Shown: positions 1 through 64,000 of the stretch, in pieces | How positions within the stretch are numbered: position 1 is the first letter of the stretch | How the letters are laid out: each line of letters begins with the position of its first letter | Virus record (IMG/VR): IMGVR_UViG_3300045988_168232 | Coordinates: 46,269-110,268 of that record | Length of the DNA: 64,000 bases | Source: a virus | Strand: one strand, 5' to 3' | The notes under the pieces: generated by a model | Told to the model about the DNA's origin: nothing | Databases searched by the model: none | What the model saw: the letters and a program-made list of their open reading frames with translations, nothing else | Translations under genes and position numbers: made by a program

Positions 1-1
1 A

Positions 2-991
2 GGATCACAATTTGAAAAGATTATTAGAGCTATTGTCGAATCAGAGCTTTATGGGTACTCACTTATTGAGATTATGCCGGAACTAGATTCGGAAACTGGC
101 TTGCTTAAAGAAGTGAACAGTATTGAAAGACGATGCGTATTGCCTGACCAGCGTCGTGTCGTACAGCGTTGGGGACAATGGACACCGGGTTGGGATTTGG
201 ATTCTGAACAATACAAGCATAATTATATTCTCGTGAATAATGGTGGATTTGGATTATTTGCCGCAACCACTCCCAATATTCTTGCCCAAAAATATACATT
301 AAGTAATTGGGTTAATTTCAGTCACACTTATGGGCAACCGATTATTCATGGAAAGACAGGTGCCGAAGACAATGAGTCAAGAAGCAGGTTGGCACGTAAA
401 ATCGCTTCAGCAGCCCAGAATAAGGTTCTTGTAACCGGCAAAGAGGATGAGATTGACATTAAGGCTTTTACTATGTCAAACTCTGAAAAGATTTATGAGT
501 CGCTTGCGAATTATGTCAATAAGGAGAATGACAACTTAATATTAGGGTCTGAATCAATGGCTGGCGGTATGCAGTCTTATGTCGGCTCAACTAAAGCCCA
601 TGAGAACATATATCGTGCAAGAATCAATTCTTATCGTACAATTGTAGAGAATGTGATGAATGAGCAGGTGGTTCCGGTTCTCAGATATTGGGGAATAATT
701 TCAGATGATGTGTATTTCAAGTACATGACTAAGGTGGAGATGTCAGACGAGAACAAAATCAAATTGTTCGATATGCTTACCAACAAATATGAAATTGACC
801 CGGAAGAAATAAACAAAGAATGGGGTATCGAAGTCGGGCAACAACGTAACTTTGAATCCAGTAACGGTAGTGATAGCATAGGTGATTGGGGAGATGGTAA
901 TGAAGACGGTCATAGAATGAGCGATGAGGAATATTACAAACGTTATGGGCACCATAGGGATAAAGTAAATTTTCTGTCAGGGGTGCATTAA
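2..991 (+). CDS. portal protein, Mu gp29/DUF935-like; 5' end lies upstream of the window
   Basis: The frame of ORF 74..991 stays open back to nt 2 (GSQFEKIIRAIVESELYGYSLIEIMPELD...), so the gene is cut by the window edge. It lies directly upstream of a Mu-F-like gene, protease/scaffold and capsid, which is the Mu head-module order. The family call comes from gene order and recalled sequence character, not a search. Confidence 0.6.
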   Translation, partial: GSQFEKIIRAIVESELYGYSLIEIMPELDSETGLLKEVNSIERRCVLPDQRRVVQRWGQWTPGWDLDSEQYKHNYILVNNGGFGLFAATTPNILAQKYTLSNWVNFSHTYGQPIIHGKTGAEDNESRSRLARKIASAAQNKVLVTGKEDEIDIKAFTMSNSEKIYESLANYVNKENDNLILGSESMAGGMQSYVGSTKAHENIYRARINSYRTIVENVMNEQVVPVLRYWGIISDDVYFKYMTKVEMSDENKIKLFDMLTNKYEIDPEEINKEWGIEVGQQRNFESSNGSDSIGDWGDGNEDGHRMSDEEYYKRYGHHRDKVNFLSGVH

Positions 992-1035
992 AAGGCGGAT
1001 GCACCTCTAAACTTTCACAACAGGTAAAAGCTGTC

Positions 1036-1878
1036 ATGACAACAGAACAACAAGCTCGACATGATAGTGAATACCAGTCATTACAAGCCTTATTCATATC
1101 TTTGTTAAGATCTTTACGTGATGGAAATACAGAAGAATCTCTTTATGCTTTATGCGAACTCAAGACTGATTTGGCGTTTAAATATGTGCTGGATGGACTT
1201 GGGGTGGGTTACGATGAAGCCATTATATTGATTCAAAGTGCTAATGACGATAATTTGACACAACATGACAAAGATTTGAGGGATCGTTTGATAGCTGCCA
1301 TTCAGAACCTTATTGATTTTTCTGTTTGTGAGGAATACCAGCTTTATGATGAGGCTGTTGAAATGCTGGGGGACGGTGAATTGGATTTTAACTCGGAAGA
1401 TTATGAAGATTTACTGGCAATATGTGAAAAATATAATGATACATACGCTTCCATTGAAAATAGCGATATTGAATATGCCGGGAAAATAGCTGCCATGTGG
1501 ATAAGAATGTCTGCCAATGATTATGTCGTGTACTGGACCCAAAATGATGCTAAAGTTCGTCCGTGGCACATGGCTTTGCAGGGATATGCGGCACCAAGGG
1601 ATGAGTTCCCGTCGTGGATGATACCACCAATAGAGTATAACTGCCGGTGCTTTCTTGAAATTCTTGAAGTTGCTTCTGTGAATGGAAAATTGCGTCAATT
1701 TAAAGGGGCGGCTAAAGGTATTGAGAAACCTCAAAAGATAAATGATGTTTACAGTGAATCTTTAGCTAAATGTGGGAGGATTTTTGGACCGTCACACAAT
1801 TACTTTACCATAAAGGAGGGTGATAGAGAAATGCTTCAAGGCTTTGTAACAAAACTAAAAGAGAAGTATTATGTCTAA
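1036..1878 (+). CDS. head morphogenesis protein, Mu gpF / SPP1 gp7 family
   Basis: The C-terminal half carries the family hallmark VRPWHMALQGY...PPIEYNCRCFLE (RPxH ... NCRC). It sits immediately after the portal. Confidence 0.8.
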   Translation: MTTEQQARHDSEYQSLQALFISLLRSLRDGNTEESLYALCELKTDLAFKYVLDGLGVGYDEAIILIQSANDDNLTQHDKDLRDRLIAAIQNLIDFSVCEEYQLYDEAVEMLGDGELDFNSEDYEDLLAICEKYNDTYASIENSDIEYAGKIAAMWIRMSANDYVVYWTQNDAKVRPWHMALQGYAAPRDEFPSWMIPPIEYNCRCFLEILEVASVNGKLRQFKGAAKGIEKPQKINDVYSESLAKCGRIFGPSHNYFTIKEGDREMLQGFVTKLKEKYYV

Positions 1879-2782
1879 AGCCAAATTTGATCCAAGTAAA
1901 TTTTCTACGCGATGGGGAATCCTGTATTATGATGGTCAAACAGCCAGCCAATACAGGATAAAACAATATAATAGATACGTTAAAGGAGCTGGTGGACGCA
2001 TAACGTCAGTCCCCAAACAATATAACAAATATTTTAGTCAGGGAACCAGTTTTACAACAAGGCAGGGGCATCTTCAGTCGTGGGCAAAACCATTGACTTT
2101 AAGAGGTGGGCAAAACCCTAATTATAATTGGAGTAGAGTCAGTTATAGTGATTTCGATGGTGTCATAAGAAAAGGTTCTTCAAGTGGTCGTTGGGGTGCA
2201 GATATTAATCAAGGCAAAAAGGGTGTTTCTGGTTCAGCAACTATGCTTGCCGGAACAAAACAGTGGATACGCCAAATACAGATAAGTTTGCACCAGTTAT
2301 ATGTGAGTTCCGAGAATTTTCGTGTTGTTGCAGGCCGGCGTGCTATGAAAGTATTTCAAAACTCATTTAAGTATCAGCAATTTTATAGTAATAAGTCTCA
2401 TAAATGGGCTTCGTTATCATCATATACTCTGAAAAAAAGAGCAAGGCGTGGCACAGGCAGCAAGATATTGAAAGAATATGGCGATTTATATAATTCAATA
2501 AGAATAGACGAACACGCAGGCTTATATGCCACTCGTGTATATACTGATGTGGTTCATGCCAATGCCTCACACCACAAAAAACATAGTATCTGTTATGCTG
2601 GATATCACAATGAAGGGAAAGGTACTTATGGAAGTGGTTGGAATGGGCATAAGCCTAAATCTTATATCCGCAGACAGTTTATGGGGCATTCAAGTCATCT
2701 GGACCCATTTACGGACAATTTCATGAAAAAGATGATGAAGCTTTATTTATTCGACAATGTATTCCTCGTCAAGAAGATATAA
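1871..2782 (+). CDS. virion protein; possible Mu gpG-like virion-morphogenesis domain in the C-terminal half
   Basis: The start overlaps the upstream stop by 8 nt. The segment FQNSFKYQQF..KWASLSSYTLKKRARRGTGSKILKEYGDLYNSIRI fits the F..W..L..T..R...IL..G.L..SI pattern I recall for Mu G-like proteins. Its position matches Mu G. Confidence 0.35.
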   Translation: MSKAKFDPSKFSTRWGILYYDGQTASQYRIKQYNRYVKGAGGRITSVPKQYNKYFSQGTSFTTRQGHLQSWAKPLTLRGGQNPNYNWSRVSYSDFDGVIRKGSSSGRWGADINQGKKGVSGSATMLAGTKQWIRQIQISLHQLYVSSENFRVVAGRRAMKVFQNSFKYQQFYSNKSHKWASLSSYTLKKRARRGTGSKILKEYGDLYNSIRIDEHAGLYATRVYTDVVHANASHHKKHSICYAGYHNEGKGTYGSGWNGHKPKSYIRRQFMGHSSHLDPFTDNFMKKMMKLYLFDNVFLVKKI

Positions 2783-2783
2783 G

Positions 2784-2798
2784 CTATTATCTATAAAG
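2784..2798 (+). promoter_or_regulatory. CTATTAT...TAAA motif (candidate phage promoter)
   Basis: CTATTATCTATAAAG lies 23 nt upstream of ATG 2807. It is identical to the 15-mer at 56821. Confidence 0.4.
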
Positions 2799-2806
2799 AC
2801 AATGTT

Positions 2807-3553
2807 ATGATTATAGATAAAAAGAGCAACAAAGTTCTGAGTGGAAACAAGTCAAGTGTATTTGCTTTAACGGATAAGGAATCAGAGAACCAAGTTGTAG
2901 AAACACCCACTCAAATTGAGCCTGGTGGCCCGATGGATGTATTAAAAGCCATCAAAGAAATTCTTCGTGGAGTCACGTGGGAATATGGCGTTGAAGGTAG
3001 TCCATTGATTTTTAAAACAGTGCAAATAGATGATGGTCAATATGAACGAATCATATCTTCAAAAGGAAATCAGGAAGAAACGATGGGGTTCCCTGCCGTT
3101 TTTTTTCATTTTATAAATTGGCATTATCTGGTTCAACAAGCAAGAATAAATGAAGGTCGTGCAGTTCTCAGAATTCGCTTTATACTTAACAGTTTAAATG
3201 TCCATGAAGATGGGCATGATATGGATGTGTATTATGTGGCTGAACGTATTCATCAGACAATTCAAGAACAGATAAGTCAATATGAATGTCTGCAAGAACG
3301 TTGTCAGTTACAATATATTGACCCGATGGAAAGTTTTGATCATGGCTTACAACCTTGTTGGATGACTTATGAAGTTTGGTTTAAGCAAGCAAATATCTGG
3401 ATTAGGAGAAATAAGGCGTATAAGAAATTTGTTTGTCCGCCATTTACAAATCATGCAGATCAAGACAAATCTATTGAAGGAATAAATCCTAATAATCATA
3501 CAAATCTGGACCATCCAATCACTTATGATGAGGCTACAGAATTTGCACCATGA
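2807..3553 (+). CDS. hypothetical protein (head module)
   Basis: A 248-aa ORF co-oriented within the head module and preceded by CTATTATCTATAAAG at 2784. No recognisable motif. Confidence 0.55.
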   Translation: MIIDKKSNKVLSGNKSSVFALTDKESENQVVETPTQIEPGGPMDVLKAIKEILRGVTWEYGVEGSPLIFKTVQIDDGQYERIISSKGNQEETMGFPAVFFHFINWHYLVQQARINEGRAVLRIRFILNSLNVHEDGHDMDVYYVAERIHQTIQEQISQYECLQERCQLQYIDPMESFDHGLQPCWMTYEVWFKQANIWIRRNKAYKKFVCPPFTNHADQDKSIEGINPNNHTNLDHPITYDEATEFAP

Positions 3554-3621
3554 TTTATGTGTAATAATTTGATAATCAGTAATGTATAATTGCTTTTTAC
3601 ATAAATATTTATTATTGCATA

Positions 3622-3636
3622 CTATTACTAATAAAT
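3622..3636 (+). promoter_or_regulatory. CTATTA...TAAA motif (variant)
   Basis: CTATTACTAATAAAT lies 24 nt upstream of ATG 3646. Confidence 0.3.
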
Positions 3637-3645
3637 TGAAATACA

Positions 3646-4893
3646 ATGGCAAAGCAACAAGGGTTTAAGTTTATTAAAGGTGTTTGCAGTACTGGTAGCC
3701 CGGCGGACATTTTCCTTTATACAGATGTGGACTACTGGAGTGTTGATAACTTTCTTTGGGAGTTTGATTACCTGATTAATTATGTGAATCCAAGCAAAAT
3801 AAGAATACATATCAATTCTGTAGGAGGAAGCGTTGTAGAAGGTATGAGTGTATTTGCAAAGATTCAAGATTGTGCTATACCGACAGAATGTATCAATGAT
3901 GCTTTGGCGGCTTCAATGGGGTCAATTATTTGGGCTGCTGGTGATGAACTGTATATGAAAGACTATGCGTTACTAATGATTCATAATCCATTTTGCGATG
4001 TAAATGGGAATAAACAATATGACCAAACAACAGAAGCTTTTACAATGCAATTAAAAACTATTTACATGAAACGCTTCGGACTTAGCGAAGAGGATGTGGA
4101 AAATATTATGAATGGTAAAGATGGCGAAGACGGTACATTCTTGACAGCGACCCAGGCAATTGAAAAGGGCTTTGTTAAAGCCGACCATGTTATTGAAACC
4201 CCTCAAGCCGTAAAAGACAAAATAAATGCTGCTTTAAAAAGCAGTAAGGATATAGTTCAAATTAAAGCAGTTTATGGATTGATCTCATCTACGTTACCAA
4301 CAGCTACTATTAACAAACAGAATATCAACTCAATTTTAGAAACAATGGAAAAGAACGAAATTACTGTTTTTGCCGCTCTCCTTGGATTGACAGGAGAAAA
4401 GGCAACGTCCGAAAATGTTTCTGCAAAGATTAATGAACTGAAGGCAAAAGCCGATAATGCTGATGCCCTTCAGAAATCACTTGACGAGACAAAAGGTGAG
4501 CTGACAAAAATCAATGCGGAACTTACCGGCGCAAAAACTTCAATCAAGAATTTGACTGAAGATTTGGATAAGACAAAAACGGCCCTGAAAGTATATCAGG
4601 ATGCAGAGACAAAAGCCAAAGAAGAAAGAGTTACAGCACTCATCGACAAGGCTATTGCAGAGTGTAAAATCAACAAGGAAGAACGTGAAGCCTATACCAC
4701 TATGGCCCAAAACAATTTTGAACTTGCTGAGAATGTGTTGTCAAAAATTCCGGCACGAGACAATTTGGGGCAAATCATTTCACAGGCAAATAAAGGTAAT
4801 GCAGAAAAAGGAGTTCAAACTGAACAGCAAAGGGTTTTTGCAAAGGTGGATGAGGTTGTAGGGAAAGACTTCAAATTCCGTACCCTTAGCTAA
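3646..4893 (+). CDS. prohead protease (ClpP/S14-type) fused to a coiled-coil scaffold-like C-terminal region
   Basis: ClpP signatures are present: INSVGGSV, ALAASMGS (Ser nucleophile context GxAASMG) and LMIHNP (His). Residues ~230-415 are heptad-rich in K/E/A/L. It lies directly upstream of the capsid gene. Confidence 0.75.
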   Translation: MAKQQGFKFIKGVCSTGSPADIFLYTDVDYWSVDNFLWEFDYLINYVNPSKIRIHINSVGGSVVEGMSVFAKIQDCAIPTECINDALAASMGSIIWAAGDELYMKDYALLMIHNPFCDVNGNKQYDQTTEAFTMQLKTIYMKRFGLSEEDVENIMNGKDGEDGTFLTATQAIEKGFVKADHVIETPQAVKDKINAALKSSKDIVQIKAVYGLISSTLPTATINKQNINSILETMEKNEITVFAALLGLTGEKATSENVSAKINELKAKADNADALQKSLDETKGELTKINAELTGAKTSIKNLTEDLDKTKTALKVYQDAETKAKEERVTALIDKAIAECKINKEEREAYTTMAQNNFELAENVLSKIPARDNLGQIISQANKGNAEKGVQTEQQRVFAKVDEVVGKDFKFRTLS

Positions 4894-4920
4894 AATTATT
4901 ATAACTAAATTTATACAAAT

Positions 4921-5973
4921 ATGGCAGCATTTAATTTTAACGCAGGTCAGACCAACTACACCGGTGAGGTACTTGAAGATCTTTTGACCCTTACCGCTCA
5001 AGACAATGAGACTTATAAGGAAGGTCTTATTCACATTAAGTCGGGCATTCAAAAGAAATACGCACTTCCGAGTGTTCGTCTTGGCAAGATTATCCAAGAT
5101 CATAAGCCGACTCCGAATTCAAGTCAAGGCGAATATGAATTTGCAGAACGCTATTTGGAGCCGGAAGATTTTATGGTTTATTTGGAATTCAATCCTCGTG
5201 ATTTTGAGCAGTATTACCGCCCGTTCCAGCCGAAGGGCAATTTAGTGTTCCGTGAACTTGATCCGAAAGTTCAGTCTGTTATGATTCGTTTGTTGATGGA
5301 GCGCAAAATCGAATACATTAATCATGCCATTTGGTGTTCAGCAACGACAGAACAAAAAGCAAAGGTTGCTAGCTCTGATGGCAATATAACCGCAGGTAAA
5401 ACTGAAATTGGTAGTGATGATGATGCTGGTCCGATGAAATATTTCAACGGTGCAATCGTGCGTATGCTTATGAATTCAGCAGCAGAAGAAACTTCTGAAG
5501 ATGCCAAATGTGGTCAAATCAAAGTTGCTGGAACAGGAACTTTTGCTGATGGTGCAGCTGTTGAAAAAGAACTCTATGCGATGTGGCAGGCTACAGCTCC
5601 GAAAGTTCGTAAAAAGAGTGGTTTGGTTATCTTAATGGACTATAAGTCATGGGATGCCTATAATCAGTATTTGTCCGACAAGACAATGAAATACAACGAT
5701 AACCGTACTGAAAATGAGCATCGTTTTCAGGGTAAACGAATCATTCCTATGGTTGCATTACCTGATGACACAATCATTATGGGCTGTTTCACAACCGGTG
5801 TTGATTCTAACCTTTGGATGGGTATTGATTACGCCAATGATGAAGAGGTTCTTCAGGTTGAAAAGCTTCAAGCTAATTCAGAGTTATATTTTTTCAAGAT
5901 GTTGATCAAGATGGACGTAAACATTGTTCGTCCTTCTGAAATCACGGCACACCTTCCGTTCAAATATGAATAA
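4921..5973 (+). CDS. major capsid protein (by position)
   Basis: A 350-aa ORF immediately after the protease/scaffold, followed by a hairpin. Size and position are typical of a major head subunit. No diagnostic motif could be read by eye. Confidence 0.6.
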   Translation: MAAFNFNAGQTNYTGEVLEDLLTLTAQDNETYKEGLIHIKSGIQKKYALPSVRLGKIIQDHKPTPNSSQGEYEFAERYLEPEDFMVYLEFNPRDFEQYYRPFQPKGNLVFRELDPKVQSVMIRLLMERKIEYINHAIWCSATTEQKAKVASSDGNITAGKTEIGSDDDAGPMKYFNGAIVRMLMNSAAEETSEDAKCGQIKVAGTGTFADGAAVEKELYAMWQATAPKVRKKSGLVILMDYKSWDAYNQYLSDKTMKYNDNRTENEHRFQGKRIIPMVALPDDTIIMGCFTTGVDSNLWMGIDYANDEEVLQVEKLQANSELYFFKMLIKMDVNIVRPSEITAHLPFKYE

Positions 5974-5985
5974 TAAACAAGTGTT

Positions 5986-6008
5986 AGCGAGGGTACATAA
6001 TCCTCGCT
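5986..6008 (+). terminator. hairpin after capsid gene (possible attenuator)
   Basis: AGCGAGG (5986-5992) pairs with CCTCGCT (6002-6008). There is no strong T-tract after it, so the call is weak. Confidence 0.3.
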
Positions 6009-6028
6009 TCACTTAAAAAACTTACAAT

Positions 6029-6325
6029 ATGGGCAGAACAAGCAAAAAAAACGAGGCTGTTAATATTGAGGAACAAACAGTAGGAACAGTTCAAGAGGAA
6101 CAGGTTGCTCAGGAATCACATGTCACTGAGCAAGCATCTGAACAAGTATTGAACAAATCTGAAAAAAAGGAAGAAATTCCTCCTCGTGTGGCAGATCTGA
6201 TGCGTCTTTATCCTCACTATGAGGAGCTTTGGATTACCACTAATGGGTTTGTACATCCAGTTGGAACTCCAAAGTATCTTTTGAAAGATGCAGTCCTTTA
6301 TAAGAATAAATTTTATAACAAATAA
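6029..6325 (+). CDS. hypothetical protein
   Basis: A 98-aa ORF between capsid and sheath-like genes with an acidic, Q/E-rich N-terminus. Confidence 0.5.
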   Translation: MGRTSKKNEAVNIEEQTVGTVQEEQVAQESHVTEQASEQVLNKSEKKEEIPPRVADLMRLYPHYEELWITTNGFVHPVGTPKYLLKDAVLYKNKFYNK

Positions 6326-6336
6326 AACTCTTTACA

Positions 6337-7710
6337 ATGGCTACGAATACTAATTTAGGAGGTGTTTTTACCACTGATATTGATGGTAAAAAGACCAGTA
6401 ATGTGTTCCTCAGCACAGAAAATGTTGTTGGTCTTATTTTTGATACCAGTATCGTTGGTGGGCTTGAAAAAGCTCTTGGAACAGATACTGTAGCAGCTAA
6501 AGCTTTTGCAAATGGAAGTGTTGTAGAGCTTAATACTTCAAAAGATCTGAAAGAGGCTGGTATCGACGAATCTGTTTTGGCAGGTATCGCAAAATACCAT
6601 CTTGATTGTTTCTTCAGTCTTGCTGGTGGAACGCAACGTATCTTTGTTTCATTTATGAACAGTGATGATGACGCTGATTTTGAAGCTGTAGAAAAGATGC
6701 AGCTTGCATCCGGTGGCATCATTTATCAGATTGGTGTATGGACTGGAAAACCTATTGCTACTAAAAACGGTGATGATTCTTATTCGGTTGAAGCGGGCAA
6801 TATCTGTGCTAAACTTGAATCTGTTGCTGAAATTTTAGGGGGTAAGGTTGGCATAACTAACTATGAAGGTAATGCTCCATTAAACATTTTACTTAATGCG
6901 CCTATCATAGATGAGGCTGTTGTGGATTTGAAAAAACTTCCTGATCTCAGTGAGATGGATTTTCCTAAAGTAACTGTACTTGTTGGGCAAGCTCCTACTG
7001 ATACAGTTCATAAGCTTATGTATGATGTCAATCATGTAAATGACTCAACTGAATCATTTGCCCCGGTTGGATGTGTTGGTGCTGCTATTGGATGTTTAGC
7101 GGTTGCCCCGGCAAATGAAAGTATCGCTCATGTCAATGGATTTAATCTTGCCGCAGTAATGCAGGATGCAGAACTTGGTTTTGGCAATATTGTTAAAGAT
7201 GATGACAATGACGTTTATGGATCTGAATCTTCATTTACCAATATTAAAACAATTGGTTATACCAAGCGTAACACTTATCTTCACAAAAAAGGCTATGTTT
7301 TCTTGACCAATTATGACGGGCTAGAAAATAGTATTTTTTTCAGTAGCGATCAGACACTCAGTATTGGTGATTATCGTACAATCGCACGTTGTCGTGTAAT
7401 GCATAAAAGTCGTAGAGTTGTTCGTCGTGCTCTTTTGCCACGTGTAAACAGTAATGTTGAGATTGATGTAACGACAGGAAAATTGTCCGCTTCTGAAATT
7501 GCAGAATTTCAGAATATTGTGATTCAGGCGCTTGATATGAATATGGTCGAACCTGGAACATCGAAACCGCAAATTAGTGGCCGTACATGTATTATTGATG
7601 AAAATCAAGATGTGCTTAACACTGATGCGATTGATATTCATTACAGCCTCGTACCTCTTGGAGTTACCAGTGTAATCAATGTTACAGAAGGGTTCACGTC
7701 AACCATTTAA
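6337..7710 (+). CDS. tail sheath-like protein (copy 1)
   Basis: A 457-aa ORF followed by a ~166-aa tube-sized ORF, a chaperone-sized ORF and the tape measure, which is the sheath-tube-chaperone-TMP order. It is collinear with a paralogue at 9082..10365. Confidence 0.5.
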   Translation: MATNTNLGGVFTTDIDGKKTSNVFLSTENVVGLIFDTSIVGGLEKALGTDTVAAKAFANGSVVELNTSKDLKEAGIDESVLAGIAKYHLDCFFSLAGGTQRIFVSFMNSDDDADFEAVEKMQLASGGIIYQIGVWTGKPIATKNGDDSYSVEAGNICAKLESVAEILGGKVGITNYEGNAPLNILLNAPIIDEAVVDLKKLPDLSEMDFPKVTVLVGQAPTDTVHKLMYDVNHVNDSTESFAPVGCVGAAIGCLAVAPANESIAHVNGFNLAAVMQDAELGFGNIVKDDDNDVYGSESSFTNIKTIGYTKRNTYLHKKGYVFLTNYDGLENSIFFSSDQTLSIGDYRTIARCRVMHKSRRVVRRALLPRVNSNVEIDVTTGKLSASEIAEFQNIVIQALDMNMVEPGTSKPQISGRTCIIDENQDVLNTDAIDIHYSLVPLGVTSVINVTEGFTSTI

Positions 7711-7743
7711 CGCCAAAGTTTAACCATATAAAACTATATAACA

Positions 7744-8244
7744 ATGGCAGCAGAAATTAATAATGTAGCATATAGTTGGTCTATGATTCAACTTCAGACC
7801 AATTTTGATGGAGAAAGCGCTCAAGCCCCCATCTTTGTGGATTGTACCGCAATCAAGTGGGACACGAAACGAAAAATTGAATCCATCTATGGACTTGGCG
7901 GTCAGCCTCGTAAACGTGGTTTTGGAAACGTAACTTATGAAGCAAGTATCACATTGCCATATGGCACTCAAATTGCTTTACGTGACAAATCCACTGACGG
8001 CACGTTGTTAGGTCTTGGAGAATTCAATCTGATTGTAAGTTGGGTAAATGATGTGGCGGCAAATGTAACATCAGAAACAGTCACTCTTGCCGGATGTATC
8101 CTTGCTGAAGGTGGTATGGATGCGAGTCAAGATGATACTTCAATTACCAGAGAATTTGATTTGCATCCGCATCGTATTTATACTGGAAAGGTTCAATCCA
8201 ATGCAAACATGAGCTGGTCTCACGAATTGTATGGCGGTGCGTAA
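7744..8244 (+). CDS. tail tube protein (by position and size)
   Basis: A 166-aa ORF directly after the sheath-like gene, followed by terminator 8278-8306. Confidence 0.45.
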   Translation: MAAEINNVAYSWSMIQLQTNFDGESAQAPIFVDCTAIKWDTKRKIESIYGLGGQPRKRGFGNVTYEASITLPYGTQIALRDKSTDGTLLGLGEFNLIVSWVNDVAANVTSETVTLAGCILAEGGMDASQDDTSITREFDLHPHRIYTGKVQSNANMSWSHELYGGA

Positions 8245-8277
8245 TCGGTTTTCTTGTTTTATACTATCAGTTGTTAA

Positions 8278-8306
8278 GGGGCGGTCAGAAATGGTCGCCT
8301 CTTTTT
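8278..8306 (+). terminator. rho-independent terminator-like hairpin
   Basis: GGGGCGGTC / GGTCGCCTC forms a stem with G-U wobbles and a 6-nt loop, followed by TTTTT. A CTATTAT motif follows at 8326. Confidence 0.5.
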
Positions 8307-8325
8307 ATATATTTTTTGAGGTTTA

Positions 8326-8337
8326 CTATTATATAAT
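8326..8337 (+). promoter_or_regulatory. CTATTAT...TAA motif
   Basis: CTATTATATAAT lies 20 nt after terminator 8278-8306 and 76 nt upstream of ATG 8402. Confidence 0.4.
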
Positions 8338-8401
8338 GATGGCGCATCAAATACGCCTCACTGAAGTATAATTTATAAACAATTAAAAACCAATTACAGC
8401 A

Positions 8402-8818
8402 ATGGCAAAAGAAAAGAAAACAGAAGTAGTCGAAGACCGACAGGCAACCCCAGCTATCGAGTTCATCAACGATGTGAATGTTCCAATTGAAGTACGTGAG
8501 AAAATTGTAAAGAAAGCAGAAGAACTAAAATCCCAGCACAAATTGCGTAAAATCTTCATCATTGTTGTTGAAGGTGAGGATGGGGATGATAAGCCTCTTT
8601 ATATCGCTTATTTACGTCGTCCGAGCCTCATGCATTTCAGTCAGTATATGAATTTTGTCCAAAAGGATTTGGTACAGGCAAATAAAATGCTTGCAACCAA
8701 TGTGTTCCTTGAAGGGGATCGTGAACTGGTTGATGATGATGAGTTGTTCTTGTACGGCACAATGCAGCAACTCAGTCATTTAATTGATTCTCGCAATGCT
8801 GACATGGTAAAGCAATAG
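8402..8818 (+). CDS. tail assembly chaperone (gpG-like, by position)
   Basis: A 138-aa acidic ORF between the tube and the tape measure. A -1 frame extension is open from 8803 to 9018. Confidence 0.45.
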   Translation: MAKEKKTEVVEDRQATPAIEFINDVNVPIEVREKIVKKAEELKSQHKLRKIFIIVVEGEDGDDKPLYIAYLRRPSLMHFSQYMNFVQKDLVQANKMLATNVFLEGDRELVDDDELFLYGTMQQLSHLIDSRNADMVKQ

Positions 8819-9018
8819 AGCGTTGCCGGATAGGTAAAGAAGATTATTTTCGACAACGCTTTGCACTAACCGCACACTACTATCCTAATTTAGATTTTAG
8901 CACTATGAGCATTGAGGATTTTGCCTTTTGGTCAGAGAATGCGTATTGGATGCATTCACAAATGCTTATGGTACAACAAGCAAATTCATTAGGTACACTA
9001 ACAGGCGGTGCAAAATAG
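8803..9018 (+). CDS. possible -1 frameshift extension of the chaperone (gpGT-like)
   Basis: The -1 frame is stop-free from 8803 to TAG 9016-9018 (71 codons). It overlaps the last 5 codons of the chaperone ORF. The only slip candidate is the non-canonical G_GTA_AAG at 8806-8812. Confidence 0.25.
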   Translation, partial: HGKAIERCRIGKEDYFRQRFALTAHYYPNLDFSTMSIEDFAFWSENAYWMHSQMLMVQQANSLGTLTGGAK

Positions 9019-9028
9019 AATGGAAAAA

Positions 9029-9056
9029 TAGGGGCTATTATGGCTCCTATTTTTTA
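9029..9056 (+). terminator. rho-independent terminator-like hairpin
   Basis: TAGGGGCT / GGCTCCTA forms a stem with a 5-nt loop, followed by TTTTTT. The ATG at 9040 lies inside this hairpin. Confidence 0.5.
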
Positions 9057-9062
9057 TTCGTA

Positions 9063-9073
9063 CTATTATAAAG
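9063..9073 (+). promoter_or_regulatory. CTATTAT...AAA motif
   Basis: CTATTATAAAG lies 7 nt after terminator 9029-9056 and 19 nt upstream of ATG 9082. Confidence 0.4.
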
Positions 9074-9081
9074 AAAACAAT

Positions 9082-10365
9082 ATGGCACAACTTAGTTATA
9101 TTAACACCGGCGTTAAACAGAAACCGGATTTAACCTTTAATATTCCGACTGATGAAAGCGTCGGGGCAATGTTGTTTGATATAAGTGGATTTGATAAACC
9201 CTTTGACGATTATCCATTGCTGTATCATAATTTTAAAGATGGTAAGATTCAATGTGTAAAGAACATGGATGATGCGGTTTTATTGGGTATAGCTAATGAT
9301 GGTTTTATAAATGGTTTATTATATCATCATTTGTCTCAATTTTATGATTTTGTTGGCAGAAATCAAGCTGTATATGTGGCTATTGCTGATTGTTCAAAAG
9401 ATTGGGATATTGTTCAAAATATGCAGCAACAAGTAAGTGGAAGGGTGTTTCAAATAGGAATATGGACATCCCAACCTATATGGAGAATGAAAGATGATAA
9501 TACATTAGGTTTTACTTCTCTGATTACGGATTTACAATTACAAGCTGATGAGATTAATGGTAGGGTTGGCATATCTACGCATACTATGATACCTCTTAAT
9601 ATTATACTTTGCGGAAATAGCTACTATGTAAAAAATGGGGAAGTTAATTATAAAATTCTACCAAATGCAATTGAATTAAATTGCCCAAAGGTTTCAGTGG
9701 TGCTTGCACAAAATGGCTCTCCAGAAGCACATCTGATACAAAAAGACAATCCATTACAAGCTCCAGTAGGTTCATTAGGTTTGATTATGGCATGTTTGGC
9801 ACTTTGTGGAGCTGAAGAAAGTATTGCTTCATTGGACAAATGTGATTTGAATAAAAATGAAGGATTCAACTACCCTGAATGGGGAGTTGGAAATGACGGT
9901 ACTCCGATAGATAGTGTGCATCGTATATGGGCCAATATTATATCATCACGCGGATATATTATACCGGTTGATTACGAGGGTATAGAGGCTTCATATTTTT
10001 TTAGTAGTGACCAGACATTATGTGATGGGGATTTTAGTACGATTGCTAATAATCGGGTCATACATAAATGCAGAAGAGCTGTTTGTACGGCTCTAATACC
10101 ATATGTTAATAGTCATCATATCTATGTACCCGGAACGCATAATATCAGTTCAACATCAATCGCAATCATCACAGATTCTATTAATACTATTTTGGACTCT
10201 GTTATGAGAAATAAGCAGGGGCTTAATCAAATAGATGGCAGAGTCGTGACATTTCTGGAAAATAATGATATTTTGGAAACAGACTCTATCGCAATAAAAA
10301 TGGATATTAAACCAATTAATTATAGCGGATTTATTTCAGAAGAAGTTTCACATGATATAGGATAA
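9082..10365 (+). CDS. tail sheath-like protein (copy 2, paralogue of 6337..7710)
   Basis: Collinear similarity to copy 1: GRVFQIGIWTSQPI vs GGIIYQIGVWTGKPI, and YFFSSDQTLCDGDFSTIANNRVIHKCRRAVCTALIPYVNS vs IFFSSDQTLSIGDYRTIARCRVMHKSRRVVRRALLPRVNS. I moved the start to ATG 9082 because ATG 9040 sits inside a terminator hairpin and a CTATTAT motif lies at 9063. Confidence 0.5.
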   Translation: MAQLSYINTGVKQKPDLTFNIPTDESVGAMLFDISGFDKPFDDYPLLYHNFKDGKIQCVKNMDDAVLLGIANDGFINGLLYHHLSQFYDFVGRNQAVYVAIADCSKDWDIVQNMQQQVSGRVFQIGIWTSQPIWRMKDDNTLGFTSLITDLQLQADEINGRVGISTHTMIPLNIILCGNSYYVKNGEVNYKILPNAIELNCPKVSVVLAQNGSPEAHLIQKDNPLQAPVGSLGLIMACLALCGAEESIASLDKCDLNKNEGFNYPEWGVGNDGTPIDSVHRIWANIISSRGYIIPVDYEGIEASYFFSSDQTLCDGDFSTIANNRVIHKCRRAVCTALIPYVNSHHIYVPGTHNISSTSIAIITDSINTILDSVMRNKQGLNQIDGRVVTFLENNDILETDSIAIKMDIKPINYSGFISEEVSHDIG

Positions 10366-10388
10366 GTATATCATTATAAAAGCATACT

Positions 10389-10417
10389 CCCAAGCCTACA
10401 AGTGACTTGGGTTTTTT
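10389..10417 (+). terminator. rho-independent terminator
   Basis: CCCAAG (10389-10394) pairs with CTTGGG (10406-10411), followed by TTTTTT. Confidence 0.55.
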
Positions 10418-10422
10418 ATACA

Positions 10423-10432
10423 CTATTAATAG
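10423..10432 (+). promoter_or_regulatory. CTATTA motif (variant)
   Basis: CTATTAATAG lies 6 nt after terminator 10389-10417 and 37 nt upstream of ATG 10460. Confidence 0.3.
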
Positions 10433-10459
10433 GTAGTAAAACATTTAATTTTATTACCT

Positions 10460-13400
10460 ATGGCAGATTATAAAGATTATATCGTCAGATATGATATCCA
10501 AGCCGACGTAACAAAAGCCGCAGAAGGACTTCAATCAATCGCAAATATTGCTAAAGAATTTGAGGTTCCAATGAGAGAACTTTCTGCTGCAATCAAACAA
10601 GTAAGCCAGTCGGCATTTCAGTTAAAACAAAACGCAAATATTTCTTTTACGCCTAAAATTGATGTCGGGGCATTCAACAACCAATTACGAAATATGGTTG
10701 TGCAAGTCAGAAGTGCCGCAACCGAAATGCACGCTGCGATATTCGAGGCACTATCTGGAAATGCGCCTGCAACAAAGGCAATGCAAAAAGGCATTGGAAC
10801 AGCTCTTAAAAGCAATAAATCCATTAGTGACTTAAAAAGCGACATAGCTGCTTACAATAAAGAGCTTGATAAACTTTTAGGCACGCCTATTACTAAAAAA
10901 GGAAAGACGATAAGAAATAGGGATGGCGCAATTCAAATGGCTAAAAATGCCAAAATGGATGACCGTGTTATCGAACTGGAGTCTCGTAAGCAAATGCTCC
11001 AGAAGCTTATCAAGCAGAGAAGGGCAGATCTTGCACTTGCTGAACAACTTGAAAAAGAGATTTCTTCTAAACAAGTTAAGACTGATTCCAAAGCTAAATC
11101 ACCAGCAAAAGAGACCACAGTATTAGGCACACAACCAGCTAAACTTACAAATGTCACGCCGGCTGTTATCAGAGAGTGGAAAAAAGTGTTTGGAGATGCT
11201 AAAAGCAAATCTTTGACAGTTAATATCAAAGGGAATGCAGGAGGCGCGAACGGTGCATTAACAATCATCAAACAGATACAATCCTCATTAGAGGCATTGC
11301 AGACAATGGGCACATTCAATATCAATCCGGTATTGAACATAGAGGCTTTTGCTGCTGCTGAAACTCAACTTAAAAGACTTGCGGCATTAAGTTCTTCCGT
11401 TACAGCCCCTTTTATCGCAAAAGACGAAAATGCACAAGGAGCAAAATTAGGTAGCCCAACAACGTCACTGACAAAAGATGAAAAGAACAAACTCTCTGAG
11501 GCAAAGAGGCAGATTAAAACATGGAATGAAAAGATAGCTGGTGTTCAGTCCAGACTTCATGCGAATAAAGAAAAATATGAGCAAGCACCCACTCCAGGAT
11601 TAAAAGGACAGATAACACGTGATACAAAAACGCTTGAAAAATATCAAGTCAATAGAGCGGCGCAAGAAGATGTTGTAAAAAGTCTTCAAGGCAAAACCGC
11701 TACTGCTGTTCAATCCGCTACCAAAGGGGTGAAACCGTTATCCATTGATATTATAGGGAACTTAAAGGGGGTTAATGTCACTGGAAAAACACCTGTAGTG
11801 CCCATAATTGGAGAGCTTACAAAAATACAGGGTAAGATTACCGAAACCATCCCGGTCAATGTTAAAATTATGGCTGATCAGGTGGCTGCATCCATTAAGT
11901 CTATACCCACTCCAACATTAAATGTCAATGTACGCCTGAATACAGAGGGGATTGCGCAACAGTTGCAGACAGTTGCTGCAAAACCAAAATCAGTAACAAA
12001 ACCTGAGACCAAAACGGAAACCGTTCCTGTGAAAGGAATTGGTGCTAAATCTAAAACACAGTTTCCTAAAAGTACAACTTTAATAACAGGTGATATTGAT
12101 ACTAAAAATATCGTCAACCAAATAAAAAATATTCCACGTCAAATGATTCCGATAGCGGTAAAATTGATGTGGGAAAAAGGTGCTGTTGGCAGACAAGAGC
12201 AATTGAAAAATCTTGCAACTAAAATTCCACCTGTAACAATTGCTCTTGATACCAAAGCAGCTATTGCAAAATTTGAAGAATTTATAGCCCTTATTAAATC
12301 AAACAGCATTCAAAACATACAAATTACTGCAAGCGGTAATACCTCAAATGCAATTACAAAGGCGGTCACTTCTGCATCAGCATCTTCTACATCGGTTATT
12401 GCCGGTGGAAACAATAATGTTACTGCAAAAAACAAATCTCTGACAGCACAAGACAGGTATGCAAAATTAAAAGAGAATGCTGTAAAAAATGCAGAAAAAG
12501 CCAAAGCCGGTGGAAAGCAAATGGTTCTGAAAGGGCAAGAGGTTAGAGCCAAAGAACAAGCATGGTATGCTCAACAGCAAGCTATGTACAATCGTTTATT
12601 TGAGGCTGTTCCTAAACCTGATTACGGGTGGTTACAACGACAAGAAACACAAAGAGCTTCAGAATTGCTCAAAATGCGTGAAGATGCAACCGCTGCATTT
12701 GCTAATCCGACACCTTTTGAACGAAAGGAAGCGGCATCTCATAAAGAAACAGTTTCAAGTAGTATAACCAGACACCAGCAAAAAGCTGAAAGACTTAGAG
12801 CGCAAGCTTATAATTCAATGTTGCCGTTTGCTCAAAACAAAGAGCAGGCAAATATGATGGCTAAGCACCGCAAATATTTTAGACAGGCTGTTACAACTAC
12901 TGGCATTACACCTACACAAGGAATGGACGCATCTCAAATGCTGAAATACTTACAAGGCGTATCAAGTCAAATGCAGTCATCCAGTGTAGCTGTTCCATGG
13001 CAATTGCAAAATCAAATAAATAAACTGGAAGGGCAGATTGCAAAATCAAAAGGTATTATGAGTGGCGGTTCTACGCATAGAACTTCTGTAACACCGGTTA
13101 ATAGTCAAAAAACATTTTTTGACCAGTCTCGTAAATGGGCTTATCCGTTTACTGGGCAAACTTCATTCGGTGCCCGTACCCCTATGGCTGTAGATATGGC
13201 TAAAGGTGCAGGTGTGATGTTTGCTGTTGGAGGTGCTATGTCCGCAATAAGTGGGGCATTCAACGAAGCTGTAGAGTATCAAAATACCATGCGTACAACA
13301 CAGTCTATTCTTAAACATGGTACAGATTCATATACTAAAGACTCGTTTAAGAATATGGAGCGTACAGTGCGTGACGTAGGTGTAAAAACCAAGTTCTCAT

Positions 13401-16400
13401 CTTCTGAAGTTGCTGATGCTGCCAAGTTCCTTGCAATGGCTGGTTATGATATTGAAGCTATCAATGCAGCCATTGCGCCAATTGCAGACTTAGCCCTTAT
13501 CGGAGATTCTGATTTGGGTGAGACAGCTGATAAGATGACCAACATTATGACAACATTTCAAATTTCCCCCAACAGAATGAGGGAAGCTGCAAATATCATG
13601 GCTACAACTGCAACCAGATCAAATACAGACCTGATGATGTTGGCTGAATCAGCCAAATACGGTGGTGGTGTTGCGAACATGTATGGCAGAAATGACCCAA
13701 ATCTTTTTGGGGATACGATGGCTTTGTTTGGAGTTATGGGTAATGCTGGTATCCAAGCATCTTCAGCAGGTACTGCGTTAAGAATGATGTATATGAACTT
13801 GTTTAATCCCAACAATAAACAGAAAGCGCTTCTTGATATGCTTGAAAGCACATACAATATCAAACGCTTTAAAGATAACGGAGAATATCGTGCAATGTCT
13901 GATATTTTGATAGACATGGCACAGAGAATACCCGAAAACAAAATGGCTGATGTTGTTGGCAAATTGTTCCGTATCACAGCACAACCTGGAGCAAATGCAA
14001 CTTTAATTGCGGCAGCTGGAGGGGAATTGAACAACGAGCAAGAAATCGTGTCTGGCTTCAATAGCGTTGGAGACAAGATACTTAAAGAAGGTCTTGGACC
14101 ACTGATTTCATTGATGAAAGCAAATCGTGAGTCTATAAATGGAAATATTTCCGGAGATATAGCTGGCTCCAAACAGAACACGCTCAAGGGATTGTGGGCA
14201 CAGGTTACATCCACTTTTGAAGAAGGGGTTCTTGTTACTCTTGAAAACCGGCAGGGTGAATTTGAAAACATGCTCAAACAGTTAAGTGAATATTTTGCAA
14301 AGCCTGAAACCATACAAATGATGCAAAATCTCATTGACATGATTGTTGATATAGGTAAGGTTATGGCTGGATTTGTGAAGATATGGGCAGAATTGTATAA
14401 TATGGCCCCTGGATTGATAAAATTATGGGTAACTACGCAAATGCTCTTTACACAAATAGGAACATTGATCTCTCCAATCATATCATTAATAGGTGTTTTC
14501 AATAGACTTGGTGGGGTTATTGCAAAGCTTTCAGGAGTGTCTATGGTCGGAAGCATAGCACTTGGAAAAACAACATCTGGCAGAATGATTACAAATTCCG
14601 CTTTGCTTGGAGCACCGTTTGCTGTTGGTGGGTCTAATGTTATTCGAGGAAACGCAGCTGTAAGAGCAAATAGAGAATTGGCATCCAATGCTGTATTGGC
14701 TGGAGAACTTGCACTTAGTGGGGCTTCAAAAAGAGATACACTTGATGCTCTTAATAATGAAACACGACAGCATTATGCTGAAGTGCGCAAACGTGCAAAC
14801 AGAATATATGGTACGGCACGAGCTGGAAGAGCCTTTAGAGCAGCTGCAACAGCTGTACCTACAATGGCTGCATTTGCTCCAATGATGACAGGAGTTAAGA
14901 GTATGTTTGTCGGTCTTCTTACTTCATTGGCAAAAGCTATAGGATTTCTTGTAAATCCGATAACATTGGTTGTAGGAGCATTAGGTGCTCTTGGATTTGG
15001 TGTATACAAATTGTTCCAGTTCGTAAATGGCAATACTGAATCTCAAATATTGGCTCAGCAAGAAATGGCTAAACGTTCTGCTGAAGCAACTAGTGCTATG
15101 ATTAACAATAGTCAATGGTATAAAGAGCAATTGAATAAATTTAAGAATCCGGCACAGCAACTTGAATCAGTTGGAAAGTCCAGGAAACAACTTGAATATG
15201 AAGAAAATGCTAATAGATTCAAAAGTGAAAACGCTGATATATTTGCAGATTTGTCTAAGAATGCGAGTTATAAGGGAATAGATCAGCAAGTTTCAAGTTG
15301 GCGTGAAAGATTTAATAATAACCCTCTTTATAAATTTGCCATAGGAAAAGACTATGATAAATTTGTTGGAGATGGATTGACTAAAGACAATTCTCAGTTA
15401 CAATACACTGGCACTGATGCGGATGGTGGTATAGCTTTATATAATCTATTATTTGGGGCAAAGAATAAAGCGAAATTTGTTCAAAATAATCAGATTCAGG
15501 CGGCGTTAAGAACAGCTGGTGCCAATCATCCGATTATACAGAATGCCAATGAGCAAATTGCTAATCTACGTCAACAATTTTTTGATGGAACTATCAATGA
15601 AGATGAGTATTATAAGCAAGCATATAAAATTCGTGATAGTATTGTAAATCTGAATAACCCTAAACTTCGTTCATCTGCCGGAATGACACTTGAACAGTTT
15701 AATGGTATTTCAGACCCAAGTATCTATCGTGAGTATGCAATAGGTCAGTATAATATTATCAATTCTTTTATTAATGGTGAGTATGGGTCATTAGTTGGAA
15801 AGATTAATGCTTATAAAGAACTTAGAGATGGAATTGAAGCTTATTCAAATAAATGGTGGAATGCAATAAGTAATGTTATTGGCGATTTTCCCTTAATGTG
15901 GAATGCCATTTCTACTGATGGGAAACAATCTGCTAAAATTGAATTGTCATTATCCATGCTTCCTGACGGAAAGATAGATCATAACAATATAGTTAAACAG
16001 ATAGAGGAAAAAGTTGGTGCGTTCAATAAGAACATACAAGACTTTGCAAACATGTATGCTAAAGTTTATATGATGATGGCTGAAGCAGGTCTTGTTCCAA
16101 AGGATAAAGAAAACGCTCAGAAATGGACATTACAACAGCTACAGAATCAGCAGATTTCAGCTGAAGATGCTGCATCATTCTATCATAATAATGTTTCAGA
16201 TAGTTCTGTTTTGAAGAAATATGGAGTAACTGTTGAGGAATATCAGAAATATATAGCTAATCCAAATGGGAAATTGACAATTAATGGCAAAGCCTATTCT
16301 GCGGTCAACGATGTAAAATATATACGTAAAACTTTAGCAAACCAAGCTGTTGATAAAATATTGGGTGGGGTACCTGAATTTAATGGAAATGGACCACTTT

Positions 16401-16696
16401 TACTAGGGGGACAAAACAATGGAAATGACAATGTGAATGCTCAAACGAATAAGACTACAACGCCTAATGTTACAAATCAAAATGAGTATGCTTCAAAATA
16501 TGAGCGTTCGTCTGCCAAACCTACACAAATAAACATCCATATTAATGAGCTGGCTCACTTTGACCGCACAACAGTAGCTTCAAGTGCTGAAGAACGAGAT
16601 TTGGTTGAATCAATGGAGTCTAAAATCGCTGAAGCTGTATATAGAATATTTGCTGAAGCCTCTAACCATGCGCAAAGTACTATTGATTTAACATAA
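10460..16696 (+). CDS. tail tape measure protein (2078 aa)
   Basis: A very long ORF downstream of the tube and chaperone. It has a coiled-coil N-terminal half and a TMP core-like segment (FSSSEVADAAKFLAMAGYDIEAINAAIAPIADLALIGDSDLGETADKMTNIMTTFQI). Gly/Ala-rich hydrophobic stretches follow. Confidence 0.9.
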   Translation: MADYKDYIVRYDIQADVTKAAEGLQSIANIAKEFEVPMRELSAAIKQVSQSAFQLKQNANISFTPKIDVGAFNNQLRNMVVQVRSAATEMHAAIFEALSGNAPATKAMQKGIGTALKSNKSISDLKSDIAAYNKELDKLLGTPITKKGKTIRNRDGAIQMAKNAKMDDRVIELESRKQMLQKLIKQRRADLALAEQLEKEISSKQVKTDSKAKSPAKETTVLGTQPAKLTNVTPAVIREWKKVFGDAKSKSLTVNIKGNAGGANGALTIIKQIQSSLEALQTMGTFNINPVLNIEAFAAAETQLKRLAALSSSVTAPFIAKDENAQGAKLGSPTTSLTKDEKNKLSEAKRQIKTWNEKIAGVQSRLHANKEKYEQAPTPGLKGQITRDTKTLEKYQVNRAAQEDVVKSLQGKTATAVQSATKGVKPLSIDIIGNLKGVNVTGKTPVVPIIGELTKIQGKITETIPVNVKIMADQVAASIKSIPTPTLNVNVRLNTEGIAQQLQTVAAKPKSVTKPETKTETVPVKGIGAKSKTQFPKSTTLITGDIDTKNIVNQIKNIPRQMIPIAVKLMWEKGAVGRQEQLKNLATKIPPVTIALDTKAAIAKFEEFIALIKSNSIQNIQITASGNTSNAITKAVTSASASSTSVIAGGNNNVTAKNKSLTAQDRYAKLKENAVKNAEKAKAGGKQMVLKGQEVRAKEQAWYAQQQAMYNRLFEAVPKPDYGWLQRQETQRASELLKMREDATAAFANPTPFERKEAASHKETVSSSITRHQQKAERLRAQAYNSMLPFAQNKEQANMMAKHRKYFRQAVTTTGITPTQGMDASQMLKYLQGVSSQMQSSSVAVPWQLQNQINKLEGQIAKSKGIMSGGSTHRTSVTPVNSQKTFFDQSRKWAYPFTGQTSFGARTPMAVDMAKGAGVMFAVGGAMSAISGAFNEAVEYQNTMRTTQSILKHGTDSYTKDSFKNMERTVRDVGVKTKFSSSEVADAAKFLAMAGYDIEAINAAIAPIADLALIGDSDLGETADKMTNIMTTFQISPNRMREAANIMATTATRSNTDLMMLAESAKYGGGVANMYGRNDPNLFGDTMALFGVMGNAGIQASSAGTALRMMYMNLFNPNNKQKALLDMLESTYNIKRFKDNGEYRAMSDILIDMAQRIPENKMADVVGKLFRITAQPGANATLIAAAGGELNNEQEIVSGFNSVGDKILKEGLGPLISLMKANRESINGNISGDIAGSKQNTLKGLWAQVTSTFEEGVLVTLENRQGEFENMLKQLSEYFAKPETIQMMQNLIDMIVDIGKVMAGFVKIWAELYNMAPGLIKLWVTTQMLFTQIGTLISPIISLIGVFNRLGGVIAKLSGVSMVGSIALGKTTSGRMITNSALLGAPFAVGGSNVIRGNAAVRANRELASNAVLAGELALSGASKRDTLDALNNETRQHYAEVRKRANRIYGTARAGRAFRAAATAVPTMAAFAPMMTGVKSMFVGLLTSLAKAIGFLVNPITLVVGALGALGFGVYKLFQFVNGNTESQILAQQEMAKRSAEATSAMINNSQWYKEQLNKFKNPAQQLESVGKSRKQLEYEENANRFKSENADIFADLSKNASYKGIDQQVSSWRERFNNNPLYKFAIGKDYDKFVGDGLTKDNSQLQYTGTDADGGIALYNLLFGAKNKAKFVQNNQIQAALRTAGANHPIIQNANEQIANLRQQFFDGTINEDEYYKQAYKIRDSIVNLNNPKLRSSAGMTLEQFNGISDPSIYREYAIGQYNIINSFINGEYGSLVGKINAYKELRDGIEAYSNKWWNAISNVIGDFPLMWNAISTDGKQSAKIELSLSMLPDGKIDHNNIVKQIEEKVGAFNKNIQDFANMYAKVYMMMAEAGLVPKDKENAQKWTLQQLQNQQISAEDAASFYHNNVSDSSVLKKYGVTVEEYQKYIANPNGKLTINGKAYSAVNDVKYIRKTLANQAVDKILGGVPEFNGNGPLLLGGQNNGNDNVNAQTNKTTTPNVTNQNEYASKYERSSAKPTQINIHINELAHFDRTTVASSAEERDLVESMESKIAEAVYRIFAEASNHAQSTIDLT

Positions 16697-16754
16697 AAAT
16701 AAGTCTCCGATTACTAATAATTGATTGGAAAAGGGGGCTTTTCAAATTTACAAA

Positions 16755-16764
16755 CTATTATAAG
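16755..16764 (+). promoter_or_regulatory. CTATTAT...AAG motif
   Basis: CTATTATAAG lies only 12 nt upstream of ATG 16767. Confidence 0.35.
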
Positions 16765-16766
16765 AC

Positions 16767-17843
16767 ATGAGTAGCTTAAATAATCTTGCAATTACAGCCA
16801 CAAACAGCGCAATGACCTCGGCTATGGGGGCGATGTTTAATACTTTGCAAAGTAAAATAGCAAATGGTGGCAGGGATAGGAACTGTAAGTTCTACTATAA
16901 TGACGGCGCCGGTGGTTCTATTTTACAAGTAGCCGTTAAAGGTGCTGTGGGAGGCGCTGTGTCCGCACTTAAAAATGAAGCGGTAAACGCATTTAACTCA
17001 TTATTAAATGGGAAACGTACCAAAAGTAATATAGGATCAGCATGGATAGAATCTGAACTTAAAAAACAGGAAGAAGAAGCCAAGGAATATGGCATGATGC
17101 AAGTTGATGGTGGAACTATTTACGCACTTGACGACTGGGGATGCAAATCTCCAGAAGCCTTGATGCTTGGTATTGAATTGGATCAAAGTATCACAGTGAC
17201 TCAAAAATTTCCAGTATATCGTACACAAGTGATTGATGCAAAAAATGGCATATATAAAGAACAAGAACCTAATACGATTAATAATGTGGTGACTACTAAA
17301 ACTTTAGTGTGGTATGATACAACAGCTCTTATAACAATCAATTCAGATAAAAACTTAATTGCTACACGTGTTCAGGGGCGTGACTATAGTAGAAAGGAGT
17401 TAGTTTCTAATGGTGATATTAAATTCTCTGTTAGTGGGCAAATCACAAGTGGGAAACCTGATATTTATCCATCTGAGGAGGTAAAGAAATTTATCAAAGT
17501 TATGCAATACAAAGGCATTATCAAAATAAACAATCAGATACTTGACCAATTTGGCATTAGTCATATTGTAATAACAAATTTCAATATGCCACCAAGACAA
17601 GGATATAAGGCTCTTCAACAATACTCTTTTTCAGCTATAGGATTACAACCTGAAAAAGATATTGAGATTTCAGAAGATACGATATCAATCATACCTCAAA
17701 AAGCTGTGGCTGACAAAGAGGATGATGGTAGTGAATGGATGAAGATGTTAAATAACCAATTAGAAGGACTGAAGTCTATGGCTGCTGACGTATTTAGTCA
17801 GGGGGCGGGACTTGCAGCTGGAATGTTGGAAAATAAATTATAA
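16767..17843 (+). CDS. tail/baseplate protein (unassigned)
   Basis: A 358-aa ORF immediately after the tape measure. No motif recognised. Confidence 0.45.
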   Translation: MSSLNNLAITATNSAMTSAMGAMFNTLQSKIANGGRDRNCKFYYNDGAGGSILQVAVKGAVGGAVSALKNEAVNAFNSLLNGKRTKSNIGSAWIESELKKQEEEAKEYGMMQVDGGTIYALDDWGCKSPEALMLGIELDQSITVTQKFPVYRTQVIDAKNGIYKEQEPNTINNVVTTKTLVWYDTTALITINSDKNLIATRVQGRDYSRKELVSNGDIKFSVSGQITSGKPDIYPSEEVKKFIKVMQYKGIIKINNQILDQFGISHIVITNFNMPPRQGYKALQQYSFSAIGLQPEKDIEISEDTISIIPQKAVADKEDDGSEWMKMLNNQLEGLKSMAADVFSQGAGLAAGMLENKL

Positions 17844-17846
17844 CTT

Positions 17847-19496
17847 ATGGCAACAGATTCAACATCATTAAGAACACAACGTCCTGATATAGTTCAAAAA
17901 ATAGACTATACTTTAACACCTCAATATTATGAGCATAAAGCGTATGAGGATAAGTTGGCGATACTTGTTTGTCAAATTAAGATATGGAAAGCCAATGGCA
18001 CAGATTGGTTTTCCATTCCTTCCGCAAATCAATGTTTGACTATCCGGGAATGTGAAAGTATTGAAATATCAGATTCATCCAAGGAATTGATAAATAAAGC
18101 TACTGTCAGGTTTCCAAGAGGTACAGTAATTAGTCTGTCAAGTAAAAAAGATAAAAGTGTCAAAAGTGGGAGTAAAGAGGATTCAACTGAAAAAACGAAT
18201 AATCTAAAAGACACTAATAATGATGGTGATGTCACAAGCACATCTACAGCACAATTTAGCGATGATGGAGTTTCAACCACTTCTATGGCTGTTAACTATG
18301 ATGATAAGGGGTTAATAGATTTTAATCGCTCAAAAACAGAAAAAGCATTGTTAAGTCCTAATGATGTTGCTGTTGGAAATCGCATTGAAATTAGGCTTGG
18401 GTATGCTTATTCTGAAACTGAGTTCAATAAAATGAATGTGGCAGATAATGACCCGAATATGAATGTAGCCTTTACTGGATTTATCACAGCTATTTCTGTA
18501 GATACTCCACTGGAATTGGAATGCACTAATATGGCACATGTCTTAACTGCGGTTAGCACACCTAACATTTCAGAAAAGGCAACTTTATTTGTTAAAGATT
18601 TTTTGGATGATAACGGAAAATATCATCTTCTAAAAGGAACTGGCATACCATTAGCTAATTCCAGCAAAAATTCAATTATCTCAGTAAGTGGCGGATCCAT
18701 CAGTAATAATTTAACTGTTGCAGATGTCCTTTCTGAATGGAATAAAAGTGGAGTACTATGTATTATGGAAACCAAATCTGATGGCAGTGTACAACTTCGA
18801 GTTGGATTAACATATTATGCAGGAAAAGGCGGTGGAAAATTACCTAATAATGATAAAAAGTACATCACATATAATGGTGGAAACAATTCTGTCATGCTTA
18901 TTCAGTTTGACTGGGATGTGGCGCAAGATAAATTGAGTTTAAAAAGAAATGACAAAAAGTATCTTGCGGTTGAAGCACAAGGGCGGACAAAGGATAACCA
19001 ATTTTTTAAACTCACGATACGGAAGAATCCAAATCCAGATGATGAAGGGTGGATGATAGACTTTGACGGTCAATTTCAAGTAATCAATCGTCGTAAAGTT
19101 AAAAACAGAAAAAAGATGAAATATGTCAATGGCACATTTAGCACCAAGATGATTGAGGGACACTTGACAGATCCGGTAAAGTTAGATAAATACAATGTTA
19201 TTCACTATCTATCTACAAAAATTGGCATTACTGAAGAAGAATTGATTGAAGAGGCAAAACAATATTGGGCCAATTACAATCCTAACGGTATATCAGGTTC
19301 CTTAGTGATTTTTGGAGATTTGTTTATTAAACCAACTGATATAGTCGGGCTTGTTGATGTTCGTCAACCAGAAAAGAATGGGTATTATTACGTCGAATCT
19401 GTCAATACTACATTCGGTATAAATGGATATAGACGTGAACTTAAAATACCATTCAAAATAGCCTCATTTGCAAAACCAGTTCAAATCATAAAATAA
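17847..19496 (+). CDS. baseplate hub protein, P2 gpD / Mu gpP-like (tentative)
   Basis: A 549-aa ORF two genes after the TMP. The C-terminal GYYYVESVNTTFGINGYRRELKI resembles the gpD-family C-terminus as I recall it. Confidence 0.4.
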   Translation: MATDSTSLRTQRPDIVQKIDYTLTPQYYEHKAYEDKLAILVCQIKIWKANGTDWFSIPSANQCLTIRECESIEISDSSKELINKATVRFPRGTVISLSSKKDKSVKSGSKEDSTEKTNNLKDTNNDGDVTSTSTAQFSDDGVSTTSMAVNYDDKGLIDFNRSKTEKALLSPNDVAVGNRIEIRLGYAYSETEFNKMNVADNDPNMNVAFTGFITAISVDTPLELECTNMAHVLTAVSTPNISEKATLFVKDFLDDNGKYHLLKGTGIPLANSSKNSIISVSGGSISNNLTVADVLSEWNKSGVLCIMETKSDGSVQLRVGLTYYAGKGGGKLPNNDKKYITYNGGNNSVMLIQFDWDVAQDKLSLKRNDKKYLAVEAQGRTKDNQFFKLTIRKNPNPDDEGWMIDFDGQFQVINRRKVKNRKKMKYVNGTFSTKMIEGHLTDPVKLDKYNVIHYLSTKIGITEEELIEEAKQYWANYNPNGISGSLVIFGDLFIKPTDIVGLVDVRQPEKNGYYYVESVNTTFGINGYRRELKIPFKIASFAKPVQIIK

Positions 19497-19503
19497 AATA
19501 GAT

Positions 19504-20388
19504 ATGTCTCTTACAGGTGAAATAAATAAGATTTCAGGCGGTGTACGTAGATCCATAGAAAAAATGGCTAAAAACGGCATGGTCAGCTCTGACGGTTCAG
19601 TGCGTGGCACAAAAAAAATATTTGGTTATGTATGTGCTATCCATGAAGATGGGGATTTAGCCGGGACTATTGATGTACAAGAATTTAATTATGAGCCGGA
19701 TGAGTATCAAACAATGGGTACCGGCCATCATAAGGGAGTGTTGTTATCTGCTATTCAAGATAATAAAGACGGAATACAAATTGTGCCAATGTTGTATTCA
19801 GAAGTTGTTATTGTTCAAAACCCGACTGATGGATGTGAATACGTGCTAATGTATAGCCATGCTCGCCATATCAAAATAAAGGCCTCGTCATTGGAGGATT
19901 TGGATGATGGTGAAATAGAAATAGGCGTGACAGAAGTCAAAAGTTTTGTTGAAACAGATGATGGGCTGGAAAAGGATTATTACGAATTGGAATCAACAAG
20001 GCACAAAACAAGTACAACCTACAAATCACAATCTATAATAGACCATATTGTTTCTCCCGATGATGAAAAAGGTTTTAAGCAAGAAAAAACAGTTGAACAT
20101 AAAATCATTACGGTTGGAGATACAAAAATTACTATTGATGGTGAGAATATCATTATTGAAACAAGTAAGCTGGTAAACATCAAAACCGATATAGCAAAGG
20201 TGGAAACAAACGGTTGTGAGATTAAAGGTAATGATGTTAAGGTAGATGGGAAAACTGTTACTATCACTGGAGGAACATTGAAGATAAAAGGAGTAAGCAA
20301 TACAGATTTGAATGGCCCATTCAATGCCATAAAAGCCTGCCCTTTCAGTGGTGCACCACATTGCGGCTCTTCAGTTAGTGGAACTTAA
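19504..20388 (+). CDS. baseplate central spike-like protein (gpV/gp5-like, tentative)
   Basis: The C-terminal part has beta-helix-like repeats (KITIDGENIIIE, KVDGKTVTITGGTLKIKG). It ends in a Cys/His-rich tip, CPFSGAPHCGSS. Confidence 0.4.
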   Translation: MSLTGEINKISGGVRRSIEKMAKNGMVSSDGSVRGTKKIFGYVCAIHEDGDLAGTIDVQEFNYEPDEYQTMGTGHHKGVLLSAIQDNKDGIQIVPMLYSEVVIVQNPTDGCEYVLMYSHARHIKIKASSLEDLDDGEIEIGVTEVKSFVETDDGLEKDYYELESTRHKTSTTYKSQSIIDHIVSPDDEKGFKQEKTVEHKIITVGDTKITIDGENIIIETSKLVNIKTDIAKVETNGCEIKGNDVKVDGKTVTITGGTLKIKGVSNTDLNGPFNAIKACPFSGAPHCGSSVSGT

Positions 20389-20398
20389 TTTTTGAATT

Positions 20399-20974
20399 AT
20401 GAGTAAGACAGCTTTTGCACAAACAATAATCAGTAAACTTAAAGCTACTATAGGAACTGATGGTGGCAGCTATACTTCCGGAAGTGCGTTATCCGCAATG
20501 GCTGCTGTAGCACAAGGGATTACAGAATATTTAATAGCAAATACAACCGTCACGATTACGTATGCCGGAATCGTATCGGCAACTGTGCCATACCCGGACC
20601 CGATAATTGCAGACACTTTTAAAATTGTAGGAACTTGCACTCCACCCAGTCTGGCAAATAGTTTTGATAGTTGGATAAAACAAATCGAAACAAATATTAT
20701 AACCGGATTTCAATTAGCCCCATCAGGAAATGTAGGGGTTGTGTTTGCGCAAAAACCTTTTTTAAATGTTGGAATTAAAACCATGCAAGAGAATCTAAAA
20801 TCCGTACATGATGTTTCGGATAAGGACCCACAATTAAAAGTATGGGAAGTCATTTGCGGTGGAATTATGGATTGGATTAATAGTGTCGCATTAAATAGTA
20901 TTGCCGGGCCTGCATCACGACCAACCGCACCATCGGTAGGAACGGCATCAATCACTAAAATCACAATTACTTAG
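20399..20974 (+). CDS. hypothetical baseplate-module protein
   Basis: A 191-aa co-oriented ORF in the baseplate region. Confidence 0.45.
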   Translation: MSKTAFAQTIISKLKATIGTDGGSYTSGSALSAMAAVAQGITEYLIANTTVTITYAGIVSATVPYPDPIIADTFKIVGTCTPPSLANSFDSWIKQIETNIITGFQLAPSGNVGVVFAQKPFLNVGIKTMQENLKSVHDVSDKDPQLKVWEVICGGIMDWINSVALNSIAGPASRPTAPSVGTASITKITIT

Positions 20975-20991
20975 AATGATGTTGCGGTGTA

Positions 20992-21003
20992 CTATTATAA
21001 AAT
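20992..21003 (+). promoter_or_regulatory. CTATTAT...AAA motif
   Basis: CTATTATAAAAT lies 28 nt upstream of ATG 21020. Confidence 0.4.
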
Positions 21004-21019
21004 ATAAGATATAATTAAT

Positions 21020-22402
21020 ATGGTAAGGGACTTGATTTTAGATATGAAAGAGCGTGATTTGTTAACCGAAGACAAATCCAATACCGCTGAACCGGTATTT
21101 GACTCTTTATGGGGGAATCTATTTGATGAAGATGAGGCCATAGATGTTTTGATTTGCAATATAATCATTCCCGAAGCGTATTGGAGCATTGTTGGATATG
21201 AAAACGGAGAAATGACTTGTCGCTTTACATCCGTATATGTTCCGGATACAAGACATTTCAGAGTCCGTTTAGTTGGATTGAAAAATGGTCAATACGGTGT
21301 CTTTGATAATATTCGGGGCGAATTTGGAATTCCAGTAAACAGTTATGCCCTCAGTAAAAATATCGCAGCACCGATATCAGCCTGTATGTTGCCATACATT
21401 GATATTGATGGCGAGTTTATTGTAAAGATGGTTCAGAATTATAAATCTGAAATTTTGGACAAGGCGTATATTTACTCATCCAAAAGCACTGATATCAGCA
21501 TAAACTATAGTGATGACCAAGCTTCTCAGTTATTAACACTGTGCGCACCCGGTAAAAGCTATCGTTATCCAACTACCGGTGTGGGCATTACAAAATATCT
21601 TAATTGTATAGTTGCTCATTCAGATTTACATAAAGTACTTGAAATACAATTTGATGCAGATAATAAACCTATTCAAGATGCTGATTTTGATAATGAAACC
21701 TGCAAACTTGATGTTCTTTTTAGCCCTGAAAAAGAGGTGGCAGATATAGGATTGGAGGATTTGGAAAATTTGAATCTTGATTTCTTCAGTATGTTTACCG
21801 ATGAATATGTACGTAGAAATATAGTATTGACAGAATTATCCGATACTAATTTCATGGAATTGCTAGATAGATATTCAAACGTACTTAATATAATACTTTT
21901 TCAAGACTGTACAACCACATCAACCCGTATTGCAAATAAGATTGAACCAGGTCAATTTAATGGAGTCGGAGACGTCATTCCCAGTAACGAATACTTTATA
22001 GTTGCAGCAACATTGGAGGCAAATACCATTATCATGTTTGATGATGAAAAAGAGGATGAGATTAAAGATGCTCCCTTATTTATCATTAATGATAATGATG
22101 AAACACGTTTATATACAGCATTGGTCGAACAACCATATTGGATTACTGAAACGTGTCATAAGTGTTTTATACTAAAACGCAGGTCCACTATCAAATACAT
22201 GATTAAACAAGAACAATTTAGAATTGGCAAGGGGCTATATATGGTGCCTCAAACAAGTGCGAATATTAAAAATATGCTTGGATTAATACAAGACGTTAAT
22301 ACTGGACGATTACTTGGAATTGTTTCTAACAGCACCAATATTAGTGACATAACATTGGATGAGATAACTCAACATATATATGCAACTCAAATAATTCAAT
22401 AA
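21020..22402 (+). CDS. hypothetical structural protein
   Basis: A 460-aa ORF preceded by a CTATTATAAA motif at 20992. Confidence 0.45.
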   Translation: MVRDLILDMKERDLLTEDKSNTAEPVFDSLWGNLFDEDEAIDVLICNIIIPEAYWSIVGYENGEMTCRFTSVYVPDTRHFRVRLVGLKNGQYGVFDNIRGEFGIPVNSYALSKNIAAPISACMLPYIDIDGEFIVKMVQNYKSEILDKAYIYSSKSTDISINYSDDQASQLLTLCAPGKSYRYPTTGVGITKYLNCIVAHSDLHKVLEIQFDADNKPIQDADFDNETCKLDVLFSPEKEVADIGLEDLENLNLDFFSMFTDEYVRRNIVLTELSDTNFMELLDRYSNVLNIILFQDCTTTSTRIANKIEPGQFNGVGDVIPSNEYFIVAATLEANTIIMFDDEKEDEIKDAPLFIINDNDETRLYTALVEQPYWITETCHKCFILKRRSTIKYMIKQEQFRIGKGLYMVPQTSANIKNMLGLIQDVNTGRLLGIVSNSTNISDITLDEITQHIYATQIIQ

Positions 22403-22414
22403 TATCATTTTATC

Positions 22415-24340
22415 ATGAACAATAATAATATTGTCAAAATAGGAACCGCCCTTAAATGGCGCAATACATTTGATATTACAAAAAAATATTATCAAGAAAA
22501 CGTAGTCACTGTATGTGGTTGCGTATTTCGATGTAAAGTGTTGCAGGCGCAAGGTAAAACACCGGTTCACATAGCAGATGATGCAGGGCATCTTGCTTTT
22601 GCTAATACAGATGTTTGGGATGTAATTGTTGATATGGTGTATTATTACAATTTCGCCATTGATACTAATAATCTCACAAAAGAAACATTAGAGTATATTA
22701 AAAAATTAGATGCTGAATGGCAGAAGCAACAGAAAGAAATTGAAGCGATTCAAAAAGATAACAAGAAACAATGGGAACGCATAATTGAAATTGAAAAATT
22801 AAATGCTGAACAACAACGTGAAATCAATTCTGTTCTAGACACATATAGTTGCTTTAGTGAAGGTATTTGGTTTGATACATTGCTTTGGAACAATGACTTG
22901 TTATGGAATAACAACAAGTATGCAATTACAGATAATCTCCAAAATCAAATTGATGAACTTTCAAATCGTCATAGAGAGGACATTGAACAAATCAATTCAG
23001 ATATTGAAGAGATTAATGCGCATATGGCTCAGCACGAGGAGGAACAGCGTCAAATTAATAATTATCTGTTGGAACAGAATGATAATTGGAATAATTCTAT
23101 AAGCTGCTTTAGTGAAGGTATATGGGAGAATTTGTTGCATTGGGGCAATCTGTCTTTATGGGACAACAATAAATTTTCTATTACAGAGGATTTGCAAAGT
23201 CAGATTGATGATATTGTAAAACAGCATGATGATGACATAAAGAATACAATCAGTCGTTTTGAAGAAGATGAATTGTTGATAAATGAGCATGATGCACAGT
23301 TAGTGGATTTGCTGGAGCGATTTTGTTGCTTCAATAATGGCCAATGGGATAACGAATTAAAATGGAATAATGCAACTGTATGGGAAAATTCAAATATGAT
23401 GTGCAACACATTTAAAAATGTGTTGGATAAAATAGATGAACATGATACGAGCATAGCAAATCTCATTGATGAACATGAAATTATTTATAAAAGTATTGAT
23501 CGTTTAGAAGAGGAGATTGCCAATAATAAAACAGCAAATAAAGAGCAACAGAAACAAATAGATGATCTTCTTAGAATTCATTCAGTCATAAACAATGGCT
23601 TTTGGGATAACAGTTTGCTTTGGACCAATGAATCGGAATGGACCAATCAAACGCCCGTTGACCAATTAATTGAAGTGGTTGTCCAGAATACAAATGATAT
23701 TGCTCAAAATAAAAAAGAGCTGGATGACTTAAATGCGGATGCAGAAGAATTGGAAAAGAGTGTGGCGAGGTCTGAGAATAACATCAAGACTATCAACACG
23801 CAATTAGAAGAAATCTCAAAAGGACAAACTGTTCAGAATGAGAAAATTGCACAGATTGGATCACACTTCTGTTGTTTCGCAGATGGAATATGGGGAGATT
23901 GGTTTTTGTGGCATAATGATGATATATGGGCTAACAATGTAAATAATCATGAAAGCCGAATTTCTGAGATGGAGATGCAGTTTGCCAGCATGATGAATAC
24001 GCTTGTAATCCAGCAGAAACAACTTACGGAGCAGATGGAAGAGCTTGATAGGCAGAAGGCTCTTCTTAATACCATAATGGTTTGTTTGTCTGTAATCAGT
24101 GTCGGCGCATGGAACAACGATCTATTATGGTATAATGAAGCTAGATGGTCAAATGGTAATTTCTCGGAAAATGACAAGTTGACAATACAATCTTATGATA
24201 AAAATAGCGGGACAATAATATTGAATCCTGTTGCATACTATTATAATGAGATGGAACAATCTCTCGAATTCAAGGATGTGGGGTATTCTTATGACAAACC
24301 TACAGAAACCTTGGATTTTGACGTATTAAGTAAACCCTAA
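22415..24340 (+). CDS. tail fibre protein with six W-x-N triad knots separated by coiled-coil segments
   Basis: A 641-aa ORF. Long heptad-rich Q/E/I/N segments are punctuated six times by (C-F-x-x)-G-x-W-x-N-x-L-x-W-x-N-x-x-x-W-x-N. Confidence 0.6.
   Translation: MNNNNIVKIGTALKWRNTFDITKKYYQENVVTVCGCVFRCKVLQAQGKTPVHIADDAGHLAFANTDVWDVIVDMVYYYNFAIDTNNLTKETLEYIKKLDAEWQKQQKEIEAIQKDNKKQWERIIEIEKLNAEQQREINSVLDTYSCFSEGIWFDTLLWNNDLLWNNNKYAITDNLQNQIDELSNRHREDIEQINSDIEEINAHMAQHEEEQRQINNYLLEQNDNWNNSISCFSEGIWENLLHWGNLSLWDNNKFSITEDLQSQIDDIVKQHDDDIKNTISRFEEDELLINEHDAQLVDLLERFCCFNNGQWDNELKWNNATVWENSNMMCNTFKNVLDKIDEHDTSIANLIDEHEIIYKSIDRLEEEIANNKTANKEQQKQIDDLLRIHSVINNGFWDNSLLWTNESEWTNQTPVDQLIEVVVQNTNDIAQNKKELDDLNADAEELEKSVARSENNIKTINTQLEEISKGQTVQNEKIAQIGSHFCCFADGIWGDWFLWHNDDIWANNVNNHESRISEMEMQFASMMNTLVIQQKQLTEQMEELDRQKALLNTIMVCLSVISVGAWNNDLLWYNEARWSNGNFSENDKLTIQSYDKNSGTIILNPVAYYYNEMEQSLEFKDVGYSYDKPTETLDFDVLSKP
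22849..24157 (+). repeat. array of six protein-level repeats (W-x-N triads)
   Basis: The copies lie at ~22849-22915, 23105-23170, 23327-23392, 23585-23647, 23873-23938 and 24092-24157. Examples: CFSEGIWFDTLLWNNDLLWNNN, CFSEGIWENLLHWGNLSLWDNN, CFNNGQWDNELKWNNATVWENS. Confidence 0.85.
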
Positions 24341-24396
24341 ATGTGGAGGGGTAAAGATCCACAACTATATATTAACTGCTTAATTTAATAGAAAAC

Positions 24397-25131
24397 ATGG
24401 CAGATTTAAATGTAACTCGTTTTATCATTGACGGTAAAACATTCGCAATTCCAGGTGCAGGTGCCGCACAAGCAGGTTTGATGTCGGCTGAAGACTTCAA
24501 AAAATTATCAGGCGTTGCAGCCGGTGCACAGGTCAATGTAATTGAAAGCGTGAAAATCAATGGTGTTGCTTTAGAAGTAGCCTCAAAGATTGTGGATATC
24601 CTGATCACTTCCGGTACTAAAAATGGTACTGTCAAAGTGAATGGTGTTGATGTAGAAGTAAAAGGACTGGCAGCATTGGCTTACAAGTCTCAAATTACTG
24701 AAACTGAATTGGCAGAAGCCTTGAAGCAAGTCATTAATGCAAAGGCTGAACAGAGTGAGGTTGACACTTTGAATGAAAAAATTGATGTCTTGAATGGCGC
24801 AGGCGAAGGCTCTGTAAACAAAGCTGTAACAGATGCGATCAATAAATTTGCGACTGATGTTACCGATGATGACGTTGTAAATTCATTTAAGGAATTGGTT
24901 GATTGGGCTGCTTCACATGGATCTGAGGCAAGTGAGATAGTTGCTTCCGTTGAAGAACTAAAATTAAATAAGGTTGATAAGATGGTTGGATATGGTCTTT
25001 CAAAGAACGACTTCACTGATGATTTAAAAGACAAACTGAATGGTATCGCAGCCAAGGCGACAGCTAATACCTATAGTTACGATGAAGGCACCCAGACTTT
25101 GACTCTGACTGGTTTTACAGTAGCTCAATAA
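24397..25131 (+). CDS. tail fibre-associated protein
   Basis: The N-terminal AGAAQAGLMSAEDFKKLSG is a motif common in phage fibre proteins (aGLMsaeDk.KL). The centre is coiled-coil. Confidence 0.45.
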   Translation: MADLNVTRFIIDGKTFAIPGAGAAQAGLMSAEDFKKLSGVAAGAQVNVIESVKINGVALEVASKIVDILITSGTKNGTVKVNGVDVEVKGLAALAYKSQITETELAEALKQVINAKAEQSEVDTLNEKIDVLNGAGEGSVNKAVTDAINKFATDVTDDDVVNSFKELVDWAASHGSEASEIVASVEELKLNKVDKMVGYGLSKNDFTDDLKDKLNGIAAKATANTYSYDEGTQTLTLTGFTVAQ

Positions 25132-25155
25132 TTCATATCCTAAAGCTAAATCCCA

Positions 25156-25614
25156 ATGGCAGACAACGATGTATTCAAAACACTAAAAATAGGAGGCAAA
25201 AGTTTTGGCGTGAAACCTTGTTGGGAACAACTTGGAATCACAAAAGACTATATGCTTGCTCTGTTAAACCGTGATGAATATACTCCCGTTGCGACCAAAC
25301 AACCATCATATACAGATACACTTTATACTGACCCGGTAAGTGGAAATCCAGCAGGGTTTCATGCCGGACAGTGTGTGGTATATCCAGATTACGATATTCC
25401 GGACGGATGGGGGCTTTCAATAGCCAAATACGTCCTTTACGATGATCAGGGAATTCCTACAAAAGTATTTTGGTATCATGCGACAGACATTGAAAAACAC
25501 ATTGCTTCATTAGAGGAAAATGTCACAAAGACTTTTTATGGATGTCTTGGTACTGGATTGTGGGTAAATGAATTTCCATGGCAAAATGATGCTGTTTGGA
25601 ACAATGGTATTTAA
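25156..25614 (+). CDS. hypothetical fibre-module protein ending in one W-x-N triad motif
   Basis: The C-terminus CLGTGLWVNEFPWQNDAVWNNGI (nt 25543-25608) matches the repeat found in the 22415 fibre. Confidence 0.5.
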   Translation: MADNDVFKTLKIGGKSFGVKPCWEQLGITKDYMLALLNRDEYTPVATKQPSYTDTLYTDPVSGNPAGFHAGQCVVYPDYDIPDGWGLSIAKYVLYDDQGIPTKVFWYHATDIEKHIASLEENVTKTFYGCLGTGLWVNEFPWQNDAVWNNGI

Positions 25615-25632
25615 AGTTTTTGTTTAACGAGA

Positions 25633-25644
25633 CTATTATATATT
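25633..25644 (+). promoter_or_regulatory. CTATTAT motif upstream of the DGR target gene
   Basis: CTATTATATATT lies 44 nt upstream of ATG 25677. Confidence 0.35.
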
Positions 25645-25676
25645 GATTAAATATTTAAATCAAAAAATCAAGTAAT

Positions 25677-26483
25677 ATGGCAACAGAAATTACAATGGAA
25701 ACCGACTGGGGAGCGAAAGGCGCTCAGTTGACTGGAGCACAGGTTCAAGCGTTCATAAAAGAACAATTGAAGTCTTTGCATGAAAAGGACACTTCACTTC
25801 AGAATCAAATTAACAATTCAGAGCCTCGGTTGCAGGCTGCAACAGATGGCTGTTTTGTCACTTATCATCGTAAAAGTGACAATTGGCCTTTAGCTGTTCC
25901 ATATTGGAAATGGCCGGATTTGGAAAAAGCAGGAGAAAAAGCTGATGGAGTACTTGTATTGATTGACGGACAAGCACCTATTATTGTTTCTCCAACTGGT
26001 ACTCAGCTTAAATGGTCCAAGAATGCTGTAGCTGTTAATACTAATGTTGGTAGCGATTACAGTAAAGCTTATGTCGATTACACTGGTAAAACTCGGACCG
26101 CTGCTATCATAGCAAAAGGTACAGAATTGTTTGGTGATAATAAAAGTGAATGGAATCAGTATGCGCCGGCGTGGTGTAATGCTTATGACCGTTCCTATGA
26201 TAAGGGCGATGAAGCACATACTAAAATCGGTATTGGCGCAGGACAATGGTGGTTGCCATCTATTGCAGAGTTGATCATCATCTGGAAACACAAGTATGCA
26301 ATCAATCAATGTCTCTCAGTCATTTCGGGCGCCAGCCCGCTTGTTGAGAGTTGGCATTGGAGTTCTACTGAGCACTCGGCGACGTACGCTTGGTACTTGA
26401 ACCTGTACGACGGCAACCTCGGCAGCTGGTACACTAAGGTGTCGCTCAGCGGCTATGTGCGTGCCGTGGCAGCATTTCATTAA
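25677..26483 (+). CDS. DGR target (variable) protein, DUF1566/C-type-lectin-fold-like C-terminus
   Basis: The C-terminal WWLPSIAELIIIW...WHWSSTEHSATYAWYLNLYDGNLGSWYTKVSLSGYVRAVAAFH contains the VR. The VR ends 5 nt before the stop codon. The gene lies among tail-fibre genes. Confidence 0.85.
   Translation: MATEITMETDWGAKGAQLTGAQVQAFIKEQLKSLHEKDTSLQNQINNSEPRLQAATDGCFVTYHRKSDNWPLAVPYWKWPDLEKAGEKADGVLVLIDGQAPIIVSPTGTQLKWSKNAVAVNTNVGSDYSKAYVDYTGKTRTAAIIAKGTELFGDNKSEWNQYAPAWCNAYDRSYDKGDEAHTKIGIGAGQWWLPSIAELIIIWKHKYAINQCLSVISGASPLVESWHWSSTEHSATYAWYLNLYDGNLGSWYTKVSLSGYVRAVAAFH
26367..26478 (+). repeat. DGR variable repeat (VR)
   Basis: A 112-nt match to TR 27245..27356 with 12 mismatches, every one at a TR adenine. 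The 3' 25 nt (TATGTGCGTGCCGTGGCAGCATTTC) are identical in both copies. Confidence 0.92.
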
Positions 26484-26491
26484 CCCTTTAT

Positions 26492-26560
26492 CCCTTCAAC
26501 CCTTTAACTCTTCGGAGCGAAGCGACGTGCGAGCAACGCGAGCATAAAAGGGTTGAAGGG
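26492..26560 (+). promoter_or_regulatory. long inverted repeat 14 nt downstream of the VR (possible DGR target-recognition hairpin/cruciform)
   Basis: CCCTTCAACCCTTT (26492-26505) pairs perfectly with AAAGGGTTGAAGGG (26547-26560). An inner hairpin CTTCG-GAG-CGAAG lies at 26510-26522. Confidence 0.5.
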
Positions 26561-26744
26561 GTAGTATATATTCAACTTATCACAAGAGACGTCGCCTTTT
26601 GGAAGGTTCAGTATGGTTCCAACCTCTTGTATAAAATGAGTATATATGGAATGTTAAATCAAGGGTTGGTAATTTGATGATAATCAGTGTTTTGTAGTTA
26701 AGAGAATTGATGAAAGCAGTGTTTAAATAAAAAGAGAAGTTGTT

Positions 26745-27125
26745 ATGGCTTTATCCAACGAATTACCGGTTTATATAGATACATATCATTACATTCAAGC
26801 AGTACTCGATACTCACAAAAATTTCCCAAGAGATATCAAACATACAGTTGGGCAGGAATGGATTAGAAGAGTAATTACGCTCCCTACTTTTATAGTACGG
26901 GCAAATATGTTCAAAAGTGAACGTGAAGCGTATCTTACTGATTTCATTTGTGAATTTGAGTTCTGCAAATTGATAGTTCGTTTAGCTGGTGAAAATCATT
27001 GGATAAGCCGTAAGCAACAATCTCACCTTATGTATTTGGAGGCGGCTGTCGGCAAACAAGTGACAGCATGGAAGAACGCATCAAAAGCAAAATATCGGAA
27101 ACGTATTAATGAAGCCGAAAAATAG
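26745..27125 (+). CDS. avd: DGR accessory variability determinant (Avd)
   Basis: A 126-aa basic helical protein. LPVYIDTYHYIQAVLDTHKNFPRDIKHTVGQEWIRR fits the Avd/four-helix-bundle family pattern. It sits in the canonical avd-TR-RT position. Confidence 0.75.
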   Translation: MALSNELPVYIDTYHYIQAVLDTHKNFPRDIKHTVGQEWIRRVITLPTFIVRANMFKSEREAYLTDFICEFEFCKLIVRLAGENHWISRKQQSHLMYLEAAVGKQVTAWKNASKAKYRKRINEAEK

Positions 27126-27244
27126 TAATTGATGCAACGCACGGAGTATGGAAGTTTACGGATGACCATAGAGTTTGCGCTTCCGTGAGAAATGGGGGTA
27201 CTACTGCCATTATGTAGTTAAGGATAAGAAAATGTACCCGATAC

Positions 27245-27356
27245 ACTGAGAACTCGGCGACGAACGCTTGGAACTTGAACCTGAACGACGGCAACCTCAA
27301 CAACTGGAACACTAAGGTGTCGAACAGCAACTATGTGCGTGCCGTGGCAGCATTTC
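27245..27356 (+). repeat. DGR template repeat (TR)
   Basis: A noncoding 112-nt copy of the VR containing 11 in-frame AAC codons. It lies between avd and the RT gene and is GC-rich relative to its surroundings. Confidence 0.92.
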
Positions 27357-27427
27357 TCCGAAAGGTAATTTTGCGAATAAGTAATTGTAGTACAATATAA
27401 AATAAGTATTATCACATTAGTGCTGAT

Positions 27428-28759
27428 ATGGTGACGTATGAGGATTTGGTAGAGGCCTATTATGATTGTCGTGTACATAAGTCGCGGACAAACAACTGCA
27501 TTAAGTTTACTCTTGATGTAGAGGGTAATCTATATGATATGATGCAAGCCATCAACAATAGAACCTACCAGCCTAAACGCTCCATTTGCTTTGTCGTTAG
27601 TCGCCCCAAATACCGTGAGGTGTTCGCTGCTGATTTTGCAGACCGAATCGTGCATCATTACATCAGGTTACGGTTAGAACCGATTATTGAGCAAAAATTT
27701 AATGATAGGACATTTAATTGTAGAAACGGAAAAGGCACATTGGCTGGAGTTACACAGTTGAAGCACGATATGATTGAATGTTCTCATAATTATACAACAG
27801 ACTGTTATGTAGCAACAGTGGACATCAACAGTTTCTTTATGTCTATCCCTAAAAAACTTGTTGAAAATTTAGTTATTCAACTTGTGAAGGACAAATATGA
27901 TGGCGATGACAAAGAGGACTTAATTTATTTATGCCACGTTGTATTAAGCCATAGCCCGGAGGACAATTGCATCAAACATTCATCAGACGAAATGTGGACG
28001 CATCTACCGTCCAGCAAATCATTGTTTACTAACGGAAAGGGGCTGGGTATGCCAATTGGTAATCTGCCATCTCAGATGTTTGCTAATTACTTATTAAATG
28101 AAGTTGATTGGGCTATTGAAACGGATTGTGGTATTAAATATCACGGACGCTATGTGGATGATATTTATCTTGTTGCAGAAACAAAAGAACAAATCCTAAA
28201 CGCCATTCCAATCATCAGGACACGCTTGGAATCATTAGGGCTTAAATTATCTCCAAATAAATTTTATATACAACATTACAGCAAAGGTATAGATTTTACC
28301 GGTGCTATAGTAAAACCTGGAAGGGTCTATCCTTTGAATCGGACTGTCACTTCATTCAGACACAGTATTGACAGACTCAACCAGTGTAAAACCAAATCTC
28401 AGATAATAAAAGCATTGTATTCCGTAAATAGCTATTTAGGGCTAATGAGACAATATAATAGCTATGCTATCAGATATAATGCCCTACATGAAATAGATAA
28501 AAGATTGTATAAATGGATATATATTAAAGGCAATATGGAAGTAGTTGCCCTGAAAAGAAAATATCATCCTAAAACACGTATAAATTATAGATTATCACAT
28601 GGGCTTAATCACAAATTGTCATTACCAAGACCTATAGCTGATTTTGAAGAAAGAGAAGATAGAACAAAATATATCAGACTATTGGCTGAGTACACTTCAG
28701 TCGATATTTTCCCAATAAGTGAACTTAAAGAGAGAGCAAGACTATTATCTAATATATAA
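27428..28759 (+). CDS. DGR reverse transcriptase
   Basis: RT motifs are present: PKYREVFAADFADRIVHH, VDINSFFMSI and the YVDD catalytic box (HGRYVDDIYLVAE). The DGR-clade signature (I/L)GxxxSQ appears as PIGNLPSQ. Confidence 0.92.
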   Translation: MVTYEDLVEAYYDCRVHKSRTNNCIKFTLDVEGNLYDMMQAINNRTYQPKRSICFVVSRPKYREVFAADFADRIVHHYIRLRLEPIIEQKFNDRTFNCRNGKGTLAGVTQLKHDMIECSHNYTTDCYVATVDINSFFMSIPKKLVENLVIQLVKDKYDGDDKEDLIYLCHVVLSHSPEDNCIKHSSDEMWTHLPSSKSLFTNGKGLGMPIGNLPSQMFANYLLNEVDWAIETDCGIKYHGRYVDDIYLVAETKEQILNAIPIIRTRLESLGLKLSPNKFYIQHYSKGIDFTGAIVKPGRVYPLNRTVTSFRHSIDRLNQCKTKSQIIKALYSVNSYLGLMRQYNSYAIRYNALHEIDKRLYKWIYIKGNMEVVALKRKYHPKTRINYRLSHGLNHKLSLPRPIADFEEREDRTKYIRLLAEYTSVDIFPISELKERARLLSNI

Positions 28760-28788
28760 CATAAGTTTAATTTTAAAATTGTTGAGAC

Positions 28789-29181
28789 ATGAGTGAAATT
28801 AAAAATGTCAATGAAATTGACGAACTTAACGGGTCTGAAATTTTAACCCCGGAGCAGATTGCAGAAATTGAAGCTCAAAAAGATCAAGAACTGTTTGGCG
28901 ATAATGTCAAAAAAATTGGTGGATGTGCCGTAGTGACCGTTGACAACGAAGTTATTGCTGTAGAGATGCCGTTTACTTATCCGCAGCTTGTGACGGCGAT
29001 TGTGCGACATAAATATGGCTCAGACCAAACCGAAGCCATTCTTGCCAATATTATTTCAACACAGACGATGCAAGTGTCAGAGGAAAAGGCAGATGAATAT
29101 CTGAATGAGTACACCACATACAACAACTGGCGAAACAAGGCAAAAAGTATTGCAAAGGAAGTTCTTGGAGTAGAAGAGTAA
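28789..29181 (+). CDS. hypothetical acidic protein downstream of the DGR RT
   Basis: A 130-aa ORF followed by a strong terminator. Confidence 0.5.
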   Translation: MSEIKNVNEIDELNGSEILTPEQIAEIEAQKDQELFGDNVKKIGGCAVVTVDNEVIAVEMPFTYPQLVTAIVRHKYGSDQTEAILANIISTQTMQVSEEKADEYLNEYTTYNNWRNKAKSIAKEVLGVEE

Positions 29182-29195
29182 CAATCTCTTGATAG

Positions 29196-29236
29196 AAAGC
29201 CGCCCTTGGGTGAATGTATCCTTGGGCGGCTTTTTA
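29196..29236 (+). terminator. rho-independent terminator
   Basis: AAAGCCGCCC (29196-29205) pairs with GGGCGGCTTT (29224-29233), followed by TTT. Confidence 0.7.
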
Positions 29237-29287
29237 TAGGCAGATGATAAGTTTCAAGGTATAATTCATAAAAAATAAGGCGATGAA

Positions 29288-29302
29288 CTATTATTAATAA
29301 AA
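29288..29302 (+). promoter_or_regulatory. CTATTAT...TAAAA motif
   Basis: CTATTATTAATAAAA lies downstream of terminator 29196-29236 and 25 nt upstream of ATG 29313. Confidence 0.4.
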
Positions 29303-29312
29303 ACGAATACGA

Positions 29313-29984
29313 ATGTTACAATATAAGGTCAGAAGCGGACAAAACATATATGATGTTGCTCTAACTCTCTATGGTAGTGTAGAGGGAATTTTTGACTTGC
29401 TTGTAAGCAATGAAGGGCTAAACATGGATACAAAGTTATCCTATGGCATGATACTCAATTACCATGAAGAGTTTGCAATAAATAAAGACATTGTTATATG
29501 GTTAAAAGACAACAATATACTGGTAAAGAATGGGGAGCATGTACATAATTATCTTGATATAGAAAAACTTATAAAATCACATATCCAAACTTATCATCAG
29601 GACATATACGATGAGTTACAGCTTATGTCTCCGGACGAACAAGATATGTATTGGGAATCCTTATACATGCCTCGGATGGTAATCCAGCAACAAGGACAAT
29701 TGTCATCTATCAAATTAAAATTGAAGCCTCAAAAACACCTAATTGTTGATTGGGGGGATTACACACAACCACTTATCGTGGAAATTAATGAAGAACATGA
29801 AATTGAACATTGCTATAAAGGAAATGGGCAACACACTATTACATTATATGGAGATTTTGAATTTGAATTGTTCGATTTAAAAGAAGTAAATGGCGTGTAC
29901 TATCCACTTGGAACCATTTATGCCGATACATTTATATCAGAATTGGATATTGAGGATTCAAAAAAACTGATAATAACACAATGA
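29313..29984 (+). CDS. baseplate-module protein with LysM-like N-terminus (P2 gpX-like, tentative)
   Basis: The N-terminal YKVRSGQNIYDVALTLYGSVEGIFDLLVSNEGLNMDTKLSYGMILNY has a LysM-like pattern. Confidence 0.35.
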   Translation: MLQYKVRSGQNIYDVALTLYGSVEGIFDLLVSNEGLNMDTKLSYGMILNYHEEFAINKDIVIWLKDNNILVKNGEHVHNYLDIEKLIKSHIQTYHQDIYDELQLMSPDEQDMYWESLYMPRMVIQQQGQLSSIKLKLKPQKHLIVDWGDYTQPLIVEINEEHEIEHCYKGNGQHTITLYGDFEFELFDLKEVNGVYYPLGTIYADTFISELDIEDSKKLIITQ

Positions 29985-30931
29985 GAAGCGTGAGTCAAAT
30001 CTATTCAGAAGCTGTTGCTACAAGAAACAATTACTTGCAGTTGACAGAACTAAATACTGGGAGAAGTAACAGTAAACTCAGCATGATTAACCTGCTAACG
30101 TATGTAGTAGCTGTTTGTATTCATACTTATGAAGCAATATTAGACTTGTTTCAGGTTAAATTAGTCGAGGTTCTTGATGGTAGAATTAACGGAACTCCAG
30201 ATTGGTATGCTATCATAGCTAAAAAATTTCAATATAATGACACTACAGAGACAGGCGACCAATTGATTTTCAATGAAAACACTATGAAGCTTGAATATGC
30301 CGATGTAAATATGTCTCATAGAATAATTGAAAAAGCTGCATGGCAAAATGATGAAAATGGAACATCCCTAATACTTAAAGTATGTAAGGCAAATGACAAT
30401 TCAAATGAAATCAATAATGGAATACCATATATGCCATTGAATGACCATGAATTGACCGCATTCAGAATGTTTATTCAACAAATAAAATTTGTCGGAGCAG
30501 ACATTTATTGTGAAAGTTCACCAGGTGATATTGTGACTATTGTTGCAGACAAATACAATCCCATATTTTATAATGATAGTTATGTTACCGCTGCACAAGC
30601 ACTTACAAATCTACAACAAGCCATGATAGATTTTGCCAATGAAATGGAATTTAACGGAATGTTTTACTATCAGTCTGCATTAGACGTGATAAGAAAGACA
30701 GAGCACATCACTGATATTGGCAATAACATCAAAATTTATGTAAGTTCATACAATAGCGAAGACCGAAAATATAATGAGCCGGTTGAATTGGTTGGACGAA
30801 TAAAACTGAAAAGTGGTTATATTCGACTACTTGATACAGATTCAGCAATAACAGTCAATAGTGATAACTTAACATTGGTTCCGGCTTCAAAAATGGACCA
30901 GTATTTTGAATCATTGAATCCTGAGAAATGA
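29981..30931 (+). CDS. hypothetical baseplate/wedge protein
   Basis: A 316-aa ORF with 4-nt overlaps on both neighbours, suggesting translational coupling. Confidence 0.45.
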   Translation: MRSVSQIYSEAVATRNNYLQLTELNTGRSNSKLSMINLLTYVVAVCIHTYEAILDLFQVKLVEVLDGRINGTPDWYAIIAKKFQYNDTTETGDQLIFNENTMKLEYADVNMSHRIIEKAAWQNDENGTSLILKVCKANDNSNEINNGIPYMPLNDHELTAFRMFIQQIKFVGADIYCESSPGDIVTIVADKYNPIFYNDSYVTAAQALTNLQQAMIDFANEMEFNGMFYYQSALDVIRKTEHITDIGNNIKIYVSSYNSEDRKYNEPVELVGRIKLKSGYIRLLDTDSAITVNSDNLTLVPASKMDQYFESLNPEK

Positions 30932-31569
30932 TAAATATTGATTTTGCAAATATCAATAATGCCAAATTGATTGGGCGGCTCTTACCTTTTTGGGCAAGAG
31001 GTAAAAAAGTGTCTTTGCTTTTACAAGCAATCCTGTACCCAATTGCTTCGGTTCATAATTTATTTAAAATATGGGCATTAGAAAAATTCATAGAGTGTCA
31101 CATAACTGCTCAAAAAGCATCGTTGGAATGGTATCTGAGATATAAGCTTAAATCTCATTTTCATAATGAAAATGATAACTTTTTCATTACACATGGCATT
31201 AATGAATCACTATCATGTTTTAGTAGTGACGTTTGGCGTAATGGATTACATTGGGACAACAACTTACGATGGAACGTGGAAACTGAATCATTAGTACACA
31301 TGAATATGAACCTGTCTTGCATAAACACTGGTATGTGGGAAAATAGGATGTTATGGAACAATGCTCTGCTGTGGGATAATGAAGATAATGGCAAAAAATA
31401 TAATGATGACTATTTGGAAATTGTAAATCAGACGAATGTCTATGCCCCAGCCATCATTGATACGGTAGATTATAACCATGAGGATTACGAACGTGACATT
31501 AGAAATATCATGTCCAAATTCATGATCAACTTCAATAAAATACATATTATAATTGCGGATACAGAGTAA
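30928..31569 (+). CDS. hypothetical fibre-module protein with two W-x-N triad motifs
   Basis: CFSSDVWRNGLHWDNNLRWNVE lies at nt 31216-31278 and CINTGMWENRMLWNNALLWDNE at nt 31318-31380. Confidence 0.5.
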   Translation: MINIDFANINNAKLIGRLLPFWARGKKVSLLLQAILYPIASVHNLFKIWALEKFIECHITAQKASLEWYLRYKLKSHFHNENDNFFITHGINESLSCFSSDVWRNGLHWDNNLRWNVETESLVHMNMNLSCINTGMWENRMLWNNALLWDNEDNGKKYNDDYLEIVNQTNVYAPAIIDTVDYNHEDYERDIRNIMSKFMINFNKIHIIIADTE

Positions 31570-31593
31570 CAAACCAATAAATAATTTATCAGT

Positions 31594-31857
31594 ATGAAGA
31601 TTTATAATTTTGGCAATGATTATGCCTTTCAGCAAAAACAAAAATTAGAACAGGAAGCACCAAAAATGAATCCAAGTTCTGAAAACAAAGTAAAAGAGGA
31701 ATCCAATGTTGAAAATCAAAATTCAGATGCCGGACTCGACAATGTGCCAGCTATCATTAAAGAGGATGACAAACAAATCCAGGTGTCGGAAACCGCAAAA
31801 AAGAAAAAAGAAGCGGGGACCAAAGGTTGGAAAAAGCAAGAGGGTAGTCAAGTTTAA
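31594..31857 (+). CDS. hypothetical low-complexity protein; overlaps 31706..32167
   Basis: An 87-aa ORF. Its 3' part runs through AAAAAAGAAAAAAG (31797-31810) and overlaps the next ORF, which is in the +1 frame. Confidence 0.4.
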   Translation: MKIYNFGNDYAFQQKQKLEQEAPKMNPSSENKVKEESNVENQNSDAGLDNVPAIIKEDDKQIQVSETAKKKKEAGTKGWKKQEGSQV

Positions 31858-32167
31858 TGAAACTGCTGTGGGGCATTTTCTTTATGTCTATGCTCCTATT
31901 CAGTATCATCTGCTGATGGAATACTGTAAGGCAATTAAGCAAGTAGAAAGAGGGCAGCGTATCAAATATAATATAATTGAAGCAATAGCTATTAACAGTG
32001 ATAACGCTGCTTTCAAAACAGCACGTTTCAGACGAGCGCTGATAGCTTATCGGAGATTCGGTACTCGTCCGTTAAGAAAAACCGGTTGGTCTTTAAGGGA
32101 CGCTGTTTATTATGCAAAGAACAGTTATCATATTCATGAGGCAGTAAAAAATGAAGGTACATTATGA
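31706..32167 (+). CDS. hypothetical protein; true N-terminus uncertain
   Basis: Only the part downstream of ~31800 (KKRGPKVGKSKRVVKFNETAVGHFLYVY...) looks protein-like. The upstream part overlaps ORF 31594 out of frame. Confidence 0.4.
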   Translation: MLKIKIQMPDSTMCQLSLKRMTNKSRCRKPQKRKKKRGPKVGKSKRVVKFNETAVGHFLYVYAPIQYHLLMEYCKAIKQVERGQRIKYNIIEAIAINSDNAAFKTARFRRALIAYRRFGTRPLRKTGWSLRDAVYYAKNSYHIHEAVKNEGTL

Positions 32168-32319
32168 TGCGCTTCCTTCTGTTTGTTGTATGATAATTCC
32201 ATAAAGAGTATTGCTTCCAAAAATACGATTAAGGTTGAAGATATCTTTCAAAGGACTGACAATAAGCAAATAAAAAACAAAAAATCCATTGTTCTTGTGG
32301 AATGACGATTTTTTTTGCA

Positions 32320-32327
32320 TATATTTG
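32320..32327 (+). promoter_or_regulatory. Bacteroidota-type -7 promoter box (TAnnTTTG)
   Basis: TATATTTG lies 29 nt upstream of ATG 32356. No clean -33 TTTG was found at the expected spacing. Confidence 0.4.
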
Positions 32328-32355
32328 AAGTTGCTTAAAAAATGAACAAAAGAAT

Positions 32356-33603
32356 ATGACAGCAATAGTAGGAGTATTGAATAAACATGCTGTGGCAATA
32401 GCGGCAGACAGTGCAGTCACAATGGGGAACACTCACAAAGTGGTCAACAGTGCGAATAAGATTTTCACGCTGTCGAAGTATCATCCTGTAGCAGTGATGA
32501 CATACAGTAGTGCCTCTTTTATGGGTGTACCATGGGATATTATCATTAAAGAATACAGAAAGCAGTTAAAAAATAAGTGTTTTGCAAAACTTGAATATTA
32601 TGTGGGTGATTTTATGAAATATCTGCATAAAGAACATTTCTTTTGTGATAAAAAAACTCAAGAAACATATTTGCAATGGATGTTGGAATCCTTTTTTGAT
32701 ATTTGTTGTAATGAGATTTGTAATGAAAATCATATAGATAAAAGTGCTTTGGATGATACACTGATTGAACAAAAATTAGCGGATTGTATTAAAATATATA
32801 AAGCAGCCGATAAATGTCCTGATTTTGATTCGTATTCATTGGTGGACTTTAAAAAATATGCAGAAACAGCTATACAAAATTTTGCGAATGAAAAGAGTTT
32901 TGTAAATGTTGATTTATTGTCAGAGTCTTTCTTCTACTATTTGTCGGTTAAAATACTTACTTATTCCTATACAGGTTTGGTTTTTGTTGGTTATGGTGAG
33001 AAAGAAATATATCCATCACTTATTCCTGTGAATATCTCTTCATTAGTTGTTGATGGACATTTAAAATATTTTATTGATCAGACTAATGTTGCTAAAATTT
33101 CAGAACATGGTTCTTGGGCTGTGATAAGTCCTTTTGCACAAGTTGATGTCGTTCAAACCATAATTAGAGGAATCAATCCAAGTTTTCAAGATATAATTTA
33201 TAATGTTATAGGAAAATCTATTGAATCTTATACAGATGCAATTACAGGTATTCTTGATAAGGATCCATCCACAATATCGGTATCAACAGCTATAAAGGGA
33301 TTGGATAAGCAATCTGTAATCAAAGGTATTGCAACCCAAATAAACAAAGAGATGTTTAATTTGTATTCAAAGCCATTGATTGATACGGTGGCACATTTAG
33401 ATAAAGAAGATATGGCAAACATGGCTGAAAGTTTTATATCTCTTACATCATTGGTTCGTAGAATGCAACCTGGAGAAGAAACAGTAGGAGGTCCAGTGGA
33501 TGTGGCTGTTATTTCAAAAGGTGATGGTTTTGTTTGGATTAATAGAAAGCACTATTTTAAGCCTGAGTTGAATACTTCATTTTTTAGTAATTATTTTAAG
33601 TAA
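32356..33603 (+). CDS. proteasome-beta/HslV-like Ntn-hydrolase homologue with a large internal insertion
   Basis: The N-terminus M-TAIVGVLNKHAVAIAADSAVTMGNTHKVVNSANKI parallels HslV [34 protein letters not shown] (Thr1, Asp17, Lys~33). The C-terminal VGGPVDVAVISKGDGFVW parallels the proteasome SGG.v.v.vi.kdG strand. At 415 aa it is about twice the length of HslV. Confidence 0.45.
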   Translation: MTAIVGVLNKHAVAIAADSAVTMGNTHKVVNSANKIFTLSKYHPVAVMTYSSASFMGVPWDIIIKEYRKQLKNKCFAKLEYYVGDFMKYLHKEHFFCDKKTQETYLQWMLESFFDICCNEICNENHIDKSALDDTLIEQKLADCIKIYKAADKCPDFDSYSLVDFKKYAETAIQNFANEKSFVNVDLLSESFFYYLSVKILTYSYTGLVFVGYGEKEIYPSLIPVNISSLVVDGHLKYFIDQTNVAKISEHGSWAVISPFAQVDVVQTIIRGINPSFQDIIYNVIGKSIESYTDAITGILDKDPSTISVSTAIKGLDKQSVIKGIATQINKEMFNLYSKPLIDTVAHLDKEDMANMAESFISLTSLVRRMQPGEETVGGPVDVAVISKGDGFVWINRKHYFKPELNTSFFSNYFK

Positions 33604-33617
33604 GGAAGGAGCTTGTT

Positions 33618-33809
33618 ATGTATGGAACAATGACTTGCGGTTTATGCCCAGATTCAAAATTGGAAGGAACCCTATTGACAAAAGAGCAGATTGAAGAAAT
33701 TTCGACTCGCATATCCAGGAATGTTTCCGAAAATGTATCAAAACAATTGGAAGAAGCTATTTCTGCTTTATCTTCCAAAAAGACAGATAAGGAAACAAAG
33801 AAAAAATAA
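33618..33809 (+). CDS. small hypothetical protein
   Basis: A 63-aa ORF 15 nt after the protease-like gene. GGAAGGAG lies just upstream of its ATG. Confidence 0.4.
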   Translation: MYGTMTCGLCPDSKLEGTLLTKEQIEEISTRISRNVSENVSKQLEEAISALSSKKTDKETKKK

Positions 33810-33819
33810 ATTATTTTAA

Positions 33820-33856
33820 AAAAGTCCGCCTCGCATTGTTATTTTGGCGGACTTTT
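33820..33856. terminator. bidirectional rho-independent terminator between convergent genes
   Basis: AAAAGTCCGCC (33820-33830) pairs with GGCGGACTTTT (33846-33856). It is flanked by an A-run on one side and a T-run on the other. Confidence 0.7.
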
Positions 33857-33908
33857 TTGCGATTGATTTATTAGTAACGTATTAGCCAATATACTTTATA
33901 TTATTGAT

Positions 33909-34157
33909 TTAGAATTTTTTCATTTTTGAAAATGTTGCATTGAAAATAACTTTAGCTTCTGGGCCGCCGTTAATTTTAGTTCCACATGGTACGCTGTGTA
34001 AATTTGAAAAGCCAGGATTATACCATTTCTTCTGAGCAGCATGTATGTCTGTATCTACACCAATGAAAAATTGATGAAATTGGGGTGATTCTCCAACATT
34101 ATGTGAACATATTAAATGATATTTCCATTCTGATGGTTTAATAATAGCACCACACAA
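33909..34157 (-). CDS. small C2H2-like Zn-finger protein (copy B); start codon uncertain
   Basis: Contains KCRLCGAIIKPSEWKYHLICSH (C-x2-C-x11-H-x4-H). There is no in-frame ATG: the ORF track start is TTG, and the frame is open upstream to 34196. Confidence 0.4.
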   Translation of the reverse strand: MCGAIIKPSEWKYHLICSHNVGESPQFHQFFIGVDTDIHAAQKKWYNPGFSNLHSVPCGTKINGGPEAKVIFNATFSKMKKF

Positions 34158-34182
34158 TCTACATTTACATTTGCCTTTACTT

Positions 34183-34359
34183 TTAATCCCCCGTATCTAA
34201 TACGCAATAATAATTATGAAAGCAAGATTCACAAATAATGTCATGGAAGCGAGCTAAATGTTTTTTTCATTTTGTGAGTTTTAAGACTTCTCCGCATAAT
34301 CGGCATTTTATTAAAGGAGCAGGTTTTGAATGTGTTATAATTTTATTTTTCTTATCCAT
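34183..34359 (-). pseudogene. paralogue (copy A) of the Zn-finger gene, interrupted by an in-frame TGA
   Basis: It reads MDKKNKIITHSKPAPLIKCRLCGEVLKLTK-TGA-KKHLARFHDIICESCFH... The TGA (34269-34267) aligns with the conserved Trp (TGG) of copy B. The 3' end overlaps copy B's upstream frame. Confidence 0.45.
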
Positions 34360-34390
34360 TTTTATGTATGCTGGATCATTTAGAAATAAA

Positions 34391-34768
34391 TTAACTCCAA
34401 AACAATTTAATTTTTGCTATTTTCGAAGGTTTAATTTCGAATATCGCATGAGTGAATGGTTTTGAATTAAAACCATCGTGTAGGCAACCTGCTTGTCCTG
34501 TTTCTCTTATTTTTCCCCTTTCATCATAAATAGCATAATCCAATGCAACCCATGAATCTGAACTTTCAGTACGATGGATTTCAAACGCAATGGTCAGTTG
34601 TCCGTATGTATCAATATAAAATCCCAAATTCTTAATTTTGGATTTTACTATTTCTTCTCTTGAATTATCGTATTCTGTAATTGATAAGAAAAAATCATCC
34701 GTCTGAACATCATTCATTTTTTTATTCCATTTACAGGAAACAGATGTTATATGGTTGTTGTTCATCAC
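34391..34768 (-). CDS. hypothetical protein
   Basis: A 125-aa ORF in the minus-strand accessory block. Confidence 0.5.
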   Translation of the reverse strand: MMNNNHITSVSCKWNKKMNDVQTDDFFLSITEYDNSREEIVKSKIKNLGFYIDTYGQLTIAFEIHRTESSDSWVALDYAIYDERGKIRETGQAGCLHDGFNSKPFTHAIFEIKPSKIAKIKLFWS

Positions 34769-34793
34769 TAAAATCTACTGTATTAAATTTGCT

Positions 34794-35426
34794 TTATTTA
34801 TTATGTTGATTAACTATAATCGCATTAATTATAGCATTAATTCGATGTGCAGTCTGTTCATTTTCACCAATATTGATTTCAAATAGCGGATGCGAAATAT
34901 CTAATGTGCTAATAAGTACCGAATAATTGTGATAAATTTTATCTGGTTCTTTTCGATATTCTGTTGTATATTTTTCAGGACCTGCAAGCAAAGTACCTGC
35001 TGTTTTACCAAACGACCGTTGCATAGAAGAGCGTTTAATTTCATTCCATAAATCCCCTTGAGTCACTGCAACAACAGTACCGGCTTTTATTTTCGGATTA
35101 TCTACAATTTGAGAGCTACTTATATCATTGAATTTTAACCATGATGATGAAAAGTATATTTCTTGTTTTTCTTTAAATATTAATACAGTCTTTTGAGGCT
35201 CCGATGGTACAATTGGGACTATAGCTTCTATTTCTCCATATTTATTCTTCATACTCTTAATCCATAGATCAAAGCTTTCTTTCCTTTTTTGCTTCCAATT
35301 CGTTATTGCACGAGCATTCTCAGTATGAAGCTGGGATGACTGAGTTGAATTTGTATTAATATTAAAATAAATCGAAACAATAACTGCAATGAAGAACAGT
35401 GCAAGTAAAAATATTGCCATATGCAT
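34794..35426 (-). CDS. membrane-anchored hypothetical protein
   Basis: I trimmed the start to ATG 35426 (MHMAIFLLALFFIAVIVSIYF, an N-terminal TM helix). The 49 codons upstream in the ORF track overlap a helix-rich, apparently noncoding region. Confidence 0.5.
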   Translation of the reverse strand: MHMAIFLLALFFIAVIVSIYFNINTNSTQSSQLHTENARAITNWKQKRKESFDLWIKSMKNKYGEIEAIVPIVPSEPQKTVLIFKEKQEIYFSSSWLKFNDISSSQIVDNPKIKAGTVVAVTQGDLWNEIKRSSMQRSFGKTAGTLLAGPEKYTTEYRKEPDKIYHNYSVLISTLDISHPLFEINIGENEQTAHRINAIINAIIVNQHNK

Positions 35427-35477
35427 TTTGGATTTTGTTATACATTCAGTTTCAATCTCAAAATGGCAACGGCATAA

Positions 35478-35618
35478 ACGAAAAGCGTAGAGCCATCGCC
35501 TTTCGTCTCGTGGTTCACCACAAACCATACTCAGTAAGGCAAGCTCTACGCTATATGCAGAACCGCCTAACACTGAGTATTTAACCTTATTCTATTCCGA
35601 GGTGGTGATTTCGAGACG
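35478..35618. ncRNA. candidate structured RNA / cis-regulatory leader (class unknown)
   Basis: Nested perfect helices: 35504-35510/35612-35618, 35515-35521/35602-35608 and 35527-35535/35572-35580 (plus 35537-35540/35565-35568). A pseudoknot-type pairing joins 35484-35493 to 35543-35552. A competing hairpin pairs 35478-35487 with 35497-35506. Confidence 0.4.
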
Positions 35619-35727
35619 AATTAGGTCATAATATGTCGCTTATAAGCAAATATGCTGTACAAGTGTTGCAAAAGTAAATATATTCAGCGATACAAACAAA
35701 TAAAATATCTGTTAATCACTGTTTTTA

Positions 35728-36195
35728 TTACTTATTACAATTTTTCCAGAAACGGCTGGTGATATTCCTTAAAACATATCCATCCACTTTATAGAGACGC
35801 TGGTTGGTTTTAGGGGAGGTCAGACCGCCCAATTTCTTTATGTATGGACCCAATTTTAGGTAATCGAAATTCTTGTATTCAGCAAAAATAGAAAACCACT
35901 CCTGACCACTGTACCAGCCAATTTTTAAATGAGGATAAGACTGCCGGATATGCCCAGCAAGTCTATTAATTTCATCTGGCTCAATATCTCCACCCATAAA
36001 ACATACGCATGTAATACCTGTATTCTTCTCTATAAGCAGGTTTAGTGACGATTCAGTTAATGGTTCTCCAATATCTTTCCATAAATGCTGGCTATGACAC
36101 CCCTCGCATCTTATCGGGCAATTAGATATATTAATTGCCAACGTCACTTCATCGGGGACTTCTGCAAATACTATTCGTGTATCAACGTATTTCAT
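35728..36195 (-). CDS. nrdG: anaerobic ribonucleotide reductase activating protein (radical SAM)
   Basis: Contains the CPIRCEGCHS (CxxxCxxC) cluster motif. It is 155 aa and overlaps the nrdD stop by 4 nt. Confidence 0.85.
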   Translation of the reverse strand: MKYVDTRIVFAEVPDEVTLAINISNCPIRCEGCHSQHLWKDIGEPLTESSLNLLIEKNTGITCVCFMGGDIEPDEINRLAGHIRQSYPHLKIGWYSGQEWFSIFAEYKNFDYLKLGPYIKKLGGLTSPKTNQRLYKVDGYVLRNITSRFWKNCNK

Positions 36196-38354
36196 TGTAT
36201 CTGCTCCTTTCCGTTGCTATAAACTCGTTTAGCAGCTTCTACCTGGCGGTCTTGGCCAAAGGTTTTAATGGGGCGTAAATAGCCGATGACCCTTGTGTAC
36301 TGAGTGATATGCAAACCTCCGCATTTGGGACACACAATAATCGGTTTCTTAATGATATGACCACAATCTTCACATTTGCTGTTCGGAACATTGAACGTGA
36401 AATAACTGGTACCGTTCTCAATGGCAAAGTCAATCAGCTTCAGATATTGTTCTTTGCTAAGGTGATCTTCCAAATTGATATGAGCGGCAGAACCTCCATC
36501 AGTATATTGATAAGTCTGTCGGCCATGCAGAATAAATTTGTCCAATACAGAGGTGTCATCGTGGGCATTATAGAAATAACTGTTATACAGGTTCTCGTCT
36601 TCGGGTACCCAATAACCGTCTTCTTTATCCCAGTTGTAGTTCTTACCGCCTAATCCTTCTGCTGGAACAACCTCACTGTTAAACAAGAAAGGCCGTTTGC
36701 GGTCGTGAACGGAATACAGTTTATTTTGCTCCTTAATCGTGCCCAATATTAATTGTAAGAATCGGATGTATTCAGGATTGTTAGACACTTGCATACCTAA
36801 GAAACGGGCTGCCTCATTCAAACCATTAATGCCTATGGTGCTATATAGTTTGGACATATAGATATAGCCGCCATTGGAAGCAGCAAACATACCTTGCTCC
36901 TCCAAGTCATACAACATTGTCTTAAATGCAATATGATATTTATACACCCTTTTTAGGATCTCTACAAGATAATCTTTAATGAAAGAAGTGTTTTCCACCC
37001 AACCTCCATGAAGACCGTATGCTTTTACACAGTCTTGGATAATCCTATTGATATTCAAGGTAATCACATTGCAACTTCCTGTCATAACGCCTGTAAGACC
37101 AGATGTAGGACTGAAGGTGTTTTCTGACACCTCATTCCTAAGTCGACAACAACTTGCAAGGCTATCTGCACTATCGGAAATATATGTAAAAAACGAATGT
37201 CCTTCTGCATACATCTCGGCGCACAATTGCTTGTAGTCTTGGTCAACGATGTCTTTTCCATCGTGTACCATCGCGAAGGTCTCTACGGGGAAAGTCAATA
37301 CTTGCTTCAGGCGTATTTGGTTAAACCACTTCATAAAAAGTCGTTGCAAGGTATCAATCGCTTCCCATTCAGGTTTAGAAGCATCTGGGTAGCAAAAGTT
37401 CTTGAACAACGAATGGAAATATGTCTGGTCGTAGTAAGAGATGTTAGTGAATGGGCTTTGATAACTACGGTTGCCTGCCGGTTGATTCACACCCCACACA
37501 AATTGTTTGAACGCTTTTAGAATACTGTCCTTGACTGTACGTTGGATTTTACAATGAGAAGTAGATACTATACAGTCCAATTTCTCATACCACAACGGAC
37601 CAAATTCCATCACAGCATAGTAATTGAGGGCAATAAAGTACTCGCCAAATGCTACAGCTCCTTTGCATTGTGATGAAAGCAAAAAAGCAAGATTGGTAAT
37701 CTGCCCACTGAATGATTGTAAGTCGTTAGGTTCACTGGGAGTTACGCCATCAATATTACCCACACCTTCCGTCATCAAAGGATAAAGTGATACCGCTTGA
37801 CAATAGAACTTGGTGGTAGGTACGCTAGCCTCGTCATGTGTGTATATAATATGATGATTGAGGTCTTTTTCATATTGTTCAGCAACCTTTGGATAGAGTT
37901 TTTGCAATTCATTTTTCATACGCTGCCGTTGGATTAAACGGTTGGTGGTTTTATACACCTCACCTTCCAAATTGGCTACATTCTTCATGGTCACATTGGC
38001 ATTGCCATCGGTTTCTGAAGATGTGGCGGCATTATCTGAAGAATTACTATATCGGTCCATATAATCAATGCGCTCACGGATAAAGCGTGCCTCTTGATGT
38101 TGTTGGCGGTACAAGATAAATGCCTTAGCCACATCACAGTGGCCGGACTGCATTAGCGACCTTTCTACCATGTCTTGTATTTTTTCCACTGAAATCGGAT
38201 TCTCTAACATAGCACAATCCAGCCACATCTTCACTTCTGTTACAATGGTATCGTCATACTCAACGCCTTGGCTTTCAAACGCCTTTCTGACAGCTGTTTC
38301 AATTTTGTTCAGGTCAAAATCCATCAATTGACCATTCCTCTTTAGTACTTTCAT
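36192..38354 (-). CDS. nrdD: anaerobic (class III) ribonucleoside-triphosphate reductase
   Basis: It has an N-terminal ATP-cone-like region (VLKRNGQLMDFDLNKI) and a C-terminal Zn ribbon (CEDCGH...CPKCGG). The glycyl-radical motif TRVIGYLRP is present. Length is 720 aa. Confidence 0.9.
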   Translation of the reverse strand: MKVLKRNGQLMDFDLNKIETAVRKAFESQGVEYDDTIVTEVKMWLDCAMLENPISVEKIQDMVERSLMQSGHCDVAKAFILYRQQHQEARFIRERIDYMDRYSNSSDNAATSSETDGNANVTMKNVANLEGEVYKTTNRLIQRQRMKNELQKLYPKVAEQYEKDLNHHIIYTHDEASVPTTKFYCQAVSLYPLMTEGVGNIDGVTPSEPNDLQSFSGQITNLAFLLSSQCKGAVAFGEYFIALNYYAVMEFGPLWYEKLDCIVSTSHCKIQRTVKDSILKAFKQFVWGVNQPAGNRSYQSPFTNISYYDQTYFHSLFKNFCYPDASKPEWEAIDTLQRLFMKWFNQIRLKQVLTFPVETFAMVHDGKDIVDQDYKQLCAEMYAEGHSFFTYISDSADSLASCCRLRNEVSENTFSPTSGLTGVMTGSCNVITLNINRIIQDCVKAYGLHGGWVENTSFIKDYLVEILKRVYKYHIAFKTMLYDLEEQGMFAASNGGYIYMSKLYSTIGINGLNEAARFLGMQVSNNPEYIRFLQLILGTIKEQNKLYSVHDRKRPFLFNSEVVPAEGLGGKNYNWDKEDGYWVPEDENLYNSYFYNAHDDTSVLDKFILHGRQTYQYTDGGSAAHINLEDHLSKEQYLKLIDFAIENGTSYFTFNVPNSKCEDCGHIIKKPIIVCPKCGGLHITQYTRVIGYLRPIKTFGQDRQVEAAKRVYSNGKEQIQ

Positions 38355-38402
38355 AACATTTACAAATTTTACAATCAGAGTCCGGGATTATCCACAGACC
38401 GA

Positions 38403-38415
38403 CACTTAATAATAG
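38403..38415 (-). promoter_or_regulatory. CTATTAT motif on the minus strand upstream of nrdD
   Basis: The minus strand reads CTATTATTAAGTG. It lies in the 67-nt gap between 38422 and the nrdD start at 38354. Confidence 0.3.
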
Positions 38416-38421
38416 CATTCA

Positions 38422-38826
38422 TTAAATAAACCGGAAATAATGTTTCAGGGCACAGACGGTATCACTGATTTCTTGGAATGTGATGTACTGCACTTCATAC
38501 CCATTCATATCGGTCACAGCCGGTTTATAGTCGGAGATAGAAAGATTGCGGACTTCCGATTTAAATATGTCGTATTCCATTTCTGAAAGAGGATGCTCGT
38601 TGTTGCTGAGGCGTTCCAGTAGAACTCTTACCCATACAGGAGCATAGAATTTGGAATCTTTACCTCTCTGTTCTATATCCAGTCTCTTTGCTTTCAATAT
38701 ATTCAATGCAAGTGGCAATATATTGCTCAGTTTCTGAAAGTCCCGTTGGGATTTGCCGGACTGGAAATCTTCAATTATGCTGATGGCTCCATTCAGTTGT
38801 TCGATGGTGATATCATTCTGCTTCAT
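38422..38826 (-). CDS. hypothetical protein
   Basis: A 134-aa ORF upstream of nrdD. Confidence 0.5.
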   Translation of the reverse strand: MKQNDITIEQLNGAISIIEDFQSGKSQRDFQKLSNILPLALNILKAKRLDIEQRGKDSKFYAPVWVRVLLERLSNNEHPLSEMEYDIFKSEVRNLSISDYKPAVTDMNGYEVQYITFQEISDTVCALKHYFRFI

Positions 38827-39016
38827 ATTCCATGCCCTCCGTATTTTCTGTTTCTTCTATCTGGTACGGTATTACTGACTGAATGTATTCCAGCCCTCTG
38901 ATTTGATGGATTAGGCTGTCTATGCAATTGCCCTGGATGAAATTAAGGATGATGCTGCATACAAGTAACAGAAATAATGCGAGGATACAGCCGTTGTTCG
39001 ATTTTTCTTGTTTCAT
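38813..39016 (-). CDS. small membrane protein
   Basis: A 67-aa ORF with a hydrophobic segment, GCILALFLLLVCSIILNFI. Confidence 0.4.
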   Translation of the reverse strand: MKQEKSNNGCILALFLLLVCSIILNFIQGNCIDSLIHQIRGLEYIQSVIPYQIEETENTEGMEYEAE

Positions 39017-39734
39017 TATGTTTTAGATTTAATGAAACACTGCTTTAATCAATTTAGTATTAAAAATATACTGTCTTATTTATGGTTTCTTTTTATATCT
39101 GTAATTTTTCTTACTTCTCGTCTAAGTAGTTTTGAATGCCTACTTATGCTGCAATTATACATGATTTAATGGATAAAAACCACTGTTTTGAATCAATTTG
39201 AGAGTATTTAATATACTCCCCCTTTACCCTTAGCAAGAAGAAAGGAGCCGCCTAAATATTAAAAATAAATATTATAGAATAACCTTTTTCTTGTAAGTTT
39301 CGTAAGATATTTCATTCTTACAGACTGCAAGTACCACTTCGCCCTCAACCTCGTTGCTTTTTTCTTCGGAATACCGCTTGCTATTGCCAGTTGTCAGGGG
39401 GGACGGACATTGCTGGACTTATTTGCAACGTGTACTTCAGTCGGAGCCATTTTATCTCAGGAGAACCTGTCTCCCTGGGTTGGCACGGATAGAACCCTAT
39501 ATTAATAAGCCGCTTTTTACAGAAACGTAAACCACTTATAGTGGCAGTGAAAACTGGCATAAGATACTTCTTGGTCGCCCATTCCTCATATCTCCAGTGT
39601 CGCTGTCGGAACCTCTTGCTCTTACCATAGCTCCCACTTTTATTAAACCTGCAATGGGATGCGGATCTTTTCTTTTTACCAAATGGCTGGCTAAGAATTA
39701 GTAAAAACCGATATAATGGAAATCTTGTAAAACA

Positions 39735-39776
39735 ATAAATCCCCGTGTCAATGTTGATTGAGCTACGGGGATTTAT
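39735..39776. other. 12-bp perfect hairpin in the ORF-free region
   Basis: ATAAATCCCCGT (39735-39746) pairs with ACGGGGATTTAT (39765-39776). It is flanked by an A-run and a T-rich sequence. Confidence 0.5.
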
Positions 39777-39784
39777 AAAAAGAA

Positions 39785-39823
39785 AAAATCCACAAGCTAA
39801 AGTGGTGGCGCTTGCGGATTTTT
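39785..39823 (+). terminator. terminator-like hairpin (+ strand) with no annotated upstream gene
   Basis: AAAATCCACAAGC (39785-39797) pairs with GCTTGCGGATTTT (39810-39822) with one A-C mismatch. It ends in a T-run. Confidence 0.4.
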
Positions 39824-40223
39824 AGTATATTTGTCGAAGCCGGTAGGCTCTTGGCATAATACTCAATATGTATATTCGCTTTGTAGAGCCACCACGTTCA
39901 ACATTGCGATGCAAATATAAGTGTATATTTTAGACTGTGCAAATATTTTTGTGGTAAAAACATGTATAATTAAATATTTAACATTTCTAAACATAAACTC
40001 TCTCTTCTTATATATTTATGTACGCACGTGAATACGATATTTATTGACTTGTTTGGTGTACATGTTTGTTTGTATGTATAATATTGAATACCAGTTGATT
40101 AATAAATATTTAATATACATATAGAAAAATATTTTGAAAATATTTTGATTATCTAAAATCTTTTTCTCACCTTTGCCAATGAAATATTTGATGTACAACA
40201 TAAATCTATCGTAAAATGAAAAC

Positions 40224-40751
40224 ATGATTAGAGGAAAAGGAAAATTGATTAAGGTGGCGGGAAACACAGTGGCTGATGAATTTTATCGAGCGTGTGAAAA
40301 GCTGCCGGACAATGACAATTATTTGTTTGTTATTTGTGACGATACGAAAAATAGGAATTTACCTTATTTATCCTATTTTTTTTCCGTAGTATTAAAATAC
40401 ATTTCGGATTCTTTACCGGACCATCCGGGTACTACGGCTCTCTACAAATATTTTGAGGATATGTTTGCTCCGATACATACCGTCAAAATAAACAATAAGC
40501 AGTTTGAATATTGCGAATTAAAATCGGAGAAAGCAAGTGATGTCAACAACATTATAGAGAAGGTTGTTGAATATGCCCTAAAGGAATGGGGCATTGAGGT
40601 TCCCAGACAAGAGGACTTGAAAGACCCTGAAGTTAGGGAACTGCATAGCCAAGCCTACCTGAATCAGGAGGTAGAATGGAGCAATTTTATCTCTTCGCGC
40701 AAAAAAATATCTAAAGATGAGCGAAGAAACAAGAAAACTGAGCGCATTTGA
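40224..40751 (+). CDS. hypothetical protein (first gene of the rightward replication block)
   Basis: A 175-aa ORF with no motif recognised. Confidence 0.5.
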   Translation: MIRGKGKLIKVAGNTVADEFYRACEKLPDNDNYLFVICDDTKNRNLPYLSYFFSVVLKYISDSLPDHPGTTALYKYFEDMFAPIHTVKINNKQFEYCELKSEKASDVNNIIEKVVEYALKEWGIEVPRQEDLKDPEVRELHSQAYLNQEVEWSNFISSRKKISKDERRNKKTERI

Positions 40752-42168
40752 AGCGTTCGCCCAAACCCAGCAAACGTATGCTGAAGCTGAAGAAAAAGCA
40801 AAACAAGAAGCCGGTTCCCCCAAAGTTGAGCGTTTTAGAATAGGAGAAGATGGCGAGTATTCAATCCGCATTTTGCCTTTGGCTCCTAATTTTGATGAAA
40901 ATGGCAATATCTTGCCTATGGAGCGTAAGGGATATGAGTATGCGGTTCATCAATTCTTTTTAACTATTAAAGCACCTGCCAAAAAAGGCGGTAAGGCAAA
41001 GAAACTGAGCATTCCAGTTATTCGTACTACAGACAAAGAGGTAGGTTTTTCTGTTGACTTGATTGACACTTATCTCAAGATTGCCAAAGAAATGTATGCT
41101 GATGATGAAAAGTTGATCAAGTTCATATCAGACAACGCATACAGTGGCGGTCTCCGTTGGAATTACCAACACGCAATCATGGTTCTTGATGTTTCAAGTG
41201 ATAAAGAACGTGCAAAAGGTCCGCAATTATGGCAATGTTCGCATAGCCAGTATAAGGATATTGATTCAGCAAAAATGCGTCTGTGGAAGGAATTGAGAGA
41301 AGATGGTGAACAAGAAACATGTCCGATTTCCAGCTTTACTGATGCCTATCCTGTTAAGGTTATTCGTAGTAATAATAATGGCAAGACTGAATATACTGTT
41401 GAAATTGGTCGTAAAACACTTAATATCAAAGAGGAGGAAGCTGAGAAATTGCTTGAACTTCCTCGTATTCCCGAACAATTGTATCGTTATACAAGATACC
41501 AGTTTGAAGCAACTTTGGTATTCTTGCAGCAATATGATGAAGAGCACGACATGGAAGTATGTAAGGAGCCAGACTTCATAGAGGCTGTAGAGAAACTGAA
41601 AGGTGAGCTTCCAGCAGATGATAATTCACACTTTGATTTAAGTGGTGCTGCTTCTAAGGATAGTAGTAAGGAAGAAACTACTATTGATTCTTTATGGGCC
41701 GAATATGATGTTATCGTTGACCAAGATTTGAATGAAAAATCTGATGAATATCAGGAGCTTCGTGAAAAGATTCGTCAATTTATCGAAGATAATGGCATTG
41801 ATGTTCGTATTTCTCGTTCAAAGAACAATCAGCAGTTGCTGGAAGAAATTGATGAGGCGTTAGATGAAAAGGCTAAGAATAAGCCAAAAGAAGAAAAGAA
41901 AGAAGAGACTGTTGCACAGCCATCTCGTCGTGCTCCGAAACCTAAAGTTGAAGAGCCGGAAGATAAACCAGAAAACGGTGATGAAAATGATGGTGATGTC
42001 AAAACGGAAGAAGAAAAAGTGGATGAAACACCTCGCCGCCGCCGTGCTCGGCCTGGTAGAGAAGAGAGTGAAGAAGCTCCAGCAGAAAAAACTGAAGATG
42101 AGACATCTGAATCTGCTACAGAAGAAGAGGCTCCACGTCGCAGACTTCATTCCCGTCGTTTAAGATAA
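40717..42168 (+). CDS. ssDNA-binding protein, T4 gp32-like (tentative), with a long charged tail
   Basis: GEDGEYSIRILPLAPNFDENG resembles the gp32-family motif 'G.a.iRFLP'. The C-terminal ~150 aa are extremely E/K/D-rich. It sits at the head of the replication module. Confidence 0.45.
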   Translation: MSEETRKLSAFEAFAQTQQTYAEAEEKAKQEAGSPKVERFRIGEDGEYSIRILPLAPNFDENGNILPMERKGYEYAVHQFFLTIKAPAKKGGKAKKLSIPVIRTTDKEVGFSVDLIDTYLKIAKEMYADDEKLIKFISDNAYSGGLRWNYQHAIMVLDVSSDKERAKGPQLWQCSHSQYKDIDSAKMRLWKELREDGEQETCPISSFTDAYPVKVIRSNNNGKTEYTVEIGRKTLNIKEEEAEKLLELPRIPEQLYRYTRYQFEATLVFLQQYDEEHDMEVCKEPDFIEAVEKLKGELPADDNSHFDLSGAASKDSSKEETTIDSLWAEYDVIVDQDLNEKSDEYQELREKIRQFIEDNGIDVRISRSKNNQQLLEEIDEALDEKAKNKPKEEKKEETVAQPSRRAPKPKVEEPEDKPENGDENDGDVKTEEEKVDETPRRRRARPGREESEEAPAEKTEDETSESATEEEAPRRRLHSRRLR

Positions 42169-42200
42169 CTCAATCTTTAGATAATAATTGTGTGTTTCAG

Positions 42201-42238
42201 AGGGGGCATTTGGATATGTCCTATGCCCCCTTATTTTC
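42201..42238 (+). terminator. rho-independent terminator
   Basis: AGGGGGCAT (42201-42209) pairs with ATGCCCCCT (42223-42231), followed by TATTTT. Confidence 0.6.
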
Positions 42239-42262
42239 TAATCTTAATCATAGACAGGTATA

Positions 42263-43297
42263 ATGAAGGACGCTATAGCTTTATTAATCAATGACATCCA
42301 TGTTAATAAAGACAATATTTCTGACTTTAATCAGAATTGGGATGAAATGCTTACAATATGTAAACGTGAAAATATCGCCGACATTGTGGTCGGTGGTGAT
42401 ATGTTTACTTCAAGGGCATCACAAACGCTTGCTACGCTACTTGCTGTCAAACATGCTTTAGATAAGGCTGTTGCTCAGGGCATATATGTAACTATTGCAG
42501 AGGGAAACCATGACCAAATAGATCAGGAATCATTTGAGGGCTATAATCATTTATGGGTAGGACAAAAAGGCATTGAAGTCATAGATGTATATAAGGTTTT
42601 GATGTGGGAGGATTGTGATTTTGTTCTGCTTGTGATGAGTTATTTTCCGGAGGACGGATCATTTTTGGAACGCATGTGGCATGCAGTCCAAGACACATTG
42701 CAACAGTACCCGAATATTTCTAAGAGTGATATTGTCCTATATATTCATCAGGGGGTTCATGGGGCATTAGGGGAGTTTGAAATTTCCAGTGAATTGCCAC
42801 AAGAACCATTGCTTGGCTTTAAAGCAGTATTGTGTGGGCACTATCATAATCGCGTAAAAATCAAGAATACAAATATTGAATATATAGGTTCTTCACGCCA
42901 GGGGAATTTTGGTGAAGATGAAGAGAAAGGATACACTATATTGTATTCCGATGGTTCTTATGGATTTGTGAAGAATGAGGTTAATACCCGTTATAAAACA
43001 ATCGAATTAAATGCGGATAGGGCTGATAATTTCCAATTTGACAAGGATGAACGGTACAAGTATAAGGTCAAAGTAAAATGTAATGAAAAACAGGCTAAAC
43101 TTTTTGACAAGCAGAAGCTATTGGACTTAGGTTTTCATAAAGTTGAAGTGGTTACTGAAAATATTGTGTCTAAAGAATCCGCAGCGTCTGGTATTCAAGA
43201 GAAGTATGACAAACAAGGAATTAAAAAGGAGTATCAGAATTATTGCAATGAAAATTCAATAGACAGCAGACTGGGTATCAAATATTTGGAGGGTTAA
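42263..43297 (+). CDS. SbcD/Mre11/gp47-like nuclease (calcineurin-like phosphoesterase)
   Basis: The motifs appear in order: LINDIH (DxH), VVGGDMF (GD), AEGNHDQ (GNHD), YIHQGVHG and CGHYHNR (GHxH). Confidence 0.8.
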   Translation: MKDAIALLINDIHVNKDNISDFNQNWDEMLTICKRENIADIVVGGDMFTSRASQTLATLLAVKHALDKAVAQGIYVTIAEGNHDQIDQESFEGYNHLWVGQKGIEVIDVYKVLMWEDCDFVLLVMSYFPEDGSFLERMWHAVQDTLQQYPNISKSDIVLYIHQGVHGALGEFEISSELPQEPLLGFKAVLCGHYHNRVKIKNTNIEYIGSSRQGNFGEDEEKGYTILYSDGSYGFVKNEVNTRYKTIELNADRADNFQFDKDERYKYKVKVKCNEKQAKLFDKQKLLDLGFHKVEVVTENIVSKESAASGIQEKYDKQGIKKEYQNYCNENSIDSRLGIKYLEG

Positions 43298-43300
43298 GCT

Positions 43301-45670
43301 ATGTGGAAATTATTAGAAATAAAAATCAACAATATTATCTCTTTTCGTGAAGCGTCACTCTCCATAGAGCAAGGGGTTGCTACGCTTATATTTGGCAAGA
43401 ATGAGGACAATTCCTCTCAGCCTTGTAATGGTTCTGGAAAATCATCATTGATAGAGGCTATCTCTTTTGCACTCACAGGTGAGCAGTTGCGTAAAGTAAA
43501 GAGCGTGGAGGAAATCATAAACGATCACGCTGATGATGCTTATGTGTATGTTAGGTTGGGAAATGATTACAATAACACCATATTCACAATAGAGCGTACC
43601 ATTAGTCGTAACGCTCCGCAAAGTATTGAATGCCATAAGTATGATTCTTTTGGTGAAGAGATTGAGATAGACAAGACCGTTCAACCTACAGTCTTGGATT
43701 ATAATAAGTTTATTCTCAGTGAGATTGGATTAACTAAGGATGATATTTATAATAATTTTATCCTTTGTGATAACAAATACGAGGGTTTCTTTGATTGCTC
43801 TGACAAAAACAAGAAAGAAATAATCAACCGCTTCAGTAATGGCATTATCATTGATGATAGTATCGCTCGTGTACAAGCGGATATGCTTCCTGTGGAGTCT
43901 GAACTTACAGAAGCGAATAATAAAGTTATCAATGTAAAAGGTTCTATTTCGGCTATCGAAAATGAGCTGGAGCATGTTGACGAGAAGAAAGCCAATGCCA
44001 GACAGGAACGTGAAGTGCGTATTGAACGGTTGGATAGGCAGATACAAAAGTGTCGTGATGATATTGAGGTTGCCGAGGACAAGCAGCGGAAAGCGGAAGT
44101 AAGACTGGAATTGTTGCATAAACTTCAGGACGAGGTACTGGATTTGGAAGAATCCGATTTGTCGTTATTGGAAGCATATGGTCGTGTAAAAACAATTTGT
44201 TTAGAAAATGAACTGGAAGCTGTCAGTGAGTTTGACGTTTTGTCTGAAAAATATAAGAACCAGTTAGTTGAACAGCAGGAAGATATAAAGGACATAAAAG
44301 CCAAGATTGATGATGCGGAAACTATATTTCTCAAGCGTAAGGATGAATACAGAAAATGTTCTGACTTATACCAGAGTCATCGTGACGAGGAATTAAAGCT
44401 GAGTGCCGATGATGTGGCTCTGAAGGAAAAAATCAATGGCGAAATTGATAATATAGAGAAAAAGCTGGATAAAATCGAAGATGATATTAATTCCAACAAG
44501 AAGCGCCAGGCTGAATTGGAAACTATGATTGCCCGAAACTCTGCTTTGATGGATGGTGTAATTATTTGTCCTAAATGTCAACATAATTTTTTTGTTGATG
44601 GCGATGTTTCTGTTGATGATGTAAGGAAAACTTTGATCAGCCTTCGTACTGAAATGGAGGAGAAGAAAACAGAAGTCAAGAAGTTGGTGGAAGAATTCGA
44701 TCTTATTGATGAGAAGTGTGAGGCTAAGAGTGAAGAAGTAAATGCTATCGTTAAAAAGGCCAAGAACCGTACCAATGCACTTGAGGAAGAGTATCGTGCA
44801 TTAAGAACATTATCTTCTGAAGTTGACAATGCGGAAAGCAATGTGAATAATCTTCGTAAAAAATTGGTTGCTTCCGAAAATGAGCTTGACCGTTTGAATG
44901 GAAAGATAGAGGTGATGCGTAATCGTCTTTTTGGAGAAATAACTAGCATCTTGGAGGGCCGTATCATGAATGGAAAAAGCTATATAGAGCAACAGGTTTC
45001 TTCCATTACGTTTGCCAAAGGGCAAATGTGTCAGTATCAGCAGTCAAAGAAAGAACTTGTTGAGACTCCTGAAACAGATTTTGCGACTTCATTGAAAGAA
45101 TCATTGGAAAAGTATCAGAATGAGCTACAAAAAGCAGAGGAAATTGCATCGGAGATACAGTCTGAGTACAATAAGCTGAAAGAGCAGGAACTTAACTTCA
45201 CAATGTTCAAGTCGTACATAGCGAACAAGAAGATTGATGCCCTTTCTCTTATTGTGAATGATTTCTTAGAAAAGATTGGCTCTGATATCCGTTTAAAATT
45301 AGAGGGATTTACTGTTACAAAGACCGGTAAGTTTAGAGATAAGATTTCTGTCCAAGTAATGCGTGATGGCATTGATTGTGGTTCCTACCATAAGTTTTCT
45401 GGTGGTGAAAAGGCACGGTTGAATCTGGCGTGTATTTTGTCATTGCACACTCTTACAAATTCTAATTGTGAGGATGGTAAAGGCTTGGACTTCATTATTA
45501 TAGATGAGCTGCTCGATAAGTCTGATGAGGTTGGCATGGCGACTTATTGCGAAGCATTAAATAAACTTGGCCAAACAGCTTTGCTTATTACTCAGGGTGG
45601 CATATCTGAAGGATATCCGCATAAGCTATTAATAGTTAAGAAACAAGGTGTTTCAACAATCCTTAAATAA
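43301..45670 (+). CDS. SbcC/Rad50/gp46-like ATPase
   Basis: Walker A is CNGSGKSSLIEAI. A long coiled coil carries the CPKC Zn-hook. The ABC signature FSGGEKARL and Walker B DFIIIDELLD are both present. Confidence 0.85.
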   Translation: MWKLLEIKINNIISFREASLSIEQGVATLIFGKNEDNSSQPCNGSGKSSLIEAISFALTGEQLRKVKSVEEIINDHADDAYVYVRLGNDYNNTIFTIERTISRNAPQSIECHKYDSFGEEIEIDKTVQPTVLDYNKFILSEIGLTKDDIYNNFILCDNKYEGFFDCSDKNKKEIINRFSNGIIIDDSIARVQADMLPVESELTEANNKVINVKGSISAIENELEHVDEKKANARQEREVRIERLDRQIQKCRDDIEVAEDKQRKAEVRLELLHKLQDEVLDLEESDLSLLEAYGRVKTICLENELEAVSEFDVLSEKYKNQLVEQQEDIKDIKAKIDDAETIFLKRKDEYRKCSDLYQSHRDEELKLSADDVALKEKINGEIDNIEKKLDKIEDDINSNKKRQAELETMIARNSALMDGVIICPKCQHNFFVDGDVSVDDVRKTLISLRTEMEEKKTEVKKLVEEFDLIDEKCEAKSEEVNAIVKKAKNRTNALEEEYRALRTLSSEVDNAESNVNNLRKKLVASENELDRLNGKIEVMRNRLFGEITSILEGRIMNGKSYIEQQVSSITFAKGQMCQYQQSKKELVETPETDFATSLKESLEKYQNELQKAEEIASEIQSEYNKLKEQELNFTMFKSYIANKKIDALSLIVNDFLEKIGSDIRLKLEGFTVTKTGKFRDKISVQVMRDGIDCGSYHKFSGGEKARLNLACILSLHTLTNSNCEDGKGLDFIIIDELLDKSDEVGMATYCEALNKLGQTALLITQGGISEGYPHKLLIVKKQGVSTILK

Positions 45671-46178
45671 TAGTATTATGCAGAAATTGACAGAAGAATA
45701 TGTAAGCCAACTCAAAAGAGGTGATATCATGGCATTTGATGTAGCCACTCATTGTGGTTACTATACTCTTGGTGATTATGGAACCGCTCATTTCCCAAAT
45801 ACAGAAAAGGCCCCTAAAAAAATGGGGCTTGACTATGCGCAACATAAGGCTTTTAGAAAATGGCTTATAGATATTTTGACCTCTCATAATATCAAAGCTG
45901 TTGCGGCAGAAGATGTTGTGTTCGGTCATTTTGTGGACTTCAGAAAACTTTGTGAATTTAGGGGTATTTTGTTTGAAGTATGCGAAACGCTGGATATACC
46001 AATAGTGACTTTTAAGCCATCTGACATAAAGAAGCATGGTACTGGTAAGGGTAATGCGGATAAAAAGATGATGATGGAGTTTGCAGAAAAGCGTTATCAC
46101 ATTGAGGTAAATGGTGACGATAATCTTGCTGATGCGATTCATATCTACATGTATTTCATTCATCGGTATAAACTTTAA
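45648..46178 (+). CDS. RuvC-like Holliday junction resolvase
   Basis: Contains MAFDVATHCGY (Asp1), AVAAEDVVF (Glu), KKHGTGKGNADKKMM and DNLADAIHI (DxxDA). The true start may be an internal ATG, for example MQKLTEEY. Confidence 0.7.
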   Translation: MFQQSLNNSIMQKLTEEYVSQLKRGDIMAFDVATHCGYYTLGDYGTAHFPNTEKAPKKMGLDYAQHKAFRKWLIDILTSHNIKAVAAEDVVFGHFVDFRKLCEFRGILFEVCETLDIPIVTFKPSDIKKHGTGKGNADKKMMMEFAEKRYHIEVNGDDNLADAIHIYMYFIHRYKL

Positions 46179-46224
46179 TAAGTGGCGGTATGATTGGAAT
46201 TTATTTAGAAAATCAAATCAATAA

Positions 46225-46902
46225 ATGCAGTTTATGTCATCAAAAATGCCGTTAAAACCGGACAAATCAACTGTTAAATGTAAGCAGTTAAGTCCAAGTG
46301 AAAAAGAAATACTTTTCAATAAGTACATTGTTCCTAATTTCAGTAGCATAAAAAGTCTTACAAGGAGATATACTGACCATTATCAGGATGTTGATGAAAA
46401 TTACAATTACTGTCTGGCCCAATTATTCAATTACATTGGATCATACAATCCAGAGCAGAAACTTGATACATGGATTCATATTTGCGTCAAACGAGCGTGT
46501 TTTCATCAAAATAAAAAACGTGCAGAAGATGCTTCACATTGGACCGATATAGAAATGTGTACCAATGAAGACATTTATCAAAATGGAACGAATATGATTG
46601 TTGATGCGGGATTCGGAACATTGATAGATAATATATCAGATCAAATGTATAACGCATTAATGCAAATACCTTCACAGAGATTATCTCCATTTATGATGTA
46701 TGTACAAGGACATCGTATAAGGGAGATAACTGCTGCAGAATGGAGAATGGGGCATCTTGAAAAACGAAGTGAAGATGTTGTGAAAAGTCGGATATATTGG
46801 GCTAAAAGAGAATTGCAATACATACTCAGACAATATGGAATTACAAGAAAGAACCGTAAAGGTCCGGAAAATGATCGAGACTGTAGTGAAGAGGACGATT
46901 AA
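46225..46902 (+). CDS. sigma-70 family (ECF-like) RNA polymerase sigma factor
   Basis: The region-2-like segment is DVDENYNYCLAQLFNYIGSYNPEQKLDTWIHICVKRACFHQNKKR. The region-4-like HTH is RLSPFMMYVQGHRIREITAAEW...VVKSRIYWAKRELQYIL. Confidence 0.6.
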   Translation: MQFMSSKMPLKPDKSTVKCKQLSPSEKEILFNKYIVPNFSSIKSLTRRYTDHYQDVDENYNYCLAQLFNYIGSYNPEQKLDTWIHICVKRACFHQNKKRAEDASHWTDIEMCTNEDIYQNGTNMIVDAGFGTLIDNISDQMYNALMQIPSQRLSPFMMYVQGHRIREITAAEWRMGHLEKRSEDVVKSRIYWAKRELQYILRQYGITRKNRKGPENDRDCSEEDD

Positions 46903-47464
46903 TCCTAAATGGAGGTTTACTCAAAGTGGTATTGCTGCAATCTATTTACAAAATGGGTTGCAGCAACTACCCTCCTTGTTCGGGGTATCGGATATTGATG
47001 ATGAGAGAATTGTAGATTATCTCATTTATCAGTTGTATCGAATGCGCTCATTTATTGCAGATGGTTCATGGCAGTATACTTGGTTGTTTTCTAATTCTGC
47101 TATGGACAAATTCAAAAAGCAATTTTTAAGTGCTGACGGAAAATCTGGAATGAATTATTATATCAATCAATGGTTGGATGAGGCAGAATTATCACGTAGT
47201 AAATTAACAGTGATGATAGCACAGCCAAAACCTAACCCATTAAGAAAAATGATTTATTTGGCTTCAGAAGAGCCGATAAAAAAGAGGTTCCTGAATACAG
47301 AAGATGGACTGGCGTTATGCCAGCGTTCGACTACAGGTTGGAGTCCGCTGTCTGAAACTTGTGGACAATGTGATTACTGGGCTGAGTGTGGAAAAATGAC
47401 CGCTAAAAAGTACCCAGAACTTATGCGGTTCAGAAAAGAAGAATATGGCAGGAAAGAAAAATGA
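46835..47464 (+). CDS. hypothetical protein
   Basis: A 209-aa ORF that overlaps the 3' end of the sigma gene. It has a C-terminal CGQCDYWAECG. Confidence 0.45.
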   Translation: MELQERTVKVRKMIETVVKRTINPKWRFTQSGIAAIYLQNGLQQLPSLFGVSDIDDERIVDYLIYQLYRMRSFIADGSWQYTWLFSNSAMDKFKKQFLSADGKSGMNYYINQWLDEAELSRSKLTVMIAQPKPNPLRKMIYLASEEPIKKRFLNTEDGLALCQRSTTGWSPLSETCGQCDYWAECGKMTAKKYPELMRFRKEEYGRKEK

Positions 47465-48800
47465 TAATGTATTGACATCTGAGTTTTTGGCAGAATTGTA
47501 TAATTGTGCCATAACGAACAATCAAATTTGTTCAGTAGTGTCAAGATACATGGAAGATTCGTTTCTTCCAGATCAACAATACCAGATGCTAAATTCTGCA
47601 TTAAAGAGTTATTTTGCAGAGTATAAGACCGCACCGCAATATGGTATCATTACGCAGCGTTTATCCTCTTCAAGAGCAGTTTCAGAATTACTGGAAGAGA
47701 TTCGTGAAGTGGCGACAAGCGTAGATATGGACGGTATCAGAGATCAGTTTGAAGAGTATTTGAAATTGGTTCAGTTCAAGAAGATTTTTAAGGAAGTTTC
47801 TAAAAAATATGAGGATGGTGAGCGTATCAATGCAATGATGTCCTTTACAAGAGAGGCCATGAAGTTGCAGCAATTTTCATTAAAACCGGAAGAGTTTATT
47901 GATATTGCTCAAACTTATGAAGAACGATTGAGAGAAAATAAGGTTCGTAATGATAATCCTGTTTCTAAAATGGTCAATAGTTTTTATATTGATGGATTGG
48001 ATGAACTGAATCAAGGTAGAAATTTGCGAACACAGCTGTCGTTATTCCTTGCTATGTCAGGTGTTGGTAAAAGTCATATAGCACGTTGGATAGGATACAA
48101 TGCTGCATATATAAGTGGACTTGATGTATTACATATCCAATTGGAAGGTGCCGCATCAGAAACAACAGATGCTTATTCTGCAATGTTGAGTGGTACAACA
48201 ACTTATGAATATGAGAGCGGAAAGGTCAATAATCATACATTAGAGCATTTAAAAAGTCTGCTTGATACTTATAAAGGGACATTGAAAGTAAAGGCTTACC
48301 CTAAATTTGGCAAAGAAGTATCGACTACAGATATTAGAACTGATTGTGATAAATATAGGGAAAAATTTGGGAAATACCCAGATGTTGTGATTGTCGATTC
48401 TCTTGACCTTTGTACTGATTCTTCAGGAAAAAACTGGGATGCGAAATCATTGCGACATAAACGTATCGCCACAGCACAAGACTTAAAAGACCTTGCTGGT
48501 GAAATAGATGGCTGGTTAGTTGTAACGTATCAGGCTACGATTGAAAATCCTGAATGGGTGAATGATGAGAAGAATGTGCTTACAGCATTTAATACATCTG
48601 AATGTAAGGGGTTACAGAGACCTTGTACACATCTTATATCGTTGAATCAAAGCAAGAAGGAATATCGCGAGGGAACTATGAGGCTTTATGCTGATAAGTT
48701 TAGATTTTGTAAAAAGGGAGAGCCTTTTAGGATTGCTTTAGACTATGAGCATGAAGTTTTCTATGATAGGGTGCGAACATTAAATTTACCGCAGGAATAA
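47445..48800 (+). CDS. DnaB-like replicative helicase
   Basis: Walker A is LAMSGVGKSHIA and Walker B is DVVIVDSLDL. It sits adjacent to the primase. Confidence 0.6.
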   Translation: MAGKKNDNVLTSEFLAELYNCAITNNQICSVVSRYMEDSFLPDQQYQMLNSALKSYFAEYKTAPQYGIITQRLSSSRAVSELLEEIREVATSVDMDGIRDQFEEYLKLVQFKKIFKEVSKKYEDGERINAMMSFTREAMKLQQFSLKPEEFIDIAQTYEERLRENKVRNDNPVSKMVNSFYIDGLDELNQGRNLRTQLSLFLAMSGVGKSHIARWIGYNAAYISGLDVLHIQLEGAASETTDAYSAMLSGTTTYEYESGKVNNHTLEHLKSLLDTYKGTLKVKAYPKFGKEVSTTDIRTDCDKYREKFGKYPDVVIVDSLDLCTDSSGKNWDAKSLRHKRIATAQDLKDLAGEIDGWLVVTYQATIENPEWVNDEKNVLTAFNTSECKGLQRPCTHLISLNQSKKEYREGTMRLYADKFRFCKKGEPFRIALDYEHEVFYDRVRTLNLPQE

Positions 48801-48835
48801 ATGATTAAAGCAGTTAAATAAGCTGATTACACACA

Positions 48836-49855
48836 ATGATTATCACACCAGAAATGCAGCGTTCCATTACAGAAGAGCTGCTCTATGACTTTAGAGGCAA
48901 GATGGACGGGTCTCGCCGGAATATACTTATACAACATTGTCCTTTCTGTGGACATGACGGTTTTAAGTATGGTATTTATGTTGGAAACAATCTTGGAAAG
49001 AAGCGCTTTGGTATGTCTAATTGCTATCATTGTAACAGACGATATGGTTCATTGAAGGAAACTCTGAAAGCACTTGGAAGAGAGGATTTACTTCCAAAAG
49101 AAACAGCGCAACTTGATGACTCAGAAACAGATATTTCATCCATGTTTGACGATGAAATAGATGATGAATTGGTTGACGCAGTAATGCCGAATGGTTATAA
49201 ACGCTGCTACAGAAATAGCTATTTGAAATCACGTGGTTGGGTTATGGATGATTATGAATATTTCCCGGTTGGTACTAATCGTGGTTTTGATAGAGAGTAC
49301 AATGATTATATTATTTTAGAGGTTCGTGATGAGGGTCGATGCGTTGGATTTGTTGCACGTAGCATTCTTAGTAAAGATGAGATAGATTCATATAATTCCA
49401 GACATCATTTTAAGATACGTCGATATAAAAATTCAGATGAACGTATGGGTAATGGATTTTCTAAAATGTTATATAATTATGATGCTATTGAAACAATGAC
49501 TACTCACTCTGTAATTCTGTGCGAAGGGCCATTCGATGTTGTTGGGCTTAATCGAAAATTAGAACTTTATGACAACAAACATATTGTTCCGGTAGCAACT
49601 TTCGGCAAAAAGATTAGTCAGGAGCAAATGTTTAAGTTGCAGAAAAAAGGTGTTGAACAAATTGTGATAGGTTATGACAATGACGCAAAAGAAACCACAT
49701 CCAGAATTGCTATGGAATTGGAAAAATACTTTGACGTACTGATTGCTGACATACCTAATGGCGTTGGTAAAGACTGGGATGAAATGGATGTTGAGGATAT
49801 CTATGATGTCTTTGCTTTTAATTTAAAAACTATTCGTGAATTTAATCTTGGATAA
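48836..49855 (+). CDS. DNA primase (Zn-finger + Toprim)
   Basis: The Zn finger is CPFCGH...CYHCNRRYGS. The Toprim motif is VILCEGPFDVVG ... VIGYDNDAKE. Confidence 0.65.
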   Translation: MIITPEMQRSITEELLYDFRGKMDGSRRNILIQHCPFCGHDGFKYGIYVGNNLGKKRFGMSNCYHCNRRYGSLKETLKALGREDLLPKETAQLDDSETDISSMFDDEIDDELVDAVMPNGYKRCYRNSYLKSRGWVMDDYEYFPVGTNRGFDREYNDYIILEVRDEGRCVGFVARSILSKDEIDSYNSRHHFKIRRYKNSDERMGNGFSKMLYNYDAIETMTTHSVILCEGPFDVVGLNRKLELYDNKHIVPVATFGKKISQEQMFKLQKKGVEQIVIGYDNDAKETTSRIAMELEKYFDVLIADIPNGVGKDWDEMDVEDIYDVFAFNLKTIREFNLG

Positions 49856-51617
49856 AATGAGTGAAGCAGTAACATTAAAAGAATGGCTTGACAATCATCA
49901 TATAACTTATTCTCTAAGAAAAGATGTATTGGTTATTCCTGGATTTGGTAGATGTTTAATTCAGGAAAGTTACGACCATATTTTCAAACAGAATAAAGAT
50001 GGGGAGACTGTTTTTAATTCTATTGAAAACATATCATATCTTTTGGCTGATGATATTACTTATATCGTTTTTCCATTTGGTTGCAGATGGTTTTATGTGG
50101 ATATCCGTAATGACCCATTGGATTTACAATTTCAAATACTTAGATATGTTGGTGATTCTCCTGTATTTGAACATAAATGTGAATTTTATCCGCTTGGTAT
50201 CCACTCTGGATATGAATTACTAAATGGAAGTGGTTTATTGAAAGATTGGTGCACAAAAACAAAATTTTTAGGATATAAAGGTTTATCTGTTGCGGATAGA
50301 AATACAATGGCAGCGTCTTTGGATTTACAGCAATCCGCAACAGAAAAAGGTATTAAATATTGCTTTGGCTATTCATTGACAGTAAATACTGGAAAAGATA
50401 AAGTTGGGGTTAAAATATATTCGGCTACGCAACAGGGGTTTAAAAATATGCTCCGTATTCAAAAGGCAATAGCTGTTGATAATATAGACACCAAAGAGAT
50501 TAATCTGATTGATTTTTTGAATTTGGCAGATGGTAATACTTTGGTATTTGATAAATGGTCCGGACATTGGTTGACCGACAATAAGGGGATTCTTCAGGAT
50601 TTTATTACAGCTTTTTCTGGGTGGGTGTTTTTTCAAGTTGATACAACTGAATATCGTGCAGACAGAATAGATTCAACTCTTCTTCAAAGTCAAAAGGCAT
50701 ATTTTGATAATTTTTATTTAGGTGATTTAGAGTATTATATGGATGTCCGTCCAGTTTTGATTCAAGATGTATATTATTTGGATAAAGAGGACTGGAAAAC
50801 AAAAATCATTCTCAATAAAATTGATACTGGTGCGGCACATGAACAATCACATAATCAATATTTGAAAACTATAGACGAATTGTATAATGAATTTAGATCT
50901 CTATTCTCAGACCGATATGATGATGATGTGTTTTATGATATGTGTGAATCCACTGCCGACATTATTGAAAATGCCACAGCTGCTTATGATTTGAGTGATA
51001 ACTATGCTCCCAAATATGATATGACTCCACAGGAGCAGGCTAAATATGGCAATACGCTTAATATGTTTCACCAATTAATAGAAGAGGGGTTTAAGAAGCT
51101 GGTTCCAGAGGGGGAGGAAGAGCGATATCGTAAACGTGTTGAATATGAAAAATATGTCATAGAGAGTACGGATAACGTAGATTATTTCTTGATTCAGAGA
51201 GATGAGTTGAATTGGGCGCAAGAAAATGGTATTTTGACTGGAATTGGTCGTGGATCTGCCGGAGGATGTTTATTGTTATATTTGATGGGCATTACATTTA
51301 TTGACCCACTTAAATATGATTTGATTTTTGAGCGTTTCCTGTTACCTGAGAGAGCCGGTCTTGTGCCTGATAAAGTAACAATAGTGGCGGAAGAAATTCA
51401 GTCTTCGGATTATTTTGAATTGGCTTTTGAAAATGGGGAAAGACTCTTGCTTGATAAAGATGCAGAATTGGTTGTAAATCGCAATGGAGAGCAATTGATT
51501 GTGTATGCAGATGAACTGCAAGAAGGTGATGATATTCAGTTTGATAATTGTGATTTACTTCACACGTTGCCTAATATTTTGCAGTATGAAAATTCAATCC
51601 ATAATCAGAAAAACTAA
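49836..51617 (+). CDS. dnaE: DNA polymerase III alpha (DnaE-type), N-terminal fragment ending in a split-intein-N-like tail
   Basis: A PHP-like region is followed by GIGRGSAGGCLLLYLMGITFIDPLKYDLIFERFLLPER, which is DnaE-conserved. Homology then breaks. The last ~87 aa (AGLVPDK...DYFELAFENGERLLLDKDAELVV...LHTLPN...) look like a Hint-fold N-half. Confidence 0.8.
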   Translation: MNLILDKMSEAVTLKEWLDNHHITYSLRKDVLVIPGFGRCLIQESYDHIFKQNKDGETVFNSIENISYLLADDITYIVFPFGCRWFYVDIRNDPLDLQFQILRYVGDSPVFEHKCEFYPLGIHSGYELLNGSGLLKDWCTKTKFLGYKGLSVADRNTMAASLDLQQSATEKGIKYCFGYSLTVNTGKDKVGVKIYSATQQGFKNMLRIQKAIAVDNIDTKEINLIDFLNLADGNTLVFDKWSGHWLTDNKGILQDFITAFSGWVFFQVDTTEYRADRIDSTLLQSQKAYFDNFYLGDLEYYMDVRPVLIQDVYYLDKEDWKTKIILNKIDTGAAHEQSHNQYLKTIDELYNEFRSLFSDRYDDDVFYDMCESTADIIENATAAYDLSDNYAPKYDMTPQEQAKYGNTLNMFHQLIEEGFKKLVPEGEEERYRKRVEYEKYVIESTDNVDYFLIQRDELNWAQENGILTGIGRGSAGGCLLLYLMGITFIDPLKYDLIFERFLLPERAGLVPDKVTIVAEEIQSSDYFELAFENGERLLLDKDAELVVNRNGEQLIVYADELQEGDDIQFDNCDLLHTLPNILQYENSIHNQKN

Positions 51618-54582
51618 CACAGTATTAGTGAATGACTGTTATGCCGGAGATGGGTATGTAAAGCGTAATCATGGCTCATTGCCAGATATTGACTCAGATT
51701 TTAATGCGGAACGTAGAGATGAAGTTAAGGCATATTTAGAGAGAAGATATAATAAAAATGGGTTGCAGAGAGTGTTTTCGGCCGGCACATTTACTACTGA
51801 AAAAATAAAATCAGTGATTAAAGATGTGGCCAGAACTTATAAAATTTCACAAGCCACTACTAATTATCTTACAGCTATTCTTGATGATAATATGACGTGG
51901 ACGGATTTGATGAAAATGGCATCAACCGATAAGCGCATGAAGGATTTTATAATGAAATATCCTGATGTATTTGAAGAGATTTTACCAATTATGGGGCAAG
52001 CACGTTCTGCCGGTATTCATGCGTCCGCACTTATTATTACTCCAGAATTTGTTAAAGGTGAGCGTGTCGAGTGTTTTGATTTGTTGCCGATTAGAAAAAT
52101 GGGCGATCTTCTTGTTTCTGAGATTTCTGGTAATGATATTGATGCAATCGGTATTCTTAAAAATGATGTTCTTGGTATTAGGGAGCTTACAAGACTTTCT
52201 GATACATTGAATCTTGTAAGCAATGAGTATAATGTGCATTATACTATATTGGAAATTGCATCTAAATATTTGAATGACCCGAAGGTTTTTAAAATCATTC
52301 GTGAAGGTAATACTCAGGGAATCTTTCAAATGGGGGGTGAAGGTATTACAAAATTTATAAAGCGTCTTGCTCCCGATAATGTCAATGACCTTATTGCATC
52401 AGTTGCTCTGTTTCGTCCTGGACCGTTGGATTCTGGTGCTGCTGATAATTATGTGCGTGCTAAACGGGGTGAGTATGAGCCAACGTATTTATGGGGGACG
52501 TATGAAATCCTAAAAGATACATACGCCCAGATGGTTTATCAAGAGCAGATTTCCCGTGTTGCTCAAAAAGTAGGTGGTTTAAGTTTGGGTGACGGAGTGA
52601 ATCTGGTCAAGGCTCTAAGTAAGAAAAAACTGGAAAAGGTTCGCAAATTCCAAGATAAGTTTTTCTCAGGTGCTAAACGAAACGGATGTCCGAAAGAAGC
52701 CGCAGATCAAATCTGGAGTAATGTTGAGGACGCAGCCAAATATTCATTCAACGCCTGCATAGGAGGACACGAATATCTGTGGGGGAAACATAAAGAGAAA
52801 GGGCGTGGAACCAGAATCAATATTGGTGATATGTGGCGCACAGTACATGATTATGAATGGGCTAAAACTAATGGTAGATTATCTCTTAGACGTAAATACA
52901 TCAAGTATGGATATGGCACCTGTTGGTCGTTGAACGAAGAAGATAAGTTAGTTATAAATAGAATTGTTGATATTCGCTATCAAGGTGTCCGTCCGGTATA
53001 TCGGATAACGCTTGCAAATGGTGCTACTATTGATGTGACGGATAATCATAAGCATCCGACTCTTGATGGTAAAAAACGTACTGACCAATTGGTTCCAGGA
53101 GAGGATTTTATGTTTATAAGAGTTGGGTGGATAAAAGAAGATACATCATATCGTTTTACGGATAGGGGGCAGCAAAATAATCCACGGTATCATTCAAATG
53201 ATAATGTGGAATCATATATTGTCAATATCGAAGCAGGTCGGTGTGGTTTTGTTAAACGTTATACCAATTATACAAAATTGGAGTATTATGAAAAAAATCT
53301 CAAAAAAGATTATTGTGAAATATGTGGTTGCCGAAATAAACGTTTAGAAGTTCATCATATTAATGGAGACCATTCTGATGTGGGGGAAAACTATTCAAAT
53401 GTACAAACGACCTGTGTTAGTTGTCACAAAAAAGCACATTATCAGATGGGGCGTACAAAAATGGGACGCAAAGGACTTGGAACAGCTGTTGCACAGGTTG
53501 TATCTGTTGAATATTTGTGCAATATGGATGTATATGATGTTGAGATGGCAAATCCATATCATACTTTTTTAACCGGGAAAGGTGTTGTTACCTGCAATTC
53601 TCATGCAACAGCTTATGGTTTGACTGCTTATGTCGGGGCATGGTTAAAAACATATTATCCTACAGCTTTTTATACTGTAGTTTTGCGAGACCAAGACGAA
53701 GATAAAATGGCGGTTTTGATGAATGAGATAAAAGCTGTTGGAGGAACTGAAATTGAACAGCCGGATATTAATATTTCAGATGAAAATTTTACGGCAGATT
53801 TTAAGCATAATAAGATTTACTGGTCTTTGACTCGTATAAAACAGTTAGGACCAAAAGCTGTGAAGTATATAGTCCAGGAGCGTAAGCTATATGGTGAGTT
53901 CTATAACTTGGATGATTTTATCAAACGTATATTTAAGAGTAAATTTAAAAGTTTTAATGATGAAGGTACGGAAGAAACCAGAGAACGATGTCCAGTTACG
54001 GCACGTAGTGTTAGGAACCTTATTTTTTCCGGTGCTTTTGATAAGTGTGAGCATGTTGGTTCTGTGCTTGAACGATATGGATTGCTTGATAAAGCCGCCA
54101 CTCTTTTAGGATTTAAGTTGAATGAAAAAGAAGTTCCAGAGGATATGCGTGATAAGCATTATTTTTGGAGTAAACAGCAAATTACGATATCAGGTCATGG
54201 TTCCATTGATTATCGTAGGATTTATGATAATATGGAAAAGCCAAAGTCTTTACAATCTTATAAATACATTGAGTTCAAAGATTTGAATAATATGTTTTAT
54301 GAACTTAGGAAAGGAGTTATTTGTGCGGCTATTTGTTCTGTTTCGGACAAGTCATATAAAGATAGGCGTACTGGTGAAACAAAACATTTTGGGAAAATAG
54401 AATTGCAACAAAATACGGAGACTAATATTCTGACAATTTGGGATGATTGGGACATACTGAAAAAGGAGTTTAAAAATGCCGTAGGACACATTATTGCCAT
54501 TGTCGTGAATGTGAAATGGAGTGATTATGATGAAAAGAATACACTTCAGGTTGGCAAAAGTTCATTTTTTAAATTGATATAA
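51586..54582 (+). CDS. dnaE: DNA polymerase III alpha (DnaE-type), C-terminal fragment beginning with a split-intein-C-like peptide; contains an HNH intein
   Basis: I set the start at ATG 51586, giving MKIQSIIRKTNTVLVNDCYAGDGYVKRNHG followed by SLPDIDSDF, where DnaE homology resumes (compare E. coli PERVSMPDFDVDF). The ORF-track start 51499 lies out of frame inside the upstream ORF. Later DnaE motifs are present: GIHASALIIT, FRPGP and KYSFNA|intein|SHATAYG. Confidence 0.8.
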   Translation: MKIQSIIRKTNTVLVNDCYAGDGYVKRNHGSLPDIDSDFNAERRDEVKAYLERRYNKNGLQRVFSAGTFTTEKIKSVIKDVARTYKISQATTNYLTAILDDNMTWTDLMKMASTDKRMKDFIMKYPDVFEEILPIMGQARSAGIHASALIITPEFVKGERVECFDLLPIRKMGDLLVSEISGNDIDAIGILKNDVLGIRELTRLSDTLNLVSNEYNVHYTILEIASKYLNDPKVFKIIREGNTQGIFQMGGEGITKFIKRLAPDNVNDLIASVALFRPGPLDSGAADNYVRAKRGEYEPTYLWGTYEILKDTYAQMVYQEQISRVAQKVGGLSLGDGVNLVKALSKKKLEKVRKFQDKFFSGAKRNGCPKEAADQIWSNVEDAAKYSFNACIGGHEYLWGKHKEKGRGTRINIGDMWRTVHDYEWAKTNGRLSLRRKYIKYGYGTCWSLNEEDKLVINRIVDIRYQGVRPVYRITLANGATIDVTDNHKHPTLDGKKRTDQLVPGEDFMFIRVGWIKEDTSYRFTDRGQQNNPRYHSNDNVESYIVNIEAGRCGFVKRYTNYTKLEYYEKNLKKDYCEICGCRNKRLEVHHINGDHSDVGENYSNVQTTCVSCHKKAHYQMGRTKMGRKGLGTAVAQVVSVEYLCNMDVYDVEMANPYHTFLTGKGVVTCNSHATAYGLTAYVGAWLKTYYPTAFYTVVLRDQDEDKMAVLMNEIKAVGGTEIEQPDINISDENFTADFKHNKIYWSLTRIKQLGPKAVKYIVQERKLYGEFYNLDDFIKRIFKSKFKSFNDEGTEETRERCPVTARSVRNLIFSGAFDKCEHVGSVLERYGLLDKAATLLGFKLNEKEVPEDMRDKHYFWSKQQITISGHGSIDYRRIYDNMEKPKSLQSYKYIEFKDLNNMFYELRKGVICAAICSVSDKSYKDRRTGETKHFGKIELQQNTETNILTIWDDWDILKKEFKNAVGHIIAIVVNVKWSDYDEKNTLQVGKSSFFKLI
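52756..53598 (+). mobile_element. intein with HNH homing-endonuclease domain inside DnaE
   Basis: It interrupts the conserved FN(K/A)-SH motif. It begins with Cys (CIGGHEY) and has block B VTDNH. The HNH region is CEICGCRNKRLEVHHINGDHSD...CVSCHKKAH. It ends VVTCN, followed by Ser. Size is 281 aa. Confidence 0.85.
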
Positions 54583-54583
54583 T

Positions 54584-55483
54584 ATGTCATTTCTGATTGA
54601 TATACGAGAAGAACTTGATGAGCAAGTTCAAGAGCAAATCCGGAAATTTAGAAGGGAGAGTGCCGCTACGGGATATAAGGGATGGTATAGAATACAATCG
54701 GCTATTGCAAAGGCTCGTGATTTGACGATATATCATGATAATATAAAGAATTATATCATGCCTAATCTTTTTGATGATAATGGTGATGCAATCACATGGT
54801 ATCATTGGAGAGACCCACAGCAGGTACAAGTGAATATGATTAAACGAAATTTGAAAATAGCATCACATTATAGTCGAAAACGTGGAAAAGTGACCCCAAC
54901 CAGACTTAAAGTGTTGATGAAAGAGATTTTACAGTTCAGAATTAATGAATATTTAAACCCAATAGAAAATATGGAGAAACTTAAAATCATGTGCATTATT
55001 GGTGGATCTGGTTGTGGAAAAACGCTTGCATCCCTGCATTTGAAGTATCATAAAGATGCGAATGTCATTTGTTCTTTCACTACCAGACCTCCAAGAGAAA
55101 CGGAGGTTGAGGGTAGGGACCATCATTTTATTGATATAGTACCAGATAGAACAGAGTTAATTGCTTACACTCATTTTGGGGGCGCATATTATTATGCTAC
55201 TAAATGGCAAGTGTTTGGGCCATGTACGGTCTATGTGATAGATGAAAAAGGGTTGGAAAATCTACGTAAGGATTTTGGTGATGTATATGATATATATACG
55301 GTTTTGATTAAGCGAGATAAGTCATTACGTAGAAAGTCAGGTGTTGATGAAACTCGCCTACGTCGTGACGAGCGTCGAGATTTAAAAGATGAGAATTATG
55401 ATTATGTAATTGAGAATAATGGAAAGAAAGCCGATTTATTTTCAAGCATAGAAAGTATTTACGAAGAAATTAAAAATAAATGA
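54584..55483 (+). CDS. protein with C-terminal guanylate-kinase-like (nucleoside monophosphate kinase) domain
   Basis: The P-loop is IIGGSGCGKT. The guanylate-kinase signature TTRPPRETEVEGRDHHFI is present. The N-terminal ~130 aa are unassigned. Confidence 0.6.
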   Translation: MSFLIDIREELDEQVQEQIRKFRRESAATGYKGWYRIQSAIAKARDLTIYHDNIKNYIMPNLFDDNGDAITWYHWRDPQQVQVNMIKRNLKIASHYSRKRGKVTPTRLKVLMKEILQFRINEYLNPIENMEKLKIMCIIGGSGCGKTLASLHLKYHKDANVICSFTTRPPRETEVEGRDHHFIDIVPDRTELIAYTHFGGAYYYATKWQVFGPCTVYVIDEKGLENLRKDFGDVYDIYTVLIKRDKSLRRKSGVDETRLRRDERRDLKDENYDYVIENNGKKADLFSSIESIYEEIKNK

Positions 55484-55484
55484 T

Positions 55485-56264
55485 ATGGCAGCACCTACAG
55501 AAAAAGTAAACATTGTCACAGCAATAGTATATGACTTTGAAACAGGAGGTACGGATTGTACAAGATGTGCGGCAACTCAAATTTCGCTTCATGCAGTTCG
55601 TCTTGATACATTTGAGGTAATGGAAAAATATTCGTCTTACATTTATCCATATCATAAAAAAACTGATATTGGAAAACCGAAACGAAAGGTGTTGAAAAAT
55701 AAGTATGATAATGATGATTCGGAATTGATGGATTATGAAGATGTAGCATTAAAATACTCGCATATAACGATGGATATTCTATACAGTATGGGAAAACCAT
55801 TAGAAGATGTTTGTCAAGAAATTTGTGATTTTATAAAACGGAATACATTTTCGGTGGCGGCGAGCAACAAGCCAATTATGGTAGGGCAAAATCCATTATT
55901 CGATAAAAAGTTCATGCAACAGATTATGTTGTATTCTGGACTTTGGAATGATTTCTGTAAATTGGTTCGAGGAGAAAAGGATTTTTGGGGAAATTTCCAA
56001 CCGGCACAACTTGATACTATCATTTTATCGCAGCTAACTTTTGATAATGACAAAAGCATTACAACATGGAGGCTGGAGTCAATGGCAGAACGATTTGGTA
56101 TTGATTTGGAAGACGCACATGACGCTGATGCCGATGTAACAGCGACAAGGGAGATTTTGAGGATCGTTACATCCCGGATGCGTGAACAAAGTACTGGAGG
56201 TAATGCTATTGGTAGTTTGGCTACTGAGAAGCAAGAAAAATTGAGAGACCATTTTAAAATTTAA
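55485..56264 (+). CDS. DnaQ-like 3'-5' exonuclease (DEDDh)
   Basis: ExoI is VYDFETGG, ExoII is GQNPLFDKKFM and ExoIII is HDADADV. Confidence 0.75.
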   Translation: MAAPTEKVNIVTAIVYDFETGGTDCTRCAATQISLHAVRLDTFEVMEKYSSYIYPYHKKTDIGKPKRKVLKNKYDNDDSELMDYEDVALKYSHITMDILYSMGKPLEDVCQEICDFIKRNTFSVAASNKPIMVGQNPLFDKKFMQQIMLYSGLWNDFCKLVRGEKDFWGNFQPAQLDTIILSQLTFDNDKSITTWRLESMAERFGIDLEDAHDADADVTATREILRIVTSRMREQSTGGNAIGSLATEKQEKLRDHFKI

Positions 56265-56276
56265 AACTATTGTAAT

Positions 56277-56795
56277 ATGAAGCATAAATTTCAATTTGAC
56301 AAAAAAACTGGAACTATGGTTCCAATGACAAGTACAGCTGTTGAAGAGATTAAGGTAAACGAACAAGATAGTGCACAGCAGTTCCAATCTGACATACAGG
56401 ATAAAAAGCCAATGTTTGCAGAGGGTAAAAGTATTGCAGTGAAGTCCGGTGCTATTAATACTCAACAAAATCAGATTGTGAAAATGCAACGAGTTGACAC
56501 TCCAACACCGATTCAATTGATAAATGAAAACGGAATCCCTGAAGCCTATCTTGATTCGGTTACTACAGGAGTGATGATGTTTCGTGAACTTCAAGATTAT
56601 GACATTTGTCAAATTACAGATGAAAAAACAGGTAAAGTCCTTGCGTACATAGGAGGTTATGCGCTTCAAATAAATTTTAATATGGCAGAATTGAATACTA
56701 TAGAGCGAATAGACCAGTGTTTACAAGGAATGGTGAAGCTGTTCAGACATAAAATAATGAATCAAGCCATTAATAATAAGTCTTCTGGTGATTGA
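56277..56795 (+). CDS. hypothetical protein
   Basis: A 172-aa ORF. Confidence 0.5.
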   Translation: MKHKFQFDKKTGTMVPMTSTAVEEIKVNEQDSAQQFQSDIQDKKPMFAEGKSIAVKSGAINTQQNQIVKMQRVDTPTPIQLINENGIPEAYLDSVTTGVMMFRELQDYDICQITDEKTGKVLAYIGGYALQINFNMAELNTIERIDQCLQGMVKLFRHKIMNQAINNKSSGD

Positions 56796-56820
56796 TTTTT
56801 GGACTTTGTTTGTGAGTATT

Positions 56821-56836
56821 CTATTATCTATAAAAG
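56821..56836 (+). promoter_or_regulatory. CTATTAT...TAAAAG motif
   Basis: CTATTATCTATAAAAG lies 44 nt upstream of ATG 56865. Confidence 0.4.
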
Positions 56837-56864
56837 ATATATTCTTGTTAAAATTATATTGGAA

Positions 56865-57395
56865 ATGAAAGATAATAAACTCACGGACTTGGAAGAAAAG
56901 TTCTGTTTAGTATTTTCCTGTGGGCCATCGCCATATAACGGAAATGCTAATAAAACGTATGACTTGGTTTTCAATGGTTCTACTGGTATGCTTAAAGACC
57001 CATTGAAGGACAGTTCAAAAAGGGATGTGGAAATAGCTCTTGCTGCAAGAAAATTGATGTTGCGTGATGATATAAGAGACCGCATTGACCAGATTCAAAG
57101 TGAAAGTGTGGTCAATGCGGCTACTCTTAGACCACGATTGACCGAAACATTATTGAAAATAGCTGATGAATGCTCTACTTTGATGTGTGCGGATAAGTTT
57201 GGAACCCCATTATCACCCGCCGCTTTGCGTTCTGTAGCTGTCAATGCTATCAGTAAATTGACTGATATGTATGGAATCAAGGAGGATATTGCACACAAGG
57301 TGATGCTTGAGGGCACCAATGGTGATGGCATTGTGTTTAATTTGGTCATGCCAGAATCAACCAAGGGGAATGAACTTGGTGAAGTGATTGAATAA
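56865..57395 (+). CDS. possible terminase small subunit
   Basis: I moved the start to ATG 56865 because a CTATTATCTATAAAAG motif at 56821 lies inside the longer ORF. The N-terminal LTDLEEKFCLVFSCGPSPYNGNANKTYDLVF loosely fits the small-terminase pattern LT.kq..F...y...g.na..Ay. Confidence 0.3.
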   Translation: MKDNKLTDLEEKFCLVFSCGPSPYNGNANKTYDLVFNGSTGMLKDPLKDSSKRDVEIALAARKLMLRDDIRDRIDQIQSESVVNAATLRPRLTETLLKIADECSTLMCADKFGTPLSPAALRSVAVNAISKLTDMYGIKEDIAHKVMLEGTNGDGIVFNLVMPESTKGNELGEVIE

Positions 57396-57413
57396 CAATA
57401 GTAATTATATAAG

Positions 57414-57686
57414 ATGTTTTTAATTATGAACTCATTAATGGTTGGTGATAAAATTACTATTCGATATTCAAAACAGCTTGATAAAAGTGGCAATAATATC
57501 TTGACTAATAAAACTGGCATTGTTACAAAACTGATGAAAATTGGTAAAAACATAATTGGCGTATACGCTGATGTGAAAGTTATGCGCCGTATGAGGAATT
57601 ATTATGTGCCAGTTTGCTCTATTGAAGGTCCTGATGAAATTGATAAGACGAGAACATTAAGCATTTTAAAATCAACAATATTGTAA
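57414..57686 (+). CDS. hypothetical protein
   Basis: A 90-aa ORF. Confidence 0.45.
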   Translation: MFLIMNSLMVGDKITIRYSKQLDKSGNNILTNKTGIVTKLMKIGKNIIGVYADVKVMRRMRNYYVPVCSIEGPDEIDKTRTLSILKSTIL

Positions 57687-57692
57687 GATAAA

Positions 57693-58307
57693 ATGGAAAT
57701 AGATTTGGCAAATGTAATAAGTGCGTGTGGTACGGTAGTTGCTGCTTATTTAGCTTACAATCAGTACACAAAGAATAAAATTACAGACTTGAAAGTGGAG
57801 TATTTTAAAAAAGAGGAAGAACGTAAGTCATACAAAAGAAGTGAGAACACAGCGAAGGTGTTTGGTGAGCTATGGAGAATTTTATATGAATTAAAAGCTG
57901 ATCGTGTGTATATCGTGCAGCCACATCCTCTTGGACATGTGGCATTTCTTTCAATTCAGTTTGAAGTGAAACGAAAAGGGGTATCCGGTATGCTGGACTC
58001 TATACAAACACTTCCAATGAGTGAAGTGGCAAATTTTTCCAAAGTCTTGGCTGAAAATTTGTTTTTGTTTTATACAGATATAGACAATGAAGTAAAAGAT
58101 AAAGTTGCAAAATCACTGCTATCTGTTAATGGATGTAAGGCTGTGGCCATTAAACGGTTGAATAGTTCTGCGGATTGGGTAGGAAACATTTTTTGTGAAT
58201 TTACTGACAGGCAATATCCGGATGAAGAAACTATTCATCATGTACTTCATGAAGCAGCTATTAATATACAGTACATTCTTCCTGAAGTAAGGGAACGCAA
58301 GATCTAA
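57693..58307 (+). CDS. hypothetical protein with N-terminal TM helix (lysis-module position)
   Basis: VISACGTVVAAYLAY is a hydrophobic N-terminal segment. The gene lies directly upstream of the endolysin. Confidence 0.4.
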   Translation: MEIDLANVISACGTVVAAYLAYNQYTKNKITDLKVEYFKKEEERKSYKRSENTAKVFGELWRILYELKADRVYIVQPHPLGHVAFLSIQFEVKRKGVSGMLDSIQTLPMSEVANFSKVLAENLFLFYTDIDNEVKDKVAKSLLSVNGCKAVAIKRLNSSADWVGNIFCEFTDRQYPDEETIHHVLHEAAINIQYILPEVRERKI

Positions 58308-58352
58308 TTAATATAAATAAATGAACACATTAATTTAAAAACAAATTATATT

Positions 58353-58973
58353 ATGAACACATTGAAAAAAGGTAGTCGTGGAAATGATGTCAAAACACTG
58401 CAAAAAGCATTGAATTTGATTGTTGATGGCATTTTTGGTAATTTGACTGACGAGGCTGTTAGAGAGTTTCAAAAATCTAATGGTCTGAAAGTTGATGGAA
58501 TTGTCGGTAATAACACTTGGGCAAAACTTGGCATCAAAGATAATGCAGAAATAAAAAAGAGTATTCGTAATATTAAAGAAATAATCATACATTGCTCTGA
58601 TACCCCAGAAGGTAAGGATTTCACTGTTGATGATATCCGTAAGTGGCATTTAGCTCGAAATTTTAGTGATATAGGTTATCATTATGTAATTTATAGGGAT
58701 GGCTCTGTTCATGAAGGGAGAGATGTCAATATCTCAGGTGCCCATTGCACGAATCATAATTCTATTAGTATTGGCATTTGTTATATTGGTGGTCGTGCTG
58801 CGGTAGGAACCACACCGAAGGATACCCGTACTGAAGCACAGAAGAAATCGCTTATTGATTTGCTGAAGAAATTGAAAAAACTCTACCCTAATGCCACAAT
58901 TCATGGTCATTGTGAATTTGCTGTAAAAGCTTGTCCGAGTTTTGATGCTAAACGAGAATATGCTAATATTTAA
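58353..58973 (+). CDS. endolysin: peptidoglycan-binding domain + N-acetylmuramoyl-L-alanine amidase (Amidase_2)
   Basis: The PG_binding_1-like segment is GSRGNDVKTLQKALNLIVDGIFGNLTDEAVREFQKSNGLKVDGIVGNNTW. Amidase motifs are IIIHCSDT, GYHYVIYRDG, HCTNHNSISIGICYIGG and HCEF..KACPSF. Confidence 0.85.
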   Translation: MNTLKKGSRGNDVKTLQKALNLIVDGIFGNLTDEAVREFQKSNGLKVDGIVGNNTWAKLGIKDNAEIKKSIRNIKEIIIHCSDTPEGKDFTVDDIRKWHLARNFSDIGYHYVIYRDGSVHEGRDVNISGAHCTNHNSISIGICYIGGRAAVGTTPKDTRTEAQKKSLIDLLKKLKKLYPNATIHGHCEFAVKACPSFDAKREYANI

Positions 58974-58982
58974 AAGGTAATT

Positions 58983-59579
58983 ATGTTGAAGATATTGCTT
59001 AAAAAGTTTTGGCCATATATCGTTATTGGTATATTGAGTATGGCACTGTGGGGGAGTCTGCATAGGTCTGTTACATGGCACAAACAGGCAGATATGCTTG
59101 AAACTACTATCAGTAATTTGAATCAGCAAATCAAGTTTACTGAAATACGATTGAATGATTCGATAAAGGTATATCAAGCGGAAGTAAAAAGTCTGAATGT
59201 CACACAAGATAATTTGAAGGCAAAATATGACAAATTACTTAATGCCTCGAAGTTAAAACCTAAAGATGTCAGTAAAGTTACTGAAGTTGAATCAATAATA
59301 CATGATATTGATACAGTGCCGGCTGTTGTGGATTCATTTGGAGGTATCAATGCGAAACTTGAAGATAGGTTTGTGAAGATAGATGTTGAAGTATTGCCGA
59401 ACAAAAACACTATTATAGATTATGAAATACGTGATAGCCTGACAATAGTTAATGTGCAGAAGAGGCGATCTATACTTTGGGGGCTGATCAAGTGGAAGAG
59501 GCCAAAGGGTATTCGTGTGATTAATCATAATCCCAAAGCCACAATCGTTAGTTTACAAACAATAGATGTTATCGAATAA
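58983..59579 (+). CDS. membrane-anchored coiled-coil protein (spanin-like, tentative)
   Basis: An N-terminal TM segment (FWPYIVIGILSMALWGSL) is followed by a coiled coil. It lies directly after the endolysin. Confidence 0.35.
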   Translation: MLKILLKKFWPYIVIGILSMALWGSLHRSVTWHKQADMLETTISNLNQQIKFTEIRLNDSIKVYQAEVKSLNVTQDNLKAKYDKLLNASKLKPKDVSKVTEVESIIHDIDTVPAVVDSFGGINAKLEDRFVKIDVEVLPNKNTIIDYEIRDSLTIVNVQKRRSILWGLIKWKRPKGIRVINHNPKATIVSLQTIDVIE

Positions 59580-59712
59580 TGGGAAAGAAATTCATAAAGC
59601 CAATAACACCTGAAAAGCTAAAACAGCTTGGTAAAGGTTCTACGGATAACTTGAAAAAGGTAAAAGGATTGTAGGAAAACTTTTTGTTCATAATCGTAAA
59701 GATGTTGAAATG

Positions 59713-59748
59713 ATGCCGTTCTGCTGTGAAGTAGGGCGGCATTTTTGT
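59713..59748 (+). terminator. terminator-like hairpin
   Basis: ATGCCG (59713-59718) pairs with CGGCAT (59737-59742), followed by TTTTTG. Confidence 0.45.
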
Positions 59749-59879
59749 TTCACTTTTGAGAGGTTTTGATTATTTAATACTGCTGTTTTTGTATTCGCAA
59801 ATCAATTTGTTATCAGTGCATTTATTATATAAATCAACAGGAGGATATGCTGGAGGGCGAATGTTTTTATCTGTAAGAA

Positions 59880-59894
59880 CTATTATTATAAAAG
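59880..59894 (+). promoter_or_regulatory. CTATTAT...TAAAAG motif upstream of the large terminase
   Basis: CTATTATTATAAAAG lies 56 nt upstream of ATG 59936. Confidence 0.4.
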
Positions 59895-59935
59895 ACCAAA
59901 TTGATGAGAAGCAGTGTTATATAAATCAATGATAT

Positions 59936-62620
59936 ATGGCACGGTTAGAAAAACCAAGAGGGTTAAATATTACCTTTAAACCCTCTGAAAGGCAGTACGA
60001 ATTATGGAATGCGTTACAGCCTAACCATTGCGACGAATGCGGTGGAAAACTCATTATGAAGCCTAATGGATTTGATAAGAATGGACATCAAATCTATCAA
60101 GCTACATGTGATAAATGTGGTAATACAGATATTCCCGAACAAGTGCTTGGGGGCGGAAGCGCAGGTGGTGGAAAGCAAATGTCTTTAGATTCAAATATAT
60201 GTACACCATTTGGTTTTAGAAAAGTACGGGATTTGAAAATTGGGGATATTATTACAGACCCAAATACTGGAGGACAACAAAGGATAATCTGGCTGCATCC
60301 TATTTGTGAATGTCAATATTATAGAGTATATTTTGTTGATGGAACCTACTCTGAATGTTCTGAAGATCATTTGTGGCAATTGCACGTCTCTCGTAAAAAA
60401 ACAAAGAAAAAGGATGAAAATGGCAATGCAATGAATGAGAGGGTATGGACTACAAAAATGATAGCAGAGTGGATGCAGGAGAAAGAAAATGGAATTAACA
60501 AAGGAGTAAATTTGATTATCCCATTAACTGCTCCGGTTCAGTTTACTATGGCTGGAAGATACGATTATGATAAAATCATTGACCCATATTTCATTGGATG
60601 TCTTATTGGTAATGGTTGTTTCACTCGAAATATGGTGGATAATGGCTCTGTTGAACTTACAACTATGGATGTTGAAATGGTTGAAAGAATAGCTGAAGCA
60701 GGCTTTTCTTATACTTCCATACATCAAAAAACAGGTAATAAAGCAAAGAATTATCTTTATCGTAACAATCGTCTAATTGAGCATCTTAATAGAATTGGTC
60801 TTGCCGGTCATTCGGCAGCAGACAAGTTTATTCCTGACGTATATAAGTATTCGACAATAGAAAACAGAAAACTGCTTATGCAAGGTCTAATGGATACTGA
60901 TGGGTATGTAGATGATCGTGGGCACATGAGTTACACTTCTATTAGCAAACAATTGGCTGAAGATGTGGCTTGGGTTGTCAGAAGTCTTGGTGGGAAAGCT
61001 ACAATTACTTCCAAAATACCGACTTATACTTACAAAGGAGAAAAGAAAGAGGGGCAGAGAGCTTACACTGTTTATCTTATGACCAAATTTGATACTGAAC
61101 TTGTCTATATTCCAAGAAAAAAGGAAAGAGCAAGAAATGGCTTTAATGGAGGAAATTCTGAACTTGGGAAGAGAATTATTGGGTGTGAGAAGATTGGCAT
61201 GGTGGAAGGACGTTGTATTACTGTCGATAATCCCAATGGGCTCTATGTCGCAGATAATTTTACCGTTACCCACAACTCTTACATTGGTTGTTGTTGGCTA
61301 ACCCTCAGTTGTATGCAATTTGAAGGAATCCGTATGGTTGTTGCCCGTAAAGTTCGTAAAACACTTTTGGAAACAACGTGGAATACTTTAAAGGATGTGT
61401 TAAGGGCTTGGGGGCTAAAGCAAGATGTACATTATCATATCAATAACTTATTATATACAATTACATTTTGGAACGGTTCTGAAATCATTGCAATGGACTT
61501 GACACCCAGTCCTGGCGACCCGGATTTTAACTCTTTAGGTTCACTTGAAATTACAGGTGGTTTTATTGATGAGGTATCTGAGGTGTCGGAAAAGGCTGTT
61601 GAAGTGTTGGCTTCTCGTATTCGTTATAAAATAGCAGAAACCTTTGTTGTAGGAAAATTATTCATGTCAACAAATCCTTGTTTGACATGGGTAAGGTCAA
61701 CTTTCGTAATGGATGATGACGGAAATCCCGTAACATTGTCTAAAGGTTATCGCTATATTCCTTTCAGCTTGTTTGACAACCCCAACGAGCAGTTTCGGGC
61801 AATTTACTATAACAAATTGAGCAAGCTTCGTAATAAAGCGGACAGAGACCGTTTGTTATACGGTAACTGGTTATTCACTACCAGCAATAAAATGGCTGCC
61901 TATTGGAATTTCGATGGCGACAAGCACCTTGTTCACAATCTTAGGGAACAGGTTTATGACCCGATGAAACCACTTATATTAAGTTTTGACTTTAATGTCA
62001 ATCCATATATGAGCTGTTTACCTATGCAGATAGATTACGATAATAAGAAAATCTATATTTTCCCGGAGTATGTAGGTTATCCGAAGGACAAGAGAAACAA
62101 TACACCGACGTTCACAAAATGGATAGCTGCCCAGCTTGTTGCTGACGGTCATATTGGTGGCGTGCTTATGACCGGCGACCCGGCAGGATTGGCCCGTTCG
62201 ACACAGACGGAAGATGGCGTGAACAATTTTACCATAGCTAATAAGAACATGACAAACGCTGTCCTTAAACCTAAGATACAGCTTTTGAGCAAGCAACCTG
62301 CTATGGTAACAAGATTGGAGTTCGCCAATGAATTATTGAATGGATATAATGGATGGACGATAGCTATTGACGCTCGATGCCACAGGTTGGTTGAAGATTT
62401 TGTCTATCAAAAGAAGAATCCTGATGGGACCAAAGAGAAAAAGAAAATATTGAATGAAAGTGGGGAAAGGGTAGAGCGTTATGGTCATTTTTCTGATTGT
62501 TTCGATTATGCTGTGATATATTATCTTGGGAACGAATATTCAAATTATCGTACAGCGACAGTTGATATAGTAACCACGATTGATATGGGTGAGACTGTTT
62601 ATGGAGATTTTGACTATTAA
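59936..62620 (+). CDS. terminase large subunit, interrupted by an intein; N-terminal Zn-ribbon
   Basis: The P-loop GGGSAGGGK is followed by the intein. The sequence then resumes SYIGCCWL...ARKVRKT, with Walker B GGFIDEVSEV. The nuclease half contains LILSFDFNVNP and LMTGDPAGLARS. The N-terminus carries CDECGG...CDKCGN. Confidence 0.85.
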   Translation: MARLEKPRGLNITFKPSERQYELWNALQPNHCDECGGKLIMKPNGFDKNGHQIYQATCDKCGNTDIPEQVLGGGSAGGGKQMSLDSNICTPFGFRKVRDLKIGDIITDPNTGGQQRIIWLHPICECQYYRVYFVDGTYSECSEDHLWQLHVSRKKTKKKDENGNAMNERVWTTKMIAEWMQEKENGINKGVNLIIPLTAPVQFTMAGRYDYDKIIDPYFIGCLIGNGCFTRNMVDNGSVELTTMDVEMVERIAEAGFSYTSIHQKTGNKAKNYLYRNNRLIEHLNRIGLAGHSAADKFIPDVYKYSTIENRKLLMQGLMDTDGYVDDRGHMSYTSISKQLAEDVAWVVRSLGGKATITSKIPTYTYKGEKKEGQRAYTVYLMTKFDTELVYIPRKKERARNGFNGGNSELGKRIIGCEKIGMVEGRCITVDNPNGLYVADNFTVTHNSYIGCCWLTLSCMQFEGIRMVVARKVRKTLLETTWNTLKDVLRAWGLKQDVHYHINNLLYTITFWNGSEIIAMDLTPSPGDPDFNSLGSLEITGGFIDEVSEVSEKAVEVLASRIRYKIAETFVVGKLFMSTNPCLTWVRSTFVMDDDGNPVTLSKGYRYIPFSLFDNPNEQFRAIYYNKLSKLRNKADRDRLLYGNWLFTTSNKMAAYWNFDGDKHLVHNLREQVYDPMKPLILSFDFNVNPYMSCLPMQIDYDNKKIYIFPEYVGYPKDKRNNTPTFTKWIAAQLVADGHIGGVLMTGDPAGLARSTQTEDGVNNFTIANKNMTNAVLKPKIQLLSKQPAMVTRLEFANELLNGYNGWTIAIDARCHRLVEDFVYQKKNPDGTKEKKKILNESGERVERYGHFSDCFDYAVIYYLGNEYSNYRTATVDIVTTIDMGETVYGDFDY
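60182..61276 (+). mobile_element. intein with LAGLIDADG homing-endonuclease domain inside the terminase ATPase P-loop
   Basis: 365 aa. Block A is SLDSNICTPFGFRKVRDLKIGDII. The two dodecapeptide motifs are YFIGCLIGNGCF and LLMQGLMDTDGYVD. It ends FTVTHN followed by Ser (61277). The N-terminal boundary is uncertain by a few residues. Confidence 0.8.
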
Positions 62621-62638
62621 TAATAAATTAAGAATACA

Positions 62639-63715
62639 ATGGCATATTTACGTTTCCTGACAGATAAAGATTATTGCTCTATCGCTACGGAAGAGCACAT
62701 GAAGCAAATTATTAGGGATATCCCTGAACGAATACCACAAGCCGAACAAAGAGCTGAGATGCAAATGTTGGAATATCTTGACCAATATTATGAAATAGAA
62801 AAAGTGTTGGCAGTAGGTAAAAACATCCGTGAATATAATATTTTTGTGTCTTATCCAGGACAAGTATGGATTAAGAAGGATGGATATATATTCAAAACAC
62901 TGACTTGCATCAATGGTTTGAAGAGGCCGACCAAAATTGTATATTGGAAACAAATAGTCGAATTTATTGATCCGCTTCTTATTGATAAAGCAAAAAAGTA
63001 TTCTCAGCTACGTACCTATTCAAAAGGAGAGGTTGTAAAATTTGGAACCGAATATTGGCAGTGTGTGACACCTCATGGATATGAGGCCGGAGATATTCAT
63101 ATACCTGGCGCTATAGTTTGGAAAGAAGCTGAAATTATAGCATGGGAGCCGAATCTTGAATGGAGGAAAAATATGGTCTGCTCTTTTAATGAGAAATTTT
63201 ATCAATATCTTGAAGAAAAAATGGAAGATGGTTCTGAAGAAAGTTCTGACGAGTTTTCAGATTCGGAATTGGTATTGACGCCGGAAGAAGATGATAAATG
63301 GGGACTGATAGGGGATTATTCAGAAGAGCTTGAATATGTGTATGTAGAAGATTCGCATGATTATGTTGTCGCTGAAGAAACTGTATTTTATCCTGTAATG
63401 AATCCAAATCCTGACGAGTTGATAGAGGGTAAGAACATAATAAGGGATGATCCGAGAAACATCAATATAGTGGCTCATATGAGCCGGATAGCACTATACC
63501 ATCTACATTCTATCATATCTCCAACAAATATATCAGAAACTCGTAGGTGGGCGTATGAAGATTCGATTACATGGCTGTATAATGCTTCCAAGTTTAAAAT
63601 TAATCCGCAACTTCCAAGAAAACGGGAACATGATTCTAATTTGCCGAAAGTGGACTGGGCCTTAGCTACGTTTCAAAAGGATTTTGACCCAAATGAAAAT
63701 GCTTGGTTGATATAA
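62639..63715 (+). CDS. hypothetical protein
   Basis: A 358-aa ORF after the terminase with an acidic central stretch. Confidence 0.5.
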   Translation: MAYLRFLTDKDYCSIATEEHMKQIIRDIPERIPQAEQRAEMQMLEYLDQYYEIEKVLAVGKNIREYNIFVSYPGQVWIKKDGYIFKTLTCINGLKRPTKIVYWKQIVEFIDPLLIDKAKKYSQLRTYSKGEVVKFGTEYWQCVTPHGYEAGDIHIPGAIVWKEAEIIAWEPNLEWRKNMVCSFNEKFYQYLEEKMEDGSEESSDEFSDSELVLTPEEDDKWGLIGDYSEELEYVYVEDSHDYVVAEETVFYPVMNPNPDELIEGKNIIRDDPRNINIVAHMSRIALYHLHSIISPTNISETRRWAYEDSITWLYNASKFKINPQLPRKREHDSNLPKVDWALATFQKDFDPNENAWLI

Positions 63716-63745
63716 ATATGATATATTTTTCTCTTTTTTCTGTTA

Positions 63746-63790
63746 AAATATGGCAGTAACCCTTATTGGGACGCTGCCATATTTATTTTT
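63746..63790 (+). terminator. rho-independent terminator
   Basis: AAATATGGCAG (63746-63756) pairs with CTGCCATATTT (63774-63784), followed by a T-rich run. Confidence 0.7.
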
Positions 63791-64000
63791 TATTTTATCG
63801 AAAAATAATATTAAAATGTAAATTTGATAAAGATAATCGTGTTTAAAATTCAAATTTTATATGTACATTTGCGGATGAAAACGCAATGTTTTATTACAAA
63901 TTGTGCATTGAATGTAATGAATTTATAGTTTTAAAACTGTGCAATTAACTGATTTTTAAAGAAATATACATATAGGGTGAGTGTGTCCCGTACGCACCGC

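What the first reader, a model, noticed from the sequence alone, without database searches (positions are those of the whole stretch)
25677..28759. Complete diversity-generating retroelement (target-VR / Avd / TR / RT) embedded in the tail-fibre module
**Seen directly**
- TR (27245-27356) and VR (26367-26478) are 112 nt long and differ at exactly 12 positions.
- Every difference is an adenine in TR: A->C, T or G at TR offsets 7, 19, 28, 40, 55, 56, 59, 64, 79, 80, 85 and 86.
- TR carries 11 in-frame AAC codons. Nine of them differ in the VR, giving H, Y, Y, Y, G, S, Y, L and G.
- The last 25 nt are invariant and GC-rich, which is IMH-like.
- The VR is the extreme C-terminus of a DUF1566/CLec-like protein.
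- The adjacent 443-aa ORF has the RT motifs YVDD and IGNLPSQ.
- A 126-aa Avd-like ORF precedes TR.

**Established knowledge**
- Adenine-specific mutagenic retrohoming from TR to VR defines DGRs (the Bordetella BPP-1 paradigm).
- NNC substitution of AAC yields 15 amino acids and no stop codons.

**Inference**
- The AAC codons alone allow 15^11 (about 9e12) receptor-binding variants.
- The 72-nt TR-RT spacer (27357-27427) would hold the priming site.

The DGR class is known. What is notable here is that it sits in a large phage that shows no lysogeny genes in this window and carries its own DnaE replisome and sigma factor.
Basis: partly seen in the sequence, partly recalled or inferred. Interest (0 to 1): 0.8.

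Follow-up and report, generated by a model that had tools for sequence, protein, structure and literature searches.

The report
Active phage DGR with upstream RNA element
This gut Bacteroidales phage carries a complete, evidently active diversity-generating retroelement that rewrites the tip of a tail-associated binding protein; the element is of a known kind, but its conserved structured RNA sits upstream of the template instead of downstream as in the textbook case.

Summary
VR 26367-26478 and TR 27245-27356 are 112 nt long and differ at 12 positions, all TR adenines (chance 8e-8). The target (DUF1566/Lcl_C fold), Avd and a DGR-type RT are intact.

The element looks active. In about 25 related human-gut contigs the TR is almost invariant. 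Across 26 distinct VRs, 331 of 788 adenine sites differ from the TR, against 4 of 1499 other sites.

Three additions:
- Relatives carry a second, remote VR in a 233-aa non-structural protein. It lies outside this window.
- Both VRs are followed by a 14-bp inverted repeat that is kept through compensatory changes.
- A roughly 120-nt structured RNA (27124-27244) lies just 5' of the TR. It is conserved across RTs 42-100% identical, and 18 of 22 pairs covary. One strand pairs with the 3' edge of the TR. This suggests a permuted, retron-like arrangement of the BPP-1 spacer RNA.

"No lysogeny genes" is an effect of the window. Relatives encode a tyrosine recombinase and a ParA just outside it.

Verdict: a canonical DGR, with a probable new variant in RNA architecture.

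The parts
25677..26483 (+). DGR target gene 1 (268 aa): N-terminal helical part followed by a C-terminal DUF1566/Lcl_C-type ligand-binding domain
   Evidence: ORF. Pfam Lcl_C E 5e-7, below the cut-off. 192 homologues, nearly all carrying PF07603. AF2 model has pLDDT 90.6. Foldseek matches the Lcl C-terminal domain 8q4e (prob 1.0, rmsd 1.5 A) and Bacteroides fimbrial protein 4eps. It also matches phage DUF1566 and tail-fibre proteins at E down to 4e-11.
26367..26478 (+). Variable repeat (VR1), encoding the last 37 residues of the target
   Evidence: 12 of 12 mismatches to the TR fall at TR adenines. It differs at 15 of 112 nt from the VR of the closest relative, while the flanks differ at 8/690 and 4/766.
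26453..26478 (+). Invariant GC-rich 3' end of the VR (IMH-like); its counterpart in the TR is 27331-27356
   Evidence: 58% GC against 37% for the window. The synonymous A positions 105 and 108 never vary in 26 VRs. Homology to the TR ends exactly at 26478. Function is inferred.
26492..26560 (.). Inverted repeat 13 nt downstream of the VR: 14-bp arms 26492-26505 and 26547-26560 with a 41-nt loop. Candidate hairpin/cruciform for target recognition.
   Evidence: DNA fold z-scores of -4.2 to -5.3. Present after both VR1 and the remote VR2 in relatives, with 3 pairs changed on both sides and 96% of cells paired. Coordinates.
26745..27125 (+). avd (accessory variability determinant, 126 aa)
   Evidence: Pfam bAvd E 3e-14, above the cut-off. 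PHROG 3206 'Avd protein of DGR' E 5e-17. NCBIfam DivGenRetAVD E 2e-9, below the cut-off.
27124..27244 (+). Conserved structured RNA element immediately 5' of the TR. Helices: P1 27140-27145/27182-27187; P1a 27147-27151/27166-27170 capped by a small UACG-type hairpin; P2 about 27196-27199/27236-27239; P3 27200-27204/27214-27218. Invariant AAAUGGG motif and an A-rich single strand at 27219-27233.
   Evidence: About 97% invariant among genomes only about 72% identical overall. Covariance model R1 gives one hit per DGR locus in 722 kb; the window hit scores 93.7 bits, E 1e-26. 91.4% of cells are paired against 74.7% for shuffles and 32-47% for slid controls, and 18 of 22 pairs change on both sides. 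No Rfam family matches.
27180..27194 (+). Strand CUUCCGUGAGAAAUG of the 5' element, complementary to the 3' boundary of the TR. Proposed primer-side strand.
   Evidence: GAGAAAUG (27187-27194) pairs perfectly with CAUUUCUC (27351-27358). In 38 distinct clade members the duplex energy averages -8.4 kcal/mol against -4.2 +/- 2.4 for shuffled flanks, with many different complementary sequence pairs. The role is inferred.
27245..27356 (+). Template repeat (TR): 33 adenines, 11 in-frame AAC codons
   Evidence: Identical in 12 of 14 related contigs. In more distant relatives the non-A positions of TR and VR change together.
27351..27365 (+). TR 3' boundary and flank (CAUUUCUCCGAAAGG), which pairs with 27180-27194. 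The predicted first templating base is G27350.
   Evidence: Analogy with the TR117-129:Sp47-56 duplex of BPP-1 (paper 10.1101/2023.10.23.563531). Inferred.
27357..27427 (+). TR-RT spacer (71 nt), poorly conserved; contains a small hairpin over the RT start region
   Evidence: Its length is about 10-70 nt in relatives.
27428..28759 (+). DGR reverse transcriptase (443 aa) with IGNLPSQ and YVDD motifs
   Evidence: RVT_1 E 4e-19. PHROG 1423 E 2e-77. The best PDB sequence match is the 328-aa RT of 8ub7 (Bordetella phage bRT, from my recollection of the entry) at E 8e-20, against 6e-8 for group II intron RTs; IGSLTSQLFAN aligns with IGNLPSQMFAN.

Best explanation
This is a complete and currently active diversity-generating retroelement of a roughly 106-109-kb contractile-tailed phage of human-gut Bacteroidales.

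**Proposed mechanism.**
- A transcript spanning the avd-TR region is bound by the RT-Avd complex.
- The RT copies the TR into cDNA and misincorporates opposite adenines.
- The cDNA replaces the VR at the 3' end of a 268-aa DUF1566-type binding protein encoded in the baseplate/tail-fibre module. The last 37 residues of that protein are therefore continually re-randomised, mainly at 11 AAC codons.
- In relatives the same TR also rewrites a second, remote 233-aa DUF1566 protein.
- Target recognition probably uses the invariant GC-rich VR 3' end together with the 14-bp inverted repeat just downstream of each VR.

**Shown versus inferred.**
- Shown: the parts, the adenine-only pattern, population-level diversification, the conserved structures and their covariation.
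- Inferred: the biochemical steps. Also inferred is that the conserved roughly 120-nt RNA 5' of the TR, rather than the TR-RT spacer, plays the role of the BPP-1 spacer RNA (priming strand, stop duplex, Avd-binding hairpin).
For: **Parts and pattern.**
- TR/VR geometry and 12 of 12 adenine-specific mismatches (p = 8e-8).
- Only one TR/VR pair in the window.
- Avd and an RT closest to the Bordetella DGR RT, with the I/LGxxxSQ motif.
- Target fold is DUF1566/Lcl_C.

**Activity.**
- A search anchored only on the last 23 nt retrieved 14 TRs (12 identical) and 26 distinct VRs from human-gut viral and metagenome contigs.
- In the 89 unconstrained nt, 331 of 788 A sites differ against 4 of 1499 non-A sites, and 26 of 33 A positions vary.
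- No VR contains a stop codon.
- The closest relative (97.7% identical overall) differs at 13% of VR positions but at 1.2% or less of the flanks.
- In genomes about 72% identical, TR and VR share their non-A substitutions.

**Second target.**

**Cis elements.**
- Inverted repeat with compensatory changes at both targets.
- 5' RNA element.
- Pairing of that element with the TR 3' flank.
Against: - No experiment and no read-level data; activity is inferred from differences between assemblies.
- The Pfam hit of the target and the NCBIfam hit of Avd are below their curated cut-offs.
- The VR-proximal inverted repeat differs from the published consensus of a 7-10-bp GC-rich stem with a 4-nt GRNA loop (PMC3240598). 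It could instead be a terminator-like element.
- The whole avd-RT intergenic RNA is not unusually stable (z = +0.8).
- Helix P1 of the 5' element and the TR 3' flank compete for the same strand, so at most one of the two pairings exists at a time.
- The alignment used for pair counts was fitted to the model.
- A BPP-1-like downstream element overlapping the RT coding region cannot be excluded.
Confidence: 0.9

Rival explanations
1. The DGR works exactly as in BPP-1, with the functional spacer RNA lying 3' of the TR (the 71-nt spacer plus the 5' part of the RT coding region). On this view the conserved upstream element has another job, such as transcript start or processing, regulation of avd/RT expression, or RNA stability.
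For: - In 207 of 278 Avd-containing DGRs, Avd-binding stem-loops are predicted just downstream of the TR (paper 10.1101/2023.10.23.563531).
- The window clade keeps a few conserved patches and a hairpin in the spacer.
- Structure within the RT coding sequence was not tested.
Against: - The spacer shrinks to about 10-20 nt and is not conserved across the clade.
- The upstream element covaries strongly and occurs once per DGR, always abutting the TR.
- It is complementary to the TR 3' edge in many sequence variants.
- Its layout mirrors the BPP-1 cPRT-stop module: duplex strand, short stem-loop, A-rich single strand, then a partner strand 5 nt before the TR.
Confidence: 0.3
2. The cassette is a decayed or dormant DGR. 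On this view the VR differences are old, and today's VR variation among contigs comes from recombination between phage strains.
For: - Only assemblies were compared, not reads.
- A few non-A changes and one-codon deletions occur in VRs.
Against: - The RT, Avd and TR are intact, and the TR is identical in 12 of 14 contigs.
- 331 A-site changes against 4 non-A changes.
- Every VR is different, including between genomes 97.7% identical.
- Both targets are diversified independently within the same genome.
Confidence: 0.04
3. The inverted repeat after each VR is simply the transcription terminator or a stabilising 3' hairpin of the two target genes. It is not a retrohoming signal.
For: - It begins 8 nt after the stop codon of both target genes.
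- It has a long stem and a large loop, unlike the published DGR hairpins.
Against: - No U-run follows it.
- About 80 nt of 3' flank is the only sequence, apart from the VR itself, shared by two otherwise unrelated loci.
- The stem is kept by 3 double-sided changes.
- Published work shows DGR targets need such a structure (PMC3240598).
- The two roles are not mutually exclusive.
Confidence: 0.3
4. The phage is strictly virulent, which would make this a DGR in a large lytic phage.
For: - No integrase, repressor or excisionase family was found among the window ORFs scanned.
- The phage has its own DnaE, DnaB, primase, SbcCD and NrdD, and a weak sigma-70 region 2 hit.
- The exact TR anchor is absent from 185,579 species-representative genomes.
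Against: - Relatives 85-98% identical to the window encode a conserved 196-aa Phage_integrase-family protein (E 2e-24) and a ParA-type ATPase (E 4e-28) just outside the window.
- Relatives with RTs about 80% identical sit on 141- and 149-kb contigs in assemblies of cultured Lepagella muris and Prevotella sp. MGM2.
- The backbone relative BS-TP1 was isolated as a temperate phage with no chromosomal counterpart (PMC12694917).
- Together these fit an episomal (phage-plasmid-like) or carrier state.
Confidence: 0.25

Closest known systems
Bordetella phage BPP-1 DGR (mtd-avd-TR-brt), the prototype
   Same: - Same gene order: target-VR, avd, TR, RT.
- Adenine-only TR-to-VR differences, with AAC-rich TR codons.
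- The VR lies at the extreme C-terminus of a receptor-binding-type protein.
- GC-rich invariant VR 3' end.
- An inverted repeat downstream of the VR.
- The RT is the best PDB match.
- A duplex between the TR 3' end and another RNA strand, placed next to a second duplex whose partner strand lies just upstream of the TR.
   Different: - In BPP-1 the structured RNA (the 140-nt Sp) lies 3' of the TR. Here the conserved covarying RNA lies 5' of the TR and the 3' spacer is short and variable.
- The target is a DUF1566/Lcl_C-type domain, not Mtd.
- The target hairpin has a 14-bp mixed stem and a 41-nt loop, instead of an 8-bp GC stem with a GAAA loop.
- Relatives have two targets.
DGRs of Bacteroides uniformis siphophages F1/F2/F4 (Hedzet et al. 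2021, PMC8143477)
   Same: - Closest RT among isolated phages (48-51% aa).
- Same gene order, with a DUF1566-like target ending in the VR.
- The 5' RNA element is present (model hit in L002 at 48 bits, E 3e-12).
- The upstream strand pairs with the TR 3' flank (GUUAUCUG with CAGAUAAC).
   Different: - Small 40-kb phages with an adjacent recombinase.
- The VR-proximal hairpin is the canonical type, GGTACGGC-GAAA-GCCGTACC.
- The backbone is unrelated.
Quimbyvirus DGR (Benler et al. 2021, PMC8008677)
   Same: - A gut Bacteroides phage DGR in which one TR serves two targets.
- One target is in the structural module and the other among non-structural genes.
- Activity was shown in the same way, by comparing near-identical genomes.
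   Different: - A different phage family (about 75 kb).
- The RT is split over three frames.
- The second target lies in a defence island. Here the second target lies beside PcfJ/PcfK-like genes in the early-gene-like cluster.
Bacteroides phage BS-TP1 and Hankyphage (backbone relatives that carry DGRs)
   Same: - The major capsid protein is 50% (BS-TP1) and 34% (Hankyphage) identical.
- The Baseplate_J-like protein is 31% identical.
- In BS-TP1 the DGR sits in the same tail/baseplate module.
   Different: - The BS-TP1 RT is only 36% identical, and its target is a roughly 2,190-aa protein.
- The 5' RNA model finds nothing in the BS-TP1 locus.
- The DGR cassette here therefore belongs to a different RT lineage from that of its backbone relatives.
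Retron msr-msd non-coding RNA (topological analogue; from general knowledge)
   Same: - A strand 5' of the template pairs with sequence 3' of the template.
- This places a conserved G-rich site next to the point where reverse transcription starts.
- Here the corresponding features are 27187-27194 pairing with 27351-27358, followed by the invariant GGG.
   Different: - No evidence here for a branched msDNA product.
- This RT belongs to the DGR group, an Avd is present, and the cDNA is used for homing into a VR.

Membership tests
Diversity-generating retroelement (DGR) | Template/variable repeat pair whose differences are confined to template adenines | tested here: met
   12 of 12 mismatches fall at TR adenines (p = 8e-8). 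Across 26 VRs, 331 A-site changes against 4 non-A changes.
Diversity-generating retroelement (DGR) | Reverse transcriptase of the DGR group (I/LGxxxSQ in the motif-4 region, YxDD catalytic motif) | tested here: met
   IGNLPSQ and YVDD are present. The best solved-structure match is the 328-aa RT of 8ub7, E 8e-20, against 6e-8 for group II intron RTs. No phylogeny was built. NCBIfam has no DGR-RT model, and only sub-threshold hits to other RT families appear.
Diversity-generating retroelement (DGR) | Accessory protein Avd adjacent to the TR and RT | tested here: met
   Pfam bAvd 53.7 bits, above the cut-off of 40. PHROG 'Avd protein of DGR'.
Diversity-generating retroelement (DGR) | VR at the C-terminal end of a target protein with a C-type-lectin-like (here DUF1566) variable-ligand-binding fold | tested here: met
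   The VR encodes residues 231-267 of 268. The confident AF2 model matches the Lcl C-terminal domain and DUF1566 phage proteins. Matches to classical C-type lectins are only weak (E > 1), so 'CLec fold' in the strict sense is inconclusive.
Diversity-generating retroelement (DGR) | IMH-type invariant GC-rich 3' end of the VR, with divergence between the VR and TR flanks | tested here: met
   26 invariant nt at 58% GC. Homology ends at 26478/27356. Synonymous A105 and A108 never vary. Function was not tested.
Diversity-generating retroelement (DGR) | Hairpin/cruciform downstream of the VR (published form: 7-10-bp GC-rich stem, GRNA tetraloop, 4-34 bp from the VR) | tested here: inconclusive
   An inverted repeat lies 13 nt after the VR and is conserved with compensatory changes at both targets. 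It has a 14-bp stem of mixed composition and a 41-nt loop, so it departs from the published consensus.
Diversity-generating retroelement (DGR) | Ongoing mutagenic retrohoming | tested here: met
   Assembly-level evidence only. VRs are unique in every contig. VR divergence is 13% against 1.2% or less in the flanks of a genome 97.7% identical. Read-level and experimental tests could not be done here.
BPP-1-type DGR RNA architecture | Structured spacer RNA (priming strand, cPRT-stop strand, Avd-binding stem-loop) located 3' of the TR | tested here: not met
   The TR-RT spacer is 71 nt here and about 10-70 nt, unconserved, in the clade. The conserved covarying RNA is 5' of the TR. Structure inside the RT coding sequence was not examined.
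Rfam RNA families | Match of the 5' element or of the VR hairpin to any curated RNA family | tested here: not met
   No match at E <= 1 in 25000-29500 on either strand.
Temperate or episomal phage | Recombinase, partition or repressor genes; occurrence in bacterial genomes | tested here: inconclusive
   None in the window. Close relatives carry a tyrosine-recombinase catalytic-domain protein and a ParA outside the window. More distant relatives occur in isolate assemblies. The window's own genome outside the 64 kb is not available.

The most novel reading that the evidence does not exclude
In this RT lineage (Bacteroidales and some Clostridia phages, RT identity 42-100%), the DGR RNA is a circular permutation of the BPP-1 RNA and has a retron-like topology.

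The roughly 120-nt element 5' of the TR would supply three things:
- an Avd-binding-type hairpin (P1a/P1b with a UACG-type loop);
- the priming strand (27180-27194, pairing with the TR 3' edge at 27351-27365, so that synthesis would start opposite G27350, next to the invariant GGG);
- a stop module, made of P2 (whose 3' strand ends 5 nt before the TR), the P3 stem-loop and an A-rich strand.

If so, the cDNA is primed from a nucleotide upstream of its template, as in retrons. The 40-nt-upstream/100-nt-downstream windows used so far to survey DGR RNAs would then miss this class.
Probability: 0.45. Interest if true: 0.7.

Novelty: new variant of a known kind. Interest (0 to 1): 0.5.

Why it matters
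The DGR itself is a textbook system, so its presence mainly annotates the receptor-binding protein of an abundant, uncultured gut phage group and points to a second hypervariable protein of unknown role.

The wider value lies in the RNA. Mechanistic knowledge of DGR reverse transcription rests on one phage, BPP-1, in which all the essential structured RNA follows the template. A large clade appears to place the conserved, covarying RNA before the template, while keeping a duplex to the 3' edge of the template. Such a clade would:
- test which features of the BPP-1 ribonucleoprotein are general;
- link DGR and retron priming topologies;
- give compact, well-defined cis elements (about 240 nt from 27124 to 27365) for engineering targeted hypermutation in Bacteroidales.

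The analysis also shows that whether lysogeny genes are present cannot be judged from a partial genome window.

Tried and rejected
- **Megablast of the cassette against GenBank phages:** no match. Protein-level searches were needed.
- **tRNA scan:** none found.
- **Rfam at a permissive threshold over 25000-29500:** nothing.
- **PDB sequence searches with Avd and the target:** nothing.
- **NCBIfam for the RT:** only sub-threshold hits to group II, retron and DRT models, so it was uninformative for clade assignment.
- **Exact TR anchor in GTDB representative genomes:** none.
- **Second VR inside the window:** none, even allowing 12 non-A mismatches.
- **Folding the whole avd-RT intergenic RNA:** stability not unusual (z = +0.8), so single-sequence energy was dropped in favour of covariation.
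- **First helix assignment from the MAFFT columns:** out of register for most sequences. It was replaced by a covariance-model alignment.
- **RNAalifold alone:** recovered only P1b, P2 and P3.
- **Quimbyviridae membership:** considered and rejected, because genome size and replication genes differ. "Gratiaviridae"-like gene content (DnaE, DnaG, SbcCD, sheath) fits but was not tested phylogenetically.
- **Contigs of 125-173 kb as evidence for integration:** could not be examined beyond 10-kb flanks.
- **Syntax errors:** two literature calls failed.

Full report
**1. The observation.**
The window was read directly and its ORFs listed. An ungapped comparison at an offset of 878 nt shows that 26367-26478 (VR) and 27245-27356 (TR) are 112 nt long.
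- The TR holds 33 A in 112 nt, so the chance that 12 random mismatches all hit A is 8e-8.
- Similarity ends sharply on both sides.
- The VR is in frame with ORF 25677-26483 and ends 5 nt before its stop codon.
- The TR carries 11 in-frame AAC codons. Nine are changed in the VR, to H, Y, Y, Y, G, S, Y, L and G.
- A degenerate pattern (TR with every A replaced by N) finds only these two copies in the 64 kb, even with relaxed matching.
- Minor corrections: the invariant tail is 26 nt (58% GC against 37% for the window) and the TR-RT spacer is 71 nt.

**2. The genes.**
- ORF 26745-27125 is an Avd: Pfam bAvd E 3e-14 and PHROG "Avd protein of DGR".
- ORF 27428-28759 is a reverse transcriptase: RVT_1 E 4e-19 and PHROG 1423 E 2e-77.
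  - Its best match among all solved structures is the 328-aa RT of entry 8ub7, E 8e-20. I recall this entry as the Bordetella phage bRT-Avd-RNA complex.
  - Group II intron RTs score only 6e-8.
  - The DGR hallmark IGSLTSQLFAN aligns with IGNLPSQMFAN.
- The target gives a sub-threshold Lcl_C/DUF1566 hit.
  - Its 192 homologues almost all carry that domain.
  - An AlphaFold model built on 29 of them is confident, with pLDDT 90.6.
  - The model matches the Legionella Lcl C-terminal domain (prob 1.0, rmsd 1.5 A) and a Bacteroides fimbrial protein.
  - It also matches DUF1566 and tail-fibre proteins of crAss-like and other phages, with E down to 4e-11.
  - Classical C-type lectins match only weakly.

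**3. Context.**
The window encodes the following.
- Structural genes: a Mu-type portal, a protease, two sheath-like proteins, a 2,078-aa tape measure protein and baseplate hub proteins.
- Replication and other genes: NrdD, SbcCD, RuvC, DnaB, a primase, DnaE, an endolysin and TerL.

ORF 29981-30931 is homologous to the Baseplate_J-like gp20 of Bacteroides phage BS-TP1, so the DGR lies in the tail/baseplate module. The capsid protein is closest to a 99.8-kb gut contig (54%), to BS-TP1 (50%) and, more distantly, to Hankyphage (34%). The RT, however, is closest to the small B. uniformis phages F1/F2/F4 (48-51%) and only 36% identical to the RT of BS-TP1. The cassette lineage and the backbone lineage therefore differ.

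**4. Evidence of activity.**
Pattern scans of IMG/VR and of metagenome contigs returned only human-gut sequences 85-98% identical to the window. The second search was anchored only on the last 23 nt of the repeat, so the other 89 nt were unconstrained. It yielded 14 TRs, of which 12 are identical to the window's, and 26 distinct VRs.
- VRs differ from the TR at 331 of 788 adenine sites but at only 4 of 1499 other sites.
- 26 of the 33 A positions vary.
- No VR contains a stop codon.
- The nearest relative (97.7% identical overall) differs from the window at 15 of 112 VR positions. It differs at 8 of 690 positions in the rest of the gene and at 4 of 766 positions downstream.
- In genomes only about 72% identical (RT about 80%), TR and VR carry the same non-A substitutions, as expected if the VR is repeatedly overwritten from the TR.
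- Nine VRs lack one AAC of the AACAAC doublet although their TRs are full length. This suggests slippage.

**5. A second target.**
All near-complete relatives (106-109 kb) contain a third copy of the repeat, about 49 kb away on the opposite strand.
- It is the C-terminus of a 233-aa protein with a DUF1566-type domain.
- That protein is flanked by PcfK- and PcfJ-like genes in a block of small ORFs.
- It is diversified independently of VR1.
- By position it falls outside this window, and nothing like it lies inside.
- A one-TR, two-target arrangement with a non-structural second target has been described for Quimbyvirus (PMC8008677).

**6. Target-side cis element.**
Thirteen nucleotides after the VR lies a 14-bp inverted repeat (26492-26505 and 26547-26560) with a 41-nt loop.
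- It folds better than every shuffle (z = -4.2).
- Besides the VR itself, about 80 nt of this flank is the only sequence that the VR1 and VR2 loci share.
- The two stems differ at three pairs, each changed on both sides, and 96% of cells are paired.
- Published DGR targets need a hairpin or cruciform here. The consensus, though, is a 7-10-bp GC-rich stem with a GRNA tetraloop (PMC3240598), which is the form seen in phage F2.
- This is therefore an atypical version, and a terminator-like role is not excluded.

**7. RNA-side cis element.**
The 119 nt between the avd stop codon and the TR are about 97% invariant among genomes that are about 72% identical elsewhere. That makes this stretch more conserved than the flanking genes. 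Eighty further loci were fetched using an RT alignment.
- They show that the same element precedes the TR across the clade, whereas the TR-RT spacer varies from about 10 to 70 nt and is not conserved.
- RNAalifold recovered three helices.
- A covariance model with five helices was searched over 722 kb. It found exactly one hit per DGR locus, always on the RT strand and abutting the TR.
- The hits include non-seed sequences: phage F2 and a Clostridia MAG whose RT is 42% identical. The BS-TP1 locus gave no hit. The window hit scores 93.7 bits.
- On 56 distinct sequences, 91.4% of cells are paired, against 74.7% for shuffles and 32-47% for slid partners. 18 of 22 pairs show double-sided changes.
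- No Rfam family matches.

**8. How the element may work.**
The strand 27180-27194 (CUUCCGUGAGAAAUG) is complementary to the 3' boundary of the TR and its flank (27351-27365). GAGAAAUG pairs perfectly with CAUUUCUC.
- Across 38 distinct clade members this duplex averages -8.4 kcal/mol, against -4.2 +/- 2.4 for shuffled flanks.
- It is maintained by many different sequence pairs, for example UUCCGUAA/UUACGGAA, AUCUGUAAA/UUUACAGAU, GUUAUCUG/CAGAUAAC, UUAGAAAUG/CAUUUCUAA and CUUCCA/UGGAAG.

In BPP-1 the TR 3' end pairs with the priming strand of the spacer RNA. Next to that duplex lies a second one, whose partner strand is just upstream of the TR, followed by a short stem-loop and unpaired adenosines. 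All of this RNA lies 3' of the TR (bioRxiv 10.1101/2023.10.23.563531).

Here the same modules can be read in permuted order:
- a hairpin with a UACG-type loop (P1a/P1b);
- the primer-like strand;
- the P2 5' strand;
- the P3 stem-loop;
- an A-rich strand;
- the P2 3' strand, which ends 5 nt before the TR;
- the TR;
- the template-side strand.

This topology resembles a retron, in which the priming strand is 5' of the template (general knowledge). It predicts initiation opposite G27350, within the conserved CAGCA. That fits the complete lack of variation at the synonymous A105 and A108.

This step is inference. Helix P1 and the TR flank compete for the same strand, the pair counts come from a model-fitted alignment, and a downstream element hidden in the RT coding sequence is not excluded. 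Full-text searches of the held literature found no description of a structured element upstream of the TR.

**9. Lifestyle.**
No integrase-like family appears among the window ORFs scanned. The sigma-factor call rests on a weak region-2 hit (E 6e-4). I rebuilt 38 kb of the non-window part of a close relative from overlapping loci.
- It holds 76 small ORFs, 70 of them on the opposite strand.
- These include a 196-aa Phage_integrase-family protein (E 2e-24) about 3 kb upstream of the portal gene, and a 415-aa ParA-type ATPase (E 4e-28).
- They also include a dUTPase and a Tad2-like protein.
- Both the recombinase and the ParA are conserved in all close relatives, including the closest one.
- More distant relatives lie on 141- and 149-kb contigs in assemblies of cultured Lepagella muris and Prevotella sp. 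MGM2.
- BS-TP1 was reported as temperate, with no chromosomal homologue (PMC12694917).

An episomal or carrier lifestyle is therefore at least as likely as strict virulence.

**10. Verdict.**
The finding is real and correctly identified: a complete, active DGR, canonical in its proteins and its mutational signature. It is a new member of a well-known class. It has three departures: two targets (known elsewhere), an atypical target hairpin, and a well-supported structured RNA upstream rather than downstream of the template. The last of these probably represents a new architectural variant of the DGR RNA.

Noticed in passing
window 49836-54582: DnaE is split into two overlapping ORFs, 49836-51617 and 51499-54582. 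Pfam DNA_pol3_alpha positions 3-100 fall in the first and 94-260 in the second. This implies a frameshift, a split gene or an assembly error. The second ORF also contains an intein-splicing plus HNH insertion (residues about 476-698).
   Followed up: no
window 59936-62620: The large terminase (894 aa) carries a LAGLIDADG/Hom_end homing-endonuclease insertion (residues about 303-381), which suggests an intein.
   Followed up: no
window 22415-24340, 25156-25614, 30928-31569: A tryptophan-rich peptide repeat (roughly GxWxNxLxWxNxxxW) recurs about eight times in the 641-aa protein. It recurs at the C-terminus of the 152-aa protein just upstream of the DGR target, and in the 213-aa protein downstream. 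It may be a shared tail-fibre assembly or binding motif.
   Followed up: no
window 24004-25501: The segment holding ORFs 24397-25131 and 25156-25614, directly upstream of the DGR target, is missing from relatives L009, L011 and L017. This indicates cassette-like variation in the tail-fibre module.
   Followed up: no
L009, L017, L018, L020, L021, L027, L030-L032 (VRs of relatives): Nine of 26 distinct VRs, of both target classes, lack one AAC codon at the AACAAC doublet, although every cognate TR recovered is full length. This suggests recurrent template slippage during cDNA synthesis. The gap in L032 is placed slightly upstream by the aligner.
   Followed up: partly
IMGVR_UViG_3300045988_159396, contig 2255-40400 (L204, L202, L125): Outside the window, relatives carry a block of about 70 small ORFs on the opposite strand. 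It includes a 196-aa tyrosine recombinase made of the catalytic domain only, a ParA-like ATPase, a dUTPase, a Tad2-like anti-Thoeris protein, DUF4494 and a crAss001_48-like protein.
   Followed up: partly
L038 (Lepagella muris NM04_E33 NODE_9, 141 kb, coverage 810) and L039 (Prevotella sp. MGM2, 149-kb contig): Phages syntenic with window 18-42 kb at about 72% identity, with homologous DGRs, are present in assemblies of cultured Muribaculaceae-type isolates. The high-coverage contig hints at an episomal or actively replicating phage.
   Followed up: no
L054-L121 (IMG/VR loci): A very abundant clade of 393-aa RTs, about 54% identical to this one, shares the 5' RNA element. One member lies on a 3.4-Mb Prevotella MAG contig and so is probably a prophage. 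The element is therefore not restricted to this phage type.
   Followed up: partly
window 26519-26529 and VR2 flanks in relatives: The loop of the VR-proximal inverted repeat contains the conserved GAGCGAAGCGA. This includes GCGAAGC, which I recall as a very stable DNA mini-hairpin. Relative L009 lacks 17 nt of this loop yet still has a diversified VR.
   Followed up: no

Follow-up and report, generated by a model that had tools for sequence, protein, structure and literature searches.

A phage accessory cassette pairs a proteasome-like Thr-hydrolase, most probably of the PMI-4 family, with a small partner protein

A roughly 110-kb Bacteroidales gut myophage carries, in a variable slot of its genome, a gene for a 415-aa homologue of proteasome beta subunits, followed directly by a gene for a small partner protein. 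We analysed this pair in a stretch of 64,000 nucleotides of the phage (positions 46,269 to 110,268 of IMG/VR record IMGVR_UViG_3300045988_168232), hereafter the window, and the features discussed below are collected in Table 1. Taken as a whole, the cassette reads to us, with somewhat better than even chances, as a non-ring, partner-regulated Thr-hydrolase of the PMI-4 type with a role in genetic conflict. Proteasome-fold enzymes are the textbook self-compartmentalising degradation machines, and here a family of about 5000 clusters keeps the catalytic centre yet decorates the very surfaces required for ring formation. The family itself is catalogued and uncharacterised; what is new is the partner ORF, the limits of the cassette and its moron and hotspot positions. 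Together, the partner and the swappable cassette provide the first testable functional context for these enzymes.

The large protein begins MTAIVGVLNKHAVAIAADSAVTMGNTHKVVNSANKIF, with Thr directly after Met, and no in-frame start lies further 5' (the ORF listing takes the earliest start codon that follows a stop). In the HMMER alignment, residues 2-46 match residues 1-44 of the Thermoplasma beta subunit. Thr2, Asp18 and Lys35 are the equivalents of proteasome Thr1, Asp17 and Lys33, with Asp18 and Lys35 paired to Glu17 and Lys33 of the Thermoplasma protein. Across 146 representatives of the family, with pairwise identity of at most 50%, the Thr2 position is Thr in 141 (97%) and Ser in three, while Asp18 and Lys35 are invariant (146/146) and Ser19 is likewise 100% conserved; the Met-Thr start is found in 135 of 150 family representatives. 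A sequence-only reading of this DNA had placed the Thr after Met, Asp17 and Lys33 as in HslV and the 20S beta subunit, and had named Thr/Lys conservation among homologues as a check; both the placement and the check are borne out by these counts. It had also likened the C-terminus to the GG...kdG strand of the proteasome and, in fact, residues 371-395 (GGPVDVAVISKGDGFVW) align by HMMER to GGMIDVAVITRKDGYV of Thermoplasma beta, the strand pair S9/S10 (GGxIDVAVIxKDG) being nearly identical in the two.

The protein has no propeptide, and loss of its initiator Met would free the catalytic Thr1, which together with Asp17 and Lys33 (here Thr2, Asp18 and Lys35) would form the active centre. The dN/dS of the gene is 0.13-0.18. 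In the region of the oxyanion-hole Gly47 the family consensus reads HPVGIM, which puts Gly at query position 46, where the window protein has Ala. Unlike in the 20S beta subunit, the positions of Ser129 and Ser169 are not kept as Ser: these residues are apparently replaced, with Gln262 and Val377 invariant at or near their places. Given this apparent replacement, the catalytic details of the family may be unlike those of the proteasome.

The Pfam Proteasome model (PF00227) matches the N-terminal 41 residues only, with 17.6 bits against a gathering cut-off of 22.4 (E=0.0032); among 100 diverse family members, 14 match this model at E<0.01 and any other family is matched by at most one. Searches of PDB sequences with the single sequence and with a profile HMM gave borderline proteasome matches (E about 0.008-1); these searches also gave spurious cullin and coiled-coil matches, which fell on the helical insertion. 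Aligning the family profile by hhalign to single sequences of HslV and Thermoplasma beta returned short local matches only (E=0.031 and 3.6e-5, respectively). The protein matches PHROG 5990, to which no function is assigned, with E=2.5e-96, and Pfam, NCBIfam and PADLOC contain no model for the family, which has no assigned function. Neither cassette protein matches any defence or candidate-defence model of PADLOC-DB v2.0.0 at E<=1, and a megablast search of the cassette against GenBank phages gave zero matches.

The final AF2 model, built on a 135-sequence alignment, reached a pLDDT of 96 and a pTM of 0.92, superseding an earlier model from 24 mostly close sequences, whose core had a pLDDT of 70 and whose Foldseek matches fell in the right family and were not significant. 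With the final model, Foldseek found 44 PDB matches with E<=1e-3, every one of them a 20S proteasome beta subunit at a probability of 1.00; the best has E=4.5e-5, and the alignments cover the whole query. The best structural matches are 20S beta subunits, among them that of Thermoplasma acidophilum (PDB 1PMA/6BDF; TM 0.58-0.59, normalised to the Thermoplasma subunit), and Anbu, which comes next after the beta subunits in the PDB list (E=1.1e-3). The BFVD search is led by a 'proteasome beta type-2 subunit' from a phage, at E=4.1e-6. The alpha-beta-beta-alpha sandwich of the T1 fold (S1-S10, H1-H4) is present in the model. Thus, the fold and the conserved catalytic residues confirm that the gene encodes an Ntn Thr-hydrolase homologous to proteasome beta and HslV.

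Compared with a 20S beta subunit, the protein has about 200 extra residues, arranged in the model as two helical insertions on ring-forming surfaces. The first adds four helices (residues ~99-197) between H2 (79-92) and the core strand 205-212, and the second adds helices at residues ~304-346, between H3 (263-300) and H4 (350-370). An insertion of ~200 aa in the Ntn fold had been deduced from length; the extra residues fall at two sites instead of one. H1/H2 are retained and there is no S3/S4 insertion, the strands 29-31, 36-38 and 45-51 being linked by short loops. The two insertions together may constitute an extra helical module.

With this arrangement, a self-compartmentalising protease, as suggested earlier, is unlikely: one insertion occupies the H1/H2 pore-loop site and the other the H3/H4 ring-ring contact site, positions at which extra segments have been argued to obstruct the assembly of rings and double rings (Fuchs, Alva & Lupas 2021, Bioinformatics 37:4694, PMC8665760), and neither an AAA+ unfoldase nor an alpha-type subunit was found in the gene neighbourhoods inspected. 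Unlike the 20S proteasome, the 415-aa protein comes without alpha subunit, propeptide or unfoldase, and the ORFs of the cassette include no other proteasome-like gene. Because the insertions occupy the ring and ring-ring contact sites, we think that the enzyme probably works as a monomer or in small oligomers, on a limited set of substrates, and not as a degradation chamber.

Judged by the published description, the gene most probably belongs to PMI-4 ('Proteasome homologue with Multiple Insertions, variant 4'; representative sequence HDY66466.1), one of the 22 proteasome homologue families catalogued by Fuchs, Alva & Lupas (PMC8665760). We make this assignment because the insertion sites and the taxonomic spread fit that description. 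Both have the Thr1/Asp17/Lys33 proteasome core without a propeptide, a long insertion after H1/H2 and another between H3 and H4, and a broad distribution over phages, Bacteroidetes, Firmicutes, Proteobacteria, PVC and Archaea. In the catalogue, PMI-4 is the commonest of the PMI types and occurs in Proteobacteria, Firmicutes, Bacteroidetes, PVC, Euryarchaeota and phages, and PMI-3 is without Bacteroidetes, Firmicutes and phages (PMC8665760); PMI-5, PMI-6 and connectase carry an S3/S4 insertion, which the 415-aa protein does not. The novelty of the architecture had therefore been overstated: it entered the 2021 catalogue, in all likelihood under the name PMI-4, with its occurrence in phages already ticked, its genomic context called uninformative and its function not known (PMC8665760). 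Set against that account, the small downstream partner ORF and the recurrent moron and mobile-element positions are seen only here. In the literature we found neither a functional, biochemical or genetic study of any family member, nor a proteasome-fold defence or toxin-antitoxin system, nor a follow-up of the 2021 paper. Other proteasome-fold genes are likewise spread by tailed phages and prophages, namely PPH and AAH (Fuchs et al. 2021) and PHROG 1040 ('peptidase HslV family'). However, PPH, with about 140 aa, and AAH belong to the compact, insertion-free proteins of group I (HslV/BPH-like), whereas the 415-aa protein is of group II type, has large helical insertions and falls in PHROG 5990.

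The small partner is a conserved companion of these enzymes that had gone unnoticed previously. A same-strand ORF of 40-100 aa stands directly 3' of the family gene at 55 of 72 diverse loci (76%), as against 91 of 573 control genes (16%; enrichment p=2e-25), and detection was negative at about a quarter of the 72 loci. The two genes are tightly spaced (-26 to +40 nt), and the 138 partner clusters of the Bacteroidales type are all 43-97 aa long. One distant pair is that of E. coli, WP_000123148.1 with a 49-aa ORF. In the window, the 63-aa ORF is under purifying selection (dN/dS = 0.125), which together with its positional conservation across phyla excludes a chance ORF and substantiates the earlier view of a genuine partner gene. 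The partner evolves fast, as comparison of its subfamilies shows; hhalign joins these through the C-terminal amphipathic helix (E=1.4e-5), the sole conserved feature of the partner proteins, and no cleavage-type motif common to the subfamilies was found. We envision that the protease gene would be co-transcribed with this small protein (~45-90 aa), probably with translational coupling, that the C-terminal helix of the partner would dock on the helical module of the enzyme, and that the partner may serve as its regulator, its inhibitor or its dedicated substrate.

Comparison with sister phages delimits the cassette. Homology by blastn ends at 32153-32169 and resumes at 33911 in one sister phage (L099) or at 34501 in another (L098). 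The cassette is carried by 7 of the 22 contigs with the same backbone, and L099 holds a SocA/Panacea-domain (toxin-antitoxin-like) gene pair in the same slot. A tail/DGR block flanks it on one side and a convergent nrdDG block on the other. The two genes thus form an accessory cassette that is autonomous, moves horizontally and lies in a variable hotspot, and its earlier description as a self-contained, moron-like unit holds, with the slot bounded by the sister phages, the partner ORF in place and a hairpin closing the unit.

Table 1. Features of the cassette and its slot (window coordinates)
Feature	Position	Strand	Basis
Variable accessory slot holding the whole cassette	32170..33910	.	blastn against sister phages
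TATATTTG, candidate Bacteroidota -7 promoter box	32320..32327	+	position 29 nt upstream of ATG only
Proteasome-beta-like Ntn (Thr1) hydrolase gene, most probably PMI-4-type, 415 aa, two helical insertions	32356..33603	+	ORF list, conservation, AF2, Foldseek
GGAAGGAG, putative Shine-Dalgarno-like sequence preceding the start of the small ORF	33604..33611	+	read from sequence, inferred
Small partner protein, 63 aa, with C-terminal amphipathic helix (EQIEEISTRISRNVSENVSKQLEEAISAL)	33618..33809	+	ORF list, positional conservation, hhalign, dN/dS
Hairpin AAAAAAGUCCGCC-(15 nt)-GGCGGACUUUUUU, probable bidirectional intrinsic terminator	33818..33858	.	RNA fold

The homologues are widely scattered. At 50% identity the family falls into 5025 clusters, and its members occur in Bacteroidota, Firmicutes, Proteobacteria, PVC, Archaea and phages (genome scan and phage records), and the majority of relatives sit in cellular genomes, prophages, satellites and ICEs, not in the early regions of lytic phages. 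Homologues lie beside lysis cassettes and also at the ends of prophages; in an ETEC prophage the gene separates Q from the lysis genes and is encoded on the other strand. Homologues in Streptococcus satellites are found at the ends of the element, and in ICE cargo the gene adjoins AbiH and an AAA_21 ATPase. The genes closest to the family gene vary widely, with 138 Pfam families over 135 proteins, each in at most three loci, and no conserved large neighbour gene emerged by Pfam among the 135 nearest genes. Matches of neighbours to defence models are few and mixed, and many housekeeping genes lie in the flanks; an enrichment in defence islands does not emerge from these neighbours.

What could such a cassette do? 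With low confidence, we consider a role in genetic conflict the most likely, either the exclusion of competing phages and elements or an addiction resembling toxin-antitoxin systems, and, again with low confidence, we disfavour a function in virion assembly or general proteostasis. A head-maturation protease was considered and rejected: the phage has its own at 3646-4893, and the cassette is missing from close sister phages. More broadly, the family and its fast-evolving partner might represent a previously unrecognised conflict system of two genes, widespread in bacteria, archaea and their mobile elements, in which the protease would act in phage exclusion or abortive infection, as sensor or as effector, and the small protein would check it or be targeted by it; this wider proposal is tentative, and we would sooner bet against it than on it. 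If a conflict system it is, prokaryotic immunity or toxin-antitoxin biology would gain an enzymatic class not seen there before, and proteasome-fold enzymes would enter both repertoires. The sequence-only reading had instead seen a protease used against host factors or host defence. Such an enzyme would cleave a host immune or regulatory protein during infection, with the small ORF product as specificity adaptor, and several observations agree with it: the phage is large, no integrase was seen in the window, the catalytic residues are intact, and the cassette is dispensable, a frequent trait of anti-defence genes. However, this use has no direct support, and the relatives are mostly in bacterial and archaeal cellular genomes; those in prophages are placed and oriented like morons expressed in the lysogen, and others belong to satellites or are ICE cargo. 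Because the relatives sit as morons, satellite genes or ICE genes, a dedicated anti-host weapon is less expected, and the toxin-antitoxin-like Panacea pair in the same slot of the sister phage also speaks against it; we regard this explanation as unlikely.

That same Panacea-domain pair, interchangeable with our cassette, would fit a pure addiction module, in which the protease is a toxin held by a labile small helical antitoxin and the pair stabilises its carrier element. The operon is compact and autonomous, with two closely spaced genes, its spread is patchy and HGT-like in variable contexts, and the partner evolves fast. Yet the small ORF escapes detection in about a quarter of the loci and the domain search found a DNA-binding or autoregulatory domain in neither protein. 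We know of no protease of the proteasome fold that serves as a TA toxin, and we hold the pure module to be rather doubtful. Connectase (DUF2121, archaeal protein ligase, PDB 6ZVZ), a monomeric proteasome homologue with a helical insertion that can act as a specific ligase (PMC8665760), suggests another possibility, a sequence-specific transpeptidase or ligase whose insertions give specificity and whose substrate is the small ORF product, which would be processed or ligated to a target. Connectase is probably non-ring, and its insertion is thought to swap compartmentalisation for substrate specificity. The insertions in the 415-aa protein, as modelled, probably preclude rings too, and the co-encoded small protein is conserved and dedicated. 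However, connectase lacks H1/H2 and is inserted at S3/S4, whereas the 415-aa protein keeps H1/H2 and is inserted at H1/H2 and H3/H4; connectase is found in methanogens only and is not encoded together with a small partner, unlike our family in both respects; it is absent from the best 50 Foldseek matches in the PDB; and the partner subfamilies share no cleavage-type motif. A ligase is thus improbable in our view, even if the family might, like connectase, provide a tool in the form of a sequence-specific ligase or peptidase. The least probable explanation, and one to which we attach very little weight, is a housekeeping or stress protease of the HslV (ClpQ) type that would form rings, borrow an AAA+ unfoldase of the host and degrade misfolded proteins in infection. 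The 415-aa protein does share with HslV the Met-Thr start, the absence of a propeptide and a weak N-terminal profile similarity (phrog_1040 E=3.7e-4; NCBIfam HslV E=0.009), but it falls far below the HslV equivalog cut-offs (NF003964, 15.6 vs 137 bits; TIGR03692, 13.1 vs 157.75). Moreover, it is more than twice as long (415 aa vs about 175 aa) with insertions at assembly interfaces, no AAA+ partner of the HslU type is seen among the neighbours, and the cassette is dispensable and patchily distributed.

For annotation, the label 'proteasome-like Ntn hydrolase, PMI-4 family' fits the large gene, and the small ORF is worth calling. The elements at the two ends of the unit differ in how well they stand. 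Upstream, the -7 box proposed earlier is there as a sequence, and its position is what makes it a candidate: the window contains TAnnTTTG 80 times, where chance alone would give 82.9, so we rejected the unenriched motif as standalone promoter evidence, and the idea of a host-promoter-driven cassette, built on it, loses its footing. Downstream, a simple terminator scan overlooked the hairpin because of its 15-nt loop. The hairpin sits between the stop of the small ORF (33809) and that of a convergent minus-strand ORF (33909), with a GC core between A6 and T6, and folds at -20.3 kcal/mol (z -5.1; 0 of 200 shuffles equally stable); by its fold energy, core and flanks, a bidirectional terminator closing the unit, as had been suggested, is plausible.

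The 415-aa protein of the window is predicted to fold like a proteasome beta subunit; its Thr/Asp/Lys centre is conserved, it lacks a propeptide and it has two helical insertions. Its gene is co-encoded with that of a small helical protein in a cassette that is autonomous, mobile and dispensable. At the level of sequence, the tests for a proteasome relation were each weak and all concordant. A Pfam Proteasome match at residues 2-42 (E=0.0032) lay under the gathering score, phmmer and profile searches of PDB sequences selected Thermoplasma beta at the N- and C-termini, and hhalign placed GGPVDVAVISKGDGFVWI onto GGMIDVAVITRKDGYVQL (E=3.6e-5). PHROG 5990 (function unknown) matched at E=2.5e-96 and PHROG 1040, 'HslV family', at E=3.7e-4; in a set of 100 diverse relatives, Pfam Proteasome was matched by 14 (E<0.01) and every other Pfam family by at most one. 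Structure prediction settles the fold. An AlphaFold model built from 24 mostly close sequences had a pLDDT of 70 and merely marginal Foldseek matches; built from 135 diverse representatives, it reached pLDDT 96 and pTM 0.92. Foldseek then returned 44 PDB matches at E<=1e-3, all of them 20S proteasome beta subunits at probability 1.00 with the whole query covered (best 8u7u_K, 4.5e-5; Thermoplasma beta, target-normalised TM 0.58-0.59), and Anbu came next (1.1e-3). The top BFVD match was a phage 'proteasome beta type-2 subunit' (E=4.1e-6, TMt 0.70). We are highly confident of the fold and family assignment, and the fold is the one that the sequence-only reading had proposed.

HMMER, run exhaustively over 1.84 billion cluster representatives, placed 5025 clusters in the family at E<=1e-3 and 2145 at E<=1e-30, nearly all 400-440 aa long and aligned from residue 1. 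The 415-aa ORF cannot start further upstream in frame, and 135 of 150 representatives begin with Met-Thr. The Thr, Asp and Lys that the same reading had matched to the HslV/20S-beta N-terminus are indeed conserved: an alignment of 146 sequences shows Thr at position 2 in 97% (Ser in the remainder), and Asp18, Ser19, Lys35, Lys65, Gly212, Gly214, Gln262, Val377, Asp382, Gly391 and Lys398 are invariant. The extra length implied by its single insertion of about 200 aa is present, but is divided between two helical insertions.

The gene belongs to a family already catalogued. Among 22 new proteasome homologue families, PMI-4 carries a long insertion after H1/H2 and a second between H3 and H4, lacks a propeptide, and was the commonest PMI type, with 501 nr90 sequences in 2020 (Fuchs, Alva & Lupas, 2021; PMC8665760). 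It was recorded in Proteobacteria, Firmicutes, Actinobacteria, Bacteroidetes, PVC, Cyanobacteria, other bacteria, Euryarchaeota and phages; both insertions occur in just one further type, PMI-3, which is rare and was not recorded in Bacteroidetes, Firmicutes or phages (PMC8665760). Our genome scan found bacterial relatives in Bacteroidota, Planctomycetota, Nitrospirota, Acidobacteriota, Firmicutes, Proteobacteria, Spirochaetes and Saccharibacteria, and archaeal ones in ANME-1, Methanosarcinales, Woesearchaeota and Hydrothermarchaeota; phage records add Porphyromonas, Providencia, Stenotrophomonas and Streptococcus phages and satellites. Compared with the published description of PMI-4 (representative HDY66466.1), our protein agrees on every feature described; given the shared insertions, the missing propeptide and the similar spread, it is a good match by description. 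Novelty is therefore modest: the architecture, of which the sequence-only reading knew no characterised phage homologue, was catalogued in 2021, phages included, although we found no later functional work on PMI-4 in the literature. PADLOC v2 and NCBIfam hold no model for the family.

Two things are new here: that a small partner is conserved, and that the pair behaves as a cassette at hotspots. In a survey of non-redundant loci from phages, genomes and metagenomes, a same-strand ORF of 40-100 aa (those found, 42-90 aa) started -26 to +70 nt from the family-gene stop in 62 of 75. Under a stricter test the figure was 55/72, against 91/573 for other genes of >=150 aa within the same loci (Fisher's p 2e-25). 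The three largest subfamilies of the small proteins have 16, 9 and 7 members; others are smaller. By hhalign, the subfamily of the window's partner is linked to the largest (E=1.4e-5) and the third aligns in register (E about 0.009), in every case via a C-terminal amphipathic helix, e.g. EIsEvVSDkLIevIKrQFE. In the phage lineage dN/dS is 0.125 for the small ORF and 0.13-0.18 for the protease gene. A Bacteroidales-type partner profile retrieved 138 clusters, all 43-97 aa and hypothetical, many on contigs shared with protease homologues; the ORF often goes unannotated, as in Stenotrophomonas phage BUCT708 and E. coli ETEC-2265. We consider the partnership likely to be a genuine operon relation. 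By contrast with this recurrent neighbour, the 135 nearest flanking genes matched 138 different Pfam families, each in at most three loci, and held no further conserved neighbour, which argues that protease and partner form an autonomous module. Fuchs et al had reported no context or co-occurrence in genomes that pointed to a function (PMC8665760).

In the window, what had been seen by eye largely stands, with corrections to insertion number, promoter motif and terminator loop. The partner ORF lies where it had been placed, 3' of the protease gene. The promoter box is present, but the window contains 80 copies of TAnnTTTG where shuffles lead one to expect 82.9; it is therefore the position of the box, 29 nt upstream of the ATG, and not the motif, that speaks for this candidate promoter. 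The probable bidirectional terminator is a real hairpin (folding of 33810-33865: -20.3 kcal/mol, z = -5.1, 0/200 shuffles equally stable), set between the small-ORF stop and that of a convergent ORF on the minus strand (33909). Its 15-nt loop is long, and for this reason a consensus terminator scan of the window overlooked it. Because A6 and U6 flank the GUCCGCC/GGCGGAC core, the predicted terminator can work in both directions.

The cassette is optional in this phage lineage: only 7 of 22 IMG/VR contigs with the common flanking backbone carry it. Homology to the nearest relatives ends at window 32153-32169 and restarts at 33911 or 34501. In the same slot one sister phage (L098) has three unrelated ORFs and another (L099) a protein with a SocA/Panacea antitoxin domain (Pfam E=6e-22) and, after it, a 150-aa ORF; in more distant relatives the slot is nearly empty. 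On the minus strand, an ORF of 82 aa that starts with TTG (33909-34157) is similar to the C-terminal half of a CxxC-rich ORF of 150 aa intact in L099 (12434-12886), and is probably a truncated remnant at the slot's right edge; the ~530 nt from the hairpin to the next called gene (34391) otherwise contain none.

Elsewhere, in Klebsiella and Stenotrophomonas phages, homologues adjoin the genes for holin and lysozyme; others lie between Q/methylase genes and holin in a Providencia phage, come last among the genes of Streptococcus prophages and satellites, and sit at prophage ends in Bacteroidales; one is inside a Mu-like prophage. As ICE cargo they stand beside an XRE regulator, M78 peptidase, UmuD-type protein, Y-family polymerase, AAA_21/SMC ATPase and AbiH. 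In a Streptococcus-type ICE from gut metagenomes (L014-L017, 7637-16729), whose cargo is a dense stress and defence region, an XRE-type HTH gene overlaps the homologue's start by 17 nt, and the small ORF is followed by genes for an M78 (ImmA/IrrE) peptidase, an HTH-S24 protein, a Y-family polymerase, an SMC_N/AAA_21 ATPase and AbiH. In E. coli ETEC-2265 (NZ_CP023346.1; contig L120, 5919-7375) a 427-aa homologue, WP_000123148.1 ('hypothetical protein'), takes the moron or stx position that is classical in a lambdoid prophage: it lies on the opposite strand, with antiterminator Q on one side and methylase, tRNA and lysis genes on the other. A 49-aa ORF that lacks annotation begins 24 nt downstream, and blastn matches came from just 9/5426 complete E. 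coli genomes.

How might the pair work? Thr is a permissive second residue for Met removal, and methionine aminopeptidase would expose Thr1 of the enzyme. Insertions at both sites should hinder ring and double-ring assembly (Fuchs et al; PMC8665760); the helical insertions would thus block classical ring stacking, leaving the enzyme soluble, as a monomer or small oligomer, with a helical module that may give substrate selectivity. The conserved partner helix could dock onto this module, its variable N-terminal part being inhibitor, substrate or sensor. To this non-ring, specific peptidase we give an even chance. An HslV-like proteostasis ring is a rival, but the insertions occupy the very sites argued to hinder rings, and the self-compartmentalising enzyme first envisaged is unlikely. 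Another rival is a connectase-like ligase that would act on the partner.

For the cassette as a whole, we tentatively envision a part in conflict, through exclusion, abortive infection or toxin-antitoxin-like addiction. Pointing this way are its layout as an autonomous unit of two genes, its patchy, HGT-like spread, its occurrence at moron and hotspot positions and its interchange with a Panacea pair. That interchange would also suit a pure addiction module, and the counter-defence protease of the sequence-only reading is a further rival. Partner and hotspot behaviour provide the first testable functional context for an uncharacterised, very widespread proteasome-fold family.

Features of the window, of the modelled 415-aa protein (residues) and of the slot in sister phages
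Feature	Position	Strand	Remarks
Family gene ORF, 415 aa	32356..33603	+	starts MTAIVGVLNKHAVAIAADSAVTMGNTHKVVNSANKIF, near end ...ETVGGPVDVAVISKGDGFVWINRKHYF... (ORF listing)
Small partner ORF, 63 aa	33618..33809		Shine-Dalgarno-like GGAAGGAG precedes start
Candidate promoter box TATATTTG	32320-32327		within 188-nt gap
S1-S4	residues 4-51		AlphaFold model
H1, H2	residues 60-92		AlphaFold model
Insertion 1, four helices	residues 99-197		AlphaFold model
Core strands	residues 205-260		AlphaFold model
H3	residues 263-300		AlphaFold model
Insertion 2, helices	residues 304-346		AlphaFold model
H4	residues 350-370		AlphaFold model
S9, S10	residues 381-396		AlphaFold model
H5	residues 407-413		AlphaFold model
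L099 slot cargo	11425-12422		SocA/Panacea protein + 150-aa ORF, toxin-antitoxin-like pair
L098 slot cargo	11346-12870		three ORFs; weak PADLOC candidate matches PD-T4-10_A, PDC-M64C
Head-maturation protease, canonical	3646-4893		phage's own; coincidentally also 415 aa
Tail-sheath similarity, two separate genes	6337-7710 and 9040-10365
Anaerobic ribonucleotide reductase genes nrdD, nrdG	35728-38354	minus
DGR putative target gene	25677-26483		C-type-lectin-like Lcl_C domain; Pfam, from identical contig L010
DGR accessory protein bAvd	26745-27125		Pfam, from identical contig L010
DGR reverse transcriptase	27428-28759		Pfam, from identical contig L010

The window phage resembles a myovirus and has genes for a tail sheath and a baseplate hub; related phage genomes are about 106-115 kb. 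Just upstream of the cassette lies a diversity-generating retroelement (DGR; 25677-28759). At 31594-32167 two plus-strand ORFs overlap in different frames, of 87 aa (31594-31857; product of low complexity, Lys/Glu-rich) and 153 aa (31706-32167); each is conserved in the sister phages, and gene callers take the 87-aa ORF and just the last 83 codons of the other.

Follow-up and report, generated by a model that had tools for sequence, protein, structure and literature searches.

In the 64,000-nucleotide stretch of viral DNA analysed here (the window; positions 46,269 to 110,268 of IMG/VR record IMGVR_UViG_3300045988_168232), the DnaE-type polymerase III alpha subunit is encoded in two pieces, the first with an additional tail and the second with an additional head at the point of the break. 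The question raised by this locus is what these two extra pieces are, and whether they join the two polypeptides into one chain or hold them together as two. From the sequence of the window, the original prediction had offered two options: a trans-splicing intein that has diverged strongly, or a split-Hint pair that has been domesticated and does not splice.

DnaE is broken immediately upstream of its catalytic motif

The two genes occupy positions 49857-51617 and, in the +1 frame, 51586-54582 (Table 1). The break falls immediately upstream of the catalytic PDxDxDF motif, and the PHP, palm (with PDxDxDF), fingers and HhH domains recognised by Pfam are shared out between the two ORFs, the DNA_pol3_alpha match of ORF1 stopping at profile position 100 and that of ORF2 picking up at position 94. 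ORF1 is a single frame through to the TAA at 51615-51617, and its final 87 codons (51354-51614), AGLVPDKV...LHTLPNILQYENSIHNQKN, come directly after ...FERFLLPER. ORF2 starts at the ATG at 51586, and its first 30 codons (51586-51675), MKIQSIIRKTNTVLVNDCYAGDGYVKRNHG, are followed by SLPDIDSDF, whose catalytic Asp residues we take to correspond to D401 and D403 of E. coli. The tail, the head and the 32-nt overlap between the ORFs are all as first described. Since the genes overlap and no terminator lies between them in the window, they appear to be co-transcribed. As to the start of ORF1, a mechanical ORF listing gives GTG 49836; we prefer ATG 49857 (MSEAVTLKEW), which is the likely start because the relatives are 584-586 aa long and the upstream primase gene ends at 49855.

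In Chryseobacterium phage MA9V-3, an unsplit relative, the corresponding stretch (FERFLNEGRVGKSLPDIDND) is continuous and without insert. Bacterial DnaEs, too, have no insert between ...PER and the PDxDxDF region. The insert site in the window lies between ...PER(AG) and SLPDIDSDF.

Table 1. Features of the two-gene DnaE locus (window coordinates).
Feature	Position	Strand	Remarks
DnaE N fragment gene, PHP and first part of palm	49857..51617	+	586 aa; Pfam PHP and DNA_pol3_alpha 3-100
IntN-like core of degenerate split Hint, 74 aa	51354..51575	+	AGLVPDKVT...DKDAELVV...YADELQEGDDIQFDNCDLLHTLPN; strongly acidic
N-fragment 13-aa tail (ILQYENSIHNQKN) and TAA stop	51576..51617	+	poorly conserved; overlaps start of next gene
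DnaE C fragment gene, remaining palm, fingers, HhH	51586..54582	+	998 aa including internal intein; DNA_pol3_alpha 94-260, DNA_pol3_finger, HHH_6
IntC-like piece, 30 aa (MKIQSIIRKTNTVLVNDCYAGDGYVKRNHG)	51586..51675	+	basic; invariant terminal Gly where inteins have Asn
C-extein start SLPDIDSDF, palm motif with catalytic aspartates	51676..51702	+	DNA_pol3_alpha resumes; contiguous with ...GR in MA9V-3
Separate canonical-looking HNH intein in C fragment	52756..53598	+	281 aa; Pfam Intein_splicing 8e-5, HNH 1.6e-4

The HNH intein of the C fragment (...YSFNA/CIGGHE...TDNH...VVTCN/SHATAYG, with slashes at its edges; present in some relatives and absent in others) provides an internal contrast to the degenerate split module in the same polymerase.

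The break is conserved, with variable spacing

Two ORFs that overlap by 32 nt with an offset of +1 might arise from an assembly or sequencing frameshift, or from a programmed ribosomal frameshift, in one gene with a contiguous insert, and one distant relative (P0296) does carry a contiguous version. However, the same break was found in more than 200 relatives, in hundreds of independent assemblies as well as in the isolated phages Cellulophaga phi13:1 and phiST, Tenacibaculum Larrie and Bacteroides BS-TP1. Over 54 IMG/VR loci plus isolated phages, the spacing from the N stop to the C start was -32, -26, -4, 0, +1, +2, +3, +7, +25, +495, ~1315, 1634 and ~2512 nt, and the frame relations vary. 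Whole genes separate the halves in several of them: a Pif1/Dda helicase gene in BS-TP1, L039 and L052, NUMOD4-HNH homing endonuclease genes (NUMOD4 and HNH_3) in L028 and L032, and tRNAs in L023. In the window itself, where the genes overlap, no homing endonuclease gene lies between the halves. The C half always opens with a conserved Met-Lys/Arg (M[KR][IV] in the relatives). These comparative data alone (spacings from -32 to +2512 nt, genes between the halves) dismiss the concern about a frameshift error that had accompanied the prediction. A programmed frameshift in the overlap was ruled out, since there is no slippery site, conserved or otherwise, and the overlap is not conserved. The probability that we leave to a frameshift of any kind is negligible.

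The additional pieces are conserved together with the break. From metagenomes and phage isolates we collected 207 N pieces and 45 C pieces, all distinct, and such conservation places tail and head beyond chance. The N-fragment homologues number more than 120 and measure 570-604 aa. The last 13 aa of the N fragment are variable or missing among relatives (modelled pLDDT from <50 to ~68). A megablast search of the 4.7-kb gene pair against phage records gave no match; the phage relatives were recovered by tblastn.

Intein ancestry and predicted fold

Profile searches with the junction peptides, for which a Hint similarity had been supposed, returned inteins. The N-piece profile matched 64 proteins among 1.84 billion representatives, including the canonical split IntN ends of ribonucleotide reductase (RNR) fragments (P0297, P0299 and P0280) and the contiguous RNR inteins P0292 and P0294, with library-wide E-values to true inteins of 2e-5 to 8e-4. 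When the N piece was aligned by hhalign to the RNR split IntN P0297, a probability of 97.9% was obtained (E 4.6e-13, 40% identity), and DKDA fell on TYNH. The fused N and C profile, searched against PDB sequences, had inteins as its best five matches, each with an E-value of 0.01-0.07, and the first strand of the C piece aligns with the first IntC strand of 5o9j and 2jmz. The split point lies between blocks B and F, in separate genes, with each half fused to its own extein. By these alignments the nearest relatives of the module are phage-type split inteins at the ends of RNR fragments. The likeness to split DnaE inteins that had been proposed at first stands as regards the register but is weak: hhalign against a sequence taken to be that of Npu DnaE gave a non-significant E of 0.039, and the RNR split inteins are nearer.

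For a model by AF2, the two window pieces were fused artificially; the underlying alignment was unpaired and shallow on the N side, with 10 rows for the N piece and 28 for the C piece. The mean pLDDT was 80.6 and the pTM 0.68, the core exceeded 90, and the C piece (pLDDT 93-96) was packed against the N piece. The top 30 Foldseek matches of this model in the PDB were exclusively inteins or Hedgehog Hint domains, with modest TM-scores (0.37-0.44) and E-values from 2e-3 to 0.1 for the top matches. A search of the viral library returned intein-bearing terminases and RNRs. The fused pieces are thus predicted to adopt a Hint fold. Modelled alone, with a deeper alignment, the N piece reached a pLDDT of 62.6 and its first 19 residues were disordered, whereas the same residues reached 88-96 with the C piece present.

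If the individual scores are taken one at a time, an unrelated beta-rich insertion that resembles inteins by chance or convergence could be suspected: the Pfam Intein_splicing match has an E-value of merely 0.037, single PDB sequence matches do not go below 0.01, the Npu alignment is non-significant and the Foldseek TM-scores are only ~0.4. Such an insertion is nevertheless difficult to reconcile with the alignment to a canonical split IntN and with the E-values to true inteins across 1.84 billion proteins. Moreover, three independent searches had only inteins or Hint domains as top matches, and the split point, the sizes and charges of the pieces and the homing endonucleases between the halves of relatives all fit split inteins. 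We consider a chance resemblance highly improbable.

An active ancestor at the same site was sought by scanning viral and genome contigs for F-E-R-F-L-x-P-E-R-C, and no canonical intein was found among them. The sole viral-contig match (L057) is a degenerate family member with a chance Cys. Of 20 genome-contig matches, nine come from normal bacterial DnaEs, which are unsplit and have a Cys of their own behind PER, and the others are frameshifted reads or chance matches. A target-site duplication, with GL.PD of the N piece copying SLPD of the extein, was also considered; the likeness is probably due to chance, because outside the window's own clade the motif is GL.P.DVT.

The residues needed for splicing are missing throughout the family

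The original prediction had listed four departures of the window from canonical inteins, namely a position 1 that lacks a nucleophile, a block B that reads DKDA instead of TxxH, a C terminus of HG instead of HN and a shortened block-A region, and each of them turned out to be a trait of the whole family. The first residue after PER in the 207 N pieces is A in 159, G in 38, S in 6 and C in 4, and is followed by an invariant GL. Block-B Thr and block-B His are each found in 0/207 N pieces, in a register that is fixed by profile alignment to TRSH, TSGH, THDH and TYNH of real inteins. The C piece ends with Gly in 45/45, with N, Q or D in none, and its penultimate His is present in 21/45. The module is also shorter than phage-type split inteins, with both the block A-B region and the F-G hairpin truncated.

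An active trans-splicing intein with non-canonical chemistry, whose product would be a polymerase of one ligated chain, could be reconciled with several of these observations. The pieces derive from an intein and part at the canonical point, almost half of the C pieces still have the penultimate His, Cys is common in block F, and Cys1 is dispensable in class 2 and class 3 inteins. In addition, the window has Ser at +1, and so do 41 of the 45 C pieces (Q in 2, T in 1, A in 1). This Ser may simply be an extein residue, since the same position is Ser in the insert-free MA9V-3 and Gly, Ser or Thr in bacterial DnaEs. The block-F Cys, next after the conserved Asp at F:4, sits at F:5, which we take for a position in the hydrophobic core, and 9/43 C pieces have A, S, M or T in its place, which disfavours a class-3 mechanism; no WCT triplet was seen in the N and C pieces, and a class-3 (WCT) mechanism through this Cys was dropped, given that neither the block-B His nor the terminal Asn is present. 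To our knowledge, all known intein classes require the block-B His plus a terminal Asn, Gln or Asp, whereas here the block-B residues are missing in 207/207 N pieces and the invariant terminal Gly is unable to cyclise. Some members have Q or A at +1, and in some relatives a stop codon separates the IntC-like piece from the extein. Although non-canonical inteins have surprised the field in the past, and the conclusion that a module cannot splice leans on known intein chemistry, we hold trans-splicing here to be very unlikely and infer from the residues lost that the module does not splice.

Selection, charge and the probable role of the module

Both pieces are under purifying selection: omega is 0.05-0.12 in the N core and 0-0.10 in the C core, as compared to 0.01-0.03 in the flanking exteins. 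The N piece carries a net charge of about -12, the C piece one of about +2 to +3. Selection, the charge pattern and the dependence of the N half on the C half in the models indicate that the module is functional.

Sequence comparison, then, shows a genuine split, pieces that share homology with inteins, and a family-wide lack of the catalytic residues. Of the two options initially proposed, the Hint ancestry common to both is supported, the trans-splicing intein is disfavoured and the domesticated pair is favoured. Since the splicing residues are lost and yet the pieces are strongly conserved, the module most likely clamps the two chains without joining them. On the strength of the sequences and models together, a domesticated, non-splicing split-Hint clamp that holds a two-chain polymerase is the explanation we regard as probable. 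The alpha subunit of this Bacteroides-type gut myophage would be made as two polypeptides, and the 74-aa C-terminal core of the first chain and the N-terminal 30 aa of the second would be complementary, reduced halves of a Hint fold descended from a phage-type split intein placed just upstream of PDxDxDF. The module would no longer ligate its exteins, because all the residues needed for splicing have been lost. The two halves, one acidic (N) and one basic (C), would dock as those of split inteins do, completing a single beta-rich domain. As the ends of a Hint fold adjoin, docking would hold ...PER(AG) beside SLPDIDSDF and restore the palm non-covalently, and the outcome would be a stable two-chain polymerase. 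The halves would thus bind each other, and this binding would be the reason why the module is retained.

The relatives also contain variants that bear on this role. In P0296/L080 an unsplit DnaE of 1257 aa carries a contiguous, equally degenerate insert, which means that the insert can persist without the need of a clamp. Several relatives have an insert of 7-8 nt and a stop codon immediately after ...GSLP(D); at face value, this cuts the IntC-like peptide off from its extein, and viability of such phages would mean that tethering does not account for the whole function. In the Cbastvirus phages the pieces are much shorter (~45 + 17 aa) and may not form a full Hint fold. All three kinds of variant would suit an intein relic that is kept for a reason other than tethering, with the polymerase halves associating mainly through their own palm interface. 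The C peptide might serve the folding or solubility of the N half-domain, the module might contact another replisome partner, or its deletion might harm the active-site strand; purifying selection indicates function without saying which. Against a relic of this kind, the charge complementarity and the mutual dependence of the modelled halves are what a docking module needs, in most members the covalent link between each half and its extein lies precisely where the splice junction used to be, and no sign of any other partner was found. We judge it unlikely, and favour docking of the two chains as the retained function.

With moderate confidence, we propose that in a family of Bacteroidota phages a split intein has become a lasting heterodimerisation domain, devoid of catalysis, near the polymerase active site. 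The family would, on a similar level of confidence, comprise gut myophages like that of the window, Bacteroides phage BS-TP1 and the Cellulophaga and Tenacibaculum Cbastvirus phages. Stages of reduction can be seen among its members: a full form of ~75 + 33 aa, the minimal Cbastvirus form and the contiguous unsplit form, possibly with a three-piece or hop-decoded variant as a further stage.

Comparison with known systems

A literature search of partial coverage, on inactive, domesticated or non-splicing split inteins and on split phage DnaE, returned nothing relevant. The closest systems are the phage-type split inteins of 'fractured genes', found at gp41, NrdA/NrdJ, IMPDH and DnaE loci (Dassa et al., 2009; PMC2677866). 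Their IntN ends measure 88-105 aa, a free-standing homing endonuclease gene between the halves is among their features, and their three DnaE sites are distinct among themselves as well as from the cyanobacterial site (PMC2677866). The module described here resembles them in that adjacent genes encode one replication enzyme, the split falls where endonucleases are canonically inserted, an IntN-like end of 74 aa is paired with a much shorter IntC-like head of 30-38 aa, the N half is acidic and the C half basic, and homing endonuclease genes lie between the halves of two relatives (L028 and L032). With the RNR IntN ends P0297, P0299 and P0280 there is direct sequence homology, with the hhalign figures for P0297 as given above. 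In contrast, fractured-gene inteins have a splicing set made up of Cys1, block-B Thr and His, terminal Asn and a +1 nucleophile, and several of them have been demonstrated to trans-splice; this set is not preserved in the DnaE module, where the +1 residue is mostly Ser. The DnaE module is also shorter, owing to its truncated A-B region and F-G hairpin, and its site may differ from all three of the fractured-gene DnaE sites.

The cyanobacterial Ssp and Npu DnaE inteins have in common with the phage module the host protein, the natural split into two genes, the Hint fold (predicted for the phage module) and the opposite charges of the N and C halves. Their genes, however, lie far apart, they are fully catalytic and their sequence similarity to the module is marginal. 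They are inserted before CFNKSH, and the corresponding region of the phage DnaE is occupied by the HNH intein.

Bacterial intein-like (BIL) and Hedgehog/Hog domains have a Hint fold without full protein splicing, as is proposed for the phage module, and Hedgehog structures were among the Foldseek matches. These domains are single-chain and autocatalytic, cleaving or transferring to cholesterol, and keep an N-terminal Cys and the block-B His; the BIL domain uses the N-terminal Cys and a C-terminal His-Asn for autocleavage. The phage module, unlike the BIL domain, consists of two chains and has neither the N-terminal Cys nor the His-Asn motif. We know of no BIL or Hog domain that acts as a non-covalent subunit clamp.

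A two-chain replicative polymerase broken at or near an intein insertion site has a parallel in the PolB of Methanothermobacter thermautotrophicus, which, in work of Kelman and colleagues from 1999, was reportedly split in two genes without splicing; the PolB of Nanoarchaeum has an active split intein. We know of no report of a conserved Hint-derived pair at the Methanothermobacter junction, whereas the phage enzyme has kept its Hint remnant, which is under selection. Split inteins made splicing-dead by engineering, such as Npu DnaE C1A/N137A, serve as high-affinity capture or dimerisation tags. They share with the module the mutated catalytic residues and, as proposed here, the tight IntN-IntC heterodimer that is left. 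They are laboratory constructs, and the phage module would be their natural, evolved counterpart.

If the clamp is confirmed, it would be the first case in nature of an intein co-opted for the docking of subunits. Inteins are usually viewed as selfish elements that splice or are lost, and a conserved dead split intein would add a third fate, namely domestication, within an essential enzyme and beside its catalytic aspartates, into a domain for protein-protein docking. It would also explain a route from a fractured gene to a permanent two-chain enzyme. The family would offer a natural series for the minimal determinants of split-intein association and, possibly, small tags of natural origin that heterodimerise without splicing.

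Annotation would gain as well: at present the DnaE halves of the family are listed as two polymerases, or the C half is overlooked, as in BS-TP1 itself.

The split DnaE gene

DnaE (Pol III alpha subunit) is encoded in the window by two genes, ORF1 for the N fragment and ORF2 for the C fragment, and the original prediction described the two ORFs, the +1 frame, the junction peptides and the 32-nt overlap accurately. ORF1 most likely starts at ATG 49857, rather than at the listed GTG, and continues for 87 codons beyond ...FERFLLPER (AGLVPDKV...LHTLPNILQYENSIHNQKN). The ATG of ORF2 lies 32 nt ahead of the ORF1 stop, and its product begins with MKIQSIIRKTNTVLVNDCYAGDGYVKRNHG, followed by SLPDIDSDF. 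The Pfam DNA_pol3_alpha match covers the profile up to position 100 in ORF1 and from position 94 onward in ORF2, which indicates a break and additional residues inside the palm; the DnaE of Chryseobacterium phage MA9V-3, an insert-free unsplit relative, reads FERFLNEGRVGKSLPDIDND. Between ORF1 and ORF2 of the window no terminator was found, and promoter signals did not exceed chance.

Coordinates of the features discussed (window positions unless a relative is named)
Feature	Position	Strand	Remark
ORF1, DnaE N fragment	stop TAA 51615-51617	+	mechanical ORF listing from GTG 49836
ORF2, DnaE C fragment	start ATG 51586	+	+1 frame relative to ORF1
Junction-motif repeat	51357-51371; 51673-51687		N piece opening; C extein opening
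Second DnaE intein (canonical-looking), in C fragment	52756-53598	+	281 aa, HNH endonuclease
Terminase large subunit (TerL)	59936-62620	+	894 aa; endonuclease domain ~60842-61078
Reverse transcriptase	27428-28759	+	among structural/tail-region genes
NrdD-like ribonucleotide reductase	36192-38354	-	anaerobic, large subunit
7-8 nt inserts	L038/L043/L048 ~8400-8460; L032/L033 ~7500-7540; L025 ~4600-4640		relatives only
Unsplit DnaE P0296	L080 3001-6774		relative

Searches with the ORF1 protein returned more than 120 clusters (570-604 aa, 67-96% identity), all with the same type of tail at the end, and C fragments starting with M[KR][IV] were recovered with a chimeric query across the junction. 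Across 54 IMG/VR loci and isolated phages, the distance from N stop to C start is -32, -26, -4, 0, +1, +2, +3, +7, +25, +495, ~1315, 1634 or ~2512 nt, and the frame relation of the two halves differs. Cellulophaga phages phi13:1 and phiST and Tenacibaculum phage Larrie have two adjacent annotated "DNA polymerase III alpha" genes with the identical break site. A break that recurs with variable spacings and frames, and with intervening genes, excludes both a sequencing error and programmed frameshifting, so that the break is genuine and not a frameshift artefact.

A Pif1/Dda-like helicase gene separates the halves in Bacteroides phage BS-TP1 and in the related viral loci L052 and L039; in BS-TP1 (PQ571274) the C fragment lies downstream of the helicase without annotation. 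A NUMOD4 + HNH_3 homing endonuclease occupies the gap in L028 and L032, and in L023 a tRNA-Met gene lies 57 nt past the N-fragment stop, with a tRNA-Ser further downstream and no C half found in the 2.2 kb of sequence examined. The gap is a cargo hot spot in L001, L023, L028, L032, L039, L044 and L052; further cargo comprises a P63C-domain protein and small ORFs (70-119 aa), and three homologous ones of 86-95 aa start with MKPIK.

Relationship of the junction pieces to inteins

Profile comparisons point to both junction pieces being intein-derived. Pfam gave a weak Intein_splicing match on the window pieces (E 0.037), and the five best matches of a paired N and C piece profile against all PDB sequences were all inteins (5o9j, 2cw7, 2jmz, 9hth and 2lcj), in a register that places D-K-D-A on the intein block-B T-x-x-H and the first C-piece strand on the equivalent intein strand. 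The N-piece profile matched only 64 of 1.84 billion representative proteins at E <= 1e-3, mostly members of the split-DnaE family; the remaining matches include contiguous ribonucleotide reductase (RNR) inteins and canonical split IntN ends of RNR fragments, such as P0297 (...IEFEDGNTYEFTYNHKLLVYRNGEEIWIRCDELKEGDDIININEKQ, then stop), P0299 and P0280. With hhalign, the family profile aligned to the P0297 IntN at 97.9% probability (E 4.6e-13), with 40% identity across 45 columns. The suspected intein resemblance was thus borne out by profile searches, whereas the proposed likeness to cyanobacterial split DnaE inteins stood in register, which is identical to that of the Npu DnaE intein, but not in similarity, which is marginal. 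A faint repeat of G-L-V-P-D and G-S-L-P-D at the two junctions is limited to the window's own clade (GL.P.DVT elsewhere) and is probably due to chance, not to target-site duplication.

An AlphaFold2 model of the N and C pieces, artificially fused via the natural 13-aa tail and based on a shallow unpaired alignment, was all-beta, with a mean pLDDT of 80.6, a pTM of 0.68 and block-mean pLDDT of 88-96 in the conserved core. Its top 30 Foldseek matches in the PDB were exclusively inteins and Hedgehog Hint domains (probability 0.72-1.0, at least 0.93 in 28 of 30; E 2e-3 to 0.13; TM 0.30-0.44), and a viral structure library returned intein-bearing terminases and RNRs. A control model of the N piece without the C piece, built on a deeper alignment, reached a pLDDT of 62.6, its first 19 residues being disordered. 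This suggests that the C piece is needed to complete the domain, as would be expected for a Hint fold, where the strand at the N-terminus pairs with those at the C-terminus.

Loss of the splicing residues

The non-canonical catalytic positions claimed for the window turned out to be family-wide, across 207 N pieces and 45 C pieces, all distinct. PER is followed by Ala (159), Gly (38), Ser (6) or Cys (4) and then by an invariant Gly-Leu, and neither Thr nor His occurs at the block-B-equivalent positions in any N piece (0/207), DKDA being the commonest form. All 45 C pieces terminate in Gly, 21 of them with His just before it; Ser occupies the +1 position in 41, with Gln (2), Thr (1) and Ala (1) in the others. 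In established intein chemistry, classes 1 to 3 all depend on the block-B His and on a terminal residue that can cyclise; since these are absent, splicing is not expected from the sequence of the insert. A class-3 mechanism via the Cys of V.DC.V, which is frequent after the canonical block-F Asp, is unlikely, because this Cys lies in the core and 9 of 43 C pieces carry A, S, M or T instead.

Canonical inteins are both present and recognisable in the lineage, as shown by the second intein of the DnaE C fragment (...YSFNA↓CIGGHE...TDNH...VVTCN↓SHATAYG, with C1, TDNH and ...CN↓S), which we place three residues away from where the cyanobacterial split intein sits. L003-L014 and L016-L020, including the closest relatives, carry it; it is absent, the site being FN[AKR]SHA/SHS, in L001, L021, L025, L029, L038-L040, L042, L043, L048 and L052. 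TerL carries a homing-endonuclease domain of the LAGLIDADG/Hom_end type (aa 303-381), which implies an intein there as well.

Proposed docking of the two chains

The insert remnant is functional; in comparisons of the window with L008, L009 and L017, the N core has an omega of 0.05-0.12 and the C core one of 0-0.10, against 0.01-0.03 for the neighbouring palm. The two pieces carry opposite charges, with a mean net charge of about -12 on the strongly acidic N piece and about +2 to +3 on the basic C piece, a pattern known to drive the association of split inteins (Dassa, 2009; PMC2677866).

We classify the arrangement as a Hint/split-intein derivative, and consider it fairly probable that the two chains dock non-covalently via a reduced Hint domain, rebuilding the palm. 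Both chains would come from one transcript, and the acidic IntN-like end would dock with the basic IntC-like head to form a single reduced Hint domain. Since the ends of such a domain neighbour each other, this would bring ...PER(AG) beside SLPDIDSDF and rebuild the palm without a peptide bond. The origin is likely the insertion, at this highly conserved DnaE site, of a split intein of the phage type (a fractured gene); splicing would then have become dispensable and the insert been reduced, with homing endonuclease genes persisting in the gap of some lineages. The N and C pieces measure about 74 + 30 aa in the window clade, about 75 + 33 aa in most other clades and about 45 + 17 aa in Cbastvirus. 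In an incomplete coverage of the literature, we found no published description of a natural splicing-dead split intein or of such a split DnaE in a phage.

Some relatives complicate the proposed docking of two chains. The protein match P0296 is an unsplit 1257-aa DnaE with the helicase-primase-DnaE synteny of the family and a contiguous, shortened, equally degenerate insert (PER↓CGLLPNDVT...VTNDSELMV...KVKLGIKSGYLLEGKP↓SMPDIDIDF), so the insert can persist where docking is not needed; it represents either the state before the split or a secondary fusion of the halves. An insert of 7-8 nt directly after ...GSLP(D)(V) occurs in three independent lineages (L038/43/48, L032/33 and L025). It opens with a stop codon, and its end repeats the codon before the insert in synonymous or near-cognate form; the polymerase continues in another frame, and skipping the insert gives a canonical SLPDVDIDYQ-type sequence. 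Possible explanations are stop and restart, which would give a polymerase in three pieces, a short hop of the ribosome, or gene decay, and these inserts weaken a function as tether only. P0179, P0224, P0235 and P0236 look like the same case. P0184, a 496-aa "hypothetical protein" of a Bacteroides salyersiae chromosome (NXX53_06040), joins the N fragment to the C piece via a garbled linker (PERCGLHW...MKVQKVEKLL...GGHSAMPDIDTDF) and resembles what a prophage with this split DnaE would leave behind after a frameshift.

Phage context

The phage from which the window comes is tailed and a relative of Bacteroides phage BS-TP1; related contigs reach ~105-110 kb. The window encodes tail sheath, tape measure protein, NrdD, reverse transcriptase and an intein-bearing terminase. 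The reverse transcriptase (Pfam RVT_1 4e-19; PHROG reverse transcriptase 2e-77) could be part of a diversity-generating retroelement. The NrdD-like gene, most window genes being on the other strand, is consistent with an anaerobic gut host.
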